Assembly (NCBI GenBank): GCA_963811165.1
Contig: CAWEQH010000008.1
Coordinates: forward strand, 384,001 to 448,000
DNA from: an uncultured Nitrospiraceae bacterium
Lineage (GTDB): Bacteria; Nitrospirota; Thermodesulfovibrionia; Thermodesulfovibrionales; UBA6898
Length of the DNA stretch: 64,000 nt
Reading direction: 5' to 3'
The number at the start of each line of letters is the position of its first letter. Position 1 is the first letter of the stretch. Shown here piece by piece: positions 1 to 64,000 of the stretch. A model generated the notes under the pieces. That model ran no database searches, had not been told where the DNA came from, and saw nothing but the letters and a program-made list of their open reading frames with translations. A program made the position numbers and the translations under genes.

Positions 1-57
1 AATTTGGACAAAAAGAAACGTTGCTGCGAATATCACCAAAAAAAATTTTGACATCAT
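1..57 (-). CDS. 5' end of a secreted protein running off the window (possibly the next T2SS gene)
   Basis: GGAGG SD (62-66, minus strand) then ATG at 57; reads MMSKFFLVIFAATFLFVQI..., signal-peptide-like and open to the window edge. Not in the ORF track. Confidence 0.6.
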   Translation of the reverse strand, partial: MMSKFFLVIFAATFLFVQI

Positions 58-221
58 CAAACCTCCGAAAAAATATTGTTTTTTTACTCTATCACACCAT
101 TCAAAGAGAATTCAAAATGGCAAAGAGAAGAAAAATGGCGCATGAGGATGACCCTATTCTTTCTCGATTTGGCGGATCCGGCAGTTCCGAAAGCTGCGCG
201 TAGTTTTTCCTGCCAGCGGCA

Positions 222-995
222 TCAGCATGTCGGTTCCAAAGGCGTGACATGGCTTAGCTGTGCATTGTAGTTCGAAGGCCGACTAACGTTCCGCCTGAAG
301 AGCGTTCTAGGTACCGGCGCCGCTCCAGGTGCCGGTTGCGGATTTGCGAGCCGCGATGTTGCCGCCCGCCCGACAGGCGGTTGCTGAGGCGGAAAAATTT
401 GTTGTCCCGGTGTTGCAGCCTGAGTACCCGGGACTGTCGTTGCTCCCTCTCTCGTTTTTGACTTGGATGGATCGTTGAGAGACACAGCCAATTTTTCATC
501 TCCCCTGGCCATGACGACCTTGTCAGTGTCTATTTCCTTAACGACAAAGCCGCTCAATGCCTCTCCCACCCTGAGTGGTATTTGTTTTTTCCCCCTAGTT
601 GGTGCATTCTGGGGGGCTTTCCTGTCTTCCATGTATGCGATCCGGAGATCGTTTTCTATCAGCGTTCCGTACAGGACGAACTCGGGCTTGGGAAGGGGTA
701 TTACGGCAATGTCTTTCTTTTCGGGCGGTATCCTTCTTTCCGGGTGAAAAATGTTTTGTTCGGCTATAAGAAAGTAATCCGATGGTGAAGGGCTCTTGCT
801 TTCTACCGGCTTTTCAGTAGTCTTCGAAGGGACGGCCGTCGGTATTTTCGATGAAGGTGCCGTTAATTTAAGGCTTTTGCCTGAAAGAGGCATGAGCATG
901 TTATTGGCAAAGACAATGAGGACCGCCGCCAGCACGATATTGACCACGCTGAAATTGCTGAGTATCAATCTTGTCCTGCCCATACTATTTGCCAC
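222..995 (-). CDS. T2SS GspC-like protein (N-terminal TM, HR-like domain, Pro-rich tail)
   Basis: TM segment, NIFHPER motif and LYGT...VGEALSGFVVKEIDTDKVVM pattern typical of GspC/PilP-like domains; last full gene of the gsp operon. Confidence 0.6.
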   Translation of the reverse strand: MANSMGRTRLILSNFSVVNIVLAAVLIVFANNMLMPLSGKSLKLTAPSSKIPTAVPSKTTEKPVESKSPSPSDYFLIAEQNIFHPERRIPPEKKDIAVIPLPKPEFVLYGTLIENDLRIAYMEDRKAPQNAPTRGKKQIPLRVGEALSGFVVKEIDTDKVVMARGDEKLAVSLNDPSKSKTREGATTVPGTQAATPGQQIFPPQQPPVGRAATSRLANPQPAPGAAPVPRTLFRRNVSRPSNYNAQLSHVTPLEPTC

Positions 996-1536
996 CCGTA
1001 AGGGCCGACACGTCCAGCTTTATCAGGAGGTCTCTGGGCTCCCTGAAGTTCCTCACCCTGGTATCGAGTTCTTTCACGACAAGATAAGGTGTCCTCGATT
1101 CTATTGAAAAAAGAATGTCTTCGAGTGCCCGTATATCGGGCAGTACCGCGTCTATGCTGACGGTGATGACCTTGAACTTGCCGTGGTCTTCGGGTTTCCC
1201 GACACGTTCGCTCGAAATGGACCCGCCCCTGCCTGCGACAATGCCCTTGATCGTTTCTTGGAGCGTGGCGGCCGAAAGAGAAAGCGTCTGTCCCTCGATC
1301 AATTTGGTCTTGTCCGCTTGCTGCTCATCTTTCAATGCGGCTATCTGTTTTTCGAGGTTCGGCTTCTCCGCAATGAGTGCGTTTGACTTTTCGAGTATTC
1401 TCAAGCCCACTGTCTGCTCCTCTTTGATAGTGTCAAGGTCCGACTTTACCCTCTTGTAGCCATAATTGTAGACCGCAAAGACCAAAAGCCCCAGCATGAG
1501 CGGCATCGTGAGTATAAGAGTCTTATTTTTTTTCAT
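985..1536 (-). CDS. gspM: T2SS GspM-like protein
   Basis: N-terminal TM, coiled coil and C-terminal ferredoxin-like region (IESRTPYLVVKELD); position after gspL. Confidence 0.75.
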   Translation of the reverse strand: MKKNKTLILTMPLMLGLLVFAVYNYGYKRVKSDLDTIKEEQTVGLRILEKSNALIAEKPNLEKQIAALKDEQQADKTKLIEGQTLSLSAATLQETIKGIVAGRGGSISSERVGKPEDHGKFKVITVSIDAVLPDIRALEDILFSIESRTPYLVVKELDTRVRNFREPRDLLIKLDVSALTGGK

Positions 1537-3106
1537 TTTTCGGCCTTTCTCCTGCCGTCTTTTTCACTCCGCTGTCCGTTTTTTGGGCTGGTTCGCTCTT
1601 TTTAATGCCCTCAATCTCCATCTTAATGACAAACCTGTCCGAATTCATCTTCACGTCTCTGAATGTCGGAGACGCGAACTCGACTTTTTGGAAGAGTTTC
1701 GATGCCTCCAGTTTCGGCAGGAGTTCACTGGCCGATGCAGCATAGCCCTCTATATCGACCCCTGTCTCTGTGACCCTGACACGCGTCAACCATGTTGACT
1801 TGGGAAGGACGACGGTAAGTTCTTTGATGATATTCAACACCATAGGCCTGTCTTCCTTGAAACCTCTTATTGAGGCTATCTCGGCGGCTAAATCCTTGGT
1901 CGTCTTTTTCAAGTCTTCGACTTTTTTTACCTCTACCTTTTTCGAAGCGGCCTCATGCGTTATTTCGGCGAGCCTCTTTTTTTCTACGCGCAAAGGTGCG
2001 AGAAGGTAGATGACCCACACGACGATAATAGCCGCCGTCAGTATGACCGTGGATATCACTGGGGGCTTTTGCTTTGCATACACGCCTCTTTTAAGAAGGT
2101 TCATTCCCCTGTCACGTTCCTGCAGCGTCTCTATCAGGCTTCCCACCGCGCCATAGGGGACCTCTTGCGAAGTCTGGGCGAACTTTATCCTGGCGTCCGT
2201 CGGTCTCAATAATGAGAAGGGTACACTCAGCCGGACCTTAAGTAATTCAACAAGAGAAGGACTGTTATTCTTAAAATGTGCGACGATCTTGGGCGACTTG
2301 CCCCGTTCCTTCGAGGCCTCGATAAGCTTTTTCAACGATGCAGAGATAGTCTCCGCCCTGGAGCTGTCGTCGGTCGCCGTAAAGAAGCCGGAGAAAACCT
2401 GCACCAGTGAGCCCCCGGTGAATTGTGCCCCTTCGTATTCCTTTTCATCAATCCCTATGAAGAGGATGTCTGAATCTTTTTCCTTCTGCCCGCAAAGCGC
2501 GGTAATGCCTGCAAGGTCGACGGTAATTCCGCTTATGGTAAATCCGTTTTCCGAAAGGGAGGTCATATAGGGCATTACCGCATCTGCCCTGGCCGCCATG
2601 ATAAGCAGGACGATTTTCTCACCGTCCTCTTTCAATACCCTGAAATCAAAAAACGCCTCATCGGAAGTGAAGGGTGTGATTCTGTCCATCTCATAGGCCA
2701 CGACAGACGCCAAATTCTCTTTTACCGTGGAGGGGAATTCGACCGTCCTTATGATCGTCCATGCCTTTGGGATGCTCAGCGTGATTCCGGTCCTGGGCGC
2801 GCCGAATTCGTTTACCGCAAGCGCCAGAGACGATACCATTTCATCCGGCTGAGGATATCTTGAGGTGCCTTCCAAGGGATATGTCTTTGCGCCATACACG
2901 GTCGTCCCTGAAAGGAATTTCGTACCGTAAGCAACAGAGATGTTCCCCTTTCCGATTGATACGGCGAGGCCCTTTTGAGGAAAGATCATGTCATCGGCCG
3001 GACTGAAAGTGAGTACCCTCTGAAGAAAACTCCCCAGTTTCATCAGCCTCGGGAGCGATCCGTGGGCAAAGGTCGTTAATTTCTTAAGTGTGATCGCTTC
3101 CGCCAT
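1523..3106 (-). CDS. gspL: T2SS GspL (actin-like cytoplasmic domain + TM + PilN-like periplasmic domain)
   Basis: IIRTVEFP...YEMDRITPF actin-like region, MNLL before the TM, C-terminal LPKSTWLT...IEGYAASASELL PilN signature. Confidence 0.8.
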   Translation of the reverse strand: MAEAITLKKLTTFAHGSLPRLMKLGSFLQRVLTFSPADDMIFPQKGLAVSIGKGNISVAYGTKFLSGTTVYGAKTYPLEGTSRYPQPDEMVSSLALAVNEFGAPRTGITLSIPKAWTIIRTVEFPSTVKENLASVVAYEMDRITPFTSDEAFFDFRVLKEDGEKIVLLIMAARADAVMPYMTSLSENGFTISGITVDLAGITALCGQKEKDSDILFIGIDEKEYEGAQFTGGSLVQVFSGFFTATDDSSRAETISASLKKLIEASKERGKSPKIVAHFKNNSPSLVELLKVRLSVPFSLLRPTDARIKFAQTSQEVPYGAVGSLIETLQERDRGMNLLKRGVYAKQKPPVISTVILTAAIIVVWVIYLLAPLRVEKKRLAEITHEAASKKVEVKKVEDLKKTTKDLAAEIASIRGFKEDRPMVLNIIKELTVVLPKSTWLTRVRVTETGVDIEGYAASASELLPKLEASKLFQKVEFASPTFRDVKMNSDRFVIKMEIEGIKKSEPAQKTDSGVKKTAGERPKNEKK

Positions 3107-4142
3107 CGCTCTCCGTCTGGTCCTTTACCGGGTTCTTTGCAGGACTCTTATAATACATGTACTTAACCTTGTTATCTTGTCCCATCACGATCGTCGCCTT
3201 GACCGTGTACGGACCTTTTGCGTCGCCTTTGTAAGCCGAAGATTCTATCGTAAAGACGTTGCCTGCCCCCCCCAAGGTAATGAGCGAGTTAAACGGTGGC
3301 TTAACGGCCGCGAGCATCCCCTGAATGTTTGCCGCACTTGCAGCATCAGCGGGATTTCCACGCGAACTCACTATCGCCTCAGCGGCCTCGGCTGTTATGC
3401 CTGGGACAGCCATCAAGACCTCCTTTGGTGCGGCGTTTGCGTTGATTGGTGCGGCGGCTGCGTTGCCCGGGCCGCTCGTCGAATTTACGGTCAATAAATC
3501 TATCAAACCCTTATTCTTTCCGGTGCCGTACAGTATCTCCGGGGTCATTCCCTTTACCAGCAAAAGTTCTTCCAGCGTATCAAAATCGGCGTCCTTCGCC
3601 TTATACGGGTTCGGAAGAGACGTGTAGTAGTCACTTTCAGCGCCGTGAAGCCTGGTAAGGTCATCAGCGTCTTTCCAGTCTAAAACGGAGTCGACTATTG
3701 TGTCCGCCTGCTCTTCCTCAACGCCGGAATTCATCAAAACGTTCTTCAATATTATAGCAGACGAGTCGTTTAGTGTGTTGATGTTTATCTTACCGGACTC
3801 ATCGATGATGCTGACCGTATAATATCCGTCTTCCGTCTTGACGGTATTTGGAGTGCCGTCCGTTTTCCATGCCTCGCCGCCCTCAGGGGGGATCTGGGCA
3901 CCGGGAGGGTTCATTTTTGCGTAGGCGATTTCTATAATGCCCCTCTCTATGCCGGCCTCTGCGAGAAATTTTTTTTCAACACCTTGTTTAAATGCCAGTG
4001 AAGCCTGAGTCTCCGTCCGCCCCGTGTAAGAGAAGGCCAGGACAATGACCATAAGCACCGTCAATACCCATAAGACCATGATTAGGGCGATCCCCCTCTC
4101 ATCTCCTGCTGAAGACTTTAATGGTCCTCCGGCAGACATCAT
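3084..4142 (-). CDS. gspK: T2SS minor pseudopilin GspK
   Basis: RG|IALIMVLWVL class III signal, DESGKININ, DWKDADD, EELLLVKG motifs. Confidence 0.92.
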   Translation of the reverse strand: MMSAGGPLKSSAGDERGIALIMVLWVLTVLMVIVLAFSYTGRTETQASLAFKQGVEKKFLAEAGIERGIIEIAYAKMNPPGAQIPPEGGEAWKTDGTPNTVKTEDGYYTVSIIDESGKININTLNDSSAIILKNVLMNSGVEEEQADTIVDSVLDWKDADDLTRLHGAESDYYTSLPNPYKAKDADFDTLEELLLVKGMTPEILYGTGKNKGLIDLLTVNSTSGPGNAAAAPINANAAPKEVLMAVPGITAEAAEAIVSSRGNPADAASAANIQGMLAAVKPPFNSLITLGGAGNVFTIESSAYKGDAKGPYTVKATIVMGQDNKVKYMYYKSPAKNPVKDQTESDGGSDHT

Positions 4143-4801
4143 TTCATGATACCCGGAGTGACTGTGGCGGCGTTGGCGACGGCCTTCTCGTTGAGAGACG
4201 CGGCGGCCCTTACCGGGATGATGAAGGCAAAATTATTTTGGCCCGACACGAGATGGAGTTTGACCTTCTCGGGGATGTTGATATCGTCCGTCCACTCATC
4301 CGTCCAGCTGCCTTTTTCGTCTGTTGGGCCCTTGGAATAATATTCGAAATAAACCTTGTCAAAAGAGCCCAACAGCGGCGTCTCCGTGCCTTTGTCCATG
4401 CCCGCTATATTTTCAGTCGCCTTCATGGTCTGTTTTCCGTCGTTGCCGGTCTCAACGGCGTAGGACACCACCGTGTATCCTCTCTGCCCCCCCCAGATTG
4501 AATAGTCGGTCGAAAATTTCAGAGAGTCTCTGGCCGCCTTGAAGTAGCGTTTTTTTTCTCCGTTGTCGTCATAGGTGAGGCCTGTCATGGACTGGATCTG
4601 GGCCTCGATGATGTTAAGTGATGTCCTCATGCGCTCGAGGGCGTCTATCCTCTTTTCCCCCCTGTCGACGGACTGAATGCCGAGTCTCATCGCCCCCGCC
4701 ACAATGACGACGATGATGGCGGTCATCGCTATGGCGATCATCAGCTCTAAGAGTGTGAACCCGCGGCTGTCAAGCCTTCTGCATCCGGTGTTTTTTATCA
4801 T
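4139..4801 (-). CDS. gspJ: T2SS minor pseudopilin GspJ
   Basis: RG|FTLLELMIA prepilin cleavage/methylation motif; size and order. Confidence 0.8.
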   Translation of the reverse strand: MIKNTGCRRLDSRGFTLLELMIAIAMTAIIVVIVAGAMRLGIQSVDRGEKRIDALERMRTSLNIIEAQIQSMTGLTYDDNGEKKRYFKAARDSLKFSTDYSIWGGQRGYTVVSYAVETGNDGKQTMKATENIAGMDKGTETPLLGSFDKVYFEYYSKGPTDEKGSWTDEWTDDINIPEKVKLHLVSGQNNFAFIIPVRAAASLNEKAVANAATVTPGIMK

Positions 4802-5211
4802 ACCTTCTTGGGTATCGCCTTCATGGTCTTGAGCGTTAACGCGCGCTCCTTGACGCCGTCTTTCCAGTGCACAACAAGTTGTATCTGAAGGAGCTTCAAA
4901 GGAAGGTTCTCGGTCCTTCCTTCTTCGGCGTTTGTTATTGCAACGTCTATCCTGTATCCGTCCGGCGTTGTCTCCGACGATGACTTCTCGGAGATGTCCT
5001 CGTCGTCAAGGACTTCCCGCATCGCCGACTCCGCCTTCATTACCGCCTTCGCCAGATCCTCCGAAATAGCGATCCCTCTTAGGTTTGCCGAGAAAAGCTG
5101 GATGATCACTATGAGGGCGATGCTGAGGAGCGCCAGGGCAACAAGGACCTCGAGAAGCGTAAAGCCCCGGCTTGAGGAAAAAGGGAAACGCGGCTTCCGA
5201 TATGCCGGCAT
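4798..5211 (-). CDS. gspI: T2SS minor pseudopilin GspI
   Basis: RG|FTLLEVLVALALL; size and order. Confidence 0.8.
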   Translation of the reverse strand: MPAYRKPRFPFSSSRGFTLLEVLVALALLSIALIVIIQLFSANLRGIAISEDLAKAVMKAESAMREVLDDEDISEKSSSETTPDGYRIDVAITNAEEGRTENLPLKLLQIQLVVHWKDGVKERALTLKTMKAIPKKV

Positions 5212-5646
5212 CTATTTCACCACCGCAGAGCCCACGATGGGATCGAGCTCGATGCGGACGGTTTTTTTTGAGTTCCAAAGGACAATTGTGCCGCCCTGGG
5301 TTCCGCCGGTGGGAGGAAAATCGAACTGATATTTGCCCGTCTGGACGTCACCCTGCAGCGGGTCAACTACCTTGATGGAAATCCCCGGGGGGATGTCCCT
5401 TGAGGTGACGTTATCAATCCCGAATTTGTGCGCTTCCATATCTATCGTGAGAGTCTGTTTTTCGCCTTTTAATTGTGCCAGGGTCCTGGCATGACGAATA
5501 GAGGCGACCATTTCCCTCGTCGTTGCGCTGAATTTACTTGAAGGCAGCGAATTGGAAAAAAGGACTGCGACCAAAGAAAGCGTCAAGCCGATAAGAAACA
5601 TCACGACGATCAGTTCCAGAAGTGTGAAGCCCTTGTCCTTGTCCAT
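5212..5646 (-). CDS. gspH: T2SS minor pseudopilin GspH/FimT family
   Basis: KG|FTLLELIVV; IRHARTLA and FPPTGGTQGGTIVL GspH-like segments. Confidence 0.8.
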   Translation of the reverse strand: MDKDKGFTLLELIVVMFLIGLTLSLVAVLFSNSLPSSKFSATTREMVASIRHARTLAQLKGEKQTLTIDMEAHKFGIDNVTSRDIPPGISIKVVDPLQGDVQTGKYQFDFPPTGGTQGGTIVLWNSKKTVRIELDPIVGSAVVK

Positions 5647-5659
5647 TATATTATGTTTC

Positions 5660-6853
5660 TTAAACAGGCAGATCTGTGATACTGAAGATTGCCATGAGCA
5701 TCGACAGCACTATAAAACCGATGACCAGTCCCATCCCGAGGATCATGGCCGGCTCCATGAGACTGACGAACCGCTTTATCGCGACGCGCAGGCTCTTTTC
5801 GTAGGTTACGGCCACTTTCAAAAGCATGGTATCGAGCTGGCCGGTCTCCTCTCCCACCTTTATCATAGAGAGGGCGAGGGCCGGGAAGACTTTGGCGTCT
5901 GTAAGGGGAGCGGCGATGCCCTTGCCTTCTTTTGCGCCCTTCGATACCGCGTCGATGGCAGAGGCTATTACCCGGTTGTTGATGATGTCTTTTGCGTTAT
6001 GAAGCGCCTGTAACAGCGGAACACCGCTTCTGATGAGGGTCCCAAGTGTCCGCGCGAACCTTGCGGTCTCTATCTTTTTGATCAAGTCACCCGCCAGCTT
6101 GAGTTTGAAAGAGTCCCACTGGAGTCGTCCCTCATCGGTCTTGACGAAATTTCTGAAAATGACCCATCCTCCGGCGGCGACTGCCAGCAGTATCCACCAG
6201 TAGGAAGCCAAGAAGCCGCTAAAGCCGATGATTATACGGGTCGAAAGCGGTAATTCAGTATGCATTTCAGCAAAAATTACCGAGAACTTAGGGAGGACAT
6301 AGGTCAGCAGCACGATGATCGACGCCCCTCCCGTAAACAGGAGGATAACCGGGTATATCATCGCGGAAAAGACATGGTCTTTCAGTTCCTTTGATGATTC
6401 GAGGAACTCGTTCAGTTTATCGAGCACGACGTCGAGCACACCGCCGGCTTCGCCGGCCCTGATCATATTTACATAGAGTTTAGGAAAGACCCGCGGGTGT
6501 TTCTGGAGCGCGTCTGAAAAGGAACTGCCCTCCCTGATAGATTTCAGCACCGCTTTGATGATGTTCTTCATCTCGTTGCTCTCGGATATGTCGGAAAGGA
6601 TGTTAAGACTCCTGTCGAGCGGTAACCCCGCGCCCAAAAGCGAGGAAAGCTCGGTCGTAAACGTGAGGATGTCCCCGCGCGACGATTTAAGGATAAATCG
6701 TTTCCCTAACCCTTCCTTGGGGGTGGCTATGGTGAGAGGGATGACACCCGAGTTTCTCAGACGTTCTGCGACATCCCGTTCATCTGCTGCTTCTATTACG
6801 CCTTCCACGATGGCGCCGTCTGTGGTGGTGGCCTTGTAAGAAAAGATCCCCAC
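5660..6853 (-). CDS. gspF: T2SS inner membrane platform protein GspF
   Basis: Duplicated T2SSF domains (AGEAGG.LD; VGEETGQLD; MEPAMIL). Confidence 0.95.
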   Translation of the reverse strand: MGIFSYKATTTDGAIVEGVIEAADERDVAERLRNSGVIPLTIATPKEGLGKRFILKSSRGDILTFTTELSSLLGAGLPLDRSLNILSDISESNEMKNIIKAVLKSIREGSSFSDALQKHPRVFPKLYVNMIRAGEAGGVLDVVLDKLNEFLESSKELKDHVFSAMIYPVILLFTGGASIIVLLTYVLPKFSVIFAEMHTELPLSTRIIIGFSGFLASYWWILLAVAAGGWVIFRNFVKTDEGRLQWDSFKLKLAGDLIKKIETARFARTLGTLIRSGVPLLQALHNAKDIINNRVIASAIDAVSKGAKEGKGIAAPLTDAKVFPALALSMIKVGEETGQLDTMLLKVAVTYEKSLRVAIKRFVSLMEPAMILGMGLVIGFIVLSMLMAIFSITDLPV

Positions 6854-8391
6854 TATACCTCCTGTGTTACCCTGAGTACCTCGCTGAGAGTTGTGGTCCC
6901 TTCCCTTATCTTTTCAATACCGTCTTCCAGAAGAGTTCGCATCCCGTGCTGCTTGGCCGAGTCTCTGAGCTGGTTGGAGTCAGCGCTCTTGAGGATCAGT
7001 CTGCGGACGTCGTCATCCACAAGCAGCAGCTCGAAGATCCCCAACCTGCCGAAGTAGCCTGTATAGGCACAGTGTTCGCAGCCTTTTCCCGTATAGATAG
7101 TAACATCACTGCTGATCCCGAGCTTCTCGAGACCTTCCCTGTCGGCGGACGTGTCCACCGTCTTACAGGATGGGCAGATGATCCTTACAAGCCTTTGCGC
7201 GAGAATTCCCCTGACGGTAGAGGACAGGAGAAAATTCTCGACCCCCATATCCAGCAGCCTCGTGATGGCAGTCGGCGCGTCGTTCGTATGCAGCGTCGAA
7301 AAAACAAGATGGCCTGTCAGTGCAGACTGGATCGCTATCTCGGCGGTTTCGAGGTCCCTGATCTCGCCGATCATGATGATGTCGGGGTCCTGCCTTACGA
7401 TATGGCGCAGCGTGCTGGCAAAATTCAGGCCGATCTGAGGCTTGACCTGGATCTGGTTTACTCCCTTGAGCTGGTATTCGACAGGGTCCTCAACCGTGAT
7501 TATCTTTCTGTCCGGCGAGTTTATCTTGTCGAGCGCGCCGTAAAGGGTTGTTGTTTTTCCGCTGCCGGTCGGACCGGTGACAAGTATGATGCCGTTAGGT
7601 TTTGTGATGACCTGGTTGAAACCTTCGAGAGTTGCCTGCGGAAAACCGAGAAGATCGAGATCTACTACGATGCCTTCTTTATGAAGTATCCTCATGACTA
7701 TGCTCTCTCCGTGCATAACCGGTATGGTCGAAACCCTGAGGTCGACTTCTTTCGTGCCTACCTTGAGCTTTATCCTGCCGTCCTGGGGGAGTCTTCTCTC
7801 GGCGATATTGAGCTTTGCCATGATCTTTAACCTCGAAACTATCGCAGCCTGCAGTTTCTTCGGCGTGGATTCGGTTTCGTGCAGGACACCGTCTATGCGG
7901 TACCTGACCTTCAGTTCATCCTCGAAGGGTTCTATATGGATATCGCTCGCCCTGCTCTCGATCGCCCTGGTCAGCACGAGGTTGACGAGTCTGATGATCG
8001 GCGCCTCCGAGGCGAGGTCTTTCAAATGCCCGACATCTTCCTCTTCCTCCTTGACGAACTCAAACCCCCTCTCCCCCATGTCCTCGACTATCTTGTTTAT
8101 GTTTTGGGGCTCGTTGCCGTAAAACTTGGCTATATAATCGCTGAGGGCCTTTGGATCGGCGGCATACACCGTAACCTCTGCCGAGGTTGCCACCCTCAGG
8201 GCATCGATAGTCTGGCCGTCTTCGGGGTTTGCCATCGCCACCTTCAGTCTGTTTTGCTTGAGTTCCAGAGGAACGATCAGGCTCTCTCGAATAAAACGGG
8301 AAGATATACCGTTCAGGACAAAAGGGACCTTAGGCAGGTCTTCGGCCATCAGAAAGGGACTATTTACCGCGGCGGTATCTGAATCGGACAT
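6853..8391 (-). CDS. gspE: T2SS secretion ATPase GspE
   Basis: Walker A GPTGSGKTT, RASDIHIEP, TVEDPVEY, RQDPDIIMIGEIRD, Zn-binding CPSC/CEHC. Confidence 0.95.
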   Translation of the reverse strand: MSDSDTAAVNSPFLMAEDLPKVPFVLNGISSRFIRESLIVPLELKQNRLKVAMANPEDGQTIDALRVATSAEVTVYAADPKALSDYIAKFYGNEPQNINKIVEDMGERGFEFVKEEEEDVGHLKDLASEAPIIRLVNLVLTRAIESRASDIHIEPFEDELKVRYRIDGVLHETESTPKKLQAAIVSRLKIMAKLNIAERRLPQDGRIKLKVGTKEVDLRVSTIPVMHGESIVMRILHKEGIVVDLDLLGFPQATLEGFNQVITKPNGIILVTGPTGSGKTTTLYGALDKINSPDRKIITVEDPVEYQLKGVNQIQVKPQIGLNFASTLRHIVRQDPDIIMIGEIRDLETAEIAIQSALTGHLVFSTLHTNDAPTAITRLLDMGVENFLLSSTVRGILAQRLVRIICPSCKTVDTSADREGLEKLGISSDVTIYTGKGCEHCAYTGYFGRLGIFELLLVDDDVRRLILKSADSNQLRDSAKQHGMRTLLEDGIEKIREGTTTLSEVLRVTQEV

Positions 8392-8397
8392 ACAAAA

Positions 8398-8406
8398 AGT
8401 ATACCA
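8398..8406 (-). promoter_or_regulatory. extended -10 promoter (TGgTATACT) 6 nt before the gspE ATG, likely leaderless
   Basis: Minus strand reads TGGTATACTttttgtATG; no SD present. Confidence 0.5.
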
Positions 8407-8525
8407 TAGGGGGGAATTTTTTTACCAAGAACAGGCCCTAAGGCTCCGCAGCTAAAGGTAATTTCAGTAAAAGAAAGCATTACTGTATAATACCTGGGAA
8501 AGAGGACAAAGGCACGATCAATAGC

Positions 8526-9428
8526 ATGACAAGCGTCATTATTCCTATAAAAAGCGCCGGCAATGAGGTGCGTGATCTTTTGGCCAAATTAAAGGCACAG
8601 ACCATCCAGTCAGAGATAATAATTGTCGACTCTTCGTGCTCTGATGAAGCAGCCGGTATTGCCGGATCTTTCGGCGCGAGGTTGGTGAAGGTCAAAAAGG
8701 GGGAGTTCGACCACGGAGGCACACGGACCATGGCGGCAAAAGTGGCGAAAGGCGACATCCTGATTTTTTTCACACAGGACGTTTTGCCCTTCGATGACCG
8801 GTCGACTGAAAACCTCGTGCGGCCTTTCGAGGACGAGACTGTTGGGGCGGCATTCGGAAGACAGGTGCCTTATCCCGATGCCTCACCCTTTGCGGCGCAC
8901 CTCAGACTTTTCAATTACCCGGAAACGTCCTCTCTTCGGAGCATAGCGGACAAAGAAAAATTTAAGATCAAGACCCCATTTTTATCGAATGCGTTTTCGG
9001 CGTACAGGAAAAAAGCCCTTCTCGAAGTCGGCGGGTTCAAGGAGAGACTGATCTTGGCAGAGGATACCTATGCGGGCGCTAAATTATTGCTCGCGGGGTA
9101 CAAGATAGCCTATACGGCAGATGCAGCGGTCTACCACTCGCACAATTATACGGCCTTCCAGGAATTTCAGAGGTACTTCGACATCGGCGTCTTTCACGAA
9201 AGCGAAGGGTGGATACTGGAAGAGTTCGGCAGGGCGGAAGGCGAAGGGATGCGGTACGTAAGGTCGGGGATTTCGTTCCTGATACATCATGGGAAACGCC
9301 ATCTTCTCCCGGAATTCATGATACGAAATTTTATGAAGTACACCGGATATTTTATGGGAAGGAACTTTGAGAGACTTCCTTTGGGACTGACGAGGAGGCT
9401 TAGCATGCACCGGCACTGGTGGGGATGA
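8526..9428 (+). CDS. GT2 family glycosyltransferase (rhamnosyltransferase-like)
   Basis: SVIIP...IIIVDS, FDHGGTR, FFTQD, RQVP, AEDT, VYHSHNY, RYFDIG. Confidence 0.88.
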   Translation: MTSVIIPIKSAGNEVRDLLAKLKAQTIQSEIIIVDSSCSDEAAGIAGSFGARLVKVKKGEFDHGGTRTMAAKVAKGDILIFFTQDVLPFDDRSTENLVRPFEDETVGAAFGRQVPYPDASPFAAHLRLFNYPETSSLRSIADKEKFKIKTPFLSNAFSAYRKKALLEVGGFKERLILAEDTYAGAKLLLAGYKIAYTADAAVYHSHNYTAFQEFQRYFDIGVFHESEGWILEEFGRAEGEGMRYVRSGISFLIHHGKRHLLPEFMIRNFMKYTGYFMGRNFERLPLGLTRRLSMHRHWWG

Positions 9429-9558
9429 ATAACCGCTGAATCCGCTCTGATGCAGCAATCACGCAAAATTGGTGGTCATGGCTGACCGGTTCTCTGGCGG
9501 AAAAAAGGCGCATTATTTATAATAAGGAAGTTGACTTCTGACGGCGTGGAGAGGCGTA

Positions 9559-10041
9559 ATGGTTCCCAAAAAAAAGAAAAAGCAGTTAAGGCCCGGATGG
9601 GACGAATATTTTATCAATATCGCCAAGGCGGTCTCTGCGCGCGCAACGTGCCTCAGGCGCAGATACGGCGCGGTCATTACAAAGGACAATATTATCGTCA
9701 GCACCGGGTATAATGGGGCGGCATCGGGGGTTAAGGACTGTATGGACGTCGGCAAGTGTACGAGGAAGGAACTGCAGATACCGCACGGCGAGCGGTACGA
9801 GCTCTGCCATAGCGTGCACGCCGAGGCGAATGCGATAATCCGGGCCTCTGCTGATGAACTGACAGGCGCAACTATTTATATATCAGGGGCGGACAGCGGG
9901 GCGGGCGAATGTCTTTCCGAGCCCTGCATGATGTGCAAGAGGATGATCCTGAACGCAGGGATAGTAAAGGTTGTCTACTCAGACGGCGACGGCTCGTATC
10001 ATCTCATTAAGCCCGCGCAGTGGCTCAAGAAGCGCATCTGA
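9559..10041 (+). CDS. dCMP deaminase / ComE-B family
   Basis: RPGWDEYF, TGYNG, HAEANA and PCMMC zinc deaminase motifs. Confidence 0.92.
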   Translation: MVPKKKKKQLRPGWDEYFINIAKAVSARATCLRRRYGAVITKDNIIVSTGYNGAASGVKDCMDVGKCTRKELQIPHGERYELCHSVHAEANAIIRASADELTGATIYISGADSGAGECLSEPCMMCKRMILNAGIVKVVYSDGDGSYHLIKPAQWLKKRI

Positions 10042-10067
10042 AGTTCCCGTCCAAACTGTTCAAATAT

Positions 10068-12302
10068 TTATTCCGCAAGCCATTTCCTCAGCAGGAACTT
10101 CGCGCCTTCCTTGTCGAGAGGCTCGTTTCTGTTTCCGCACTGGGCGTCCTGCACGCATGACGGACAGCCGCCCGTACAGGGACACTCCTCGATAATTTTG
10201 AGCGTGGCAGTCAGCCATTCTCCGGGGCATTCGACGGCCCTTTTTGAGAGTCCGACCCCGCCCTCATGACCGTCATACACGAAGATCGCAGGAAGGCCGA
10301 AAGCGGGGAACCCTGTATGGCTTAGCCCGCCGATGTCCCCCCGGTCGCATAAGGCAAACAAAGGGATGGAGGCGATTGCCGCATGTTCGACTGCGTGGAG
10401 TGTGCCGCCAAGGTCAAACCCTCCTGATTCTATCTCGCCCTTCGTCTTTCTGTCGATGACGGTCCAGACGCCCTCGGTCTCAAACACATACTCGGGCAGG
10501 GTGAGATCGTGAGTAGAGATCCTTACCCTGTCGAAAATCCGTTTCCTGTCATACCCCGTAACCTTGTGCGTCATCCTGAGGGCGCCCCAACTGAATTCGG
10601 TGCGGCCGAATCTCCTCTTCCCCTGTTCTTCGATGATCTCAGTTTCTCCACCGCTTAGGGGCTGAGTGTAGTAGTGTGATTTGACTTCTTGGCAGACGGC
10701 CTTCTTTTTTGTGATGTCGAGTTCGAGGACCCTGAACTGCCTGCCCCGATGAAGGTATATCGCACCCGGAAATGCCTCCTTAAAGACCCTCCAGCCGCTC
10801 AGTTCCCCAATCTGCCGGCCGCCTTCGTTTACGAGAGCAAAACGATCGCCCACTGCCCTAATTGCCACTTCCCGGTGCGGGTGTTTGTTCACGGAAAACC
10901 AGACATCCCCTTTTTTTCCCGGGGATAGTCCGTCTTCGGCCGTCAGTTCATCGATAACAGGCATATGCCTGTTCATATCATATACGGCATCGTCCCTCCT
11001 TAGGGGAAGTTCTGCTGCCGCGCATGCGAGATGTTTTTTCAGTATGTTTCTGTTCTCTGCATCGATCACTGCGGCCTCATGGCTCTTTGCGAAGAACTCC
11101 TCAGGGTGTCTCATGAAATAATGATCGAGCGCGTCCTGGGCGGCTATGAGGACCACAACGGATTCCTCTCCCTGTCTTCCGACGCGGCCCGCCCTCTGCC
11201 ATGTACTCGATACCGAGCCCGGATACCCGCAGAGGATACAGCAGTCAAGTCCCCCTATGTCGACCCCGAGTTCGAGGGCGCTGGTGGAGACCACTCCGAG
11301 GAGTTCCCCGCTGAACAGTTTCGCCTCGATCTCGCGCCTCTCTTTCGGGAGGAACCCCGCCCTGTACGGGCTGATCTTTGTCGCCAGCTCAGGTACGTAA
11401 TTCAGTGTCCAGGTGTAGATGAGTTCCGTTATCTTTCGCGCCCTCGTAAAGACTATTGTCCTTATGCCGGCCCTCAGACATTGTGCGAAAAGCCGTGTGG
11501 CCACGGTATAAGGGCTCTCTATCGGATTGACGAGGAAGAAATGTTTTCCTGCCGAGGGCGCCCCGCTTTCCTGGACCGTCTCGAAGGGAAGACCGGTGAG
11601 GTCCCCGGCCAGCCTGGACGGGTCCGCTATGGTTGCGGAGGCGGCGACGAACCTGGGAGATGATCCGTAAAAATCGCAGATCCTTCTCAGCCTCCGAAAC
11701 ACCTGCGCGACATGAGACCCGAAGACCCCGCGGTAACTGTGGACCTCGTCAACCACTATGAATTTAAGATTCCGAAAAAATTCTTCCCATTTTTTGTGGA
11801 AAGGCATGATCGCAAGATGCAGCATGTCGGGGTTCGTGAAGATAACGTGTGGAAGGGATTCACGGATATTCCTTCTGGCAAAGGAGGCAGTGTCTCCATC
11901 GTACACCTTTCCCGTCTCACCCATACCGAGAAGACCGGAAAGCTCATTAAGGTTTCTCAACTGGTCCTGTTCGAGCCCCTTCAGGGGAAAAAGGTAGAGC
12001 GCAGTGCTTTGGGGGTCGTCCATTATGGTCTCCAGTACCGGTATGTTGTACGCCAGGCTCTTGCCGCTGGCCGTGGGGGTCATCAGGACCACGTTCCTGC
12101 ACCCTCTTATGAGATTGACAGTCGCTGTCTGGTGGAGGTAAAGGCGGTCGATCCCGCTTTGAGAAAAGGCAACCCTGAACTTGTCACTGATCGTGAGTTC
12201 GCCATAGCGGGCGGGTACCGGCGGAATATATTTATATCCCGCGACCTGGAGCTGAAATTCCCTGTCTTCATCGAGGAACTTGAGAAAGTCTTTAATAGGC
12301 AT
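10068..12302 (-). CDS. DEAD/DEAH-box helicase with C-terminal DUF1998 Zn domain (MrfA/YprA family)
   Basis: TPTASGKS, DEVH, SAT, TSALELGVDIG, QRAGRVGR, CPCTGGCPSC; start moved to ATG 12302 (MPIKDFL). Confidence 0.92.
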   Translation of the reverse strand: MPIKDFLKFLDEDREFQLQVAGYKYIPPVPARYGELTISDKFRVAFSQSGIDRLYLHQTATVNLIRGCRNVVLMTPTASGKSLAYNIPVLETIMDDPQSTALYLFPLKGLEQDQLRNLNELSGLLGMGETGKVYDGDTASFARRNIRESLPHVIFTNPDMLHLAIMPFHKKWEEFFRNLKFIVVDEVHSYRGVFGSHVAQVFRRLRRICDFYGSSPRFVAASATIADPSRLAGDLTGLPFETVQESGAPSAGKHFFLVNPIESPYTVATRLFAQCLRAGIRTIVFTRARKITELIYTWTLNYVPELATKISPYRAGFLPKERREIEAKLFSGELLGVVSTSALELGVDIGGLDCCILCGYPGSVSSTWQRAGRVGRQGEESVVVLIAAQDALDHYFMRHPEEFFAKSHEAAVIDAENRNILKKHLACAAAELPLRRDDAVYDMNRHMPVIDELTAEDGLSPGKKGDVWFSVNKHPHREVAIRAVGDRFALVNEGGRQIGELSGWRVFKEAFPGAIYLHRGRQFRVLELDITKKKAVCQEVKSHYYTQPLSGGETEIIEEQGKRRFGRTEFSWGALRMTHKVTGYDRKRIFDRVRISTHDLTLPEYVFETEGVWTVIDRKTKGEIESGGFDLGGTLHAVEHAAIASIPLFALCDRGDIGGLSHTGFPAFGLPAIFVYDGHEGGVGLSKRAVECPGEWLTATLKIIEECPCTGGCPSCVQDAQCGNRNEPLDKEGAKFLLRKWLAE

Positions 12303-12551
12303 ATCTGATTTTAATACATAAGTGAGATGGAAAACCTGTTTCAGAGGCTTTACCAAAGCCGTCATTAAAAAAGCCGATTACGGCATTCTCATTCGCTTCG
12401 CTCCGGGCATCCCCGCTATGCGAAACCTGCTGAAGCCGTTCGAATGTCCCCGGCGCAAAGTTACGATGGCTCCCGGCTTCGGTTTCCGATGAGGGCCAGT
12501 TGTCCGTAATTGTGATAATATAAACTAAAGGGAAAGAGAGGGGGTTTTATT

Positions 12552-13004
12552 ATGAAAAGACCAGTCATAGTGATGGTAGTTGCCGTGCTGCTTTTTGGTT
12601 CCTTTGCCTTAGCCGACAGCGGCGTTAAATGGTATACGCTAGCCGAAGGTCAGCTAAAGTCAAAGGCGGAAGGCAAACCGGTCATCGTCGATTTCTTTTT
12701 CGGGAAGGGTTGTCCGAGGTGCGAATTTCTCGAAAAAGAGGTTTACCGCAACCCCTCCATCGCCAAAAAGATAATGGAAGATTTTATCCCTATAAGGATA
12801 GACCTGACCAAGAAACTCTCCAAAGAGGAAAAGGAGTTGGGAGAGAAATACGAATTCAAGAACGACTGTCTGCTCATTTTCCTTGATCGAAGCGGCAACC
12901 TCGTGAAAGACGCGACCGGGAAAAAACTCTGTTTTATCGACAAAGTGGACCCGGACGAATTTATCAAGTATCTCGATACAGTGAAGTCCGGAATGGGCAA
13001 ATAA
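12552..13004 (+). CDS. exported thioredoxin-fold protein (CPRC)
   Basis: Signal peptide (FALA|D), KPVIVDF...CPRC. Confidence 0.8.
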   Translation: MKRPVIVMVVAVLLFGSFALADSGVKWYTLAEGQLKSKAEGKPVIVDFFFGKGCPRCEFLEKEVYRNPSIAKKIMEDFIPIRIDLTKKLSKEEKELGEKYEFKNDCLLIFLDRSGNLVKDATGKKLCFIDKVDPDEFIKYLDTVKSGMGK

Positions 13005-13030
13005 GAGATGAGTGCTCAGTGATGCCGTAT

Positions 13031-13060
13031 TTGACATCCTAAAGGACAATGAGTTATTCT
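13031..13060 (+). promoter_or_regulatory. sigma70 promoter of tRNA-fMet
   Basis: TTGACA (13031-13036), 18 nt, TATTCT (13055-13060). Confidence 0.6.
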
Positions 13061-13072
13061 TAGTACCTCGAT

Positions 13073-13149
<77 letters not shown>

Positions 13150-13158
13150 ATTAAAATC

Positions 13159-13190
13159 AAGGGTCTGCAGAAATGCAGGCCTTTTTTGTT
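13159..13190 (+). terminator. intrinsic terminator after tRNA-fMet
   Basis: AAGGGTCTGCA-gaaa-TGCAGGCCTT followed by a T tract. Confidence 0.8.
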
Positions 13191-13309
13191 CCCCTGACCG
13201 AAGCAACCGGTAGGTATGCTTCTACCATCTCGCTTAAGGTGATCGAAGGCTGACGATTTTCTGGAAGGGCTGAATAAATACCGCCCGGTTTCCCGAAGGG
13301 GAGTCAGCC

Positions 13310-14743
13310 CTACGTCGTCCCGGTCACGTGCGAATCGACTTGAATGCCTTTCTTCTTTAGCTTATCGAGCAGGGTTGTCCGGTTGAGTCCGAGAAGCAGC
13401 GCCGCATTTTTTTTGACGCCTCCCGCTTTTTTCATTGCCTGAAGGATCAAGTCTTTTTCTATCCCGTCGATGAAGGCGTTCATGTCAATTCCCTCCCGGG
13501 GAAGAACGATCCCGCACCGGGGCCCGGGTGCATTTCCCGCTTCCTTGGCAGGGGCTTCCACCGGCGAAGGCGATCCATCGAGGAAACGTTCAGGGAGGTC
13601 TTCCGTCGAAACGAGGCCGTCGTCGTCAAGGATAACCAATCTTTCTATCAGGTTCTCGAGTTCCCTGACATTGCCCGGCCAGCTGTAGTTCATAAAGTGA
13701 TCAAATACCGTCGGACTTATCGTCAGCGGTTTCTTCTTTTTCCTTCTGCAGATGTCGCTCATAAAGTGTTCAATCAAAACGGCGATATCTTCCTTTCTCT
13801 CCCTTAGCGGAGGGATATGCAGGGGTATCACGTTAAGGCGATAGTACAGGTCTTCCCTGAAAGTGCCTTCTCTTGTTGCCTTCAGAAGGTCTTTATTCGT
13901 TGCCGCCAGTATTCTTACATCCGCCTTTATGGTTTTTGTGCCGCCCACCCGCTCAAACTCCCTTTCCTGCAGCACCCTGAGGATCTTTGCCTGGAGGTTG
14001 GGATGGAGCTCGCCCACCTCATCGAGAAGGAGGGTGCCGCCGTCGGCGAGTTCGAAGCGGCCCTTTCTTGTGGTGAGCGCCCCCGTAAATGAGCCCTTTT
14101 CGTGTCCGAACAGCTCAGACTCAAGAAGGTCTTTGGGAATAGCGGCGCAGTTTAAAGGGATAAACGGTTTAAAGGACCTCGAACTGTTAAAGTGTATCGT
14201 CTTTGCGACGATCTCCTTTCCGGTGCCGCTTTCTCCATAAATGATCACAGTGCTTTCCGTATCCGCTATCTTTTCGATGAATTTATGAAGTTTCTCAATC
14301 TGGGGGGAGGTCCCGATGAGGCCGTGAAAATCGTATCGGCTCTTAAGTTGTTTTTTGAGCATCTCATTTTCTTTCTGAAGCTTCGAGATATTCAGGGCCC
14401 TTTTTATGAGGATAAGCAACTCTTCGTACAGAAAAGGTTTTGTGACATAGTCAAACGCCCCGAGTTTCATCGCCTCAACCGCGGTCTGCACAGTGGCATA
14501 GGCGGTCATGACGATAGAGGGCACCTGGATATGAAGCGCAGCAGCCTCCTTCAGGACTTCGAGTCCGCCCATCCCCGGCATAATGAGGTCCACAAGAAAG
14601 ACATCGAAATGTTCATGCTTCAGCAGTTCGAGCCCGGTCGCTCCGTCCGCAGCCGTGTCGACGCGGAATCCTTCGCCGATAAAAAAAATACTTAGTGCAT
14701 CCCTTATGGATTCGGTATCGTCTATTACCAGAATGTTATGCAT
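13310..14743 (-). CDS. sigma54-dependent response regulator (NtrC family, FleQ/FgrM-like)
   Basis: Receiver, GESGTGKE, GSFTGA (GAFTGA variant), FREDLYYRL, HTH LGLNRTTLLDKLKK resembling flagellar master activators. Confidence 0.9.
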   Translation of the reverse strand: MHNILVIDDTESIRDALSIFFIGEGFRVDTAADGATGLELLKHEHFDVFLVDLIMPGMGGLEVLKEAAALHIQVPSIVMTAYATVQTAVEAMKLGAFDYVTKPFLYEELLILIKRALNISKLQKENEMLKKQLKSRYDFHGLIGTSPQIEKLHKFIEKIADTESTVIIYGESGTGKEIVAKTIHFNSSRSFKPFIPLNCAAIPKDLLESELFGHEKGSFTGALTTRKGRFELADGGTLLLDEVGELHPNLQAKILRVLQEREFERVGGTKTIKADVRILAATNKDLLKATREGTFREDLYYRLNVIPLHIPPLRERKEDIAVLIEHFMSDICRRKKKKPLTISPTVFDHFMNYSWPGNVRELENLIERLVILDDDGLVSTEDLPERFLDGSPSPVEAPAKEAGNAPGPRCGIVLPREGIDMNAFIDGIEKDLILQAMKKAGGVKKNAALLLGLNRTTLLDKLKKKGIQVDSHVTGTT

Positions 14744-15896
14744 GGTCTTCCTGTGAGGATGCCTGTAGAGGCCGCGTCATGATTTTATCTCCCTTCCATC
14801 TGAAGGGGAAGCGCACGACGTAGGTTGTTCCCCTGTCTGTGCTGCTTTCTATTGTAACCTCTCCCATATGCTCAGATACAATCTGTTTGACCACCTGTAG
14901 TCCGATCCCGAACTTATTTTCCCCTCTGCCGGCGAAAGGATCAAATACCGTATCGGCTATTTCCCGCGGTATGCCGCAGCCTGTGTCTGCGATCTTGATT
15001 ATGACCTTGTCCCCTTCGGCCCCGACCGAGACGGTGATCACGCTGTCCTCCCGGGCCTCTTCAACTGCGTTTCTCATAAGAAGGAGGAAAGCCGTCCTCA
15101 GCAGATCTTTTTCCATATTGATCGGCAGAGGGTCTCCGGGATAATCGGCAGCGATCCTTACCCGCTTATTCGCTGCTTCCCTCTCTGTAATAGAGACAGC
15201 TCTCCCCACGATCCCACCGATATCTTCGTACTGGAAATTCCGTCCCTTGCATCCCAGGAGCGCCTGAAAATCTTTCACCAGTATCTCCAGTTTTTCAGCC
15301 TCGTCCCGGATACGGCAAATATTTTCCCTCGCTTTTTCCGAGATCTCTTCTTTTTCGAGGGTTCTCTTGCACAGCCCTCCGATGACGGATGAGGGGTTCC
15401 TTAGCCGGTCGGCGACGGCCAGCGCCATAATGTGAGCGGTTCTTTCCGCAACGAGACTTTCAATGTTTTGACTGAACTCTTCGAGGATGTGTCTGTATTC
15501 GCTTTCCAGCTGGACAAGGTCTGAGTATCTGGAGGCTTTTTCAACAGCATGCAGCAGTTGCTCGGGCTTGTATGGCTTAATCATGAAATCGAAGGCGCCT
15601 TTTTTTATCGCATCGATGGTCTTGTCCATGTCCGCCTGTCCGGTCATGAGGATCACGGGGATATCGGGGTTCATTTCATGAACCTTTACGAGGAGGTCGA
15701 TCCCCGAAAGCCCTGGCATCACTATGTCCGTGAACACGGCGGCCACATGCAGTTTTTGCAGGCGCTCAAGGGCGTCTGCCGCATTCCTGCAGGCCACCAC
15801 GTAATATCCGCATTCGTTCAGCAGTAGGGAGGTAGCCTCAAGCGCGAAGATATCGTCGTCGACTACAAGGATAGTCCTGTTTGCCTTATCGCCCAT
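14736..15896 (-). CDS. receiver + degenerate histidine kinase (H-box His replaced by Asp)
   Basis: VVDDD...TDIVMPG receiver; VADRLRNP instead of AHExRNP; DTGCGI and FGIGL HATPase boxes. Confidence 0.8.
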   Translation of the reverse strand: MGDKANRTILVVDDDIFALEATSLLLNECGYYVVACRNAADALERLQKLHVAAVFTDIVMPGLSGIDLLVKVHEMNPDIPVILMTGQADMDKTIDAIKKGAFDFMIKPYKPEQLLHAVEKASRYSDLVQLESEYRHILEEFSQNIESLVAERTAHIMALAVADRLRNPSSVIGGLCKRTLEKEEISEKARENICRIRDEAEKLEILVKDFQALLGCKGRNFQYEDIGGIVGRAVSITEREAANKRVRIAADYPGDPLPINMEKDLLRTAFLLLMRNAVEEAREDSVITVSVGAEGDKVIIKIADTGCGIPREIADTVFDPFAGRGENKFGIGLQVVKQIVSEHMGEVTIESSTDRGTTYVVRFPFRWKGDKIMTRPLQASSQEDHA

Positions 15897-15930
15897 TACA
15901 CCCTTCCGGCGGGGCTATGAAAAACCCGCA

Positions 15931-17250
15931 TCATTTGCCTGATCCGTCCAGAGTTTCCTCATCTTCGACGACGAGCACGACTTTCGGGCCGCCAGGCAGT
16001 GATCTTACCGCCGGTTCGGCGGTAACGACCCCGGCTTTCTCCTCGAGGCGCGGCAGACAGATCGTGAATATCGTGCCTTTTCCCTCTTCGCCCGAAACCA
16101 CTATCTTCCCCTGGTGCTGTTCCACGATCCCGTAGACCGTGGAGAGACCGAGGCCGGTCCCCTTGTCTTTTTCCTTTGTCGTGAAAAACGGGTCGAATAT
16201 AAAGGGCCGTGCGCTTTCAGGTATCCCGGTACCCACATCGCTCACAGAAAGCAGCACGTAACTGCCCGCGGGGATCCCCGCATATCTGGCGGCCGCCTCA
16301 ACGCCGAGATCACGCCCGGAGGTCTCTATCGTCAATTTGCCGCCAGCGGGCATAGCATCACGTGCGTTTAAGGCCAGGTTAATGATTATCTGCTCCATCT
16401 GGGTAGGGTCGGCCCTTACAGTTCCGATATCCGGGGCCAGGAGCGTCACAAGCTCGATATCTTCTCCTATCAGACTCTCAAGCATCTTGCGGATGCCCTT
16501 GACACAGTCATTTAGGTTCAGCACGCGCGGCTCGATGATCTGCTTTCGGCTGAAAGCCAGAAGCTTGTGGGTCATCTCCGCCGCCTTCAGCGCCGAGCCG
16601 CTTATCTTCTGCAAAATCTTGTACTGTGCATCTTCGGGCTTGAGCTTCCGCATAAGGGTCTCCGAGAACCCGATAATCGCGGTCAGATAATTGTTGAAAT
16701 CATGGGCGACGGTACCGGCGAGTCTGCCTATCGACTCCATCTTTTGCGACTGGTAAAGCTGCTCTTCGATCCGCTTTCTCCGGGTGATGTCGGAGATTAA
16801 GCCGTCGTAAGCGACAAGACGCCCGTCTTTGTCGCAACGGGGGACGGACGTGTTCCTGACCCAGCGAATGGAACCGTCTTTATGGATTATGCGGTGTTCG
16901 ATTGCGGGCACAATCTCGCCGGACAGCACTTTTTCGGTCTGTCCCATTACCGCGTCTCTGTCGGGTTCGTAGATCATCCTGTACCAAAGGTACGGGTCTG
17001 AGGCATATTCCTCGGGTGAGTAGCCGGTCAGGTCGACGCAGCCTGCTTTGTGGGAAGTGGCGACGGGAACCCCGTTCTCTATCGTAACTGTGTATATATA
17101 GTCTGTCACAGATTCCAGTAAGCGCTTACACCTTTTTTCACTCTCGATCAGTTTTTCTTCGGCCCGGTTGCGTTCCGACACTTCATGTTCAAGCTCCTCG
17201 TTGAGCCTCCGGATTTTCTCCTTGGCCGCCGTGCGCTTCGCTACCATCAA
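15931..17250 (-). CDS. PAS-domain hybrid histidine kinase, truncated (receiver cut after VLVVEDE); possible pseudogene
   Basis: [39 protein letters not shown]; ends '[17 protein letters not shown]'; upstream in-frame linker lacks a proper start. Confidence 0.75.
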
Positions 17251-17430
17251 CTCCGGTTCCTCTTTGGCCTTCCGGAGGGTCTCTTCACCCTGTTTGCAAT
17301 CGAAGAAAGTCGTAATCCCAGTCCTAATTTCATTTGCCTAAAGGCGCTCCTTCTTTTTCGTTAACGCCGTTATGTCCCCAGAGTAGAGACATATTCACTA
17401 TATTTATATAGTAGCTCTTTTGTTGTGTAT

Positions 17431-17486
17431 GTCAAATTGCTGACGTTCCGACGGTCTACTTATTATCACACTGTCATTTCCTTGAC
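17431..17486. promoter_or_regulatory. two GTCA-N6-TGAC palindromes (FleQ-type enhancer boxes)
   Basis: GTCAaattgcTGAC (17431-17444) and GTCAtttcctTGAC (17473-17486), 42 bp apart, upstream of a sigma54-like promoter. Confidence 0.6.
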
Positions 17487-17540
17487 GCCGGCAGCTGTGC
17501 CGTCATCCCGCAATAGCCTGAAATGCCATTGTTTTTGGAC

Positions 17541-17555
17541 TGGCACAGCATTTGT
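17541..17555 (+). promoter_or_regulatory. sigma54 (-24/-12) promoter for fliA
   Basis: TGGCAC-agcat-TTGT (consensus TGGCAC-N5-TTGC). Confidence 0.6.
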
Positions 17556-17584
17556 AAATATTCGGCATATAGTAAGGAGGGACC

Positions 17585-18346
17585 ATGCAGGAATATAGAA
17601 CAGAAACGTGTGAAGAAGAGAAAGAACAGACCCTTCGCGATTTTTTACCGTTCATAAAATATACTGCCAGCAGACTGGCCTGGCGGCTTCCGCCCCAGCT
17701 CACGGCGGACGACCTTGTCAGCGCGGGCATGCTGGGCCTACTCGATGCCTTGGAGAAATACCAACGCGGCAGGGCCAAGTTAAAGACTTACGCAGAGTTC
17801 AGGATCAAGGGATCCATGCTCGACGAACTGAGGGCGGTGGAGTGGATGCCGAGATCTATAAGAAAAAAGGTGAATACCCTTAAGAAGGCCTATGCCGAGC
17901 TCGAAATAGAATTCGGCAGACCGCCTGAGGACGAGGAAGTCGCCGGGGCGCTGAACCTCACGCTCGACGAATATTACAGAACTCTCGGCGACGCAAACGG
18001 CGCGATTGCGTTCAGGTTTGAGGACTTCGAGGGCAACGGCTATGCGGAGGACGGACTGAACATCCTGGAGTGTATCCCGGACCCCAACGGATGCAATCCC
18101 CTTACCGCCCTGGAAGAGAAGGCCCAAAAAGAGCAGGTTGCAGATCTTATTGATGAACTGCCCGAGAAGGAGAGGCTGCTCCTATCTCTTTACTACTGGG
18201 ATGAACTTACCATGAACGAAATAGGCAAAATTATGAGACTGACCGAGGGAAGGATCTGTCAACTGCACAATCAGGCGCTGATAAGGTTGAAGGCGAAAAT
18301 GGAGGGCGCCAATGACGCTAAAGAATGTACGGTAAAGACCCGATAA
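17585..18346 (+). CDS. fliA: RNA polymerase sigma-28 factor FliA
   Basis: DDLVSAGMLGLLDA, YAEFRIKGSMLDELR, WMPRSIR, LYYWDELTMNEIG...TEGRICQLH. Confidence 0.95.
   Translation: MQEYRTETCEEEKEQTLRDFLPFIKYTASRLAWRLPPQLTADDLVSAGMLGLLDALEKYQRGRAKLKTYAEFRIKGSMLDELRAVEWMPRSIRKKVNTLKKAYAELEIEFGRPPEDEEVAGALNLTLDEYYRTLGDANGAIAFRFEDFEGNGYAEDGLNILECIPDPNGCNPLTALEEKAQKEQVADLIDELPEKERLLLSLYYWDELTMNEIGKIMRLTEGRICQLHNQALIRLKAKMEGANDAKECTVKTR
18319..18346 (+). promoter_or_regulatory. putative sigma28 promoter for cheBR
   Basis: TAAAG...CCCGATAA with a 16-nt spacer, inside the fliA 3' end. Confidence 0.45.
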
Positions 18347-18546
18347 ATGGGTCTGATGACGCAGCCGGGGAAAATTATGTTTCTGATTAAGGACTGGCTT
18401 GAGCAACTTCTAGCGCCGATGACTTGAGCCTCTTTGAAGATGTGTCGGTCGATGCGCACGGCCAGGTCGGAGTTCACCAAGACAGTCAAGACCCCGACCT
18501 GCTGGATGACTCCGGGTTTCAAGCGAACGGGAGATATATATCGATC

Positions 18547-19602
18547 ATGGTAAGGGTACTAATAGTAGACGATTCCGCCTTTATGAGAAACATCCTCTCC
18601 ACCATGCTTTCCTCCGACCACGAAATCTCGATAGTTGGTACCGCCCGCGACGGCCGGGAGGCGATCGAAAAGGTCGAAAAGTTAAGACCCGACGTCGTCA
18701 CCATGGATGTCGAAATGCCTAAGATGGACGGGATAACGGCCCTCAGACATATTATGGACAAGACCCCTGCGCCTGTCATTATGCTCAGTGCCCTTACGAG
18801 CGAAGGCGCAAAGGCGACGCTCGACGCGTTTGACCTTGGTGCAGTCGACTTTATACCAAAAAACCTTTCAGAACTTTCGATAAACATCGTAAGGATCAGG
18901 GAGTTGCTTCTCGATAAGGTGAAACAGATAGGGATGAAGGGGCTTGTGAGGAGACCCAAGGCCCAGGGCACTTGTACCGTCAGGCCGGCGATTCCCGTGA
19001 AAATGGCGCACCGGGTTGGAAGCACGGGCGAAAGGAGTATCTGGATAGTGGCGATCGGCTCGTCGACCGGCGGTCCGCGTGCCCTCCTGGACATCATACC
19101 CAAACTGCCGAAGGACTTCCCTTGCCCGATCGTGATCGCCCAGCATATGCCGCCGAATTTTACCGGCCCCTTTGCGCAGAGGCTGAATCAGGTCAGTAAT
19201 ATAACGGTGAAGGAAGCTGAAGAAGGTGAGGGACTCAAGCCCGGGGTCGCAGTGGTCGCGCCGGGCAGCGGACATATGAGGGTGAAGAGGGTGAATGGGA
19301 AGACGGTCGTATGCATAAACGGATATAAGGAGGACTTTATTTACCGTCCCTCGGTAGACGCCCTTATGTCCTCTGTCGCGGAGTTCTTTCCGGGCAGGGC
19401 ACTGGGCGTGATACTGACGGGTATGGGCAATGACGGTCTCAAAGGGCTTATCAAACTGAAAGAAACCGGCGGGAGGATATTGGCACAGGACGAGGGGTCC
19501 TGCGTTGTCTACGGCATGCCTAAGGCGGTCGTCAACGCCGGCATTGCGAATAAGGTCCTTGCGATAGATGCGATCGCAGGCGAGATAGTCAACTCTGTTT
19601 AG
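18547..19602 (+). CDS. cheB: chemotaxis response regulator protein-glutamate methylesterase CheB
   Basis: Receiver VLIVDDS...DVEMP; GSSTGGP, QHMP, RPSVD, LTGMGNDG, VVYGMP; start set at ATG 18547. Confidence 0.95.
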   Translation: MVRVLIVDDSAFMRNILSTMLSSDHEISIVGTARDGREAIEKVEKLRPDVVTMDVEMPKMDGITALRHIMDKTPAPVIMLSALTSEGAKATLDAFDLGAVDFIPKNLSELSINIVRIRELLLDKVKQIGMKGLVRRPKAQGTCTVRPAIPVKMAHRVGSTGERSIWIVAIGSSTGGPRALLDIIPKLPKDFPCPIVIAQHMPPNFTGPFAQRLNQVSNITVKEAEEGEGLKPGVAVVAPGSGHMRVKRVNGKTVVCINGYKEDFIYRPSVDALMSSVAEFFPGRALGVILTGMGNDGLKGLIKLKETGGRILAQDEGSCVVYGMPKAVVNAGIANKVLAIDAIAGEIVNSV

Positions 19603-19628
19603 TCGTGTCCTGTCCCTGATTATTTGTG

Positions 19629-20495
19629 ATGGCAAAGAACTACAGAAGCGCCAATGAGCCAGCGATAATGTCCAAGAAGGATTTCCGCATGCTGGCCGAA
19701 TTCATTCATTCGGAGTGCGGCATAAGGATGCCGGACTCGAAAAAGGTGGTGCTCGAGACGAGGCTCAGACGAAGGCTCAGGGTCCTCGGCATGGACTCAT
19801 ACGCCAGATACTGCGATTACGTCTTTAGCCCGGAAGGTACCGAGCGCGAGCTTTTCCATATGATCGATACGGTCACTACGAACAAGACTGATTTTTTCCG
19901 GGAGCCGCGGCATTTCGAATATCTGACCGGTACGGTGCTGCCTGAGATGGTCCGGGCGAAAGGGACCGGGATCAGAACGAAACTGATGGTCTGGTCCGCT
20001 GGATGCTCCACAGGGGAAGAACCCTACACCCTGGCGATGGTACTGAGCGATTTTGCAGAGGGATGGCGCGGGTTTCATTTCATGGTCCTCGCAACGGACA
20101 TTTCCACCCAGGCACTCAATAAGGCAAAAAACGCCATCTACGAAGAGGAGAGGGTCGAACCTGTCCCATGGGAGATGAAAAAGAAATATCTCCTTCGGAG
20201 CAGAGACAGGAGCAAAGGTCTTGTGTGCATCACGCCGGCCTTGAGAGAGACGGTGAAGTTCCGGAGGTTGAATTTTATGGAAGGGGACTTCGGAATGAGA
20301 GAACCGCTCGATATAATATTTTGCAGGAATGTGATCATTTATTTTGACGCACCCACTCAGGAAAGATTGCTGAACCGTTTCTGCAATCACCTAAATGGAG
20401 GCGGCTACATATTCGTGGGACATTCCGAAACGCTGCATAAGCTGGATGTCCCGCTGCTCCAGGTTTCCCCGACGGTCTACAGGAAGATTTTATGA
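19629..20495 (+). CDS. cheR: chemotaxis methyltransferase CheR
   Basis: TTNKTDFFRE, WSAGCSTGEEPY, ATDIS, IFCRNVIIYF, GHSE. Confidence 0.95.
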   Translation: MAKNYRSANEPAIMSKKDFRMLAEFIHSECGIRMPDSKKVVLETRLRRRLRVLGMDSYARYCDYVFSPEGTERELFHMIDTVTTNKTDFFREPRHFEYLTGTVLPEMVRAKGTGIRTKLMVWSAGCSTGEEPYTLAMVLSDFAEGWRGFHFMVLATDISTQALNKAKNAIYEEERVEPVPWEMKKKYLLRSRDRSKGLVCITPALRETVKFRRLNFMEGDFGMREPLDIIFCRNVIIYFDAPTQERLLNRFCNHLNGGGYIFVGHSETLHKLDVPLLQVSPTVYRKIL

Positions 20496-20575
20496 AGCGC
20501 TTTTACCATAACCTAAAGACTGTCTATCTCAGACCCTGCGAGGTATATATCAGTCTGAAGGAGCCTGCACTCTAA
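20492..20575 (+). pseudogene. cheD: N-terminal stub of cheD (27 aa)
   Basis: ATGA-coupled to cheR; MKRFYHNLKTVYLRPCEVYISLKEPAL* resembles the CheD N-terminus (VYLxPGE...P) but stops before TVLGSC. Confidence 0.6.
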
Positions 20576-20596
20576 AGACATGGTTTCTCTTTGGGC

Positions 20597-20623
20597 TAAA
20601 GTAATTAACAAATATGCCGATAA
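20597..20623 (+). promoter_or_regulatory. sigma28 promoter of flgM
   Basis: Consensus match TAAA-N15-GCCGATAA. Confidence 0.85.
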
Positions 20624-20654
20624 AAAAGGAAACATCTCTCACAGGAGAGTCGGA

Positions 20655-20945
20655 ATGGGGCTTTACAAAAATAAACCCTCGGAAGGGCAGATTGTTCACG
20701 TCGCGGCCCGGAGGGTAGGTAAAAATGATCCTGCACTGGAAAAATGCCCATTCGGTGAAGAGGGCACTGACAGTATAAATCTTTCAGGGATATCCAGGGT
20801 AGGGAGCGAGCGGAAAACCGCCCTTGCGCAGTTGCCGGAAATCAGGTGGAGCAAGGTCCTGGCCATCCAAAAAGCATTGGTCGAAGGGACGTATGAGATC
20901 GATTCGCGGAAGATAGCCGCAGTGTTGATCGATGAAGCGGTATGA
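20655..20945 (+). CDS. flgM: anti-sigma28 factor FlgM
   Basis: DSINLS...LPEIRWSKVLAIQKALVEGTYEIDSRKIA; SD AGGAG; sigma28 promoter. Confidence 0.85.
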   Translation: MGLYKNKPSEGQIVHVAARRVGKNDPALEKCPFGEEGTDSINLSGISRVGSERKTALAQLPEIRWSKVLAIQKALVEGTYEIDSRKIAAVLIDEAV

Positions 20946-21361
20946 TGCCAGATGAAGCCGTTATAAAGATATTGAACGAGCAGATAAATGTGTACAAGAT
21001 GCTTGTTGATCTGCTTCAGAGGGCCTGTCTTCCCGAACTAAACGGCTTGGGTGTCGAGGCGCTTTCAAAGGAGAAGGACACCTTGATTACGAGGTTGAGA
21101 CTTTTGGAGGAAAAGAGGATGAGGCTTTTCATGAAGCATTTTAACGGTGATGTCAGCCTCCAGAAGCTGGGCGAACTGACCGGAGATGATATCTTCATGG
21201 AGATACGATCGAAACTGCTTTCCCTTCTTCAGAGTATCGAGGAATTGAATCAATTCGACGGGCTGGGGCATTTTCTCAACTATATAAAATTAGAGACCAC
21301 GGTGGGTTTTTTGGGGCTTTCCGGCCGGAATAGGGGCGCGGGTGCTGACATTTCAAGGTAG
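20942..21361 (+). CDS. flgN: flagellar export chaperone FlgN-like
   Basis: Helical protein directly after flgM, ILNEQINVYKMLVDLLQ...KEKDTL...LEEKR pattern. Confidence 0.7.
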   Translation: MMPDEAVIKILNEQINVYKMLVDLLQRACLPELNGLGVEALSKEKDTLITRLRLLEEKRMRLFMKHFNGDVSLQKLGELTGDDIFMEIRSKLLSLLQSIEELNQFDGLGHFLNYIKLETTVGFLGLSGRNRGAGADISR

Positions 21362-21456
21362 ATGTCACTTTTCGTATCGTTTGACCAGCCGCGCTGAGAA
21401 AATAAATTCTTTTTTTGGCCTGGACCTAGACCCGTTAGAACGTCGGCGATGTCTCC

Positions 21457-21945
21457 TTAGCCCAGGAGGGAGGCAACTTTTTTGACGAGGGAAAGGATCA
21501 ATCTGTGCCGCGAGAGCTTCGACGGACGGATGAACCTCCTGGCTATGAGCCAATTGAACGGGAATTTCAGATGGAAATTATAGCGCGAAGACCTTACCGC
21601 CCTGCCCATCACATCTTCAAACGGAGTGAACCCATCATCGCCTTCGACAGCGTCACCCCTCGTAATTATGCCATGCCCCGTAATCTTTATGACCCTGTGC
21701 AATACGAGTCGGCCCTCCCAGTTCCGTAAGAAGGCGATATCGCCCACCCGCAACGATTTGCCGGGTTGTATCTCCACGTTGTCTCCATGCTTAATGAAAG
21801 GTGACATGCTGCTCCCGCCTGCCACAAAGACAAGGCCTTTGCCGCTTCCGAGCACTTCTTGAGCTATGTCATGGAAGTTTTCCCTGCCGATGTCGAACAT
21901 GCCCGATGGTAATCCCTTTTGGAAAAGCGCCATGTATTTCCTCAT
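21457..21945 (-). CDS. S24/S26 (signal peptidase-like) peptidase, soluble
   Basis: GSSMSPFI, GDI, LHRV, TRGD motifs (Ser/His, Sec11-like); no TM anchor. Confidence 0.8.
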   Translation of the reverse strand: MRKYMALFQKGLPSGMFDIGRENFHDIAQEVLGSGKGLVFVAGGSSMSPFIKHGDNVEIQPGKSLRVGDIAFLRNWEGRLVLHRVIKITGHGIITRGDAVEGDDGFTPFEDVMGRAVRSSRYNFHLKFPFNWLIARRFIRPSKLSRHRLILSLVKKVASLLG

Positions 21946-22862
21946 CCCGAGACGAACCCTTCAAGCAAGTCCGCCGCCTTCTGGTCCGGTGTGAAGTGAA
22001 GATCATAGGAAGGTACGGCCGAGACCAGTTTACTGCAAAACGCAAGGATCATCGTCAGTGTCCCAGCGTCGTACCATGGTATGGTAGTTACCGGCATAAG
22101 CCGCTCCAGCGCTTCATTAGGACCTATAGCCACAATCCTGTTTGTTTCGCTCTGCATCAGAAAGTATATCCCCGTGAGTGGAAGGTCCTTATTTATAGCA
22201 ATGCCTGCATCGCCCGGCCATGGCGTTCCGAAGGCCCTGAAACCTTCCCCGACCTTCCTGACTATCACGCGGTCATCACTGAGCGCCTCGTGCCCAGCCG
22301 AAGAAAGGAGCCTTGAAATTGTGCTTTTCCCTGCGCCGGATTTTCCCGGAAAAAGACAACCTTGTCCGCCCACGTCAGCGAAGGAGGAGTGGAACAAGGC
22401 CCCTTCCCTATGTGCGAGCACGTACATCATCAATAGTTGATCCAGCGGATAGATCAGAGGATTTCTGACCATCTTTTTGCCTTCAACTTCCACAATGGTC
22501 ATGTCACCGCAATAGATGGTCACTTTTTCGAAGGCGCGATCAAAGCGGGCCACGCATTCCGGACCACCGGGTAAAGAAGGGTTTAGGACCAAATAATATT
22601 CGGCTCCCTTTTTACACATGGCCCATGAATCGCCGCATCTGAAGATTTCCGTCAGCTGCCCGGTGCGGGGAAGGTCTTTTATTTTCAGGTCTACAGGAAT
22701 AGGCTGAGCCCCTGCGTCACGGATGTCTGCGCTTGCAATAAAGGGCTCATACGTTGCCGGGTTGGGCTCAATCAGTAATGGCATATCTACAGAGCGAATG
22801 AGGAAGCTAATATCCGCGATCGATATTCTCATCGAGCGCGAGCTGCGGTCCATTACAGGCAT
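21942..22862 (-). CDS. HprK-related P-loop kinase-like protein (RiPP-cluster associated)
   Basis: LFHSS...FPGKSGAGKST Walker A, LSDDRVIV, GTPW; start uncertain (22832-22862), shortened to avoid overlap with the precursor. Confidence 0.75.
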   Translation of the reverse strand: MPVMDRSSRSMRISIADISFLIRSVDMPLLIEPNPATYEPFIASADIRDAGAQPIPVDLKIKDLPRTGQLTEIFRCGDSWAMCKKGAEYYLVLNPSLPGGPECVARFDRAFEKVTIYCGDMTIVEVEGKKMVRNPLIYPLDQLLMMYVLAHREGALFHSSFADVGGQGCLFPGKSGAGKSTISRLLSSAGHEALSDDRVIVRKVGEGFRAFGTPWPGDAGIAINKDLPLTGIYFLMQSETNRIVAIGPNEALERLMPVTTIPWYDAGTLTMILAFCSKLVSAVPSYDLHFTPDQKAADLLEGFVSG

Positions 22863-22881
22863 CGGATGACCACGTTGGCCA

Positions 22882-23064
22882 TTAAGATCCATACGCTCCA
22901 GGCACGGAACAAGGCGAAAAACCGCACGATCCGCCATTTTTCCCGGGCGCTCCATTAGTTGATTTGCAGTTGACAGCCAGCACTTCTTCGGCAGCCAGCG
23001 GTATGGTCCTCAATCTTGGTTTGTCATAGGGCTGTTTGGAGATTTTTTCTTTCTTCTGTTTCAT
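22882..23064 (-). CDS. putative RiPP precursor peptide (60 aa)
   Basis: SD AAAGGTG; MKQKKEKISKQPYDKPRLRTIPLAAEEVLA-VNCKSTNGAPGKNGGSCGFSPCSVPGAYGS; YxxPxL leader, Gly/Ser/Cys-rich core. Confidence 0.8.
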   Translation of the reverse strand: MKQKKEKISKQPYDKPRLRTIPLAAEEVLAVNCKSTNGAPGKNGGSCGFSPCSVPGAYGS

Positions 23065-24160
23065 GATCATCACCTTTCGATAAACGGTTTATTATGCGTC
23101 GATAACGAAGCTCTCCCATCTTGCAGATATAGTCGGAGAGTATGTCCTCCGACCCGCTTTCCAGTCTGAAAAAAGAGGGACAGTAGCCGCAGAGATTTAT
23201 TTTTTCGCAGCCCCTGCATGCGAACCCGGTACCTGCTTTTTTTCTTCTTATCCGAACTGTGATATCGTCCCAGCCAGCGGAGAACCCGCCTCCGGAGATG
23301 TCGTTCTGAATATCCAGAGTCATCATACAAGGTTGAAGCATGCCGTAAGGGTCGACATGGAAACCGGTCACCCCGGCCCCGCACCCGTACAGGTCATCAG
23401 TCAATATATGCCCCTTCATTCCTTGAAAGAAATTTTCCCAGAGACGGACCCGCTTAGGGTCGGAAAATTCCCTTTCTATTGCCTCCTCGGGGGAGACCCT
23501 GAGACCCAGGGGCGCTTTGTCCCCGTCTGTACAGGGTGATATCGCCGCGTCGAACCGGAACCGGACGCCTAATCCCTCGGCGATATGCTGCATTTCTAAT
23601 AATTCATGACTGTTTGTTGTCATGAGTATCGTCTTGAGATTTACCTTTATGTTATTTTCCAGGAGCCGCCTTATCCCCAGCAAACACCTTTCGTAAGAGC
23701 CTTCGACCCCCGTTACTTCTTCATATGTGCGTGCAGTGGCCCCGTAAAGACTTATCTCCACTAGAAGGGGGGGGAGGTCCCTAAATAGCCCGATGACTTC
23801 ATCCGTTACCAGAGTGCCATTGGAGAAGACCGTGATCAAGAGCCCTTTTTCCTTTGCATTCCGGTAAATCTCCGGAAAGTCTGTCCGCAAAAGGGGCTCC
23901 CCGCCGGTGATAAGCAGGTTCAAGCACCCTGCCTCTGCAATTTCATCGAGCAAAGAAATAATCCTTGCGGTGCCCATTTCACGCGACTGTCGTTTCCGCC
24001 TTGAATCATCCCCTCCCAAATAGCAATGAACGCATCTGAGGTTGCAGCGATAGGTGATCTCAAGGCTTCCTGAAAGGGGTATATGATCTCTCGCAGACTT
24101 CAGGTAGAACTCGTTCATGTATTCTGCGGCAGTGGGCCATTTTCCATCCGGGCACTGCAT
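23024..24160 (-). CDS. radical SAM / SPASM domain peptide maturase
   Basis: CNLRCVHC, TGGEPL, SPASM CGAG...DPYG..QPC...CRGCEKINLCGYCP. Confidence 0.92.
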   Translation of the reverse strand: MQCPDGKWPTAAEYMNEFYLKSARDHIPLSGSLEITYRCNLRCVHCYLGGDDSRRKRQSREMGTARIISLLDEIAEAGCLNLLITGGEPLLRTDFPEIYRNAKEKGLLITVFSNGTLVTDEVIGLFRDLPPLLVEISLYGATARTYEEVTGVEGSYERCLLGIRRLLENNIKVNLKTILMTTNSHELLEMQHIAEGLGVRFRFDAAISPCTDGDKAPLGLRVSPEEAIEREFSDPKRVRLWENFFQGMKGHILTDDLYGCGAGVTGFHVDPYGMLQPCMMTLDIQNDISGGGFSAGWDDITVRIRRKKAGTGFACRGCEKINLCGYCPSFFRLESGSEDILSDYICKMGELRYRRIINRLSKGDDHETEERKNLQTAL

Positions 24161-24162
24161 CT

Positions 24163-24483
24163 TCAGCTTGTCCCTTCATGGATCAGCCCCGCTTCCAGGA
24201 GCTCCGCAATAAACTCCTGAATGTCGGAGTCGGCCTGTTCCTTGCCCACATCGAACCTGGCGATAATATCGTCACGGATCTCATTCACCTTTTTTTTGCC
24301 GTCCAGACCGTCCCATATATATGCCGCGACGGGAGTAAGGGTGAAGATATTTTGCATATCGGCCAGCTGCCCTTTGACCGGAACAAGGAACAGTTCCCCG
24401 CCTATCCTGCGGGAGACGACATCCTTGTCGGGCAGAAATACCTTGCCCCATATGTCGCTATGCGATCGGTGAAACGATTCCAT
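24163..24483 (-). CDS. PqqD family protein (RiPP recognition element)
   Basis: VVSRRIGGELFLVP...FTLTPVAAYIWDGLDG...FDV..EQADSDIQEFIAELLEAGLI. Confidence 0.9.
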   Translation of the reverse strand: MESFHRSHSDIWGKVFLPDKDVVSRRIGGELFLVPVKGQLADMQNIFTLTPVAAYIWDGLDGKKKVNEIRDDIIARFDVGKEQADSDIQEFIAELLEAGLIHEGTS

Positions 24484-24497
24484 AGTCGTCTTTATCT

Positions 24498-27400
24498 TTA
24501 TCTTAATCTTATCTTAAGCGCCGGATCGCCCAGGATGCCGTATATGTCGGTCATAAAGGGCAGGGAGCCGGTCAGCTTGTATTTTGCGAGTGCCTGTTTC
24601 ACCGCGTCGCCGAGGGTCTTTTTCTTGTCTGTGAAAACGGCCTTATAGAACTCCCTGTTCAGTATTTTAGCCTCTGAGTCGTCTGAGAGTCCAGTGGAAG
24701 ACCATACTGCAGCCGCACCGCCGTTGTCTTTCAAGACAAGCAGACTGCCTAACGTGGAATACCCGGGGATTGCAAATTCACCCGCCGAACATGTCATGGC
24801 AGTCACGATGGGAAGTCCTGCTGCATTTGGCAGAAGGGGCATATCGTCAGTAGTCAGCACCCCCTGTCCTGAAAGCTGGTACGGCGAGGCATGGCCTATG
24901 TAGTTGAAAAATGCCGCCCCGATGCCGAGGTCATTGAAAAGCATGGTTCTTGCGGTGTTGGCAGAGACCTCCGAAAGGTATACCTTTTCCCTTATATAGT
25001 TGTAAGGGAAAAGGGCCGCCAGCCCTTCGCTTTCGGCTGTAAAATCCCCTGCCTCGTCGGGGTTGTCGGCAAGCAGGATTATCCGGTTGCCCTTGGTCTT
25101 CTCAAAGTTCTTTATGTTGGTTATGGCATTCTGCAACTCCTTGGGCGTCAGCGCCGGCAGTCTCCCTATCGCCATCTCGGGCAGATGGTTCCCATTTATA
25201 TCGGCCAGAGAATTGTCGGATGTGGCCAGACCGTATAACGACGGGACCAAAGCCGGAGGGATCAGGTTCCAGCCGAACCCCAGGTTATCCCTGTAGTCCC
25301 ATGTGCCCTCTCCGGCCAGGACCACGTATTGCGGCGCTTTCTTCCAGTTGGAATACGCATACGAAAGGAACTTCCTGATGGCGTCCGGGCTTGAAAGACC
25401 GAAGTTGAATTCGTTCATGATATCATCGAGATTTACTGACCATGGTTTTTAGTCCCTGTGATGTCCTGTAATCCGCAAGGGGTTTGGCGGCTGAGGCCAG
25501 TTCCGACGGGGCTATCACGATGTAGTCGGCCGCGTTACTCCTCGCCTGCAGATTCGATGGGTTGACCGCCTCGGCGTTAACGACCTTAGTGACAGCATCT
25601 GCCGCTACCGACATATAAAGCGCTCCCGGTGAAACAGGGGTCAGGCTGACCTGCCAATCGCCGGTAGTGCCGGTAACAACGGCAGAGGTGTTCAGTTTCG
25701 GCAGTTGTTGGTTCGCAATGTCCAAGACAAGTATGTCCGGAGTAGCCGAAGTGAACCCTCCGATACTTACGCTTTTGTTGCCGTCTCCCCTGAAGACCAG
25801 CTCATTGCCGTCTGTGTTATATAATCTTTTGTATTTGAGGTCGAAGGAGTCTATGAGATCATAACTCCAGGGGACTCCTGCATCGAGCAGACCAGCCACC
25901 TCAAGCGTATTATTCCCCTCGACAATCAAAGACTGAGAGAAAGAAGCGGTCAGGGTATAGGCGTCCAGGCCGCTCCATAGTCCTTCACCTATCTGATGAT
26001 CGTTTAGCTTCACCACCACATGATGGTCGGGAGTCATTCCGGTGTCCGATCCGCCAAGGAGATGCAGCTGCAGGGTGGCCATCTCCTGAGTCTCCGCTTT
26101 CCCGGTTACCTGGAACGAAAGTTCTTTTGGAAGGTCTGAGTAAGCAGGGCTGAGGTAGATGCCCGTCCAGGCCCACAGGTCCGCCTCAGGGTCGGTGAAC
26201 TGGCCGAGGTTCGGGATCATGTCCTGTTCGAGGTGCAAGGTGTCTGTGAAGGTCTCATCCCCCGTTACAGGGACAGGCTTCGGCCGGTCTCGTTGGTCAT
26301 GGGCGTTCCCTTGCCGCTATCGATCCAGTATATGTTATCACGGGTATACACATTGTCCGTCCCAACGCCGTAGAAGAAGATGCCGGTGTTGTTCTGTGCA
26401 GGCAGATAGGCAACCTGCTTGCCCTGGCTGCTCATGGACAACTGGTTGTTTTTGATCATGGCAGAGGCTTTTGCGTAGCTGATACCCAGCATGGATGAGA
26501 TATCGTTTGCATCCACGTAATAGAGCCCATTGTCCGTAATAGGGATCTTTATGCGGATTCCGGTCTGTTTCGTATTGGGGTCCTTTACCGATCTTTCGAA
26601 AGAGTCCCGTGACTGTAAGCGGGCCTTCTCTGAGACCGACAGTCCACGGGGCTCTCTGGTGTAGTCGGACGAAGAGGAGGCGTTTACGCCGGCTGACCTT
26701 GCCGCACTGCTCTTGAGTGCCTGAGAGCCGATAACATCTCCGCCTCCGACCACGATGGAGAAGGGGCCGTATATGATTCGATTGCCGCTCTTTTCAACCT
26801 CGACAAGCTTGTACTTATAGGCTCCGCCAGGTGAAGCATCCCTGTCGATAAGTGTATATGTTCCGCCATTAGGCGACGTGAGCATCCCCGGCAGCAGGCC
26901 CTCTGTCACACTCTGGTATTTACCTGTGGCAGGGTCAAGTCTCTGCAGGTAAAAGCCCAGCGTATTGTTCTCCAGCGTCGTCTCCCACTCCACCACCACC
27001 TGGCCGTTAAGCTCATGGGCACTGAAGGAGGAGAGGACCACCAGAGTCGGAGCAGCAGGACTGTAGTACCCAAAATTGACCCCGCTCTGATTGCCGCCGC
27101 CAAGGTTTACCGTCTCCTGGCCGTTGAAAGGACCTGTTGTGCCCTCGGTCTTCTCATAGGAAGTGGAGAAACCCGTCAGCACGCCTGCCGCGTCCGTAAT
27201 TTTGATCGTATAGGTGCCGCTGGCCAGGCCATTAAAAATGTAAGTGCCGTCTGAAGCAGTGGCTGTTGTGGCGACAACAGTGCTGTTTTGTAACAGATCG
27301 ATAGTTACCCCGGCCAGCCCGCCTTCTCCGCTGTCGATTGCCCCGTTATCGTTGCTGTCTTGCCATAAAGTACCTGACACGCTCCGGGGGGTCGTTGCCC

Positions 27401-30400
27401 GATAGCCGAAATTTTCTGTCAGGACACTAACCCCGCCGCTAATGATATATCGCTTGCTGCTGGCCGCACCTTCCTGCATCGCTGTCTGTCCCGGTGAATG
27501 TATACCCAGTCAACGGGGTCTGCGGGGAGCCGCTTACGCATTCGATACTCACGATATAATTTCCATCGCTCAGACCGGAAAAGATGTAGTTGCCGTTTGC
27601 ATCAGTAGTAAGGGTGGCAACAACTCGTCGCTACCGTCTATGCGCCGAGTTCCGGAATCGGTATATAACTCACTGTAATTCCGCTGAGGCCGGGCTCGCC
27701 GGCAATCCTGGGCACCGTTGCCGTTCATATCATTAAATACCGTATAGCCGATCGCCCTTTTCAGGCTGTACCCGAAGTTGGGGGCAGAAGAGTAATCAAC
27801 ATTGCCCGCAAGATTGACGATCTGTTTTGAGCCGGTTACCGCAGAGGTGGTCGTGCCGTAGTAGTTGGCGAGCTTTCCGCCTGTGTCGGTGATCCTGACG
27901 GTATAGTCCGCCCCGCCGCCGGTAAGCCCCGAAAATGTGAATAAGCCATTGGCGTCAGTCGTCGTATTTGCAATGGCATTGAGACTCGCATCGAGCAGGT
28001 CCACAGTCACATAGGGTATCCCGGTTTCACCGGCGTTAAAGACGCCGTTGCCGTTGGAATCGGACCAGACGCGGTCGGTGATGGTATAGGTCGATGCGCT
28101 ATGGTAGCCGAAATTGGCAAACAGGACGACCTCGCCTGAACTGAGGTCCTGTATAAGTAAGGGATTGCCGGACGGCGCGGTCCTCGTATACCCTGAAAGC
28201 TTCGTCTGGGTTTCATCGATTCGCAGGAAGTAGTCATTCGTGCCGTTGGCTGTGACACCGGTAAACAGATAGCTTCCGTCCGGCGCGGTAGTAACGGTAC
28301 TTACTTTCGTATCGGTTGCAGGATTGAATATCCGGTCACCGTTGTCCAGCCAAAGCTCTACGCTCACACCGGCCAATCCGGCTTCGCCCGCATCGCGAGT
28401 CCCGTTACTGTTTGCGTCGCTCCAGGCGTAATTGCCGATGGCCGCAAAACCCGCAGCCGATTTATACCCCAGGTTCGCGTTCGTAAGAGACTGACCGGCG
28501 GTAAGATTGAAGGTGTTCGTGCGGTTGTCCGTGTGGCCTGATGGCGCCGATTGCTGCAACCCGGAGGGAATGGTCCTAGGGGTAACCTCCACGTAGTAGC
28601 CGTTACCTGGCTCCATGCCGGTAAAAAGATAATGTCCTGTGGAGTCTGTCGTTGTCGTCATGACCGTGGCACCAAGCCAGTCCTTCAGGGTCACCTCCAC
28701 ATTACCAGTCCCGGTTCGCCTATATCCTGAGCGCCGTTGCTGTTTGAGTCAAGCCAGACCCGTCCCCCCGCTTCCGCGCTCTGTGAAGAAGGGTTCACGA
28801 CCAGATTCGTAACACTGGCGCTGACAGGCAAAGTAATTCGATTGCAGTTACTAAAGCGGTATTGGTTATCTGGTCAATTCCAGCGGCAAGGGGATTGTCT
28901 ACTGTGACATTATAAGTGAGCGTCAATGTGCCGACCTGCCGGCAGCGTATACCCAACGCCCTTGGTAAGCAGCTCCGGCGGAGCGTTCGGCTGGATATCG
29001 ACGTGAAAATTATCTGCGTAGAAGTAATGACCCGTGTTAGTGTACCCAGCCGAAACTACCAGTCTGACTCTGGTGTTGCTGCGAAAAGTATGTCGCAGGG
29101 ACGGAAAAACTTAGTTGCGTGAATGCAGTAAAGCGCCCCGATAAAAGTGGCAATGTTGTTCCAGGTGGTACCGTTCGTTGAGACATCTAAAGTAACGGTG
29201 TCCCCGGTCCCGGCACCTGTTTGACTACCATCGAAGATTATTGAGGCGCTGCCAGCCGATGAAAGATCGACACTGCGCTGTATTCCCCACGGACGAGTCA
29301 TGCCGTTAGCATCCTCGAAAACGCAGTTGCCCGCCTGTTATCCGCACTTGTCCACCGCCAACGTTATTGTCATCATTTATTTCAGTCCAGTTCGAGGCCC
29401 ATGTGCAGCTTGCCGTTATTGTTCGTATAGACACTGATAGTGAAATTGTCCAGAAAACTGCATATCGGTGACGCCTGGAGCACTACCTGCCACATAACTC
29501 ACGTCCAGATGGCAAAGGATCGTAGAGAGAAACACCCGTAACGGAATACCGCTGTGGATTCGTCACCGTAACGTATAGGTAAACTGGTTGCCTGGATACA
29601 GGGGATTCGTTGCATTAGAGGTCTTTGTGACCGTAAGATTGCCAAAAGTATTAAAAGCGAAATCCGAAGCGACAAACGTTTGGCTTGCTCCTGCCACGGT
29701 CCTGGTGCCGCTCGCCTGCACCACGTTGCGGGTGATATCGCCTACGGCGAAAATCTGCGTAGTCTGTGCAGTGAACGTGATGGTGATCGTCTGGTTCGGC
29801 GCCATATTGCCGAGCATACTGCTGGGCCAGGTCAGGATCAAATTGCCGCCGCTAATCGTGGGATTTGCGCGGCGCCGCTTATTGTGGTCATAGTCCGCCA
29901 GGGTGATCGTCGTGCTCTTGTTGACATACTGCCAGCCCGTTGGCAAAGTATCGATCACACTGATCCCATTTACATCAAAGTGATAAGAATTAACCACGAG
30001 GGTATAAGTGGATTGCGAACCCGATGCTGTTGCGACCACGACCGGGTTTGCGGATTTCTGGACTGTGAGCACCTTGTCGATAAAATCGCCGCCGGGGAAT
30101 GAGACATAACCCAGATCAATGGCCGGTGTTCCTGTAGGTGCTGTATCCGGATTTTGACCGTATGCGATCGCAATGGGACCGGTTGCCCAAACATGGCTGT
30201 TAGACATATCCCCGTCAGTCGCATCATACACGTATTGGGTCTGTAAGCGGTTAAGCGTATATGTATGATCGGCAACTCCATCATGATTTCTATCGACAAA
30301 GACCCGGGTATTGTCCTGGACAGGGGTGATAAAGATTCCTGAGTCATCGTAATCTCCCGCGGGGATAGGCGTACTGGTATGCCCCGGGAGCCCATCCGAA

Positions 30401-31627
30401 GAAATGCTCGTTGCCGAGCAGAAATGACGGGACAAGGGGATAGCCCCATTCATGGGTTGGTCCTCCGGTGTCGATGGTCGATACACCCCAGAAGACATCA
30501 GTAGCCTTCAGATAGACGCCGGAACCTGCCGGCACATACCCCCCGGTCATCTCGCTGAAAGAGCGTGTCTGTCCAGCGGGAACGCTGAATGAGCCCGAGG
30601 TCGTGCTGGTCTGGTAGTTGATAGTCAGGGCAGAAGACTGCGGGTTAAAGAGATAAAGCTGGGTGGGGAAGTTCAACCCCGCGTCGCTCGGAACAGGGGC
30701 ATAATATTCCTTGTCCCACATGCCGCTCGGAAAGGCGCTGAAGCCCCGGGCCTCAAATGTCGCGGTCTGGTCCCCTACTATGTAGTTTACCTGGAGCGTA
30801 TCTGAGCCCTGTATGACTGCTCCGGTAGGAAGGGATACCGTGCCTGTAGTCGGAAACGGCGCGAAACGATCCAGCAGGAAACTCTCTCCGGCGTTCAGCG
30901 TAACCTGAGTTGCGGTCTGGGTGCAGGGGTTATTGTGACTTATGCAGACAGTATCGCCGAATACCCCGTCCTTATTGAAATCAAAGGTGACAACGGTGTT
31001 ATCTTTTGTTGCCTGAATCAGTGCGAACACCCTTCTGAAATCGAGATAGTTCCGGGGAGCACCATAAAGATCGTCGCCGAAGGGCATGATATACCTGACC
31101 ATCTGCGGCTTGACCGGATAGACCTCCCAGGCCAGAGAAAAAACAGTTCCGTCGGTCTCATCCCAGCTCGAGCGCGTGACAGTTACCACTCCGCCGGCCA
31201 CATAGATGCGGTCGCGGCCGTCATAAAAAGTGGCGGTCCCCCTCGGGTTTACCGGAATGTTGGAGCTTTCAAATATCTTGCTGTCTCCGGCGTTGGCCAG
31301 GACATACTTCTCATCGGCAGTTGCGTCGGGGTTGTTCGGGTCGAAATTATATCCGTTCTCCCAATGGTCGTAGTAGATCGTAGTATCTGGGGACCAGGCA
31401 ACAACGCTGATGATTGTATGCCTGGGAGCGTTTAGGGCAACGGGACCGGCAGCACCGATGTCGGCCCATACCTGTCCCATGATGTTTTCATCACCGGGGA
31501 TGTAGTACTCGGAATAACCTGCAGGGGCAGAGCCGTAGCTGTAAGTCGCGCATGTTAACAGGATTATGAGACTTAATAATAATCCAGGAAGACTAATTAT
31601 CGGGTCCTTTGATCTCTTTGAAAGCAT
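24498..31627 (-). pseudogene. second giant surface protein (IgGFc-binding-like N-terminus, DUF11, SdrD-B-like repeats, C-terminal C25 peptidase module), broken by multiple frameshifts
   Basis: Collinear fragments 30344-31645, 29563-30498, 29056-29301, 27570-28700, 26265-27479, 25423-26238, 24498-25418; signal peptide and SD at 31627; SdrD-B motifs (IGNYAWSDANSNG..DAGE.GL.GV.V.L). Breaks may be real or assembly errors. Confidence 0.8.
24506..27026. repeat. copy A of ~2.52 kb direct repeat (C25 module)
   Basis: Near-identical to 31732-34252 (offset 7226); one extra C at 25436 and one missing A at 26283/4. Confidence 0.95.
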
Positions 31628-31729
31628 ACCTATTCCTCCCGTCAATCGAGCACTGCCGATGCGCGATAATGCCTCGTGTTTACATTTATACTGGGTTATT
31701 CATATTTCATTTCTTTTTTTTAATGGTCT

Positions 31730-34700
31730 TTATCTTATCTTAAGCGCCGGATCGCCCAGGATGCCGTATATGTCGGTCATAAAGGGCAGGGAGCCGGTCA
31801 GCTTGTATTTTGCGAGTGCCTGTTTCACCGCGTCGCCGAGGGTCTTTTTCTTGTCTGTGAAAACGGCCTTATAGAACTCCCTGTTCAGTATTTTAGCCTC
31901 TGAGTCGTCTGAGAGTCCAGTGGAAGACCATACTGCAGCCGCACCGCCGTTGTCTTTCAAGACAAGCAGACTGCCTAACGTGGAATACCCGGGGATTGCA
32001 AATTCACCCGCCGAACATGTCATGGCAGTCACGATGGGAAGTCCTGCTGCATTTGGCAGAAGGGGCATATCGTCAGTAGTCAGCACCCCCTGTCCTGAAA
32101 GCTGGTACGGCGAGGCATGGCCTATGTAGTTGAAAAATGCCGCCCCGATGCCGAGGTCATTGAAAAGCATGGTTCTTGCGGTGTTGGCAGAGACCTCCGA
32201 AAGGTATACCTTTTCCCTTATATAGTTGTAAGGGAAGAGGGCCGCCAGCCCTTCGCTTTCGGCTGTAAAATCCCCTGCCTCGTCGGGGTTGTCGGCAAGC
32301 AGGATTATCCGGTTGCCCTTGGTCTTCTCAAAGTTCTTTATGTTGGTTATGGCATTCTGCAACTCCTTGGGCGTCAGCGCCGGCAGTCTCCCTATCGCCA
32401 TCTCGGGCAGATGGTTCCCATTTATATCGGCCAGAGAATTGTCGGATGTGGCCAGACCGTATAACGACGGGACCAAAGCCGGAGGGATCAGGTTCCAGCC
32501 GAACCCCAGGTTGTCCCTGTAGTCCCATGTGCCCTCTCCGGCCAGGACCACGTATTGCGGCGCTTTCTTCCAGTTGGAATACGCATACGAAAGGAACTTT
32601 CTGATGGCGTCCGGGCTTGAAAGACCGAAGTTGAATTCGTTCATAATATCATCGACGTTTATGACCATTGTCTTGAGCCCCTGTGATGTCCTGTAATCCG
32701 CAAGGGGTTTGGCGGCTGAGGCCAGTTCCGACGGGGCTATCACGATGTAGTCGGCCGCGTTACTCCTGGCCTGCAGATTCGATGGGTTGACCGCCTCGGC
32801 GTTAACGACCTTAGTGACAGCATCTGCCGCTACCGACATATAAAGCGCTCCCGGTGAAACAGGGGTCAGGCTGACCTGCCAGTCGCCGGTAGTGCCGGTA
32901 ACAACGGCAGAGGTGTTCAGTTTCGGCAGTTGTTGGTTCGTAATGTCCAAGACAAGTATGTCCGGAGTATCCGAGGTGAACCCTCCGACACTTACGCTTT
33001 TGTTGCCGTCTCCCCTGAAGACCAGCTCATCGCCGTCTGTGTTATATAATCTTTTGTATTGGAGGTCGAAGGAGTCTATGAGATCATAACTCCAGGGGAC
33101 CCCTGCATCGAGCAGACCAGCCACCTCAAGCGTATTATTCCCCTCGACAATCAAAGACTGAGAGAAAGAAGCGGTCAGGGTATAGGCGTCCAGGCCGCTC
33201 CAGAGCCCTTCACCTATCTGATGATCGTTTAGCTTCACCACCACATGATGGTCGGGAGTCATTCCGGTATCCGATCCGCCAAGGAGATGCAGCTGCAGGG
33301 TGGCCATGTCCTGCGTGTCCGCTTTCCCGGTTACCTGGAACGAAAGTTCTTTTGGAAGGTCTGAGTAAGCAGGGCTGAGGTAGATGCCCGTCCAGGCCCA
33401 CAGGTCCGCTTCAGGGTCGGTGAACTGGCCGAGGTTCGGGATTAAGTCCTGTTCGAGGTGCAAGGTGTCCGTGAAGGTCTCATCCCCCGTTACAGCGACA
33501 GGCTTCGGACCGGTCTCGTTGGTCATGGGCGTTCCCTTGCCGCTATCTATCCAGTATATGTTATCACGGGTATACACATTGTCCGTCCCAACGCCGTAGA
33601 AGAAGATGCCGGTGTTGTTCTGTGCAGGCAGATAGGCAACCTGCTTGCCCTGGCTGCTCATGGACAACTGGTTGTTTTTGATCATATCAGAGGCTTTTGC
33701 GTAGCTGATACCCAGCATGGATGAGATATCGTTTGCATCTACGTAATAGAGCCCGTTGTCCGTAATAGGGATCTTTATGCGGATTCCGGTCTGTTTCGTA
33801 TTGGGGTCCTTTACCGATCTTTCGAAAGAGTCCCGTGACTGTAAGCGGGCCTTCTCTGAGACCGACAGTCCACGGGGTTCTCTGGTGTAGTCGGAAGAAG
33901 AGGAGGCGTTTACGCCTGCTGACGTTGCCGCACTGCTCTTGAGTGCCTGAGAGCCGATGGCATTTCCGCCTCCGACCACGATGGAGAAGGGGCCGTATAT
34001 GATTCGATTGCCGCTCTTTTCAACCTCGACAAGCTTGTACTTATAGGATCCGCCAGGTGAAGCATCCCTGTCGATAAGCGTATATGTTCCGCCATTAGGC
34101 GACGTGAGCATCCCCGGCAGCAGGCCCTCTGTCACACTCTGGTATTTACCTGTGGCAGGGTCAAGTCTCTGCAGGTAAAAGCCCAGCGTATTATTCTCCA
34201 GCGTCGTCTCCCACTCCACTACCACCTGGCCGTTAAGCTCATGGGCACTGAAATCAGAAAGAATGGCAAGAGTAGGCGTGATCGTAGTCGTATCCTGCGC
34301 GATATTGTTGTTTGTGTTTGCTTCACTCTGACCGGTGAGGCTTACTATTGCAGTGTTGGTCAAGGTGTAGGGAGCACTCGGCGATACATTGACCGTCAAC
34401 ATGATGGCCGGGTAGCTGCCTCCTGCGGCAAGCGCGTCAATCCTAGTGCAGGTGAGTGTCCCCAGGACACAGCTCCACCCTGTACCGGAGATAGCCGTCG
34501 CGGTGAGACCTAAAGGAAGGGTATCGGTTACTGTTACTGTCCCGGTTGTCGCTCCCCCGCCTATGTTGCTGACCGTGATCGTATACGGTGCGCCGTTTTG
34601 CCCCAGGTGGAAGGCGCCGGTGTGAGTTTTCGATACCGTCAGATCAGGCGACTGGGTTACCGTCGCAGAATCCGTTGCTGTATAACCGCCCGTGGCGTCA

Positions 34701-37700
34701 CCGCCGCCGCTTACAGCGACACTGTTGACCAGAGGACTCCCTGCATTTAGCGCCACGTTTACGGTCAACGTTATGGGATTGCCGTTGTTGCCTGCATTTA
34801 TTACAGTATTTGAGGTGCAGGTCACCACTTGCCCGGCAGCACCGCAGGCCCAGCCCGTCCCAGTGCCGGACACATATGTCAAACCTGCCGGCAAGGTGTC
34901 TGTCACCGTTATGGTCCCGGCTGTAGCAGCCGTGCCTATATTCCGGGGCGTAATCGTGTATTGTGCACCGTTTTGCCCCTGGGTGAAGTTGCCGGCATGG
35001 GTCTTCGTTACCGTCAGGTCCGGCGCTGTTGCCAACACTGTCGTTGGATCTGTTGCCGTATCGTTGGTCGCGTTGGTTTCGCCTCCGCCACTGACGACGA
35101 CAGTGTTGTTGCCGGTAGCTGCGGTTGCTGACAGACTAACGGTCAGCGTAATCGCAGGGTAGCTCGCCCCTGCTGCAAGCGCGTCACTACGCGTGCAGGT
35201 TCGCGTGCCAAGAACGCACGTCCATCCCGGTCCGCTTATGGCTGTTGCTGTGTACTGAGCACTCGGCAGGGTATCGGTTACCGTTACCGTCCCTGTTGTC
35301 GGTGATCCGCCTATGTTGTTAACAATGATCCTATACTGTGCGCCGGTCTGGCTTCGGTAGAAGTTGCCGGTATGGCTCTTCGTAACCGTCAGATCAGGCG
35401 ACTGGGTTACCGTCGTTGGGTCGAAGGCCCTGTCGTTGCTTGTGTAGGTTTGATTACCGCCGCTGATAGTGGCGATGTTAACGAGCGAAGAAGCCGCATT
35501 GGGAGAAACGTTGACGGTCAGCGTGATGGGGTTGCCGGTAGCGCCCGCATTGATGTTGCTGCCAGTTGTACAGGTTACCACTTGGCCGGCAACACCGCAG
35601 GCCCAGCCAGTCCCGGTGCCGGACACATAGGTCAAACCCGCGGGCAGGGTGTCGGTTATCGTTATGTTCGCGGTCGCACTTGCCGTACCTATGTTTCTCG
35701 GCGTGATCGTATACGTCGCGCCATTCTGCCCCTGGGTGAAGTTGCCGGCATGGGTCTTCGTTACCGTCAGGTCAGACGCTGTGACAGATACAGTCGTTGA
35801 ATCTGTTGCCGTATCGTTGCCCACGTTGGTTTCGCCTCCGCCGCTTACGCTGACGTTATTGACCAGTGGAGTCACTGCGCCGGCTGCCACGTTGACAGTC
35901 AGCGTTATGGGATTGCCTGCGCCACCACCTGGTGTTATGACGGCACTCGATGTGCAGGTCACCACCTGCCCGACAGCGCCGCAGCTCCACCCCGTCCCGG
36001 TGCCGGACGCATAGGTAAAGCCGGTCGGCAAGGTATCGGTTACCGTTATCGTCCCGGTTGTCGGTGACCCGCCTATGTTGTTAACAGTGATCGTATACTG
36101 CGCGCCGAGCTGCCCTCTGTAGAAGTTGCCTGTATGGCTCTTCGTAACCGTCAGGTCAGGCGCCGTCGTTACTATCGTCGAATCTGCTGCCGTATCGTTG
36201 TTTGTGTTGTTTTCTCCGCCACCGCTGACACTGACATTGTTGACCAGCGGACTGCCTGCGCCCGCTGCCACGTTGACAGTTAGCGTAATGGGGTTGCCGT
36301 CGCTTCCTGCCGCTATGGATGTGCTCGATGTGCAGGTCACCGCTTGCCCGACAGCCCCGCAGGCCCAGCCTGTCCCGATGCCGGACACATAGGTCAAACC
36401 CGTTGGCAGCGTATCGGTTACCGTTATCGTCCCGGCAGTGGGCAAGGTGCCTTCATTGCTGACCATGATCGTATACTGTGCGCCGCTCTGTCCCTGGAAG
36501 AAGTTGCCGGTGTGGCTCTTCGCTACCGTCAGGTCTGGGCCCACAAATGTAGATGCGCTCGATGTATTATTGGCAGGATTGGCGTCTGTCGAGGTAGTGG
36601 TGATGGCAGAACTTGCCGGTACAATTCCTGAGCCAGGCGCGGTGTAACTGAACCCGATGTTAAAGGCTTCAGAGCTTGCAATGGTAGTCGGAAGTCCGGT
36701 AAAGGTTATCACCCCGGTTGTATTATCGTAACTTGGTGTCACTCCTGTGGGAAGCTGGGTAAAGGTAATCCACAGAGGATAATAACTGCTGCTGCCTATG
36801 GTCGCCGAATAGGTCACCGCAGTTGCTGTAGTTGCTCCATTGTTCGTAAACAAGATATTGCCGGTAACCGTAGACCATGGCGCCGCTATTGATAGAACGC
36901 TTATTGTAGTCATGACATCGGTTGTGCCGATGAAGGTGGTTATAGAATCATTATTATTTGCAGGAACGCCGTCCGTGTCCGTAGTGCCAATATGAGTATT
37001 GACCGTAACTGACCCGCTCGCAGGGGCCGTATAACTGTAAGTCATTGGCGCAGTCGTCGTAGCGCCAAGCACCATCTGTCCTGCCGTAAGTGTTGTAGGC
37101 AACGCGGTGCCGCCAAAGGTTACAACCCCTGTAATATTGTTGTAGCTTGCTGTGGTACCCGTAGGAAGATTGCCGAAAGTTACGGTGCCAAGCCCCGGAG
37201 ACAGTGACATCGCATAGGTTATGCCGTGGGCTGTCCCGGTACCGTTGTTGGCAAAAGCGAAGGTCCCCTGCACAGTGCTTCCTGCAGTCGCAGTGGCTGC
37301 GCCGGTCACCGTGGTTGCCGCATCAACATTTACTGCTATGACTGACAGGGTTTGAACTGAGGGGGTAAAGGAATAATATGTCCAGAGATTGACGGCTTTC
37401 GTATCCCCCCATGCATTATCTGTAACAACACAATCAAGGTTTGAGGCAACGGTGCCGGCATTTACACCCCAGGTGCGGTAGGCGGTCGAAGAATCAATGC
37501 CGCTAAGGTTGTAGGCAGGGTTCGGCTGGGCCGGGGTTGCGTTAGGGCAAAGGATTCCATTGAGAGTACCGACGGCGATTCCACTGTCCAGAACATACCC
37601 GCGGTCGTCATAAAAGACCGTGCTATCAGGAGCACCGGAGCCGTTTAAACGGGTGATATGCGGACCGCCGTAATAATTATTCTCGGCATCGATGATCGGG

Positions 37701-39058
37701 AAATGGACCTCGCCGTTACGGCCGGAAACCCGGAAGGGATACGGTCCCCCGGCCGGAAAGTCGACATTGGCATTGTTCCTGCCGTCCCAGGCGACGGTGT
37801 GACTGCCGCTTGCGGCAAGTCCTGTCAATGTACGGTTGTTCACATTCGCAGGGTCAAAATCAATCCCATCGAGACTGATCACAATCTGGTAGGTGATGGT
37901 GTTAGAGGTATCGAATGTAAACGTTCCTCCGGTCCCTAAGTACGAGGTTGACCCGGAGACATTGCCGACAAAATTAATGTTGCTGACTGTCGGCGAAGGC
38001 GGCGTGAGCGGAATGTTGAGAGCTGAGAGAACCCGGTTGACCTCAGCAGCGTAAGCGCCTGAGTAACTTACGTCGCTGAAAAATAGCGGATATTCTGCCC
38101 TTTGCGTTGTCGCCCCCATAGGCAGGGTAGTTACCAGTGGCTCATTACCGCGCAGGTCTTTATATAGCGGCTGGCCAAAGTCCATAAATCCCAGTGAATT
38201 TGCATATGTGGCATAGCCATTGCCGTCCAGCCCATTGAGGTCCTGCTGGTAACGATAGCCGTCCAAAGTAACATAGTAGACGGAGTAATAGACAGGCCGT
38301 GAGTTGGCGCCGGTAAAACCGATGAAGGCATAGGTAAAGAGTCGCCCGTTAATATCGGCGATGGACGCTGCGGTTGCACGGACAGTGACGTCCCACGCCG
38401 ATACGCCGCAATAGTCGATAGAGGGAGTGCCGATGACGCCGTCAGGGGCATTGCAAGTGCCGGGCACTGCTTCAAATAGCACGCCATAAACGCCGGTAAC
38501 GGGCGCCCGGTAGGCACAAGGCTGAAATCCGCCTCCGCCCGACGCATCAGTAGAATTATCAGCGCTTCTTGGTCCGGCCAGTTCCTGGGCGCGGGTGGCA
38601 ATTAAGCCTGTGGTTCCACCGAAGTAGTGCGGTCCGGGTTGTGTAGAGCCCGCCGAGCAGGTGAAATCGGGTGTCCCCTGATTCGCTGCGTTGTAAATTT
38701 CATCGCCGGAGACGCCGAAGTCCTGAGGGTTATAAACGTTTATGTCACCGCCACTGGACCGGTTTCTTGAGCCGAGCACAATATATTCCCCTTGCTGGGC
38801 ATACACATACAGAAAGCCGCTACGCCTCACCTTCCCTACATAGCGATTAGGCGCGAGGATCGTACCCGGCTCAAGGTCGAGATTCGCCCTGAAACCCCCG
38901 GCAGGATAGCTCGCCGGGTAGAGAGTACGACTCCCTTCAGCATATGCCCGCGCGGTCAGTAAACCAGATATACCTAACAAGATACCAAGCACCAGAAGGG
39001 AGATAGCCCTCAAGCGGCAAGATCGGAAATGCAGAGGCAACCACGCAATCTTTTTCAT
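31730..39058 (-). CDS. giant secreted surface protein: N-terminal domain, DUF11 repeats, PT..LS.FSA domain, C25 (gingipain/PorU-like) cysteine peptidase
   Basis: Signal peptide (RAYA|EG); six PDLTVTK...DTLP...N repeats; ADYIVIAP, YVVLAGE, IGRLP, NYIGH (His), AMTC (Cys), LGDPAL; start set at ATG 39058. Confidence 0.9.
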   Translation of the reverse strand: MKKIAWLPLHFRSCRLRAISLLVLGILLGISGLLTARAYAEGSRTLYPASYPAGGFRANLDLEPGTILAPNRYVGKVRRSGFLYVYAQQGEYIVLGSRNRSSGGDINVYNPQDFGVSGDEIYNAANQGTPDFTCSAGSTQPGPHYFGGTTGLIATRAQELAGPRSADNSTDASGGGGFQPCAYRAPVTGVYGVLFEAVPGTCNAPDGVIGTPSIDYCGVSAWDVTVRATAASIADINGRLFTYAFIGFTGANSRPVYYSVYYVTLDGYRYQQDLNGLDGNGYATYANSLGFMDFGQPLYKDLRGNEPLVTTLPMGATTQRAEYPLFFSDVSYSGAYAAEVNRVLSALNIPLTPPSPTVSNINFVGNVSGSTSYLGTGGTFTFDTSNTITYQIVISLDGIDFDPANVNNRTLTGLAASGSHTVAWDGRNNANVDFPAGGPYPFRVSGRNGEVHFPIIDAENNYYGGPHITRLNGSGAPDSTVFYDDRGYVLDSGIAVGTLNGILCPNATPAQPNPAYNLSGIDSSTAYRTWGVNAGTVASNLDCVVTDNAWGDTKAVNLWTYYSFTPSVQTLSVIAVNVDAATTVTGAATATAGSTVQGTFAFANNGTGTAHGITYAMSLSPGLGTVTFGNLPTGTTASYNNITGVVTFGGTALPTTLTAGQMVLGATTTAPMTYSYTAPASGSVTVNTHIGTTDTDGVPANNNDSITTFIGTTDVMTTISVLSIAAPWSTVTGNILFTNNGATTATAVTYSATIGSSSYYPLWITFTQLPTGVTPSYDNTTGVITFTGLPTTIASSEAFNIGFSYTAPGSGIVPASSAITTTSTDANPANNTSSASTFVGPDLTVAKSHTGNFFQGQSGAQYTIMVSNEGTLPTAGTITVTDTLPTGLTYVSGIGTGWACGAVGQAVTCTSSTSIAAGSDGNPITLTVNVAAGAGSPLVNNVSVSGGGENNTNNDTAADSTIVTTAPDLTVTKSHTGNFYRGQLGAQYTITVNNIGGSPTTGTITVTDTLPTGFTYASGTGTGWSCGAVGQVVTCTSSAVITPGGGAGNPITLTVNVAAGAVTPLVNNVSVSGGGETNVGNDTATDSTTVSVTASDLTVTKTHAGNFTQGQNGATYTITPRNIGTASATANITITDTLPAGLTYVSGTGTGWACGVAGQVVTCTTGSNINAGATGNPITLTVNVSPNAASSLVNIATISGGNQTYTSNDRAFDPTTVTQSPDLTVTKSHTGNFYRSQTGAQYRIIVNNIGGSPTTGTVTVTDTLPSAQYTATAISGPGWTCVLGTRTCTRSDALAAGASYPAITLTVSLSATAATGNNTVVVSGGGETNATNDTATDPTTVLATAPDLTVTKTHAGNFTQGQNGAQYTITPRNIGTAATAGTITVTDTLPAGLTYVSGTGTGWACGAAGQVVTCTSNTVINAGNNGNPITLTVNVALNAGSPLVNSVAVSGGGDATGGYTATDSATVTQSPDLTVSKTHTGAFHLGQNGAPYTITVSNIGGGATTGTVTVTDTLPLGLTATAISGTGWSCVLGTLTCTRIDALAAGGSYPAIMLTVNVSPSAPYTLTNTAIVSLTGQSEANTNNNIAQDTTTITPTLAILSDFSAHELNGQVVVEWETTLENNTLGFYLQRLDPATGKYQSVTEGLLPGMLTSPNGGTYTLIDRDASPGGSYKYKLVEVEKSGNRIIYGPFSIVVGGGNAIGSQALKSSAATSAGVNASSSSDYTREPRGLSVSEKARLQSRDSFERSVKDPNTKQTGIRIKIPITDNGLYYVDANDISSMLGISYAKASDMIKNNQLSMSSQGKQVAYLPAQNNTGIFFYGVGTDNVYTRDNIYWIDSGKGTPMTNETGPKPVAVTGDETFTDTLHLEQDLIPNLGQFTDPEADLWAWTGIYLSPAYSDLPKELSFQVTGKADTQDMATLQLHLLGGSDTGMTPDHHVVVKLNDHQIGEGLWSGLDAYTLTASFSQSLIVEGNNTLEVAGLLDAGVPWSYDLIDSFDLQYKRLYNTDGDELVFRGDGNKSVSVGGFTSDTPDILVLDITNQQLPKLNTSAVVTGTTGDWQVSLTPVSPGALYMSVAADAVTKVVNAEAVNPSNLQARSNAADYIVIAPSELASAAKPLADYRTSQGLKTMVINVDDIMNEFNFGLSSPDAIRKFLSYAYSNWKKAPQYVVLAGEGTWDYRDNLGFGWNLIPPALVPSLYGLATSDNSLADINGNHLPEMAIGRLPALTPKELQNAITNIKNFEKTKGNRIILLADNPDEAGDFTAESEGLAALFPYNYIREKVYLSEVSANTARTMLFNDLGIGAAFFNYIGHASPYQLSGQGVLTTDDMPLLPNAAGLPIVTAMTCSAGEFAIPGYSTLGSLLVLKDNGGAAAVWSSTGLSDDSEAKILNREFYKAVFTDKKKTLGDAVKQALAKYKLTGSLPFMTDIYGILGDPALKIR
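31732..34252. repeat. copy B of ~2.52 kb direct repeat (C25 module)
   Basis: Near-identical to 24506-27026. Confidence 0.95.
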
Positions 39059-39249
39059 ATTCGTTCCCTTATTTATCGGAAAATTATTGAGATTATTATA
39101 ATCGAGCCATATTATTATGTATAGTTTGCGGTTTATGAGGCGGATATTCAATCCTACCCGGGTAGGGGGTGATTATGGAAGAGGGTTCAGGTGGGCGCGG
39201 GGTAATTCCTTCCGGGCTTTTGTTGAAAAATTCACCCGTTGGCGGATAG

Positions 39250-39278
39250 TTGACATGCTCCCTTTTTGGATATATGAT
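39250..39278 (+). promoter_or_regulatory. sigma70 promoter of the ompA-like gene
   Basis: TTGACA-17 nt-TATGAT. Confidence 0.7.
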
Positions 39279-39309
39279 TTTTTTAGATCTACTATTTGAA
39301 GGAGGGAGT

Positions 39310-40278
39310 ATGAAAAAAATCGCATTTTTTATCTGTTTTTTCATCTCGGTGTTTGTTTTGCCTGCGATGCTTTATGCGGAAATAAGAGAGGGGAGTTTCG
39401 AGGTTAACCCTTACCTAGGATATTATTTCCCGTCAGGGGACCATGCTGATAAGGGAGCGGCCGGACTCCGCCTGGGGTACAATTTCACGAAGAACTGGGG
39501 CATGGAAGGTGTCTATGACCATCTTAACTCCAAAGCGGAGCTCTTCCATGCAAACGCCATGTATCACTTTATACCTGACGGCGCGTTCAATCCCTTTATC
39601 ACCGCGGGCATTGGAGACGCCTTCATCAAAGACGGCGTAAATAATAAATTTATGGGAGATGTGGGTCTCGGCGTCAAGTATTTCTTTTCCGACAGGATGG
39701 CCGCAAGGTTTGACGTCAGAGAAGTCATGACGCAATTCAGCAGTGTTTTGGCAACGGCAGGTATTACTTTCACCTTCGGGGGAAAGACACCAAAGGCGGT
39801 TCCCCCACCTCCTGAGCCCACTCCCGCGCCTGAGGTAAAGCCTACTCCGCCTCCACCTGCTCCCGAGGTAAAGCCTACTCCGCCTCCACCCGCGCCTGTA
39901 CCGGAGGCTAAAAAAGAGGTGAAGATAATACTTGAGGACATCCATTTTGATTTCGACAAGGCCACACTCACCGATTCGGCGAAAGAAATTCTTGACAGCA
40001 ATGTACGCATGATCAAAGATAATCCCGGCATTCGTGTCCAGATCGAAGGGCATGCCTGCCCGCACGGATCGGAAAAATATAACATGGCCCTGAGCGAAAG
40101 AAGGGCCGAGGCGGTGAAGGAATACCTCGTAAAGGCCGGGATCCAGGCGGATAGGCTTACGACGATAGCCTATGGCAAGACAAGACCTCTTTGCGTCGAG
40201 GAGCCTACACCTAAAAATAAGAACTCCGAGTGTATGAAATCAGACAGGAGGGTCCATTTTGAAGTTATCATTAAGTAA
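39310..40278 (+). CDS. OmpA family protein (beta-barrel + Pro-rich linker + peptidoglycan-binding domain)
   Basis: Signal peptide, barrel strands (GLRLGYNF, LGVKYFF), IHFDFDKA, IEGHA, NMALSERRAEAV, RRVHF. Confidence 0.92.
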   Translation: MKKIAFFICFFISVFVLPAMLYAEIREGSFEVNPYLGYYFPSGDHADKGAAGLRLGYNFTKNWGMEGVYDHLNSKAELFHANAMYHFIPDGAFNPFITAGIGDAFIKDGVNNKFMGDVGLGVKYFFSDRMAARFDVREVMTQFSSVLATAGITFTFGGKTPKAVPPPPEPTPAPEVKPTPPPPAPEVKPTPPPPAPVPEAKKEVKIILEDIHFDFDKATLTDSAKEILDSNVRMIKDNPGIRVQIEGHACPHGSEKYNMALSERRAEAVKEYLVKAGIQADRLTTIAYGKTRPLCVEEPTPKNKNSECMKSDRRVHFEVIIK

Positions 40279-40390
40279 AATGGAAATAAGGTCGAAAGAC
40301 GATGTTGCTGATCGAAAGTGGCAAAGATAAACAGACGCGTATATTTTGAAATTTATCGATAAATAGTATTACAATTGACGGTGAGATAGG

Positions 40391-40429
40391 CGAAAGCCCC
40401 CGGCGGTAATCAAGAGCCGGGGGCTTTCG
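40391..40429. terminator. 14-bp perfect hairpin between ompA and the FG-GAP gene
   Basis: CGAAAGCCCCCGGC...GCCGGGGGCTTTCG; T tract weak. Confidence 0.5.
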
Positions 40430-40455
40430 GTCTTTCCGTATCGGAAATAAAAAAA

Positions 40456-42246
40456 ATGACAAAACGATTCTTTCCATCTTTTTTGGTGAAACTCACCGTC
40501 GTTTCAGCCGTCCTTATCGTCCTTTCTTCGTGTGCGGCTCAGAAAGAGGTTGCCCGGCAATCGCCGCCTCCCTCACCGGAGCGCCCGCCTCAGGTGGCGG
40601 CACCGGAGCCTGCGGCCCCTCCTCCCAAGGTGAAGGCCACCTTGCAATGTCTGGAGGATACGAAAAAAGTCTTCAACCGATGCGGCATTGATGTATCGCC
40701 TTTCCTCCGGGCGACTTTTTACGATATCGACGGCGACGGGGTGGAGGAGATGATAGTCGGCGGCAAGGGCGGGACCCTCCGGCTTTATAAGAATTACGGC
40801 ACGAGGGCGGACCCTGACTGGCGGGTCGTGGAAGGTTATTTCAAGGGGATATCTGTGGGCGCCTTTGCGTCTCCTGCCGTGGGCGACATCGATGATGACG
40901 GCAAGCCTGAGGTCATAGTCGGGACCGGCGGTTTCTCTTCGGACTCAGGCCGGGTCCTTTTTTTCAGAAATATCGGGACCGCTGCCGAGCCCCAATGGAT
41001 AAGGGCCGAAGCGCCGGAGATAAGGGTCGGCAACGATGCCGCCCCGACCCTTCTTCAGACGGACAATAACGGAAGGCCGGACCTTGTCGTGGGTAATTCC
41101 GAAGGCAGACTCTTTCTCTTCAGGAACCATGCGAAAGAGGGGAGGATAGTATTGACCAAAGACAATGGTTTTTTCGGCGGGGCGCATCTCGGCATGTATG
41201 CGGCGCCCGCAGCCGCCAGGGCAGGGGGCAGACCGGTCATTATCGCAGGCAACGACCTGGGGAAACTGTATCTCCTTGAGAAGGCCAATGGGAAAAACGG
41301 CGTATGGACAAGGACCCGTCTTAATATCTCGACTCCCGGTTTCGCATCTCCCGCGCTTATGAGGGTACCCGGCGCGGGAGGGCTGGACCTGATGGTATCA
41401 GATGGGGACGGACAGATTTATTATTATAAAAATAAAAGAGGCAACTACAGGGAATGGGAGGCCTCTTCCGGGCCCTTTACCGGCAGGATAGCCCCTGGCC
41501 CCGCGTGCGCGCCAGCAGTGGCGGACAATGGCGACGGAAGGGTCATCACCGTGGGAAATATCCATGGCGAAATAAAACTGTTTATCCAGGATGCCTCAGG
41601 TGCGGCCCTGCCGGTAGAGAGGAAGAATTTTTTCGGCGGCCTTAAACTTACCGGCTTTTCAAAGGGGGTCCTTACCCAGTGGCGGGGAAAGACCCTCCTT
41701 ATCACGGGGCAGCAGGACGGCATGGTGAAGGCATTTCTGAATTCCGGAAGAGAGGGGAAACCGGTATGGACCGAACTGAGACATTTCTTCAGGGGAATTC
41801 CTAAGATGATGCATGCATCTCCAGTCGTATTCGACCTCGAAGGCAGCGGGAAATGGGAACTGGTCGTCGGCGATGCACAGGGGCATGTGCGCGGGTTCCG
41901 CTATGAGGTGGGGCCTGACGATATGCCGCAGTGGGAGGAAATAAAGGGGATTTTTGATGAGGTGAAGGTAGGCGGATATGCGGTCCCTTCTTTTTTCCGG
42001 GAGGCGGACAGGATCTCTTTGCTTGTGGGCGAACAGGATGGAAGGATACGGGTATTCGAAGCCGAAACGGCCGGCAGCACGCTTTCCATGTTTCATAAGG
42101 ACGGTTTTCTCAGGGGCATACGCGTGAAAAACCATAGTTCTCCTTCGGCAATAGCAAGGGGAGGTCTTGTTGAATTGGCGGTCGGCGATTATGACGGCAA
42201 CCTAAAGCATTACTCATGCAATATGGTCTCCGTGGAGATTAAGTAG
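40456..42246 (+). CDS. FG-GAP/VCBS repeat lipoprotein (beta-propeller)
   Basis: Lipobox LSSC; repeated DIDGDG/DIDDDGKPE/DLEGSG..ELVVG motifs. Confidence 0.8.
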   Translation: MTKRFFPSFLVKLTVVSAVLIVLSSCAAQKEVARQSPPPSPERPPQVAAPEPAAPPPKVKATLQCLEDTKKVFNRCGIDVSPFLRATFYDIDGDGVEEMIVGGKGGTLRLYKNYGTRADPDWRVVEGYFKGISVGAFASPAVGDIDDDGKPEVIVGTGGFSSDSGRVLFFRNIGTAAEPQWIRAEAPEIRVGNDAAPTLLQTDNNGRPDLVVGNSEGRLFLFRNHAKEGRIVLTKDNGFFGGAHLGMYAAPAAARAGGRPVIIAGNDLGKLYLLEKANGKNGVWTRTRLNISTPGFASPALMRVPGAGGLDLMVSDGDGQIYYYKNKRGNYREWEASSGPFTGRIAPGPACAPAVADNGDGRVITVGNIHGEIKLFIQDASGAALPVERKNFFGGLKLTGFSKGVLTQWRGKTLLITGQQDGMVKAFLNSGREGKPVWTELRHFFRGIPKMMHASPVVFDLEGSGKWELVVGDAQGHVRGFRYEVGPDDMPQWEEIKGIFDEVKVGGYAVPSFFREADRISLLVGEQDGRIRVFEAETAGSTLSMFHKDGFLRGIRVKNHSSPSAIARGGLVELAVGDYDGNLKHYSCNMVSVEIK

Positions 42247-42412
42247 ACTTAATCCATTACTCCCCTTTTAGAAAATCATAGCTCCCCTTACCCCCCCCTA
42301 AATCTTAAGAGGGGGAGAGGCGCCACTGCGTTCCTCATCGGTGATATAATTAAATAGATTCGTAACTCTTAATATGATTACATAAATAGCGGTTGGAGAA
42401 AGTGGAATAAAA

Positions 42413-42667
42413 ATGGAAATCGTCCTTTATACGGCTCCAAACTGAAGCGATTGCCATGCACTGAAAGATTTTCTTTCGGCCAAGGGGGTTACGTTCACCC
42501 ATAAGGATGTCGGTACGGACAAATCCGCCCGGCAAGAGCTTATCGAAAGGCACGGCAGGATGGCTACCCCGACGCTCGTGATAGGCGACCGGGTTTTTTT
42601 GGGGTTCAAACAAAACAGGGAAGAGATTGAAAAGATGGTCGAAAGGATCGTCAAAGGAGAACAATGA
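42413..42667 (+). CDS. glutaredoxin/NrdH-like selenoprotein (UxxC), in-frame TGA at 42443-42445
   Basis: [33 protein letters not shown]...[16 protein letters not shown]; hairpin 42461-42479; stop overlaps the copA ATG; selC present in window. Confidence 0.85.
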
Positions 42668-45126
42668 GCGAAAAGCCGGAATCAATGAGCAGGATAGACC
42701 TTCCGGTCACCGGGATGTCCTGCGCGTCCTGTGCGGCCAATATTGAGAAGGGCCTTTCGGCACTCGATGGTGTGGAAAGCGCATCGGTCAATTTTGCCGC
42801 TGAAAAGGCGACGGTCCTCTATGATACGACAAAGGTGACGGTGGACAGCTTCGTCAAGGCGGTAAAGGACCTGGGTTACGGGGTCTCGGTCTCAAAGATC
42901 GCCCTGCCGATCAAAGGCATGTCCTGCGCGTCTTGTGTGGAGACGGTGCAAAGGACGTTGGGTTCTCTTAATGGAGTGATTTCGGCCTCGGTAAATTTCG
43001 CGACTGAGAAGGCGACGGTAGAGTATTTCCCCTCACAGGTCGGGGTGAGGGATTTCAAAAAGGCGATCAGGGACGCGGGGTACGACCTCGTTGAGCCGGA
43101 AAAAGGCGAGGACGTCGTTGAAACGGAGCAGAGGGAGAGGGAGGCTTCATACCGGGCCTTACGGACAAAGGTGATCACCGGCGCACTGCTTACGGTCCCC
43201 CTGTTGATCCTTATGCAATGGGACCATATCGGACTTTCACGGCTGCTCCCCTTATCTGAGCGGGCGAACTTTCTTCTTCAATTCATCATCGAAACCCCTA
43301 TACAGTTTTGGATAGGGTGGCAGTTTTATACGGGTGCTTTTTCGGCTGCGCGCCACAGGACGACGAATATGAATACGCTTATCGCGGTCGGCACCTCCTC
43401 TGCCTATATCTACAGCGTTATCGCAACTTTTTTCCCTTCGGTCTTTCAGATAAAGGGCTATTCGGCCGGCGTCTATTACGATACCGCAGCGACGATAGTC
43501 GTCCTGATCCTTTTGGGCAGGCTCTTTGAGGCACGGGCCAAGGGACAGACCTCCGAGGCGATCAAGAAGCTGATAGGCCTCCAGCCGAAAACCGCGAGGG
43601 TACTGAGGGAAGGAAAGGAAGTCGATATCCCGATCGAAGAGGTCGAAATCGGAGACATAGTGGTCGTCAGACCCGGCGAAAAGGTACCGGTTGACGGGGT
43701 GATCGAGGAAGGATACTCTTCCTTGGATGAGTCTATGGTTACAGGGGAGTCGATGCCGGTCGAAAAGAGCGCGGGAGACAGTGTCATCGGGGCGACGATA
43801 AATAAGACCGGGACCTTCAAGTTCGAGGCGACAAAGGTGGGGCGTGACACGATGCTGGCCCATATCATCGAGATGGTCCAGACCGCCCAGGGATCGAAAC
43901 CGCCGATCGCGCGGCTTGCTGATCTGATCGCCTCGTACTTTGTCCCCGCAGTGATGGGCATCGCCGCGCTCACCTTTGCCGTATGGTACTTCTTCGGTCC
44001 GGAGCCCTCTTTTACCTATGCGATGCTCAATTTTATCGCGGTCCTTATTATCGCCTGCCCCTGTGCGCTCGGGCTTGCGACCCCGACTTCCATAATGGTG
44101 GGGACAGGGAAGGGCGCGGAAAACGGGGTCCTGATCAGAAGCGGCGAGGCACTCGAGACGGCTCATAAGATCACTACCGTTGTATTCGACAAGACAGGCA
44201 CTCTGACAAAGGGCGAGCCTGAAGTCACCGATATCGTCGAGGGCGGACTCCGGAAGGCTGAGATCCTCTTTTATGCCGCATCGGCAGAAAAAGGGTCTGA
44301 GCATCCGCTTGGGGAGGCGATCATTAACAGGGCGAAGGCGGATAATATCGAGATGAGGGGACCCGAGGAGTTCCAGGCGGTGCCGGGTCACGGGATCAGG
44401 GCCAAAGTGGACGGTAAGACGGTCCATCTCGGAAATGATAAGTTCATGGTGGAGGAAAATATCGATATCACGGGCCTCAGACAAAAGGCGGCCGGTCTTT
44501 CAGAGGAGGGCAAGACGCCGATGTACGTCGGGGTGGACCGAAAGGCAGCCGGCATCGTTGCTGTTGCGGACTCTCTGAAAGAAGATTCACCCGAGGCGGT
44601 GAAGGCGCTTCATGCCATCGGTGTGGAGGTGGTAATGATGACCGGAGATAACAGACGGACAGGCGAGGCGATCGCGCGGCGGGTCGGCATCGATAGGGTT
44701 CTTGCGGAGGTACTTCCCGAGGGCAAGGCGGAGGAGATCAGGAAACTGCAGTCCGGGTCGAAAGTAGTCGCCATGGTAGGGGACGGCATAAACGACGCCC
44801 CTGCTTTGGCGCAGGCGGATGTGGGCATTGCGATAGGTACGGGGACTGACGTTGCCATGGAGGCCGCAGATATCACCCTGATCGGCGGCAGGCTGAAGGG
44901 GGTGGTTACGGCGATAGCCCTTTCGAAGGCAACGCTTAGGAACATAAAGCAGAACCTTTTCTGGGCATTTGCATATAATGTGGTGCTTATCCCTGTTGCA
45001 GCGGGGGCGCTCTTTCCGTTTTTAGGGATACTGTTAAATCCGATGATTGCCGCCGGAGCGATGGGGTTTTCTTCTGTCACGGTGGTCACAAACGCCCTGA
45101 GGCTCAAAAGGTTCAGGGCCGCATAA
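42664..45126 (+). CDS. copA: Cu(I)-translocating P1B-type ATPase
   Basis: Two GMSCASC HMA domains, [33 protein letters not shown] and MGFSS. Confidence 0.95.
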
Positions 45127-45198
45127 GAGCATCAGGATTCATCGAGTGGAGTGTAAAGAAATCCCTTCCCCTCGTACTCAAACGGACTGGCGGTGACT

Positions 45199-46395
45199 TT
45201 ATTTTTTCTTCCCGGTCTTCCCTGCTGCCTCCCTTTTTGCTTCGTCTATGACCTTAAGCAGCGGGACACCACTTTTCTTCGCTACCGTCTTACAGTCTTC
45301 GTACTCAGGATAACTTTTCTCTATCTCCCCCAGTGAAGAGGTTTTTATTCTGACCCTCCCGTGTGCCGTACCGACATGCCGCCAGGACCTCTCCATCGTG
45401 ACCCTTGAGGCCTCGTAATATCTGACGCCTATGCTTGTGGTTTCCCGCAGTATAAGCCGTATCAGATCGTTTCGGATAGCCTCGTTACAAAGCACGCTTA
45501 ATTTTATACCGGGTCTCATCTTTTTCATCAATGTGTGGGTCATAAAGATATCCAGTGCGCCCTCTTCAAAAAGCCTTTCAAAGAGATATTCATATGCCTG
45601 GGGGTTCATGTCGTCGATATTTGTCTCTATCACGGTGACGGCCTCCCCGGCCTTCTTCCCCTGCAGGTCTCCGATGAATATCCTCAGGATGTTCGGACCC
45701 TGCGTGAAATCGCCTGTTCCCGCCCCCGAGCCTATCTTTTGCGGAGCAATGAAAGGGATGTCGCCGAAGGCGCTTGCCAACCGCTTGAGTATGGCCGCCC
45801 CTGTCGGCGTAGCGAGCTCGAAGCGGGGCCCCGACGAATAGACCGGCACATCCTTTAATATCTCCGCCGTGGCCGGGGCAGGCACCGGCATCTTCCCATG
45901 CGCCGTTTTTACAAAGCCGGTCCCAAGGTTGACGGGTGAGGCGCAGATATCTTTCACCCCAAGCAGGTCAAGCCCGATCAGCGTGCCGAAGATGTCGACT
46001 ACGCAATCGACTGCGCCGAGTTCGTGGAGATGGATTTTTTTAAAAGGCATGCCGTGCACCTTTGACTCGGCGGCAAAGAGAAGTCTGAAGATATCGAGTC
46101 CTTTTTCTCTTATATCGCCAGGCAAAGAAGAGGAACGAACGATCTTTTCGATGTCACCCCATCTTCTGCCGGCGCTATGCTCCGACGCCGCTTTGGAAGA
46201 CAGGACTACGTCCACCTTTGTCGCGGCAACCCCGGCGCGAAGCACCTTTCTTTCAGTAAGTCGGTAGCCCCGCAGAGGGAGACTTTTGAGTCTCTTCACT
46301 ATTTCTTCAAGCGACGCACCCGCATCTACAAGTGCGCCGAGGCACATATCCCCGCTTATTCCTGAAAAACAGTCGAAATATGCTATCTTCATCAT
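45199..46395 (-). CDS. larC: nickel-pincer cofactor biosynthesis protein LarC
   Basis: YFDCFSGISGDM, HLHELGAVD, PVPAPAT, TPTGAA, ETNIDDM, ETTSIGVR, PEYEDC. Confidence 0.93.
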   Translation of the reverse strand: MMKIAYFDCFSGISGDMCLGALVDAGASLEEIVKRLKSLPLRGYRLTERKVLRAGVAATKVDVVLSSKAASEHSAGRRWGDIEKIVRSSSLPGDIREKGLDIFRLLFAAESKVHGMPFKKIHLHELGAVDCVVDIFGTLIGLDLLGVKDICASPVNLGTGFVKTAHGKMPVPAPATAEILKDVPVYSSGPRFELATPTGAAILKRLASAFGDIPFIAPQKIGSGAGTGDFTQGPNILRIFIGDLQGKKAGEAVTVIETNIDDMNPQAYEYLFERLFEEGALDIFMTHTLMKKMRPGIKLSVLCNEAIRNDLIRLILRETTSIGVRYYEASRVTMERSWRHVGTAHGRVRIKTSSLGEIEKSYPEYEDCKTVAKKSGVPLLKVIDEAKREAAGKTGKKK

Positions 46396-46627
46396 GAAAA
46401 AGTTTTAATCGTCTTTCCCATAAAATATATCATACCGAACATTATTATTCCTCAAAATGCATACGGCTTGTCCATTTATCGTTCCTCAAAATGTACACAG
46501 CTTTCCTTAAAAAGGAGCCGGGGTTCCACGTATGAAGGACTTCCAAACGCAACAAATTGATTCTATAATATATTCGCAGTGGTATGCATTTTGAATCTCC
46601 GTTAAAAACTTCAGCAAAAAGGAGAAT

Positions 46628-48853
46628 ATGATGAGGACTGTAAAGGCGGTATTTGCGGCTGTGTTTTTCCTGTTATTGCCGGCGTATTCCCAGGCGCAGG
46701 GCTTGGGAGATATGCGCGTAAGCTATATCGAAGGCGATGTCCAGATCAAGACACCGGATGCCGATGACTGGGGCGCTTTATCGATAAATGGGCCGCTGAT
46801 GGAAGGCGACCAGGTCTGGGTCCCTGAGGGCGGCAGGGCCGAACTGCAGCTTAATACCGGGACGTATATAAGGCTCGACCAAAATTCAGCCCTCCAGGTA
46901 CTTTCACTGGATAAGGACTCTACCCAGTTTAATGTCTCTCAGGGACATGCGTATATTTATTTTAGCGCTCCCAGGGGGAGAGTCATTCAGGTCGACACCC
47001 CTGATGTGTCGGCCCGCGCATTCGACAAGGCGGTCTTCAGGGTTGATATGTCCGACCAATACCAGTATACGGATGTTTCTGTATATAGAGGATATGTCGA
47101 AGCTGAAAACCAGGCCGGCAAGACAAGGATTGATGCCGACCAGACGGTGTCGCTTGGGCAGGACACAAACGGCGAGATTGCACCGATGGGCCCCCCTGAT
47201 GAGTGGGAGACGTGGAATAAGTCTCGAAACGGCCTCATACGCGCTGCCAAGGGTGCGAGCTCGCGTTATCTTCCCCCGGAACTCAGCGCTTACTCCAATG
47301 ACTTCGACACAGGCGGCAGGTGGGTCGATGTCCCGGAATACGGACATGTCTGGACGCCGACAATATCCGTAGGTGTGAATTGGGCCCCTTACAGAGACGG
47401 CAGGTGGATATGGAGAGATGGTGAATATGTCTGGGTGTCTTCCGATTCGTGGGGCTGGGCTCCTTATCACTACGGCAGGTGGGCCTTTGTGGCCAGTGTG
47501 GGGTGGTTGTGGGTTCCGCCTGTCAGGGGTGATGTATACTGGGGCCCGGGGTATGTCGGCTGGGTCAACACCGGGGATTATGTGGCATGGGTCCCTCTTG
47601 CCCCCGGAGAACTTTACTACGGCCGGGGCTATTACGGCCGGCATAGCGTCAATATCACTAACGTAAATATAAAACAGGTCAACATCACCAATGTATATAA
47701 GAACGTGAATATCAATAACGGGGTGACGGTGGTCAACCGTAATAGCTTTGCCACCGCCTCACCAAAGATAGTCAATCTCAACAGGACCGTCATACAGCAG
47801 CAGATTTTTGTAAAGAAAAATATCAACGTCGGCGCGCCTGCGATAAAACCTACTAGGGAGAGTTATTTTGCATCGACAAAAAAGATCCCGGCAGCCAAGC
47901 TTCCCCCCCAGTCCGTCAGAAACGTACAGGTGAAGCAACTGAAACAGTCACGTCCGTTTGTTAAGGATTCCGGGAAATCTGTCTTTAACCCAGGTGCTAA
48001 ACCTAAGTCCCTGCCATTGAGCAAAGTCACCACACCGAGAACGCCCGGTAAAGTGATTCCGCAGGTCAAGACCGTGCCGGGATTTCGGGGGAAGGCCGGA
48101 GTGTCCGGCGGTCTTGTACCGAGATCGGGAACCCAGGTTAAACCGCTTGAAAGAAAAGCGGTGACGCCGGAGACGGGCCCTGCGCCCAAGGTGGAGAAGC
48201 ATGAGGTCAAACCGTTTGAAAGGAAGGCGGTAACACCTCCATCGACCCCTGCGCCTAAGGTAGAGAAGCGTGAGGTTAGACCGTTTGAGAGAAAAGCGGT
48301 AACGCCGGAGGCGGGCCCTGCGCCTAAGGTGGAGAAGCGTGAGGTCAAACCGTTTGAGAGGAAGGCGGTAACACCTCCACCGACCCCTGCGCCTAAGGTA
48401 GAGAAGCGTGAGGTTAAACCGTTTGAGAGAAAAGCGGTAACTCCGGAAGCGGGCCCTGCTCCGAAAGTGGAGAAGCGTGAGGTCAAACCGTTTGAGAGGA
48501 AGGCGGCGACGCCCGAAACGCGCCCTGCGCCTATGGAAAATAAGGGCCAGATCAAGTCGTTTGAAAGGAAGGCGGTAACACCTCCACCGACCCCTGCGCC
48601 TAGGGTAGAGAAGCGTGAGGTCAAACCGTTTGAGAGGAAAGCGGTAACGCCGGAAGCGGGCCCTGCGCCTAAGGTGGAGAAGCGTGAGATTAAGCCGGTA
48701 GAGAGGAAGGCGGTAACACCTCCACCGGCCCCTGCCCCTAAAAACGTTATGCCCAGGGTGCAACCGGCTGAGAAGGTGAAACCGAAACCTGAGGATAACC
48801 CTCGCAAGGGAGTTCCGGAAGAGAAAGGGAAAAAACCTGAAGAGGTCCGCTAA
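46628..48853 (+). CDS. secreted FecR-like + DUF6600 (Trp/Tyr-rich) protein with C-terminal tandem repeats
   Basis: Signal peptide; GDQVW...RAELQ FecR-like; WAPYRDGRW, WGWAPYHYGRW, WVPLAPGE. Confidence 0.8.
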   Translation: MMRTVKAVFAAVFFLLLPAYSQAQGLGDMRVSYIEGDVQIKTPDADDWGALSINGPLMEGDQVWVPEGGRAELQLNTGTYIRLDQNSALQVLSLDKDSTQFNVSQGHAYIYFSAPRGRVIQVDTPDVSARAFDKAVFRVDMSDQYQYTDVSVYRGYVEAENQAGKTRIDADQTVSLGQDTNGEIAPMGPPDEWETWNKSRNGLIRAAKGASSRYLPPELSAYSNDFDTGGRWVDVPEYGHVWTPTISVGVNWAPYRDGRWIWRDGEYVWVSSDSWGWAPYHYGRWAFVASVGWLWVPPVRGDVYWGPGYVGWVNTGDYVAWVPLAPGELYYGRGYYGRHSVNITNVNIKQVNITNVYKNVNINNGVTVVNRNSFATASPKIVNLNRTVIQQQIFVKKNINVGAPAIKPTRESYFASTKKIPAAKLPPQSVRNVQVKQLKQSRPFVKDSGKSVFNPGAKPKSLPLSKVTTPRTPGKVIPQVKTVPGFRGKAGVSGGLVPRSGTQVKPLERKAVTPETGPAPKVEKHEVKPFERKAVTPPSTPAPKVEKREVRPFERKAVTPEAGPAPKVEKREVKPFERKAVTPPPTPAPKVEKREVKPFERKAVTPEAGPAPKVEKREVKPFERKAATPETRPAPMENKGQIKSFERKAVTPPPTPAPRVEKREVKPFERKAVTPEAGPAPKVEKREIKPVERKAVTPPPAPAPKNVMPRVQPAEKVKPKPEDNPRKGVPEEKGKKPEEVR
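48137..48742 (+). repeat. ~9 tandem 69-bp coding repeats (23 aa)
   Basis: VKPFERKAVTP(EAG/PPT)PAPKVEKRE units. Confidence 0.95.
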
Positions 48854-48944
48854 AAAGGAGAAATCGGGCCTGCACAGAGGCGATACATTTAGAGGGGAAG
48901 AGGATGTCATCTCTTCCCCGTCCCATTAATGAAAAGGGGAACCG

Positions 48945-49661
48945 ATGGACATTACGGCAGAGGCCATGGGTAAGAGGTCTTTAGAAAAGCTCATAGGGAA
49001 AAAAAAGGGCGGCGCTGCCTTTCTCGAACACGAGGTCAAAGGGCTTCTGAAGGACCTTGGACTGCAGGTACCCCGGGGGATATACCTTGGCGCAGATGAG
49101 ATCGCCGCAGGACCTCACCCCGACTTATCATCTCTTGGCACACTGACGTATCCGCTTATCGCAAAGGTCTCTTCCTCAAAAATAACATCAAAGAGCGATG
49201 TCCATGGAGTGAGGGCTGCGATAAATAATGAGCCCGGACTGCGTCGGGCCCTGCAGGAACTGGCGCGGATCGAACAGGCAGAAGGCGTGCTTGTGGAGGA
49301 GATGGCGCCCGAGGGGGTGGAAGTCATCGTAGGAGGGATCGTCGATAAACAGTTCGGCCCTGTAGTGATGTTCGGACTCGGCGGAATATTCGTTGAGCTG
49401 TTTAAGGATGTTTCTTTCGGGCTTGCTCCTTTGTCCGGGGAGGAGGCGTTGAGGCTTGTCAGGGAAGTAAAGGGCTACAGGCTTCTGGAGGGCTTCAGGG
49501 GAAGACCGCCCGCTGATATCGATGCGTTGTCGACCGTCATCGTTACGGTTTCGGAATTGATGGCAACCGGTCTGCTCGAAGAGATGGACCTCAATCCCGT
49601 AGCAGTCTACTCAAAGGGAGCTATGGTGCTCGATGCAAAGATGTCGGCGCGCCGACAGTGA
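48945..49661 (+). CDS. ATP-grasp subunit of acetate/acyl-CoA ligase (ADP-forming), stand-alone
   Basis: LEHEVK.LL, KSDV.GV, VEEM, FGPVVMFGLGGIFVELFKD, EMDLNP. Confidence 0.85.
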   Translation: MDITAEAMGKRSLEKLIGKKKGGAAFLEHEVKGLLKDLGLQVPRGIYLGADEIAAGPHPDLSSLGTLTYPLIAKVSSSKITSKSDVHGVRAAINNEPGLRRALQELARIEQAEGVLVEEMAPEGVEVIVGGIVDKQFGPVVMFGLGGIFVELFKDVSFGLAPLSGEEALRLVREVKGYRLLEGFRGRPPADIDALSTVIVTVSELMATGLLEEMDLNPVAVYSKGAMVLDAKMSARRQ

Positions 49662-49860
49662 TATTTCCTTAGCCTATCTATATTGTTCACGGATGTCTTA
49701 GCAGGGTGAGACTGTCTTTTCGCTCATTCTCGCTTTGCTCCGAGGCTTTTGCCTCTTCATTTAAGAAAGACATACTGTAGGAATATCGGCAAAAGAAACC
49801 GCTCAAAGACAGTCCCACCCTACATGCCTGGATCAAGTGTAAAAAAAATTATAGCGGGAG

Positions 49861-50127
49861 CTAGTCTTGTTTTGTCGAACTTCTTTTATTTAATGCGTTA
49901 TTATCCTCTTTGCCCGGTCTCACACTTTGTTTGGGCCGCATAAGCCGCCGGACAAGAAAAACAATGCCGACAACAACCGCAATCCAGAATATTGACAGGA
50001 TTATGGTCATGCCTGTTCCCAGGCCGGGACGCTCGTCAATGATATGTGCAGAGACATAGTGGGGACCGATAAGAGTGACGACGACCCCAATCAGTGTCAA
50101 ACAGGTTTTTTCAAGGCGCTTCTTCAT
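49861..50127 (-). CDS. small membrane protein
   Basis: SD AAGGAG, two hydrophobic segments, directly after the cytochrome fusion. Confidence 0.55.
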   Translation of the reverse strand: MKKRLEKTCLTLIGVVVTLIGPHYVSAHIIDERPGLGTGMTIILSIFWIAVVVGIVFLVRRLMRPKQSVRPGKEDNNALNKRSSTKQD

Positions 50128-50133
50128 TACTCC

Positions 50134-51141
50134 TTACCACCATCTCCACAGGGCGATCACGAAGACGATGAGGAACGTGAAGGCGAGGTTCATGTAGGCA
50201 AAGAAATAAAAAAGCCTCTCATGAAACGGCCGCAATTTTTTTACGGGGACTATCTGGAGGCTCCCTGCCACCGGCATCGCAAGCACCTTCTCCTGGCCGT
50301 GGGGTGCGGTTTTTAGAAGGTCGGTAAGGTCGTTCCCCGCGTTATGTTTTTTAAAATGCGACCCATCTCTCCAGAGCTTGCTGCCCGTAACGTCGTATAC
50401 GGTGCCGCGGTAAGCGATATATGCCGGCCTCCCTTCCCGCCCGTCGAATTGGGCCAGCTCATCGGGAGAATATTTCCCGTCGGCCTTTTTTGCGGCGTTC
50501 CTCTGCCGCCTCAGCCTCGGACCGATAAATACCGTCACGATGACTGCGCTTAAAAGCATGATCAGAAAGAGCGCTATCTTTATGCTTAGGAGGATGCCGA
50601 ATCTGGTCGTGTAAAAGGCCCTCCATGAAGGCATCCTGGCTATTGTGAGAAGGACGCCCGTGACAGAGATCAATACCATCGAGATCCAGCCAAGACGGAG
50701 CTCTCCCTTTGGGAGCCCTTTGGCGGCATACGCAGGTTTTAAGAGTAAGTGGACATAGAGGATCGTCCCAAACCACATGATCGCCGTCATGAGATGCACA
50801 TACCCCACTATCAGACGAATTCCCTTCTGGATTCCCGTCAGCGGTCTGTAGAGGCCTTCGATCTTAAGTTCGTCGCGAAATTTTTTCCCTTCCTCGGTCA
50901 GGGGACCGCCCCCGATTGTATCTACGTGGCAGCCGCTGCATGGACGGCCTGTCTGGCGGGCATATTCGGGGGTGGCGGAGGAAACCGAAGGCAAAAGAAG
51001 AAGGAGGATCACAAAGGCAGCATGCAGGCAAACATCCCCCATCAACTTTGCGCGGGGACGCATTCGAGCGGCTTCAGCGGGTACCGAAAGCTTTCGTGAT
51101 GCCGATGAGCGACAATGAGAGAGGATGCGGTTCCCTCGCAT
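50134..51141 (-). CDS. cytochrome c (CxxCH) - CopD-like membrane domain - cytochrome b5-like fusion
   Basis: TPEYARQTGRPCSGCH; VHLMTAIMWFG TM bundle; ELAQFDG...YDVT...H.AG.DLT..L..APHG; true start may be 51042. Confidence 0.75.
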   Translation of the reverse strand: MRGNRILSHCRSSASRKLSVPAEAARMRPRAKLMGDVCLHAAFVILLLLLPSVSSATPEYARQTGRPCSGCHVDTIGGGPLTEEGKKFRDELKIEGLYRPLTGIQKGIRLIVGYVHLMTAIMWFGTILYVHLLLKPAYAAKGLPKGELRLGWISMVLISVTGVLLTIARMPSWRAFYTTRFGILLSIKIALFLIMLLSAVIVTVFIGPRLRRQRNAAKKADGKYSPDELAQFDGREGRPAYIAYRGTVYDVTGSKLWRDGSHFKKHNAGNDLTDLLKTAPHGQEKVLAMPVAGSLQIVPVKKLRPFHERLFYFFAYMNLAFTFLIVFVIALWRWW

Positions 51142-51142
51142 A

Positions 51143-53773
51143 TCAGTTTCTTGATGAAGGATTGGGGCCCTTCACGTAACGGTTATATACGTACCTCTTT
51201 TCGTCCTCTTCGGTCTTGAGGTTCCCCCTCAGTCTTTCGTCCAAAAGTTCCGTGAGTATCCTTGAATAAAGCGGTCCCTGAGGGATCCCGAGTTTCTTCA
51301 GGTCCCGGCCCTTCAGAAACGGCTTCGTCTTTCTCAGTTCGACGAGGAACTGGGATATCTCCTTTTTCTTACGCGTATCTTTCGTCATGGCCATAGAAAA
51401 GAGTATTGTCTCGATCTCCCTGGGCAACATGAGATGGTAGAGACGAACAGGATCGTTCAGCGGAAGCTTCCCGCGTATCTCCGCGGATCCCGCAATGCTC
51501 TTTTGGATGGTCTCCTGCATTTGAGGGGGCGGGGCCAGCCTCCGGAGGGCCTCTGTCCTTTGAGCGTCGTCGAGGTTCGAAAGGAGGGTGATGAGGTAGA
51601 GGACCCCTTTGTCCACTTTTTCGTCCAGGAACAGGAGGGCATACCATGCGAGGGTCTCATACATCGAAGAGAGGGCCGACTCGAGTTTCTCGTCGAAGAC
51701 CAGGTCCTTCTGTATGACCTTCAGGAGACCGTAGTCGGAAAGCCTCTTGAGGGTTTTTACAGGGTTCGTCTCGCTGAAGGCGATGACGAGTTCGTCGAAG
51801 AGTCTCGACCCCGAGAGCCGCTCAAACAGGTTCATCTGGATTGCGGACTTGATCAGGTTTTCGGAATGCCTGCTGAGTTTAAACCCGAACCTCTCTGAAA
51901 AACGCACTGCGCGGAAGGCCCTTGTCGGGTCCTCGACGTAACTGAGGTTATGGAGGACCCTTATCGTCTTTTCCCTGAGGTCTCGCTGCCCCCCGAAGAA
52001 ATCTATCAGCAGGCCGAAGTCCCTGGCGTTGAGTTTTATCGCGAGGGTGTTGATCGTGAAGTCCCTCCGGTAAAGGTCTTTCTTGATCGAAGACATCTCG
52101 ACCTTGGGAAGCGCTGCAGGCGATTCGTAATACTCTGTCCTGGCGGTGGCGACGTCAAGCTTGAGATCGTCAAGGATGATGTTGGCGGTGCCGAACCGGT
52201 GGTGGACCCTGGCCTTCGCCTGTAACCGCTCTGCAAGCTCCTTTGCGAAACGGATGCCGTCTCCTTCGATTACGAGGTCTATGTCGAGGTTCGCCTGCCC
52301 CAGGAGAAGGTCCCTTACCGACCCGCCAACAAGATAGGCGTTGGCCCCCATCTCCTCGGCCACCTTTCCGGCAAGCACGAGGATCCGGTGCACTTCATCG
52401 GGGAAGCGCTCCCTGAGCCATGTTGAAAGGTTCCTGCCTGTCTGGGACCTCTCGTGAGTGCCTTCCTTGTCAAGATGCTTCTTTCTCAGGAAGTCCTCGT
52501 AGATCACCCTCAGGAGGTCTGTTCTGGTTATGGCGCCGATGATGTTTTCCGCCTCTATCACAGGCATAAACCTCTGGTTCTGCTCTATCATGATCGTCTC
52601 GATGTCCCTGATAGGTGTCTCTCTGCCGACGGTTATCGAATCGGAGGTGGAAAACTCTATACATTTGTTCTTCTTAAAACCGTGGAAGAGGGCCTTCTCG
52701 ACGATCTCCCGGGAGATCAACCCCGCGTATCCGCCGTCTCTGAGTATAGGCAGCACATTGACCCCGTATCTGGTCATCGTGTCGGCCGCCTCTCTGATGG
52801 TGCTGTCCCATTGCGTGGTGATGACGGGGCTTGTCATGACGTCGGAGGCGACTTTGCCGGGCTTGATGTGTCTGTCGAGGAGCGCTCCGACCTTCTCGGC
52901 CGCTATCTCTAAGGAGGCCTCCTTTATCGTTGCAGACGCTGCGGTCGGGTGTCCGCCCCCGCCGAATTCCTTCATCAGCTCTGCCACATCAAGCTCCGGC
53001 GCCCTTGATCGGGCCACCAGCAGTATCTTGCCTTCCATCTCAAGGATGACGACCACGGCGTCGATATCTTCCATCTCCATTACCCTGTGGGCCAGATGGG
53101 CGGCGTCGCCGACGTAGGACTCCCTCGATGCCTTGGCAACCAGGACCCTCAGCCCTCTTAGGACGATCTCAGTCGACGACGTGACGAGTTCGTTGAGGAG
53201 GTCCAGTTCCTGTCTGTTGAGGTCCATCTTGATATAGCTTGATACGATGTTCAGGTTTGCGCCCCTTGTCAAAAGATACGCCGATGCAAGCATGTCTCTT
53301 GGGGTCGTTGTCGGAAAAAGAAGGGAACCTGTTTCCTCGTATATGCCCAAGGCCAAGACGGTGGCCTCCATGGCCGTAGGATGGATCTTCCCTTCCTTGA
53401 GCAGTTCCACAAATATCGTCGCGGTGGCGCCGACCTCTTCGACCTTCTCCTGGTCGCCACGTATGTCGTTTTCCCCGAAAGGGTGGTGGTCGTAGATATG
53501 GACTTTCATCTCCTTTCGGGAAAGCAGCGCCGCAAGGGGCCCGAGCCTGTCGGCACGTTTTGCATCGACGATGATAAGGTGGGTGACCTTTGTAAGGTCC
53601 ACGTCCCTGAGGCGCCTGATGTCTGCAGGGTGGAATACTTCGAGGAAGTCCCTCACCTTTCGTTCCTGGGAGCCAGGGAAGACCATTTCCGCGTCGGGGT
53701 ATAGCTTCTTGGCGGCCATCATCGAGGCCAGGGCATCGAAGTCTGCGTTTATGTGGGACGTGATGATTTTCAC
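51143..53773 (-). CDS. DHH/CBS-domain tRNA nucleotidyltransferase (A-adding type)
   Basis: HINADFDA, DHH, GGGGHP, CBS pair, VGGSVRD, DIDLV, RRDFTIN, EDPTRAFRA. Confidence 0.9.
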   Translation of the reverse strand: MKIITSHINADFDALASMMAAKKLYPDAEMVFPGSQERKVRDFLEVFHPADIRRLRDVDLTKVTHLIIVDAKRADRLGPLAALLSRKEMKVHIYDHHPFGENDIRGDQEKVEEVGATATIFVELLKEGKIHPTAMEATVLALGIYEETGSLLFPTTTPRDMLASAYLLTRGANLNIVSSYIKMDLNRQELDLLNELVTSSTEIVLRGLRVLVAKASRESYVGDAAHLAHRVMEMEDIDAVVVILEMEGKILLVARSRAPELDVAELMKEFGGGGHPTAASATIKEASLEIAAEKVGALLDRHIKPGKVASDVMTSPVITTQWDSTIREAADTMTRYGVNVLPILRDGGYAGLISREIVEKALFHGFKKNKCIEFSTSDSITVGRETPIRDIETIMIEQNQRFMPVIEAENIIGAITRTDLLRVIYEDFLRKKHLDKEGTHERSQTGRNLSTWLRERFPDEVHRILVLAGKVAEEMGANAYLVGGSVRDLLLGQANLDIDLVIEGDGIRFAKELAERLQAKARVHHRFGTANIILDDLKLDVATARTEYYESPAALPKVEMSSIKKDLYRRDFTINTLAIKLNARDFGLLIDFFGGQRDLREKTIRVLHNLSYVEDPTRAFRAVRFSERFGFKLSRHSENLIKSAIQMNLFERLSGSRLFDELVIAFSETNPVKTLKRLSDYGLLKVIQKDLVFDEKLESALSSMYETLAWYALLFLDEKVDKGVLYLITLLSNLDDAQRTEALRRLAPPPQMQETIQKSIAGSAEIRGKLPLNDPVRLYHLMLPREIETILFSMAMTKDTRKKKEISQFLVELRKTKPFLKGRDLKKLGIPQGPLYSRILTELLDERLRGNLKTEEDEKRYVYNRYVKGPNPSSRN

Positions 53774-53847
53774 AGGATCTCCCCGTGCATACCCGGCTAG
53801 TGGCCCTGCATGCCCGGCCTATCGTAAATTGTACCCTGCATGCCCGG

Positions 53848-55287
53848 CTACTTTCTGAAAGTCGCTACTCTGTTTCTGCCGCTGTTTTTGGCGACAAAGA
53901 GGGCCTGGTCGGCGAATGAGATGAGATCGTCGTGGGTCCTGATCCGGTCGTGGGGAGATGCCGCGACCCCTAAACTTATGGTGAGCCCTTCCTTTTTTTT
54001 GAGGTACCTGAAGGCATGGGTTTCGACTATTTTCCTTATCCTCTCGGCCTCGGACATCGCGCCATCGTGAGAGGTCTGCGGCAGGAGGATAATGAACTCT
54101 TCCCCGCCGTAGCGGGCAAGCACGTCGCTCTTTCGGGATTGCTTCTTCAGGAGCTGTGCGAATTCCTTGAGGACCTGGTCGCCTGCTTTATGTCCGAACC
54201 TGTCGTTGATCTTTTTGAAGTGGTCGATGTCGAGCATGAGGCAGCTTATGGGAACGGCATATCTCTGAGAACGGCTGAATTCCTCGATGATCCGGTGGTA
54301 GAAATATCTGATGTTATATATCCCCGTGAGGAAATCCGTCAGGGACAATTTTTCGAGCCGTGACTTTTCGTCCTCGACCTGCTCAAAGAGAAAGGCGTTG
54401 TTAAGGGCGTTTGCCGATGCGTTTGCTACTGTGTTGAGGAGCCTGATCTCGCTTTCATTGAAGGCATGTTCGGCCCTCGATGTCCGGAGGAATAGCGTCC
54501 CTATCACGTTGTCCCTGAACAGTATCGGGATGACGAGGATCGAGCGTATGCCAAGCGGCGAGATGATATGTTTTACGCTTTTCATAAGCGGGTCCGTCTC
54601 TATGTTTTTTATCTCTACGGGCCTCCTTGAGGTGAGGGCCTCGACGATCTCCGGGTATTTCCTGAGATTCAGCTTTATCCCTGATACGCGGGGGTCCTCG
54701 AAGCTTGCGACGACGAACGCGGAGGTGTGGGTCCAGTCGACCCTTATTACGGAGCAGCGGGTCACCGGCATAATTTCCGCGATTTTTGAGACGATCTTAA
54801 ACAGGAGTTCCTTCGGATCAAGGGTTGAAGAGAGGAGTTGGGTCAGGGTCTGGACCGCCTCGAGTTCCTTTACCTCCCTGCCCAGGTTTTCGATCATTTC
54901 CCTTTCGAGGATGACCGATTCAAGTTTGCTTTGAAGGTCCTTTTCAATATAAGGTCTGTAAAGATAAGCCCTGACGTTGTGGGCTATGGCGTTCTCTATG
55001 CCCTTCTTGGCGTTGCCCGCAATGATCGATATCGAGGGGAGCCCCGCCGTCGCGGCCGCAACCGCGCCGAGAAGGGAACCTTCAACGATAACGACAGACG
55101 GAGGGCTCTTTCGTACGTAATCGAGGAAGGCGTCGGGTTTTTCGAAATAACGCGGCTTATAGGTCTTGTAGTTACCGAAAAAGGTCTTCAAAAAATCGAG
55201 GGTACCGCTGCTTCGTGCGAGTATGACAGCTGTTTCTTTCTGTTTCATCCCCTCTTTCTCCCTCTTTGACGTATGATAGTTTCTCAT
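53848..55287 (-). CDS. receiver-like + GAF + GGDEF diguanylate cyclase
   Basis: GAF region; DIDHFK, RKSD I-site, RYGGEEF, AKNSGRN. Confidence 0.9.
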   Translation of the reverse strand: MRNYHTSKREKEGMKQKETAVILARSSGTLDFLKTFFGNYKTYKPRYFEKPDAFLDYVRKSPPSVVIVEGSLLGAVAAATAGLPSISIIAGNAKKGIENAIAHNVRAYLYRPYIEKDLQSKLESVILEREMIENLGREVKELEAVQTLTQLLSSTLDPKELLFKIVSKIAEIMPVTRCSVIRVDWTHTSAFVVASFEDPRVSGIKLNLRKYPEIVEALTSRRPVEIKNIETDPLMKSVKHIISPLGIRSILVIPILFRDNVIGTLFLRTSRAEHAFNESEIRLLNTVANASANALNNAFLFEQVEDEKSRLEKLSLTDFLTGIYNIRYFYHRIIEEFSRSQRYAVPISCLMLDIDHFKKINDRFGHKAGDQVLKEFAQLLKKQSRKSDVLARYGGEEFIILLPQTSHDGAMSEAERIRKIVETHAFRYLKKKEGLTISLGVAASPHDRIRTHDDLISFADQALFVAKNSGRNRVATFRK

Positions 55288-55420
55288 ATTATTGGCATTT
55301 CCGCACTAAGAGTCAATCTTCGCAACCGGTTTATCCATTGAGACCGCAGGCGTGGGGGCGCGATTAATCACGCCCTTCCAATTCTGATGCCTTCCTCATG
55401 CAAAGTCGCAGATCGTTCGT

Positions 55421-55449
55421 TTGACACCCGACCGCCGATTTCATATACT
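55421..55449 (+). promoter_or_regulatory. sigma70 promoter, leaderless
   Basis: TTGACA-17 nt-TATACT, ATG 6 nt downstream, no SD. Confidence 0.75.
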
Positions 55450-55455
55450 TCAACT

Positions 55456-55872
55456 ATGCTTAGGATCGCGGTGATAGACGGCCAGGGAGGCGGCATAGGC
55501 AATCTTATCGTCAAGAGGCTCAGGGAGGAATTCAAGGACACGGTCGAGATAATCGCCCTCGGCACCAACGCGGCAGCGACTACGTCGATGATGAAATCCA
55601 GGGCGAACAAGGGCGCCACGGGGGAAAATGCGATCGTCTGGAATTCCGAACGTGTCGACGTGATCGTCGGCCCCCTCAGCGTGGCCCTGCCCGATGCGAT
55701 GCTCGGGGAGGTGACCGCGAAGATGGCCTCGGCCGTCGTGTCGTCCAAGGCCAGAACGATCCTCCTTCCTTTAAACCAGGAGGAGATCGAGATTGCGGGG
55801 GTGGACAAAGAGCCGCTCCCCCATTTGATAGAACATATGATCGCAAGCATAAAGGAGACAGAACATGTGTGA
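55456..55872 (+). CDS. DUF3842 family protein
   Basis: IAVIDGQGGGIG, ALGTNAAAT..M, GATGENA, MLGEVT. Confidence 0.88.
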   Translation: MLRIAVIDGQGGGIGNLIVKRLREEFKDTVEIIALGTNAAATTSMMKSRANKGATGENAIVWNSERVDVIVGPLSVALPDAMLGEVTAKMASAVVSSKARTILLPLNQEEIEIAGVDKEPLPHLIEHMIASIKETEHV

Positions 55873-56053
55873 GGCAAACGCGTATATTAGCAGGGACGGC
55901 AACGAGGAACTCTATCTGGAAAACGTGGACGTGATGAGGCCGGAGGAGGGGAAGATCTTTCTTAAGAACCTGTTTGGCGAACAGAAGGTCTTTGAAGGGC
56001 AGATAAAGGAGATCTCGCTTCTCAGGCACAGGATAGTGCTAGAAAAAAAGTGA
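55865..56053 (+). CDS. CooT family nickel-binding protein
   Basis: MCEANAY...LENVD...NLFGEQK...HRIVL. Confidence 0.85.
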   Translation: MCEANAYISRDGNEELYLENVDVMRPEEGKIFLKNLFGEQKVFEGQIKEISLLRHRIVLEKK

Positions 56054-56106
56054 GCCGGGGCCGATGTAGTGCCTCCCGCAAGGGGTGAGGCAATGCAGGG
56101 CCGCCG

Positions 56107-56670
56107 ATGTCGGGGAATGGGATGGATATGAATGATCTGATAAAGTGCATTTTTGATAAAATGCCCGCCGGGGTGATCGTCCTTGACAAACGTCTGCAGG
56201 TCATCTTGTCCAATAAATGGGCGGTCCTCTTTATGAAGCGCTATCCTCTCCCCGATGAAATTACCGACCTCGGCAGAAGGATCTTCGATGCAATCAAGAC
56301 TTCCCGGCTTGGTGAGCTGTTCCCGGGCGAGATCTATTTCTATAAAAAGATCGAAGGCTCCCCGAGCAAGTGGACTTTCAAGTTCGACGTCTGTGAGTGT
56401 CCCGAGACTCTGGTGAGCGTTTTTATCACCGAGGAGTCTATTTCGAATAAGATCGATTTGCTTAAGGTGAGGCGCCATTTCAAACTGACACGCAGGGAGA
56501 CGGACGTCCTCAGACGCGTGCTTAACGGTTTTAAAAATACCGACATTGCAGAGGACCTCGATATAACAGAGCAGACCGTGAAAGACCATCTAAGCAACAT
56601 CTACATGAAACTCGGGGTTGAAAACAGGTTTGGGCTTGCCCAGTTCCTGCTGAATTTCCCTGAATCCTGA
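56107..56670 (+). CDS. LuxR-family HTH regulator with PAS-like N-terminus
   Basis: LTRRETDV...GFKNTDIAEDLDITEQTVKDHLSNIYMKLGV. Confidence 0.85.
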   Translation: MSGNGMDMNDLIKCIFDKMPAGVIVLDKRLQVILSNKWAVLFMKRYPLPDEITDLGRRIFDAIKTSRLGELFPGEIYFYKKIEGSPSKWTFKFDVCECPETLVSVFITEESISNKIDLLKVRRHFKLTRRETDVLRRVLNGFKNTDIAEDLDITEQTVKDHLSNIYMKLGVENRFGLAQFLLNFPES

Positions 56671-56709
56671 AAAGGCAACCGAGGAAAAGACAAGGGCCTG
56701 TAAATCGGT

Positions 56710-57525
56710 GTGAATGTGTCTAAAAACAAAGGGATGATAGATATCCACTGCCATATCCTCCCTGGCATGGATGACGGCCCCGGGTCTCTTCGTGAGGCCC
56801 TCGATATGTGCCGCGCTGCGGCTGCGGACGGCATAAAGACGATAGTCGCCACCCCGCACTTTAAGCACGGCACGTACGAATTCACGGACCGGATGGTCCT
56901 CGATTCGGTAAATATCCTTCAGACTGCGGCAAGGGGCGAGGGGCTCGACCTGCGCATCCTGGCGGGCGCCGAGATCTCTGTCTCCCCGGAGATGCCGGCT
57001 TATCTTACAAGGGGGAGGCATCTGACGATAAATAATAACGGCAGATATTTCCTCGCCGAGTTCCCGCCGCTTTCCGTCCCCCCAAACTGGGAAGGGTTCC
57101 TGCTCTCTCTTATATCTTTAGGCTTTGTGCCGATAATCGCCCATCCCGAGAGAAACGACTGGTTTATGAACCATCCTGATACACTTGTTTCCGCGGTAGA
57201 CCGGGGCCTAATGGTCCAGATCACTGCGATGAGCATCGTAGGCGGTTTCGGCCTTGAAGTGAGGGATTTTAGCGATTATCTCCTCACGCATAACCTTGTC
57301 CACGCGATAGCATCCGACGCACACTCGCCGGACTTCAGGCGGCCGGCATTGTCCGAGGCGGTGCGCATCACCGCAGACCTTGTCGGCGCGGAAAGGGCAG
57401 AGGCGCTGGTAACTACCGTCCCCGAGGCGATCATCACAGGCAGAGATATTCCGGCCCTGGGACCTGTCGGATATGCGCCCCCCGAGACGCAAAAAAGAAA
57501 GTGGTTCACGAGATTGTTTCGGTGA
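56710..57525 (+). CDS. CpsB/CapC family PHP tyrosine phosphatase
   Basis: IDIHCHILPGMDDG, ATPH, IAHPERN, ASDAH. Confidence 0.92.
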   Translation: MNVSKNKGMIDIHCHILPGMDDGPGSLREALDMCRAAAADGIKTIVATPHFKHGTYEFTDRMVLDSVNILQTAARGEGLDLRILAGAEISVSPEMPAYLTRGRHLTINNNGRYFLAEFPPLSVPPNWEGFLLSLISLGFVPIIAHPERNDWFMNHPDTLVSAVDRGLMVQITAMSIVGGFGLEVRDFSDYLLTHNLVHAIASDAHSPDFRRPALSEAVRITADLVGAERAEALVTTVPEAIITGRDIPALGPVGYAPPETQKRKWFTRLFR

Positions 57526-57602
57526 GGGAAACGAGACGTAGGCTGGCAAGCCGGTCTGAGGATTGCTTCATGTTCGATAAGAGTATGGTAAAGGCATAAT
57601 AA

Positions 57603-59093
57603 GTGACCAGGCCCCTCTTTCAAAAAAGAAGTCTGATATGCCTCCTCCTTCTCGCCGTCTTTTCGCTTTCCTCCCCCTTGACTTTCGCCGCCGTGCCGAG
57701 GAAATTGCCGCTTAGGATCATTATCGTCAGGGGCCCTTCCGAGGCCAAAGACATTCTCTCAAAGCTCCATAAGGGCGCCTCCTTTGCGAAGCTGGCCTCT
57801 GAGAGGTCCCGCGACAAACGCAGCGGAAAGAGCGGGGACTTAGGGACAGTCGATATCTCGCGCCTCGAGCCGCCTTTAAGGAAGGCGGTGGCCACGATGA
57901 ACGAAGGCGACATAAGCGGTGCGATAAGACTTGGGAAGAACAAGTATGCGATCGTCCAGGTGATGGACTTCTCCCATTACAGAAAAGGCGCGGCCGCCTT
58001 TAGGGCGGGGGACTTTGACTCTGCCCGGGCAGACCTCCGGGAGCATATACGACAGAACCCCGATGCGGCAAAGGCGAGGATCATGCTGGGGGAGATCTAT
58101 GAGCAGAACAAGGATTTCGATAAGGCCGAGGCCGAATATAAAGATGTCATTTCCTACGACCCTAAGAGCTGGATCGCCTATGTGCGTCTTGGGAAACTCT
58201 ATATGCAAAATGCCCAATACCAAAAGGCCAGGGACATTTACGCCCAGGGCCTGAAGTATATCCCGAAGGCGGAAGGTTTCAGGACGGGAATGAAAGAGGC
58301 CGAGGCGCGTCTTGCCGGGGCCCCCGAGCCTGGGGCCGAAGCGCAGCCGGCGGCAACCCCGCCCGTGCCGCAGGCGGAGGCAAAGGCCTCACCCGCCGCA
58401 AAGCCCGACCGTACGCCTCTGCATAGGCCCGGCGACGAGAGGATCATGCATTTGAGGATGATTGTCCTTGGCAGTGAGGCCGCTGCGGAAGAGGTCCTTT
58501 CGGACTTAAAAAAAGGGAGGTCCTTCGTTTCGGTCGTCCGGGAAAAATCCATCGATGAAAAGAACCGGGCTGAGTGGGGGTATTTAGGCGAGGTGAATCT
58601 TGCCTCCCTGGACGGGCCGATAAGGGAAGCCGTTCGTAATCTGAAGGTCGGGCAGACGAGCCGGCCGATAGAACTCGACGAAGGGCGTTACGCGATCTTT
58701 CAGTCGACCGATTACCATTTCTTTAAGGAGGGGGAGAATGCGTTTATCGGTGAGGATTTCAAGACCGCGGAAAAGAAATTGCTTAAGCACCTCGAACTAA
58801 ACGAAGACGATGCCGGGGCCTATCTCATGTTAGGCCACATCTATGAGGACCGAAGAAGACTTCAAAAGGCCGAAGAGATGTATAAAAAAGGCATTTTATA
58901 TCACCCAAGGACGGCCCTTCTCTACCTGAGGTTGGGCAAGCTCTATCAGATGCAGAGGCAGTTTCAGAAGTCAAAGGACATATTGGTTGAGGGCTTTAGA
59001 AATGTGCCCACTTCCGAGATGTTGGCAAAAGGCATCGAGATGGTAGACATCCTTTTGTTCAACGAAAGCCGGGAAAGCGGGAAAAAGCAGTAA
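57603..59093 (+). CDS. exported protein with two tandem PpiC(parvulin)-TPR modules
   Basis: Two GxSF..LA/V...S.D...G.LG parvulin-like units, each followed by TPRs. Confidence 0.75.
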   Translation: MTRPLFQKRSLICLLLLAVFSLSSPLTFAAVPRKLPLRIIIVRGPSEAKDILSKLHKGASFAKLASERSRDKRSGKSGDLGTVDISRLEPPLRKAVATMNEGDISGAIRLGKNKYAIVQVMDFSHYRKGAAAFRAGDFDSARADLREHIRQNPDAAKARIMLGEIYEQNKDFDKAEAEYKDVISYDPKSWIAYVRLGKLYMQNAQYQKARDIYAQGLKYIPKAEGFRTGMKEAEARLAGAPEPGAEAQPAATPPVPQAEAKASPAAKPDRTPLHRPGDERIMHLRMIVLGSEAAAEEVLSDLKKGRSFVSVVREKSIDEKNRAEWGYLGEVNLASLDGPIREAVRNLKVGQTSRPIELDEGRYAIFQSTDYHFFKEGENAFIGEDFKTAEKKLLKHLELNEDDAGAYLMLGHIYEDRRRLQKAEEMYKKGILYHPRTALLYLRLGKLYQMQRQFQKSKDILVEGFRNVPTSEMLAKGIEMVDILLFNESRESGKKQ

Positions 59094-59185
59094 CAAAGAA
59101 GATGCCGGGTCTGCCCGGCATCGGACGCGAAACACCTCACTGTTACGCCCTGATCATATCTCGGATTGAAGCCGGATGAGAAAAG

Positions 59186-59214
59186 TTGCATCAACAGAAA
59201 AAATTGAGTATTAT
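59186..59214 (+). promoter_or_regulatory. sigma70 promoter of selC
   Basis: TTGCAT-17 nt-TATTAT. Confidence 0.55.
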
Positions 59215-59232
59215 CGAAGTACTCGTCTTTAG

Positions 59233-59330
59233 GGGAGTGCATCGGGTTCTGGTGTCCCGCCCGGCCTTCAAAGCCGGTGTTTCCTGCCAAAAGCGGGAAG
59301 GGTGGGTTCGATTCCCACACGCTCCCGCCA
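59233..59330 (+). tRNA. selC: tRNA-Sec (TCA)
   Basis: Anticodon arm CCGGC-cTTCAaa-GCCGG, long variable arm TTCCTGC/GCGGGAA, 8-bp acceptor stem, GGTTCGATTCC, G73, CCA. Confidence 0.93.
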
Positions 59331-59338
59331 AAATATTT

Positions 59339-59620
59339 TCATCCCAGCCTAATGCTCAACTTCTTTCCGAGCACAAGCGCAGCCTTCTCCAAAGTATTTA
59401 ACGTGACCGAGACATTTTCCGGATCCAGCAGCCTGTTCGCGGCCGTACGACTTGTCCGCATCCGATTTGCCATCTCAACCTTGGTAAACCCTTTTCTCAT
59501 CATTTCCTTTTCAATCTGGAAAGAAAGCACACGTTTCGCTGCGACTGCCCGCGCCCCCGCGAGCATGTCCTGCTCCCTAAGATAATCATCAGAATCGCTA
59601 CCGAGATGTTTGTTTTTCAT
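59339..59620 (-). CDS. XRE/HigA-like HTH antitoxin (orphan)
   Basis: KHLGSD.DDYL...AKRVL.FQI...MA.RM.TSR...NRLLDPEN.SVTL.TL; SD GGAGG. Confidence 0.8.
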   Translation of the reverse strand: MKNKHLGSDSDDYLREQDMLAGARAVAAKRVLSFQIEKEMMRKGFTKVEMANRMRTSRTAANRLLDPENVSVTLNTLEKAALVLGKKLSIRLG

Positions 59621-59897
59621 GTTAACCTCCAAGGACATTCCTCAATCTCCGCTTGACCACACATTTCACGTTGAAAGAAGAATCAGAAATTTTGGAAATT
59701 CTAAAATATGCTGAATGAAAGATGAGTTTGACGACAGGGAATGGAAGTGCTATAAGGTAATTAAGAGGGAATACCGATAAAGCCAAACCTCCGTGAGAAG
59801 GGGACAGAAAGCAGGGGTATGAGAAGAAGATGGCCAGACTGCCGAGGGATGAAATATCGGCATCCTCTTCTTCTCTGGCAATAGAGAACGTGATTTT

Positions 59898-60365
59898 ATG
59901 AAAAAAAAATTCCTCATTTTTTCTTTATTCTTCGCTTTTATAACTGGTTGTGCTGCACAGACCATTGATAGAGGCATCTCGCTGACTGGGCATGAACCAT
60001 TTGAAGTAGCACCTGTCTTAGATGAAACGGGAAAGACATTTAATATTGATGTTGCTGCCGAGTTAACCAGGCACATACAGTCATCATTATCAGAAAGAGG
60101 ATTTAGTGTGACGGACACATCGGAAAATGCAATTATTGTAAAGAGCAGCTTAATCTCATATGATACAGGAAGCACTGGGGCCTATTGCATGGTCAAAAGC
60201 AAATTGATTGACAAAATAACTCAGAAAGTCTTGAGTGAAATTGTGACTACCAAGAGGATATCTGTCGGAGGACTGTCGTCAATAGGGTTGGACATCGATC
60301 ATGCAATTTTAGAGGAGGTCGCTAATGATATTGTCTTTGAAGTTGAGAGAAGAAGTAACAGGTGA
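59898..60365 (+). CDS. hypothetical lipoprotein
   Basis: Lipobox FITGC. Confidence 0.7.
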   Translation: MKKKFLIFSLFFAFITGCAAQTIDRGISLTGHEPFEVAPVLDETGKTFNIDVAAELTRHIQSSLSERGFSVTDTSENAIIVKSSLISYDTGSTGAYCMVKSKLIDKITQKVLSEIVTTKRISVGGLSSIGLDIDHAILEEVANDIVFEVERRSNR

Positions 60366-60410
60366 ATGACTGATCGACATGGTAATTTTCTGGCTCGTTT
60401 TTAATTCGAC

Positions 60411-60992
60411 CTAAAAAGGCTGATTCTGAGTGGAGCATCGAATCCTGTCGCCAAAAAAGGCACAGTTGCTGCTTGAGAATTGCGGACCAGCCGCATTTAA
60501 CTGTCTTCGGAGGTCGTTGACATAGCCCAAGAACAAACTATCACGGTAAGTGAAAAAGAGTACCGCTTCATTGTTTTCATAAACGTTCACTCCGGAGAGC
60601 ATCTTAGAGCGTCTGTCTTCTTCCTGAGCAAGAAGGGCAGTGAGTTGGTGATATTTGTCCTCAAATTGTTCCTTCGTTATTGTACCTTCTTCAAAGATCA
60701 TCGAAACCTTGATCATTTCGTTTGCAAAATAGAGGAAATCGTCCAAGTCGGGTCTCAGCTCGATAGTATTTCGATAAAACTGTTTCCAATATTCGCTATT
60801 CTTTAGTGTCCCTCCATCCACCCTGTTTTTTTCAGAATTCGCCCAGGCCAGGATTTGTTTTTTCCTTTCCTCCAATGACGGGTGAAGGGTCCATCTTTCC
60901 GTCCCAACAATCACACTACAGCTGCATAAACTACTTAGCAGAATAAGCAAGAGAACAGCTTCTCTCCAAATCTTGTATCTTTTGAGTTTCAA
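60411..60992 (-). CDS. hypothetical lipoprotein
   Basis: Hydrophobic N-terminus with LCSC lipobox-like motif; TTG start. Confidence 0.6.
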   Translation of the reverse strand: MKLKRYKIWREAVLLLILLSSLCSCSVIVGTERWTLHPSLEERKKQILAWANSEKNRVDGGTLKNSEYWKQFYRNTIELRPDLDDFLYFANEMIKVSMIFEEGTITKEQFEDKYHQLTALLAQEEDRRSKMLSGVNVYENNEAVLFFTYRDSLFLGYVNDLRRQLNAAGPQFSSSNCAFFGDRIRCSTQNQPF

Positions 60993-61628
60993 TTATCATT
61001 CTTGACACTGCATGCCAGTTCCTAAAAAATGCCCTATTATAGCCTATCCCTCAAAGAAGTGGTAGCGCTATTGAGAAGACGTAAAATAGTATCCGTTGGA
61101 GGCCGAAAGATGCCCCCTTTGATCTGGCGTAAAGAACTCCCCAGGATAAGGATAGCTCATCACTATCCAAAGTAAGAAGGGAAGAAGCCACTTAAAACAA
61201 AGATACATATCATAGACAAAAAAATCCGCAGTCAAAGAAGTATCTCCTTTGAGGTACTGTATGAAAAAGACATCACTCAACAGAAATGTAAATATCCCTA
61301 ATTGCAATAAACCCAGAACGTTTCAGTACTGGTATCATTGGGGTAGCAAGCGGCAGGGACATCAATGCAATTATGGTCATGGAGTAACCATAGAGCATTT
61401 TATCAATATCAGGCAGTCAGATTATTCAGACTGTTGCCTGCTACGATACCTCACAAAGTCAATAGATATGCTGGTCTGTATGGGGCCGATTCCCGCACAC
61501 TCCCTCCATTTATGCCTGTTTACCCCGTTAGAAAATTTTGCTGCTGAGCCATCCGGTTTGAAGGTCGAAGGTCTTCTCACGGGGTTTACATTGCCTTTCC
61601 GCTATGCTAATTTAAATCCAAGATTACC

Positions 61629-61772
61629 GTTGATAGAAAAGAAATCCAGTCAACGCTCGACTCGATTGTCGATCGGCTTGTGACGATTTTTGACGTGGAG
61701 AAGATCGTGTTGTTCGGCTCTTACGTCAATGGAAAGCAGACCAGAGGCAGAGCAGGATTATCAAAACAATGA
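61629..61772 (+). pseudogene. remnant of minimal nucleotidyltransferase (MNT antitoxin-like)
   Basis: VDRKEIQSTLDSIVDRLVTIFDVEKIVLFGSYVNG...*; GS motif present, DxD lost, no ATG start. Confidence 0.6.
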
Positions 61773-62593
61773 GGGCATTTCTTATTTATGTTGTGTCTGC
61801 GATGTTGTCCCTGATGACGGGTTGCGCTACGCTGCCGGAGCATTATGTGTCACTTCACGACCTGAGGGCGTCGTCGCTTGAAGAAATCCTTCACCAAATA
61901 AAGAGCGAGAAAGTCATATTTATAGGCGAAAGCCACGAGGCCAGGGAAGACCATCTCGTCCAATTCGAAGTCGTGAGGCGGCTGCATGAAAGCGGTGAAG
62001 ATGTCGTCATTGCCCTTGAAATGTTCCCCTCGGGGGCACAGCCGCTCCTGAATCAATGGATAGGGGGCGAAATTTCCGAGAGTGATTTCAAAAGGGCTTA
62101 TTCCTCGGTATGGAATGTCCCTTATGAATATTATTCGGACATATTCGAATATGCAAGGCGGGCCGGGATCCCCCTTGCCGGAATTAATGGGGACAAAGCC
62201 CTCATCAACAACGCCGCCAAAGCGGGCGTAGATACATTGCCCCGGGAAGTTCGCCAAGCGGTGGGGGCCCTCTCATGCGAAAGGGCCCCTGAGTACAGAC
62301 GCATGATCGATCTTTTCGAGGTAAAGGGCGTGCACGTCTCAGGAATGCCTTTTTTTTGCGACGCACAGTTGTTGCGCGACAGCCTGATGGCATACAATAT
62401 CGTCGGCATACTCAAAAGAGGCAGATTCACGGTCGTTGCCTTGGTCGGCTCTGTTCACGCCTTAAAAGCGGCGGTCCCGGGGATCCTTTTCAAATATCAT
62501 AATGTAAAAAGCGCGGTCCTTGTCTCAAAGGTGTTTGCGGACCTGGTATCACGGGAAGCGGATGCGGAAATAGCTGATTATATCTGGTATTAA
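61769..62593 (+). CDS. ChaN/PhuW family heme-uptake lipoprotein
   Basis: Lipobox MTGC; IFIGESH, ALEMF, Q.LRD..MA, VGSVH. Confidence 0.8.
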   Translation: MRAFLIYVVSAMLSLMTGCATLPEHYVSLHDLRASSLEEILHQIKSEKVIFIGESHEAREDHLVQFEVVRRLHESGEDVVIALEMFPSGAQPLLNQWIGGEISESDFKRAYSSVWNVPYEYYSDIFEYARRAGIPLAGINGDKALINNAAKAGVDTLPREVRQAVGALSCERAPEYRRMIDLFEVKGVHVSGMPFFCDAQLLRDSLMAYNIVGILKRGRFTVVALVGSVHALKAAVPGILFKYHNVKSAVLVSKVFADLVSREADAEIADYIWY

Positions 62594-62749
62594 TGCCCGA
62601 AACATGCGGGGCATTCTTTCTTGTTTCTCCCATGCAAAGGACAGATCGGAAGACTTGGGCGGGCCGATTTCCATTTTCGGTCATATTCCAATATGGACCG
62701 TTGTTGCGGTAAAATAAATAACGGTTACATCGGGACAAAGGAGAGGACG

Positions 62750-62995
62750 ATGAAAGAGGAAAAAAGGCCGGCCGATATGTCGATTGAAGAACTGAGGGCC
62801 GAGCTCGAGCGGGCCAAAGACAACCTATGCGATTTCGAGGAGATGCATGCATTTACCTTCGGGGGGAAGACCACTCTCCATATGAGTGCCGAAAAGGCGC
62901 AGAATATGCAGCTTGAATTCGAGGAGGAGTGCAGGGCGTATAACGAGCGCATCGCCGAGATTGAAAAAGAGCTCAAGACAAGAGGCGCACTCTGA
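62750..62995 (+). CDS. small coiled-coil hypothetical protein
   Basis: SD AAGGAGAGG; 81 aa. Confidence 0.65.
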   Translation: MKEEKRPADMSIEELRAELERAKDNLCDFEEMHAFTFGGKTTLHMSAEKAQNMQLEFEEECRAYNERIAEIEKELKTRGAL

Positions 62996-63004
62996 CCGGT
63001 TTTT

Positions 63005-64000
63005 TTATCCGATGCTCTCCATAAATCTTCGCCCGTAGTCCTTCGTCTCAATCCTCTCGTCACAAATTATCACCCGTCCCCTGTCGTCCCTTGACCGTAT
63101 CAGCCGACCGAACCCCTGTTTGAACTTGAGCACCGCCCTCGGAAGCGAATAGTCGCGGAAGGGATTGCCGCCCCTTTTCCTGATCTCCTCCGCGCGCGCG
63201 ACGATAAGCGGCTCCGTGGGGACTTCAAAGGGCAGCTTCGTGATGATGAGACAGTTGAGGGAATCCCCCTTTACGTCGACCCCTTCCCAGAATGAGTCGA
63301 GGCCGAAGATAACACTGTTTCTGCTCTCCCTCATCTCCTGAAGCATTTTTTTGTTCGGCAGCGTACCTTGGACCATCGGGTTCAGTCCCGCCGCAAGGAG
63401 TTTCCCGGAGGCGGCCTCCCAGGTCCTTCTCATTACCTCTTTTGAAGTGAAGAGCACGAGGGTGCCGCCTTCCTCTTTTGACGACTCCGTCACGATGACG
63501 CCCGCAAGCCTCTCTACGCCTTTTTCCTGCTGCAGGTCGATGCCTCTCTCGACGCCGATCCTGACCTGGTTTCTCATATCAAAGGGAGAGGGCACGGCAA
63601 GTGTCTCGGGGCCGTCGAGGCCCAGGATGTTTTGGATGAGTCCGAAATCTCCGGCTACGGAAAGGGTCGCGGATGTCAGGATTACCGAACCGTAGGCCGG
63701 CATCAGGGTGTTGCCGACGAACTCGGAGGGGTATATGGGCGACATCCTCAAGGCGGTTTTCTTCTCCTCCACCTCGGCCCACCTGACGAATCCATCGACC
63801 TCTCCGGCAAACAGCCCCATGCCCTCGCAAAGGGAGCGGAGCTTGATGACCGCGGCTTTCAGGTCGAGCTCCTCGTCCTCGGTAAAAAGACCGACCGCAG
63901 AGGTCCTGATTTTTTCAAGGAGGGCACTTATCGAGGAAGTCAGGAGTGAAAGATGTTCTTCCAGTATGAATTTCCCTTTAATGATTTTCCTGTTTCCCGA
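63005..64000 (-). CDS. DinG/YoaA family ATP-dependent helicase, C-terminal part
   Basis: LTSATL, SPFD, LVLFTS, SFWEGVD, KLPF, QGFGRLIRS; frame open to the window end. Confidence 0.9.
   Translation of the reverse strand, partial: SGNRKIIKGKFILEEHLSLLTSSISALLEKIRTSAVGLFTEDEELDLKAAVIKLRSLCEGMGLFAGEVDGFVRWAEVEEKKTALRMSPIYPSEFVGNTLMPAYGSVILTSATLSVAGDFGLIQNILGLDGPETLAVPSPFDMRNQVRIGVERGIDLQQEKGVERLAGVIVTESSKEEGGTLVLFTSKEVMRRTWEAASGKLLAAGLNPMVQGTLPNKKMLQEMRESRNSVIFGLDSFWEGVDVKGDSLNCLIITKLPFEVPTEPLIVARAEEIRKRGGNPFRDYSLPRAVLKFKQGFGRLIRSRDDRGRVIICDERIETKDYGRRFMESIG

Follow-up and report, generated by a model that had tools for sequence, protein, structure and literature searches.

A conserved cassette pairing a radical SAM enzyme with an HprK-like kinase and an S24/S26 peptidase, a predicted RiPP pathway in an uncultured Nitrospiraceae bacterium

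The window analysed here is a 64,000-nt stretch of contig CAWEQH010000008.1 (positions 384,001 to 448,000; assembly GCA_963811165.1) from an uncultured Nitrospiraceae bacterium. It contains a cassette of five genes in the order RRE, radical SAM/SPASM enzyme (rSAM), precursor peptide, kinase and S24/S26 peptidase (hereafter the S26 protein), all of which are intact (Table 1). The limits that the initial annotation drew around this locus, 22882..24483, stop short, since the kinase and S26 genes after the precursor belong to the cassette too. A scan for promoters and terminators gave matches at chance level. Elsewhere in the window, a hybrid histidine kinase ORF (15931-17250) runs only a few residues into the receiver domain before it stops and is possibly frameshifted.

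Table 1. Features of the cassette and of the genes upstream of it
Feature	Position	Strand	Characteristics
S24/S26 peptidase	21457..21945	-	PF00717 above cut-off; TIGR02228 E 1.1e-9
HprK-like kinase	21942..22853	-	PF07475 E 1e-6 and TIGR04249 E 3.3e-9, both below cut-off
Precursor peptide ORF, 60 aa	22882..23064	-	YxxPxL leader, AEEVLA, Cys33-Lys34, Cys47, Cys52, C-terminal Gly-Ser
Radical SAM/SPASM enzyme, 378 aa	23024..24160	-	CxxxCxxC at 39/43/46; C-terminal Cys 260, 278, 315, 318, 324, 327, 346
SD-like site AAAGGTGA	23070..23077	-	5 nt before precursor ATG, within rSAM coding sequence, read directly
Discrete RRE (PqqD family)	24163..24483	-	PF05402 E 7.6e-17
Giant Ig-like-repeat and C25 (PorU-like) gene	24498..31645	-	At least 7 frame changes, from decay or assembly error
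Intact 2442-aa secreted protein	31730..39058	-	PF01364 E 1.8e-74, PF01345

The precursor ORF runs from 23064 to 22882 and ends in TAA; its translation is MKQKKEKISKQPYDKPRLRTIPLAAEEVLAVNCKSTNGAPGKNGGSCGFSPCSVPGAYGS. The initial annotation placed its three cysteines correctly, gave it an SD of its own, which the SD-like site bears out, and set it beside the rSAM and PqqD/RRE genes, where it lies. It also described the precursor as nested in the 3' end of the rSAM gene. The two genes do overlap, with 41 nt of the 183-nt ORF lying before the rSAM stop at 23024, and the word nested holds for that part only. Overlap of this kind is common (19 of 47 measurable loci). The ORF is not a chance frame: all 38 candidates returned by a protein search are homologues of the precursor, 62-78% identical and mostly 60 aa long. 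Their alignment shows little or no variation at Y, P, EE, CK, the last two Cys and the terminal Tyr-Gly-Ser. Pfam and NCBIfam gave no family match for the precursor, an Atlas search returned 30 matches without a common Pfam family, and a search of the organism's own genome found no second precursor. The core contains no Asp or Glu and has a Ser at Cys1+2. Two other readings of the peptide were rejected. A lipoprotein, suggested by the lipobox-like L-x-G-C before Cys1, is contradicted by a leader that contains acidic residues and lacks any hydrophobic stretch; selenocysteine read-through is excluded in the window by the TAA stop.

The cassette is widespread. Among 61 related genomes the rSAM was matched in 34 at E 1e-40 or better, and 33 of these carry the cassette; the other genome (G031, rSAM match at E 5.7e-44) was counted as cassette-negative, which gives 28 negatives. 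With 2 of the 64 parts of a species collection scanned, the cassette turns up in seven or more phylum-level groups, and the record titles of close loci name Nitrospirota, Desulfobacterota, Omnitrophota, Binatia, Acidobacteriota, Myxococcota and Chloroflexota. We defined close loci by an rSAM score of at least 340 bits and obtained 59 (58 distinct, L046 being a duplicate of L030). By script, an RRE is present in 57 of them, a kinase in 58, an S24/S26 gene in at least 48 and a C25 gene within 4 kb in at least 28; several of the missing genes fall at contig or flank ends. The S24/S26 and C25 figures are minimum values, since the flanks or contigs run out and each fused ORF received one label only. 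The small ORF that the initial annotation expected to be conserved beside homologous rSAMs is found in 56 of the 59. Acidobacteriota genomes were sampled evenly, and 25 of the 121 match the rSAM at E 1e-70 or better. Fisher tests are descriptive only, as kin are not independent. In gene content, order, motifs and co-occurrence the five genes form one conserved operon, and this operon is almost certainly a RiPP pathway; the reactions assigned to it below are predictions.

Several loci vary on this plan. One clade (L025-L033 and L059) has Trp leaders with an extra Cys (WxKPxC), a kinase with Asp-Glu and no linked C25 gene; several of its members have an inverted kinase gene, ABC transporter or EPS-export genes occur as neighbours, and three (L026, L030 and L031) have two tandem precursors. 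Two or three related rSAMs occur together with related Ser-ending precursors in L060, L064-L069, L079 and L081, with up to four such precursors in L067. In L051, which has the cassette enzymes, the stretch between rSAM and kinase (8239-8500) yielded no precursor.

The precursor family as a whole follows a common pattern, [Y/W]xKPx(L/C)xxIxLxxEE(A/V)(V/L)xxxCK, followed by 11-16 residues, a Cys, mostly 4-8 residues, a Cys, mostly 5-6 residues and a final Ser. The leader consensus is YEKPxLRxIxLxAEExxxxGCK. Of 69 precursors with a parsed CK, 63 have exactly three Cys, and in 67 Cys1 lies 20-21 residues past the Y/W. The residues at -3 and -1 to Cys1 are mostly Leu/Ala and Gly, respectively, which does not fix the cleavage site. 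In the 63 cores, Ser or Thr is found at Cys1+2 in 32, the window's core included, and Gly at Cys3+4 in 39, a count confounded with the terminal Gly-Ser. A search for acceptor residues found Asp and Glu at about 1% each of the cores and none conserved.

The most constant feature is the last residue. At E <=1e-3, a C-terminal Ser is present in 71 of 72 unique precursors; this count leaves out L062 (Pro end) and L064 and L079 (Ser ends), and with these added it becomes 73 of 75. Three spurious peptide matches had been taken out of the HMM seed. Because the first model was trained on Ser-ending peptides, a second search used a model of the leader alone and loci outside the training set; in it, 25 of 27 peptides again end in Ser, versus 10.6% of background short frames. 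The two exceptions without the Ser come from L056 and L062 (both Anaerolineae). Among the 50 parsed kinases, those of the same two loci alone carry Glu where the first Asp would stand; as close kin the two loci count as one observation.

The kinase has the His, a GxxGxGKS motif with the Walker A Lys, and an Asp-Asp pair. DD or DE is present in 48 of the 50 parsed kinases (5 more were unparsed and 3 cut). Its start is uncertain (22853 or 22832), with the longest frame opening at 22955. According to excerpts of PMC9266682 and PMC6993621, PadeK, ThcoK and PsmK act on a conserved C-terminal Ser, which they phosphorylate with a His-Lys-Asp-Asp motif. By analogy, the present kinase probably phosphorylates the precursor's C-terminal Ser. 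This site has a rival, because LppK and BsfK act on core Ser3 rather than on the C terminus (LppK: PMC13381572, in excerpt) and a Ser is found at Cys1+2 here.

The start codon of the S26 gene overlaps the kinase stop. The predicted catalytic residues Ser46-His83-Asp98 are invariant in 45 sequences, and among solved structures SEC11-type signal peptidases are closest. The excerpted text of PMC13381572 describes LppS as an RRE-dependent Ser-His-Asp peptidase that takes off the leader of linear polyphosphorylated peptides (LPPs), and the likeness makes the S26 protein a likely leader peptidase of the LppS type. S26 is fused to a GNAT acetyltransferase in L021 (4423-5427), L022 and L023, of which L021 was scanned, and to a PF14907 transferase in an Omnitrophota locus (L039, 9138-10781). 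These fusions tie S26 to peptide tailoring.

The rSAM has a SPASM domain with seven invariant C-terminal Cys and no eighth in 24 sequences, which we take to leave an open iron site, as in thioether-forming enzymes. Its best solved match, in both sequence and fold, is the sactipeptide synthase SkfB. The fold matches are 14-20% identical and include the C-C-forming SuiB and PqqE, so they do not discriminate the reaction. Scores for thioether families are low relative to their cut-offs (StsB 81/625, SkfB 71/300, PapB 60/340 and AlbA 56/850 bits). On balance, the three conserved Cys of the precursor, the seven SPASM Cys and the SkfB match make thioether formation somewhat more plausible than any other reaction of the rSAM. 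The best solved match of the RRE is the lasso RRE TbiB1.

A further enzyme co-occurs with the cassette from a distance. A PF14907 (PsmN/LppN-type) transferase is present in 32 of the 33 cassette genomes versus 6 of the 28 others, with two weak or partial matches in each group. The genome's only match (L114:10256-11635) is on another contig (G000:C1), within a glycosyltransferase/Wzy/WecG surface-polysaccharide operon (L114:325-15593), where WecG-like and WecA-like genes flank it. Hexose addition to phosphorylated pseudomycoidin needs PsmN, as stated in an excerpt of PMC6993621, and a sugar may, tentatively, be added to the peptide phosphate here too. No exporter was found among the cassette ORFs scanned; an NTP transferase and an exporter are present in some related loci.

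Our main reading, to which we give a probability of roughly 45%, is that the product is a thioether-cross-linked, C-terminally phosphorylated and leader-trimmed RiPP, with all of this chemistry predicted. Specifically, the RRE would bind the YxxP leader, the rSAM would form thioethers between core cysteines and other residues, the kinase would place a phosphate on the C-terminal serine and the S26 peptidase would cut off the leader near Cys33. The PsmN/LppN-like transferase, encoded in the surface-polysaccharide operon, might then add a sugar to the phosphate. The initial annotation had proposed an uncharacterised thioether-crosslinked RiPP class. An RRE-dependent, non-lasso rSAM RiPP is retained from that proposal, and a plain thioether class is not, given the kinase and the S26 protein. 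Because of S26, the PadeK-type kinase and the near-invariant C-terminal Ser, the cassette is better read as an rSAM-containing relative of the LPP/paeninodin systems.

It is rather unlikely that the rSAM performs another radical reaction, such as oxidative decarboxylation or other alteration of the terminal (phospho)serine, as MftC acts on a terminal Tyr, or the formation of C-C bonds or epimers, with the three Cys staying free as metal ligands or pairing later. The top NCBIfam scores of the rSAM do belong to decarboxylating enzymes, MftC (114 bits) and AhbD (113 bits), but both are far under their cut-offs of 265 and 500, and SkfB is the best match in the PDB. In 61 of 63 cores the near-invariant last residue comes 5-6 positions after Cys3, which agrees with this alternative; however, the kinase already accounts for a terminal Ser. 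The lack of a conserved acceptor residue also speaks for this alternative, although the three conserved Cys would then want a separate explanation. Mycofactocin itself (MftC, TIGR03962) was rejected at 114/265 bits, the precursor ending in Ser and not in Tyr.

Two further alternatives concern the giant C25 genes, the broken copy of which lies directly upstream of the RRE. The intact protein has a signal-like N terminus, DUF11 repeats and a C25 peptidase at its C-terminal end, and its nearest curated model is PorU (NF033707), at 209 bits against a cut-off of 420 and E 1e-61. The last 2.5 kb of the tandem genes are 98% identical, while their N-terminal passengers differ. In another genome, G034, two C25 matches likewise occur, separated by 8 kb. 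Among the 61 relatives, C25 is found in 20 of the 33 cassette genomes versus 0 of the 28 others; these 20 are not independent, because most share one inherited block, and the C25 of one genome (G043) is unlinked to the cassette and has another architecture. The other 13 cassette genomes have no C25 match, two of them breaking at a contig end. In Acidobacteriota, C25 is present in 22 of 25 genomes with the rSAM and in 34 of 96 without it. The strict rule that C25 needs the cassette, true in the 61 relatives, therefore fails in these 34. One Acidobacteriota genome, G124, has at least 14 C25-domain frames and no rSAM match at E 1e-70.

The linkage recurs in at least three clades of a quick rSAM tree, with C25 upstream, downstream or fused. 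S26 and C25 are encoded in a single open frame, 1,850 to 3,090 codons long, in five Acidobacteriota-type loci (L044:9467-15034, L048:9030, L049:9077, L053:9366 and L057:9107), and L055 and L058 begin in the same way and are cut by contig ends. A signal-like hydrophobic segment follows S26 in four of the fusions by script threshold and in L053 by eye. S26 is N-terminal of this segment, which places it on the cytoplasmic side.

These data could be read as pointing to an envelope linker, which we consider improbable. The radical cross-links would rigidify the peptide, the kinase and the PF14907 transferase would tie its phosphoserine to a surface polysaccharide, and S26 would free an N-terminal amine as acceptor, to which C25, as a self-processing PorU-like transpeptidase, would join its giant Ig-like-repeat passenger. 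The skewed occurrence of C25 in both samples, its linkage in clades with differing gene orders, the fused frames with a signal-like segment between the domains and the position of the genome's sole PF14907 match all agree with such a linker, as does the excerpted report that PorU attaches cargo via a peptide bond to an aminoacylated (seryl or glycyl) sugar (PMC7468200). The cassette genomes lacking a C25 match, the Acidobacteriota with C25 and no rSAM, the single inherited block behind most of the 20 relatives, the unlinked C25 of G043 and the lack of an exporter in the cassette argue against it.

The same linkage and fusion data have another possible explanation, namely that the peptide serves the C25 protease as a small subunit, activator or inhibitor and/or that S26 processes the giant protein rather than a leader. 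A thioether-bridged small subunit has a precedent in QhpC. However, S26 is retained in cassettes that lack C25, for example L021-L033, its fusion partners include GNAT and PF14907 domains, and in the C25 fusions it would sit on the cytoplasmic side, which makes this explanation improbable as well.

Finally, it is very improbable that the locus belongs to a system already defined, whether as a SynChlorMet cassette, as a cyclase-less lasso cluster or as a decaying remnant. In favour of this are weak matches of the RRE to ScmD and of the kinase to ScmC, a lasso-like leader and RRE, and the broken C25 copy next door. Against it, the four Scm models score far under cut-off (84/400, 81/400, 36/125 and 45/100), the window's core offers no Asp or Glu for a macrolactam, and all five genes of the cassette are intact and have been conserved in different phyla.

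The cassette family is real, intact and widespread, and it is undescribed within the RRE-dependent RiPPs. We found no paper that describes it in a literature search with subscription journals mostly outside its range, and the supplements of RRE or rSAM mining studies may list members. Term searches of the available text of RRE-Finder (PMC7470986), the daptide preprint and PMC13692751 returned no description of it. The same literature search gave no published link of C25 to a RiPP. The family is complete, compact and testable, with precursor, RRE, rSAM, kinase and protease together, and it combines a predicted radical cross-linking step with phosphopeptide machinery of the kind known from LPPs and paeninodins. 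The repeated linkage and fusion to C25, a secreted sortase-like protease, together with a transferase in a polysaccharide operon, lead to an envelope-related hypothesis that could bear on the role of LPPs, a role called unknown in the excerpted text of PMC13381572. If the linker were real, it would mean RiPP-based protein anchoring in many uncultured phyla not known for type IX secretion.

Several known systems share parts of the cassette. With PorU, the giant proteins have in common a C25 domain with GH[GA] and TC motifs. They differ in that the protein here is under the NF033707 cut-off and its C25 domain sits behind its own Ig-like passenger. Sactipeptide and ranthipeptide systems (SkfB, AlbA, CteB and PapB) share an RRE-dependent SPASM enzyme with seven C-terminal Cys and a Cys-containing core. 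In those systems the RRE is fused, whereas here it is discrete, and a kinase and S26 are added. The cassette precursors have no CX3D or nested-hairpin pattern, and membership in the named families was rejected, as the AlbA, SkfB, StsB and PapB cut-offs were all missed.

SynChlorMet (TIGR04248-04251) shares a PqqD-like protein, the HprK-like ScmC, SPASM enzymes and a nearby S24-like gene. It has an rSAM pair, ScmE and ScmF, whereas the cassette has one rSAM, and they lie on separate long branches in the tree. Membership was rejected on the four scores given above. In the positive control L029, ScmC, ScmE and ScmF are above cut-off (534, 546 and 202 being the scores of the true cassette). The SynChlorMet cassette of L029 (559-4365) lies about 1 kb from an rSAM-kinase-S26 cassette in the same genome.

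The phosphorylated lasso peptides (paeninodin with PadeK, ThcoK, pseudomycoidin with PsmK/PsmN, and Bsf) are nearer. They share a YxxP-type leader, a discrete RRE, a His-Lys-Asp-Asp kinase, a conserved C-terminal Ser and a co-occurring PF14907-type transferase. The cassette locus differs in lacking a macrolactam cyclase, a B2 protease and an acidic ring residue and has an rSAM, three Cys and S26 instead. As the initial annotation had stated, no lasso cyclase C or B2 protease was matched among the locus ORFs scanned (13 in one scan and 11 in another); together with a core free of Asp and Glu, this led us to reject lasso membership.

The closest known system is the LPP pathway (LppA/B/K/S/D/N, Bacillota), and the cassette would work like an LPP/paeninodin phosphopeptide pathway with a radical cross-linking step added. 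As described in excerpts of PMC13381572, the LPP pathway shares a discrete RRE, a [Y/W]xxP leader, an HprK-like kinase, an anchor-less Ser-His-Asp SpI-like peptidase, an NTP transferase and a tie to polysaccharide loci. It differs in the following respects. LPP clusters are described without an rSAM ('radical' occurs 0 times in the main text), whereas the cassette always has one. The LPP leader consensus is YxxPxVLxHQxIxFETxxS and the product linear, in contrast to the cassette leader given above. The C terminus of LPPs is variable and polyphosphorylation is at core Ser3, whereas cassette precursors end in Ser. The LPP cluster includes the transferase and an ABC exporter; the present genome encodes its transferase on a different contig, and its cassette lacks an exporter. 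The part of the PMC13381572 supplement available to us lists non-Bacillota SpI+RRE pairs (Acidobacteriota, Chloroflexota and others) with the precursor 'not determined', among them a 3031-aa Acidobacteriota S26 fusion. In rows 165-167 of supplement 2 of that paper, Acidobacteriota SpI-like proteins continue into a signal-like segment and then into a part that by eye resembles a polysaccharide-export protein. By eye, the listed SpI+RRE pairs resemble the present cassette family.
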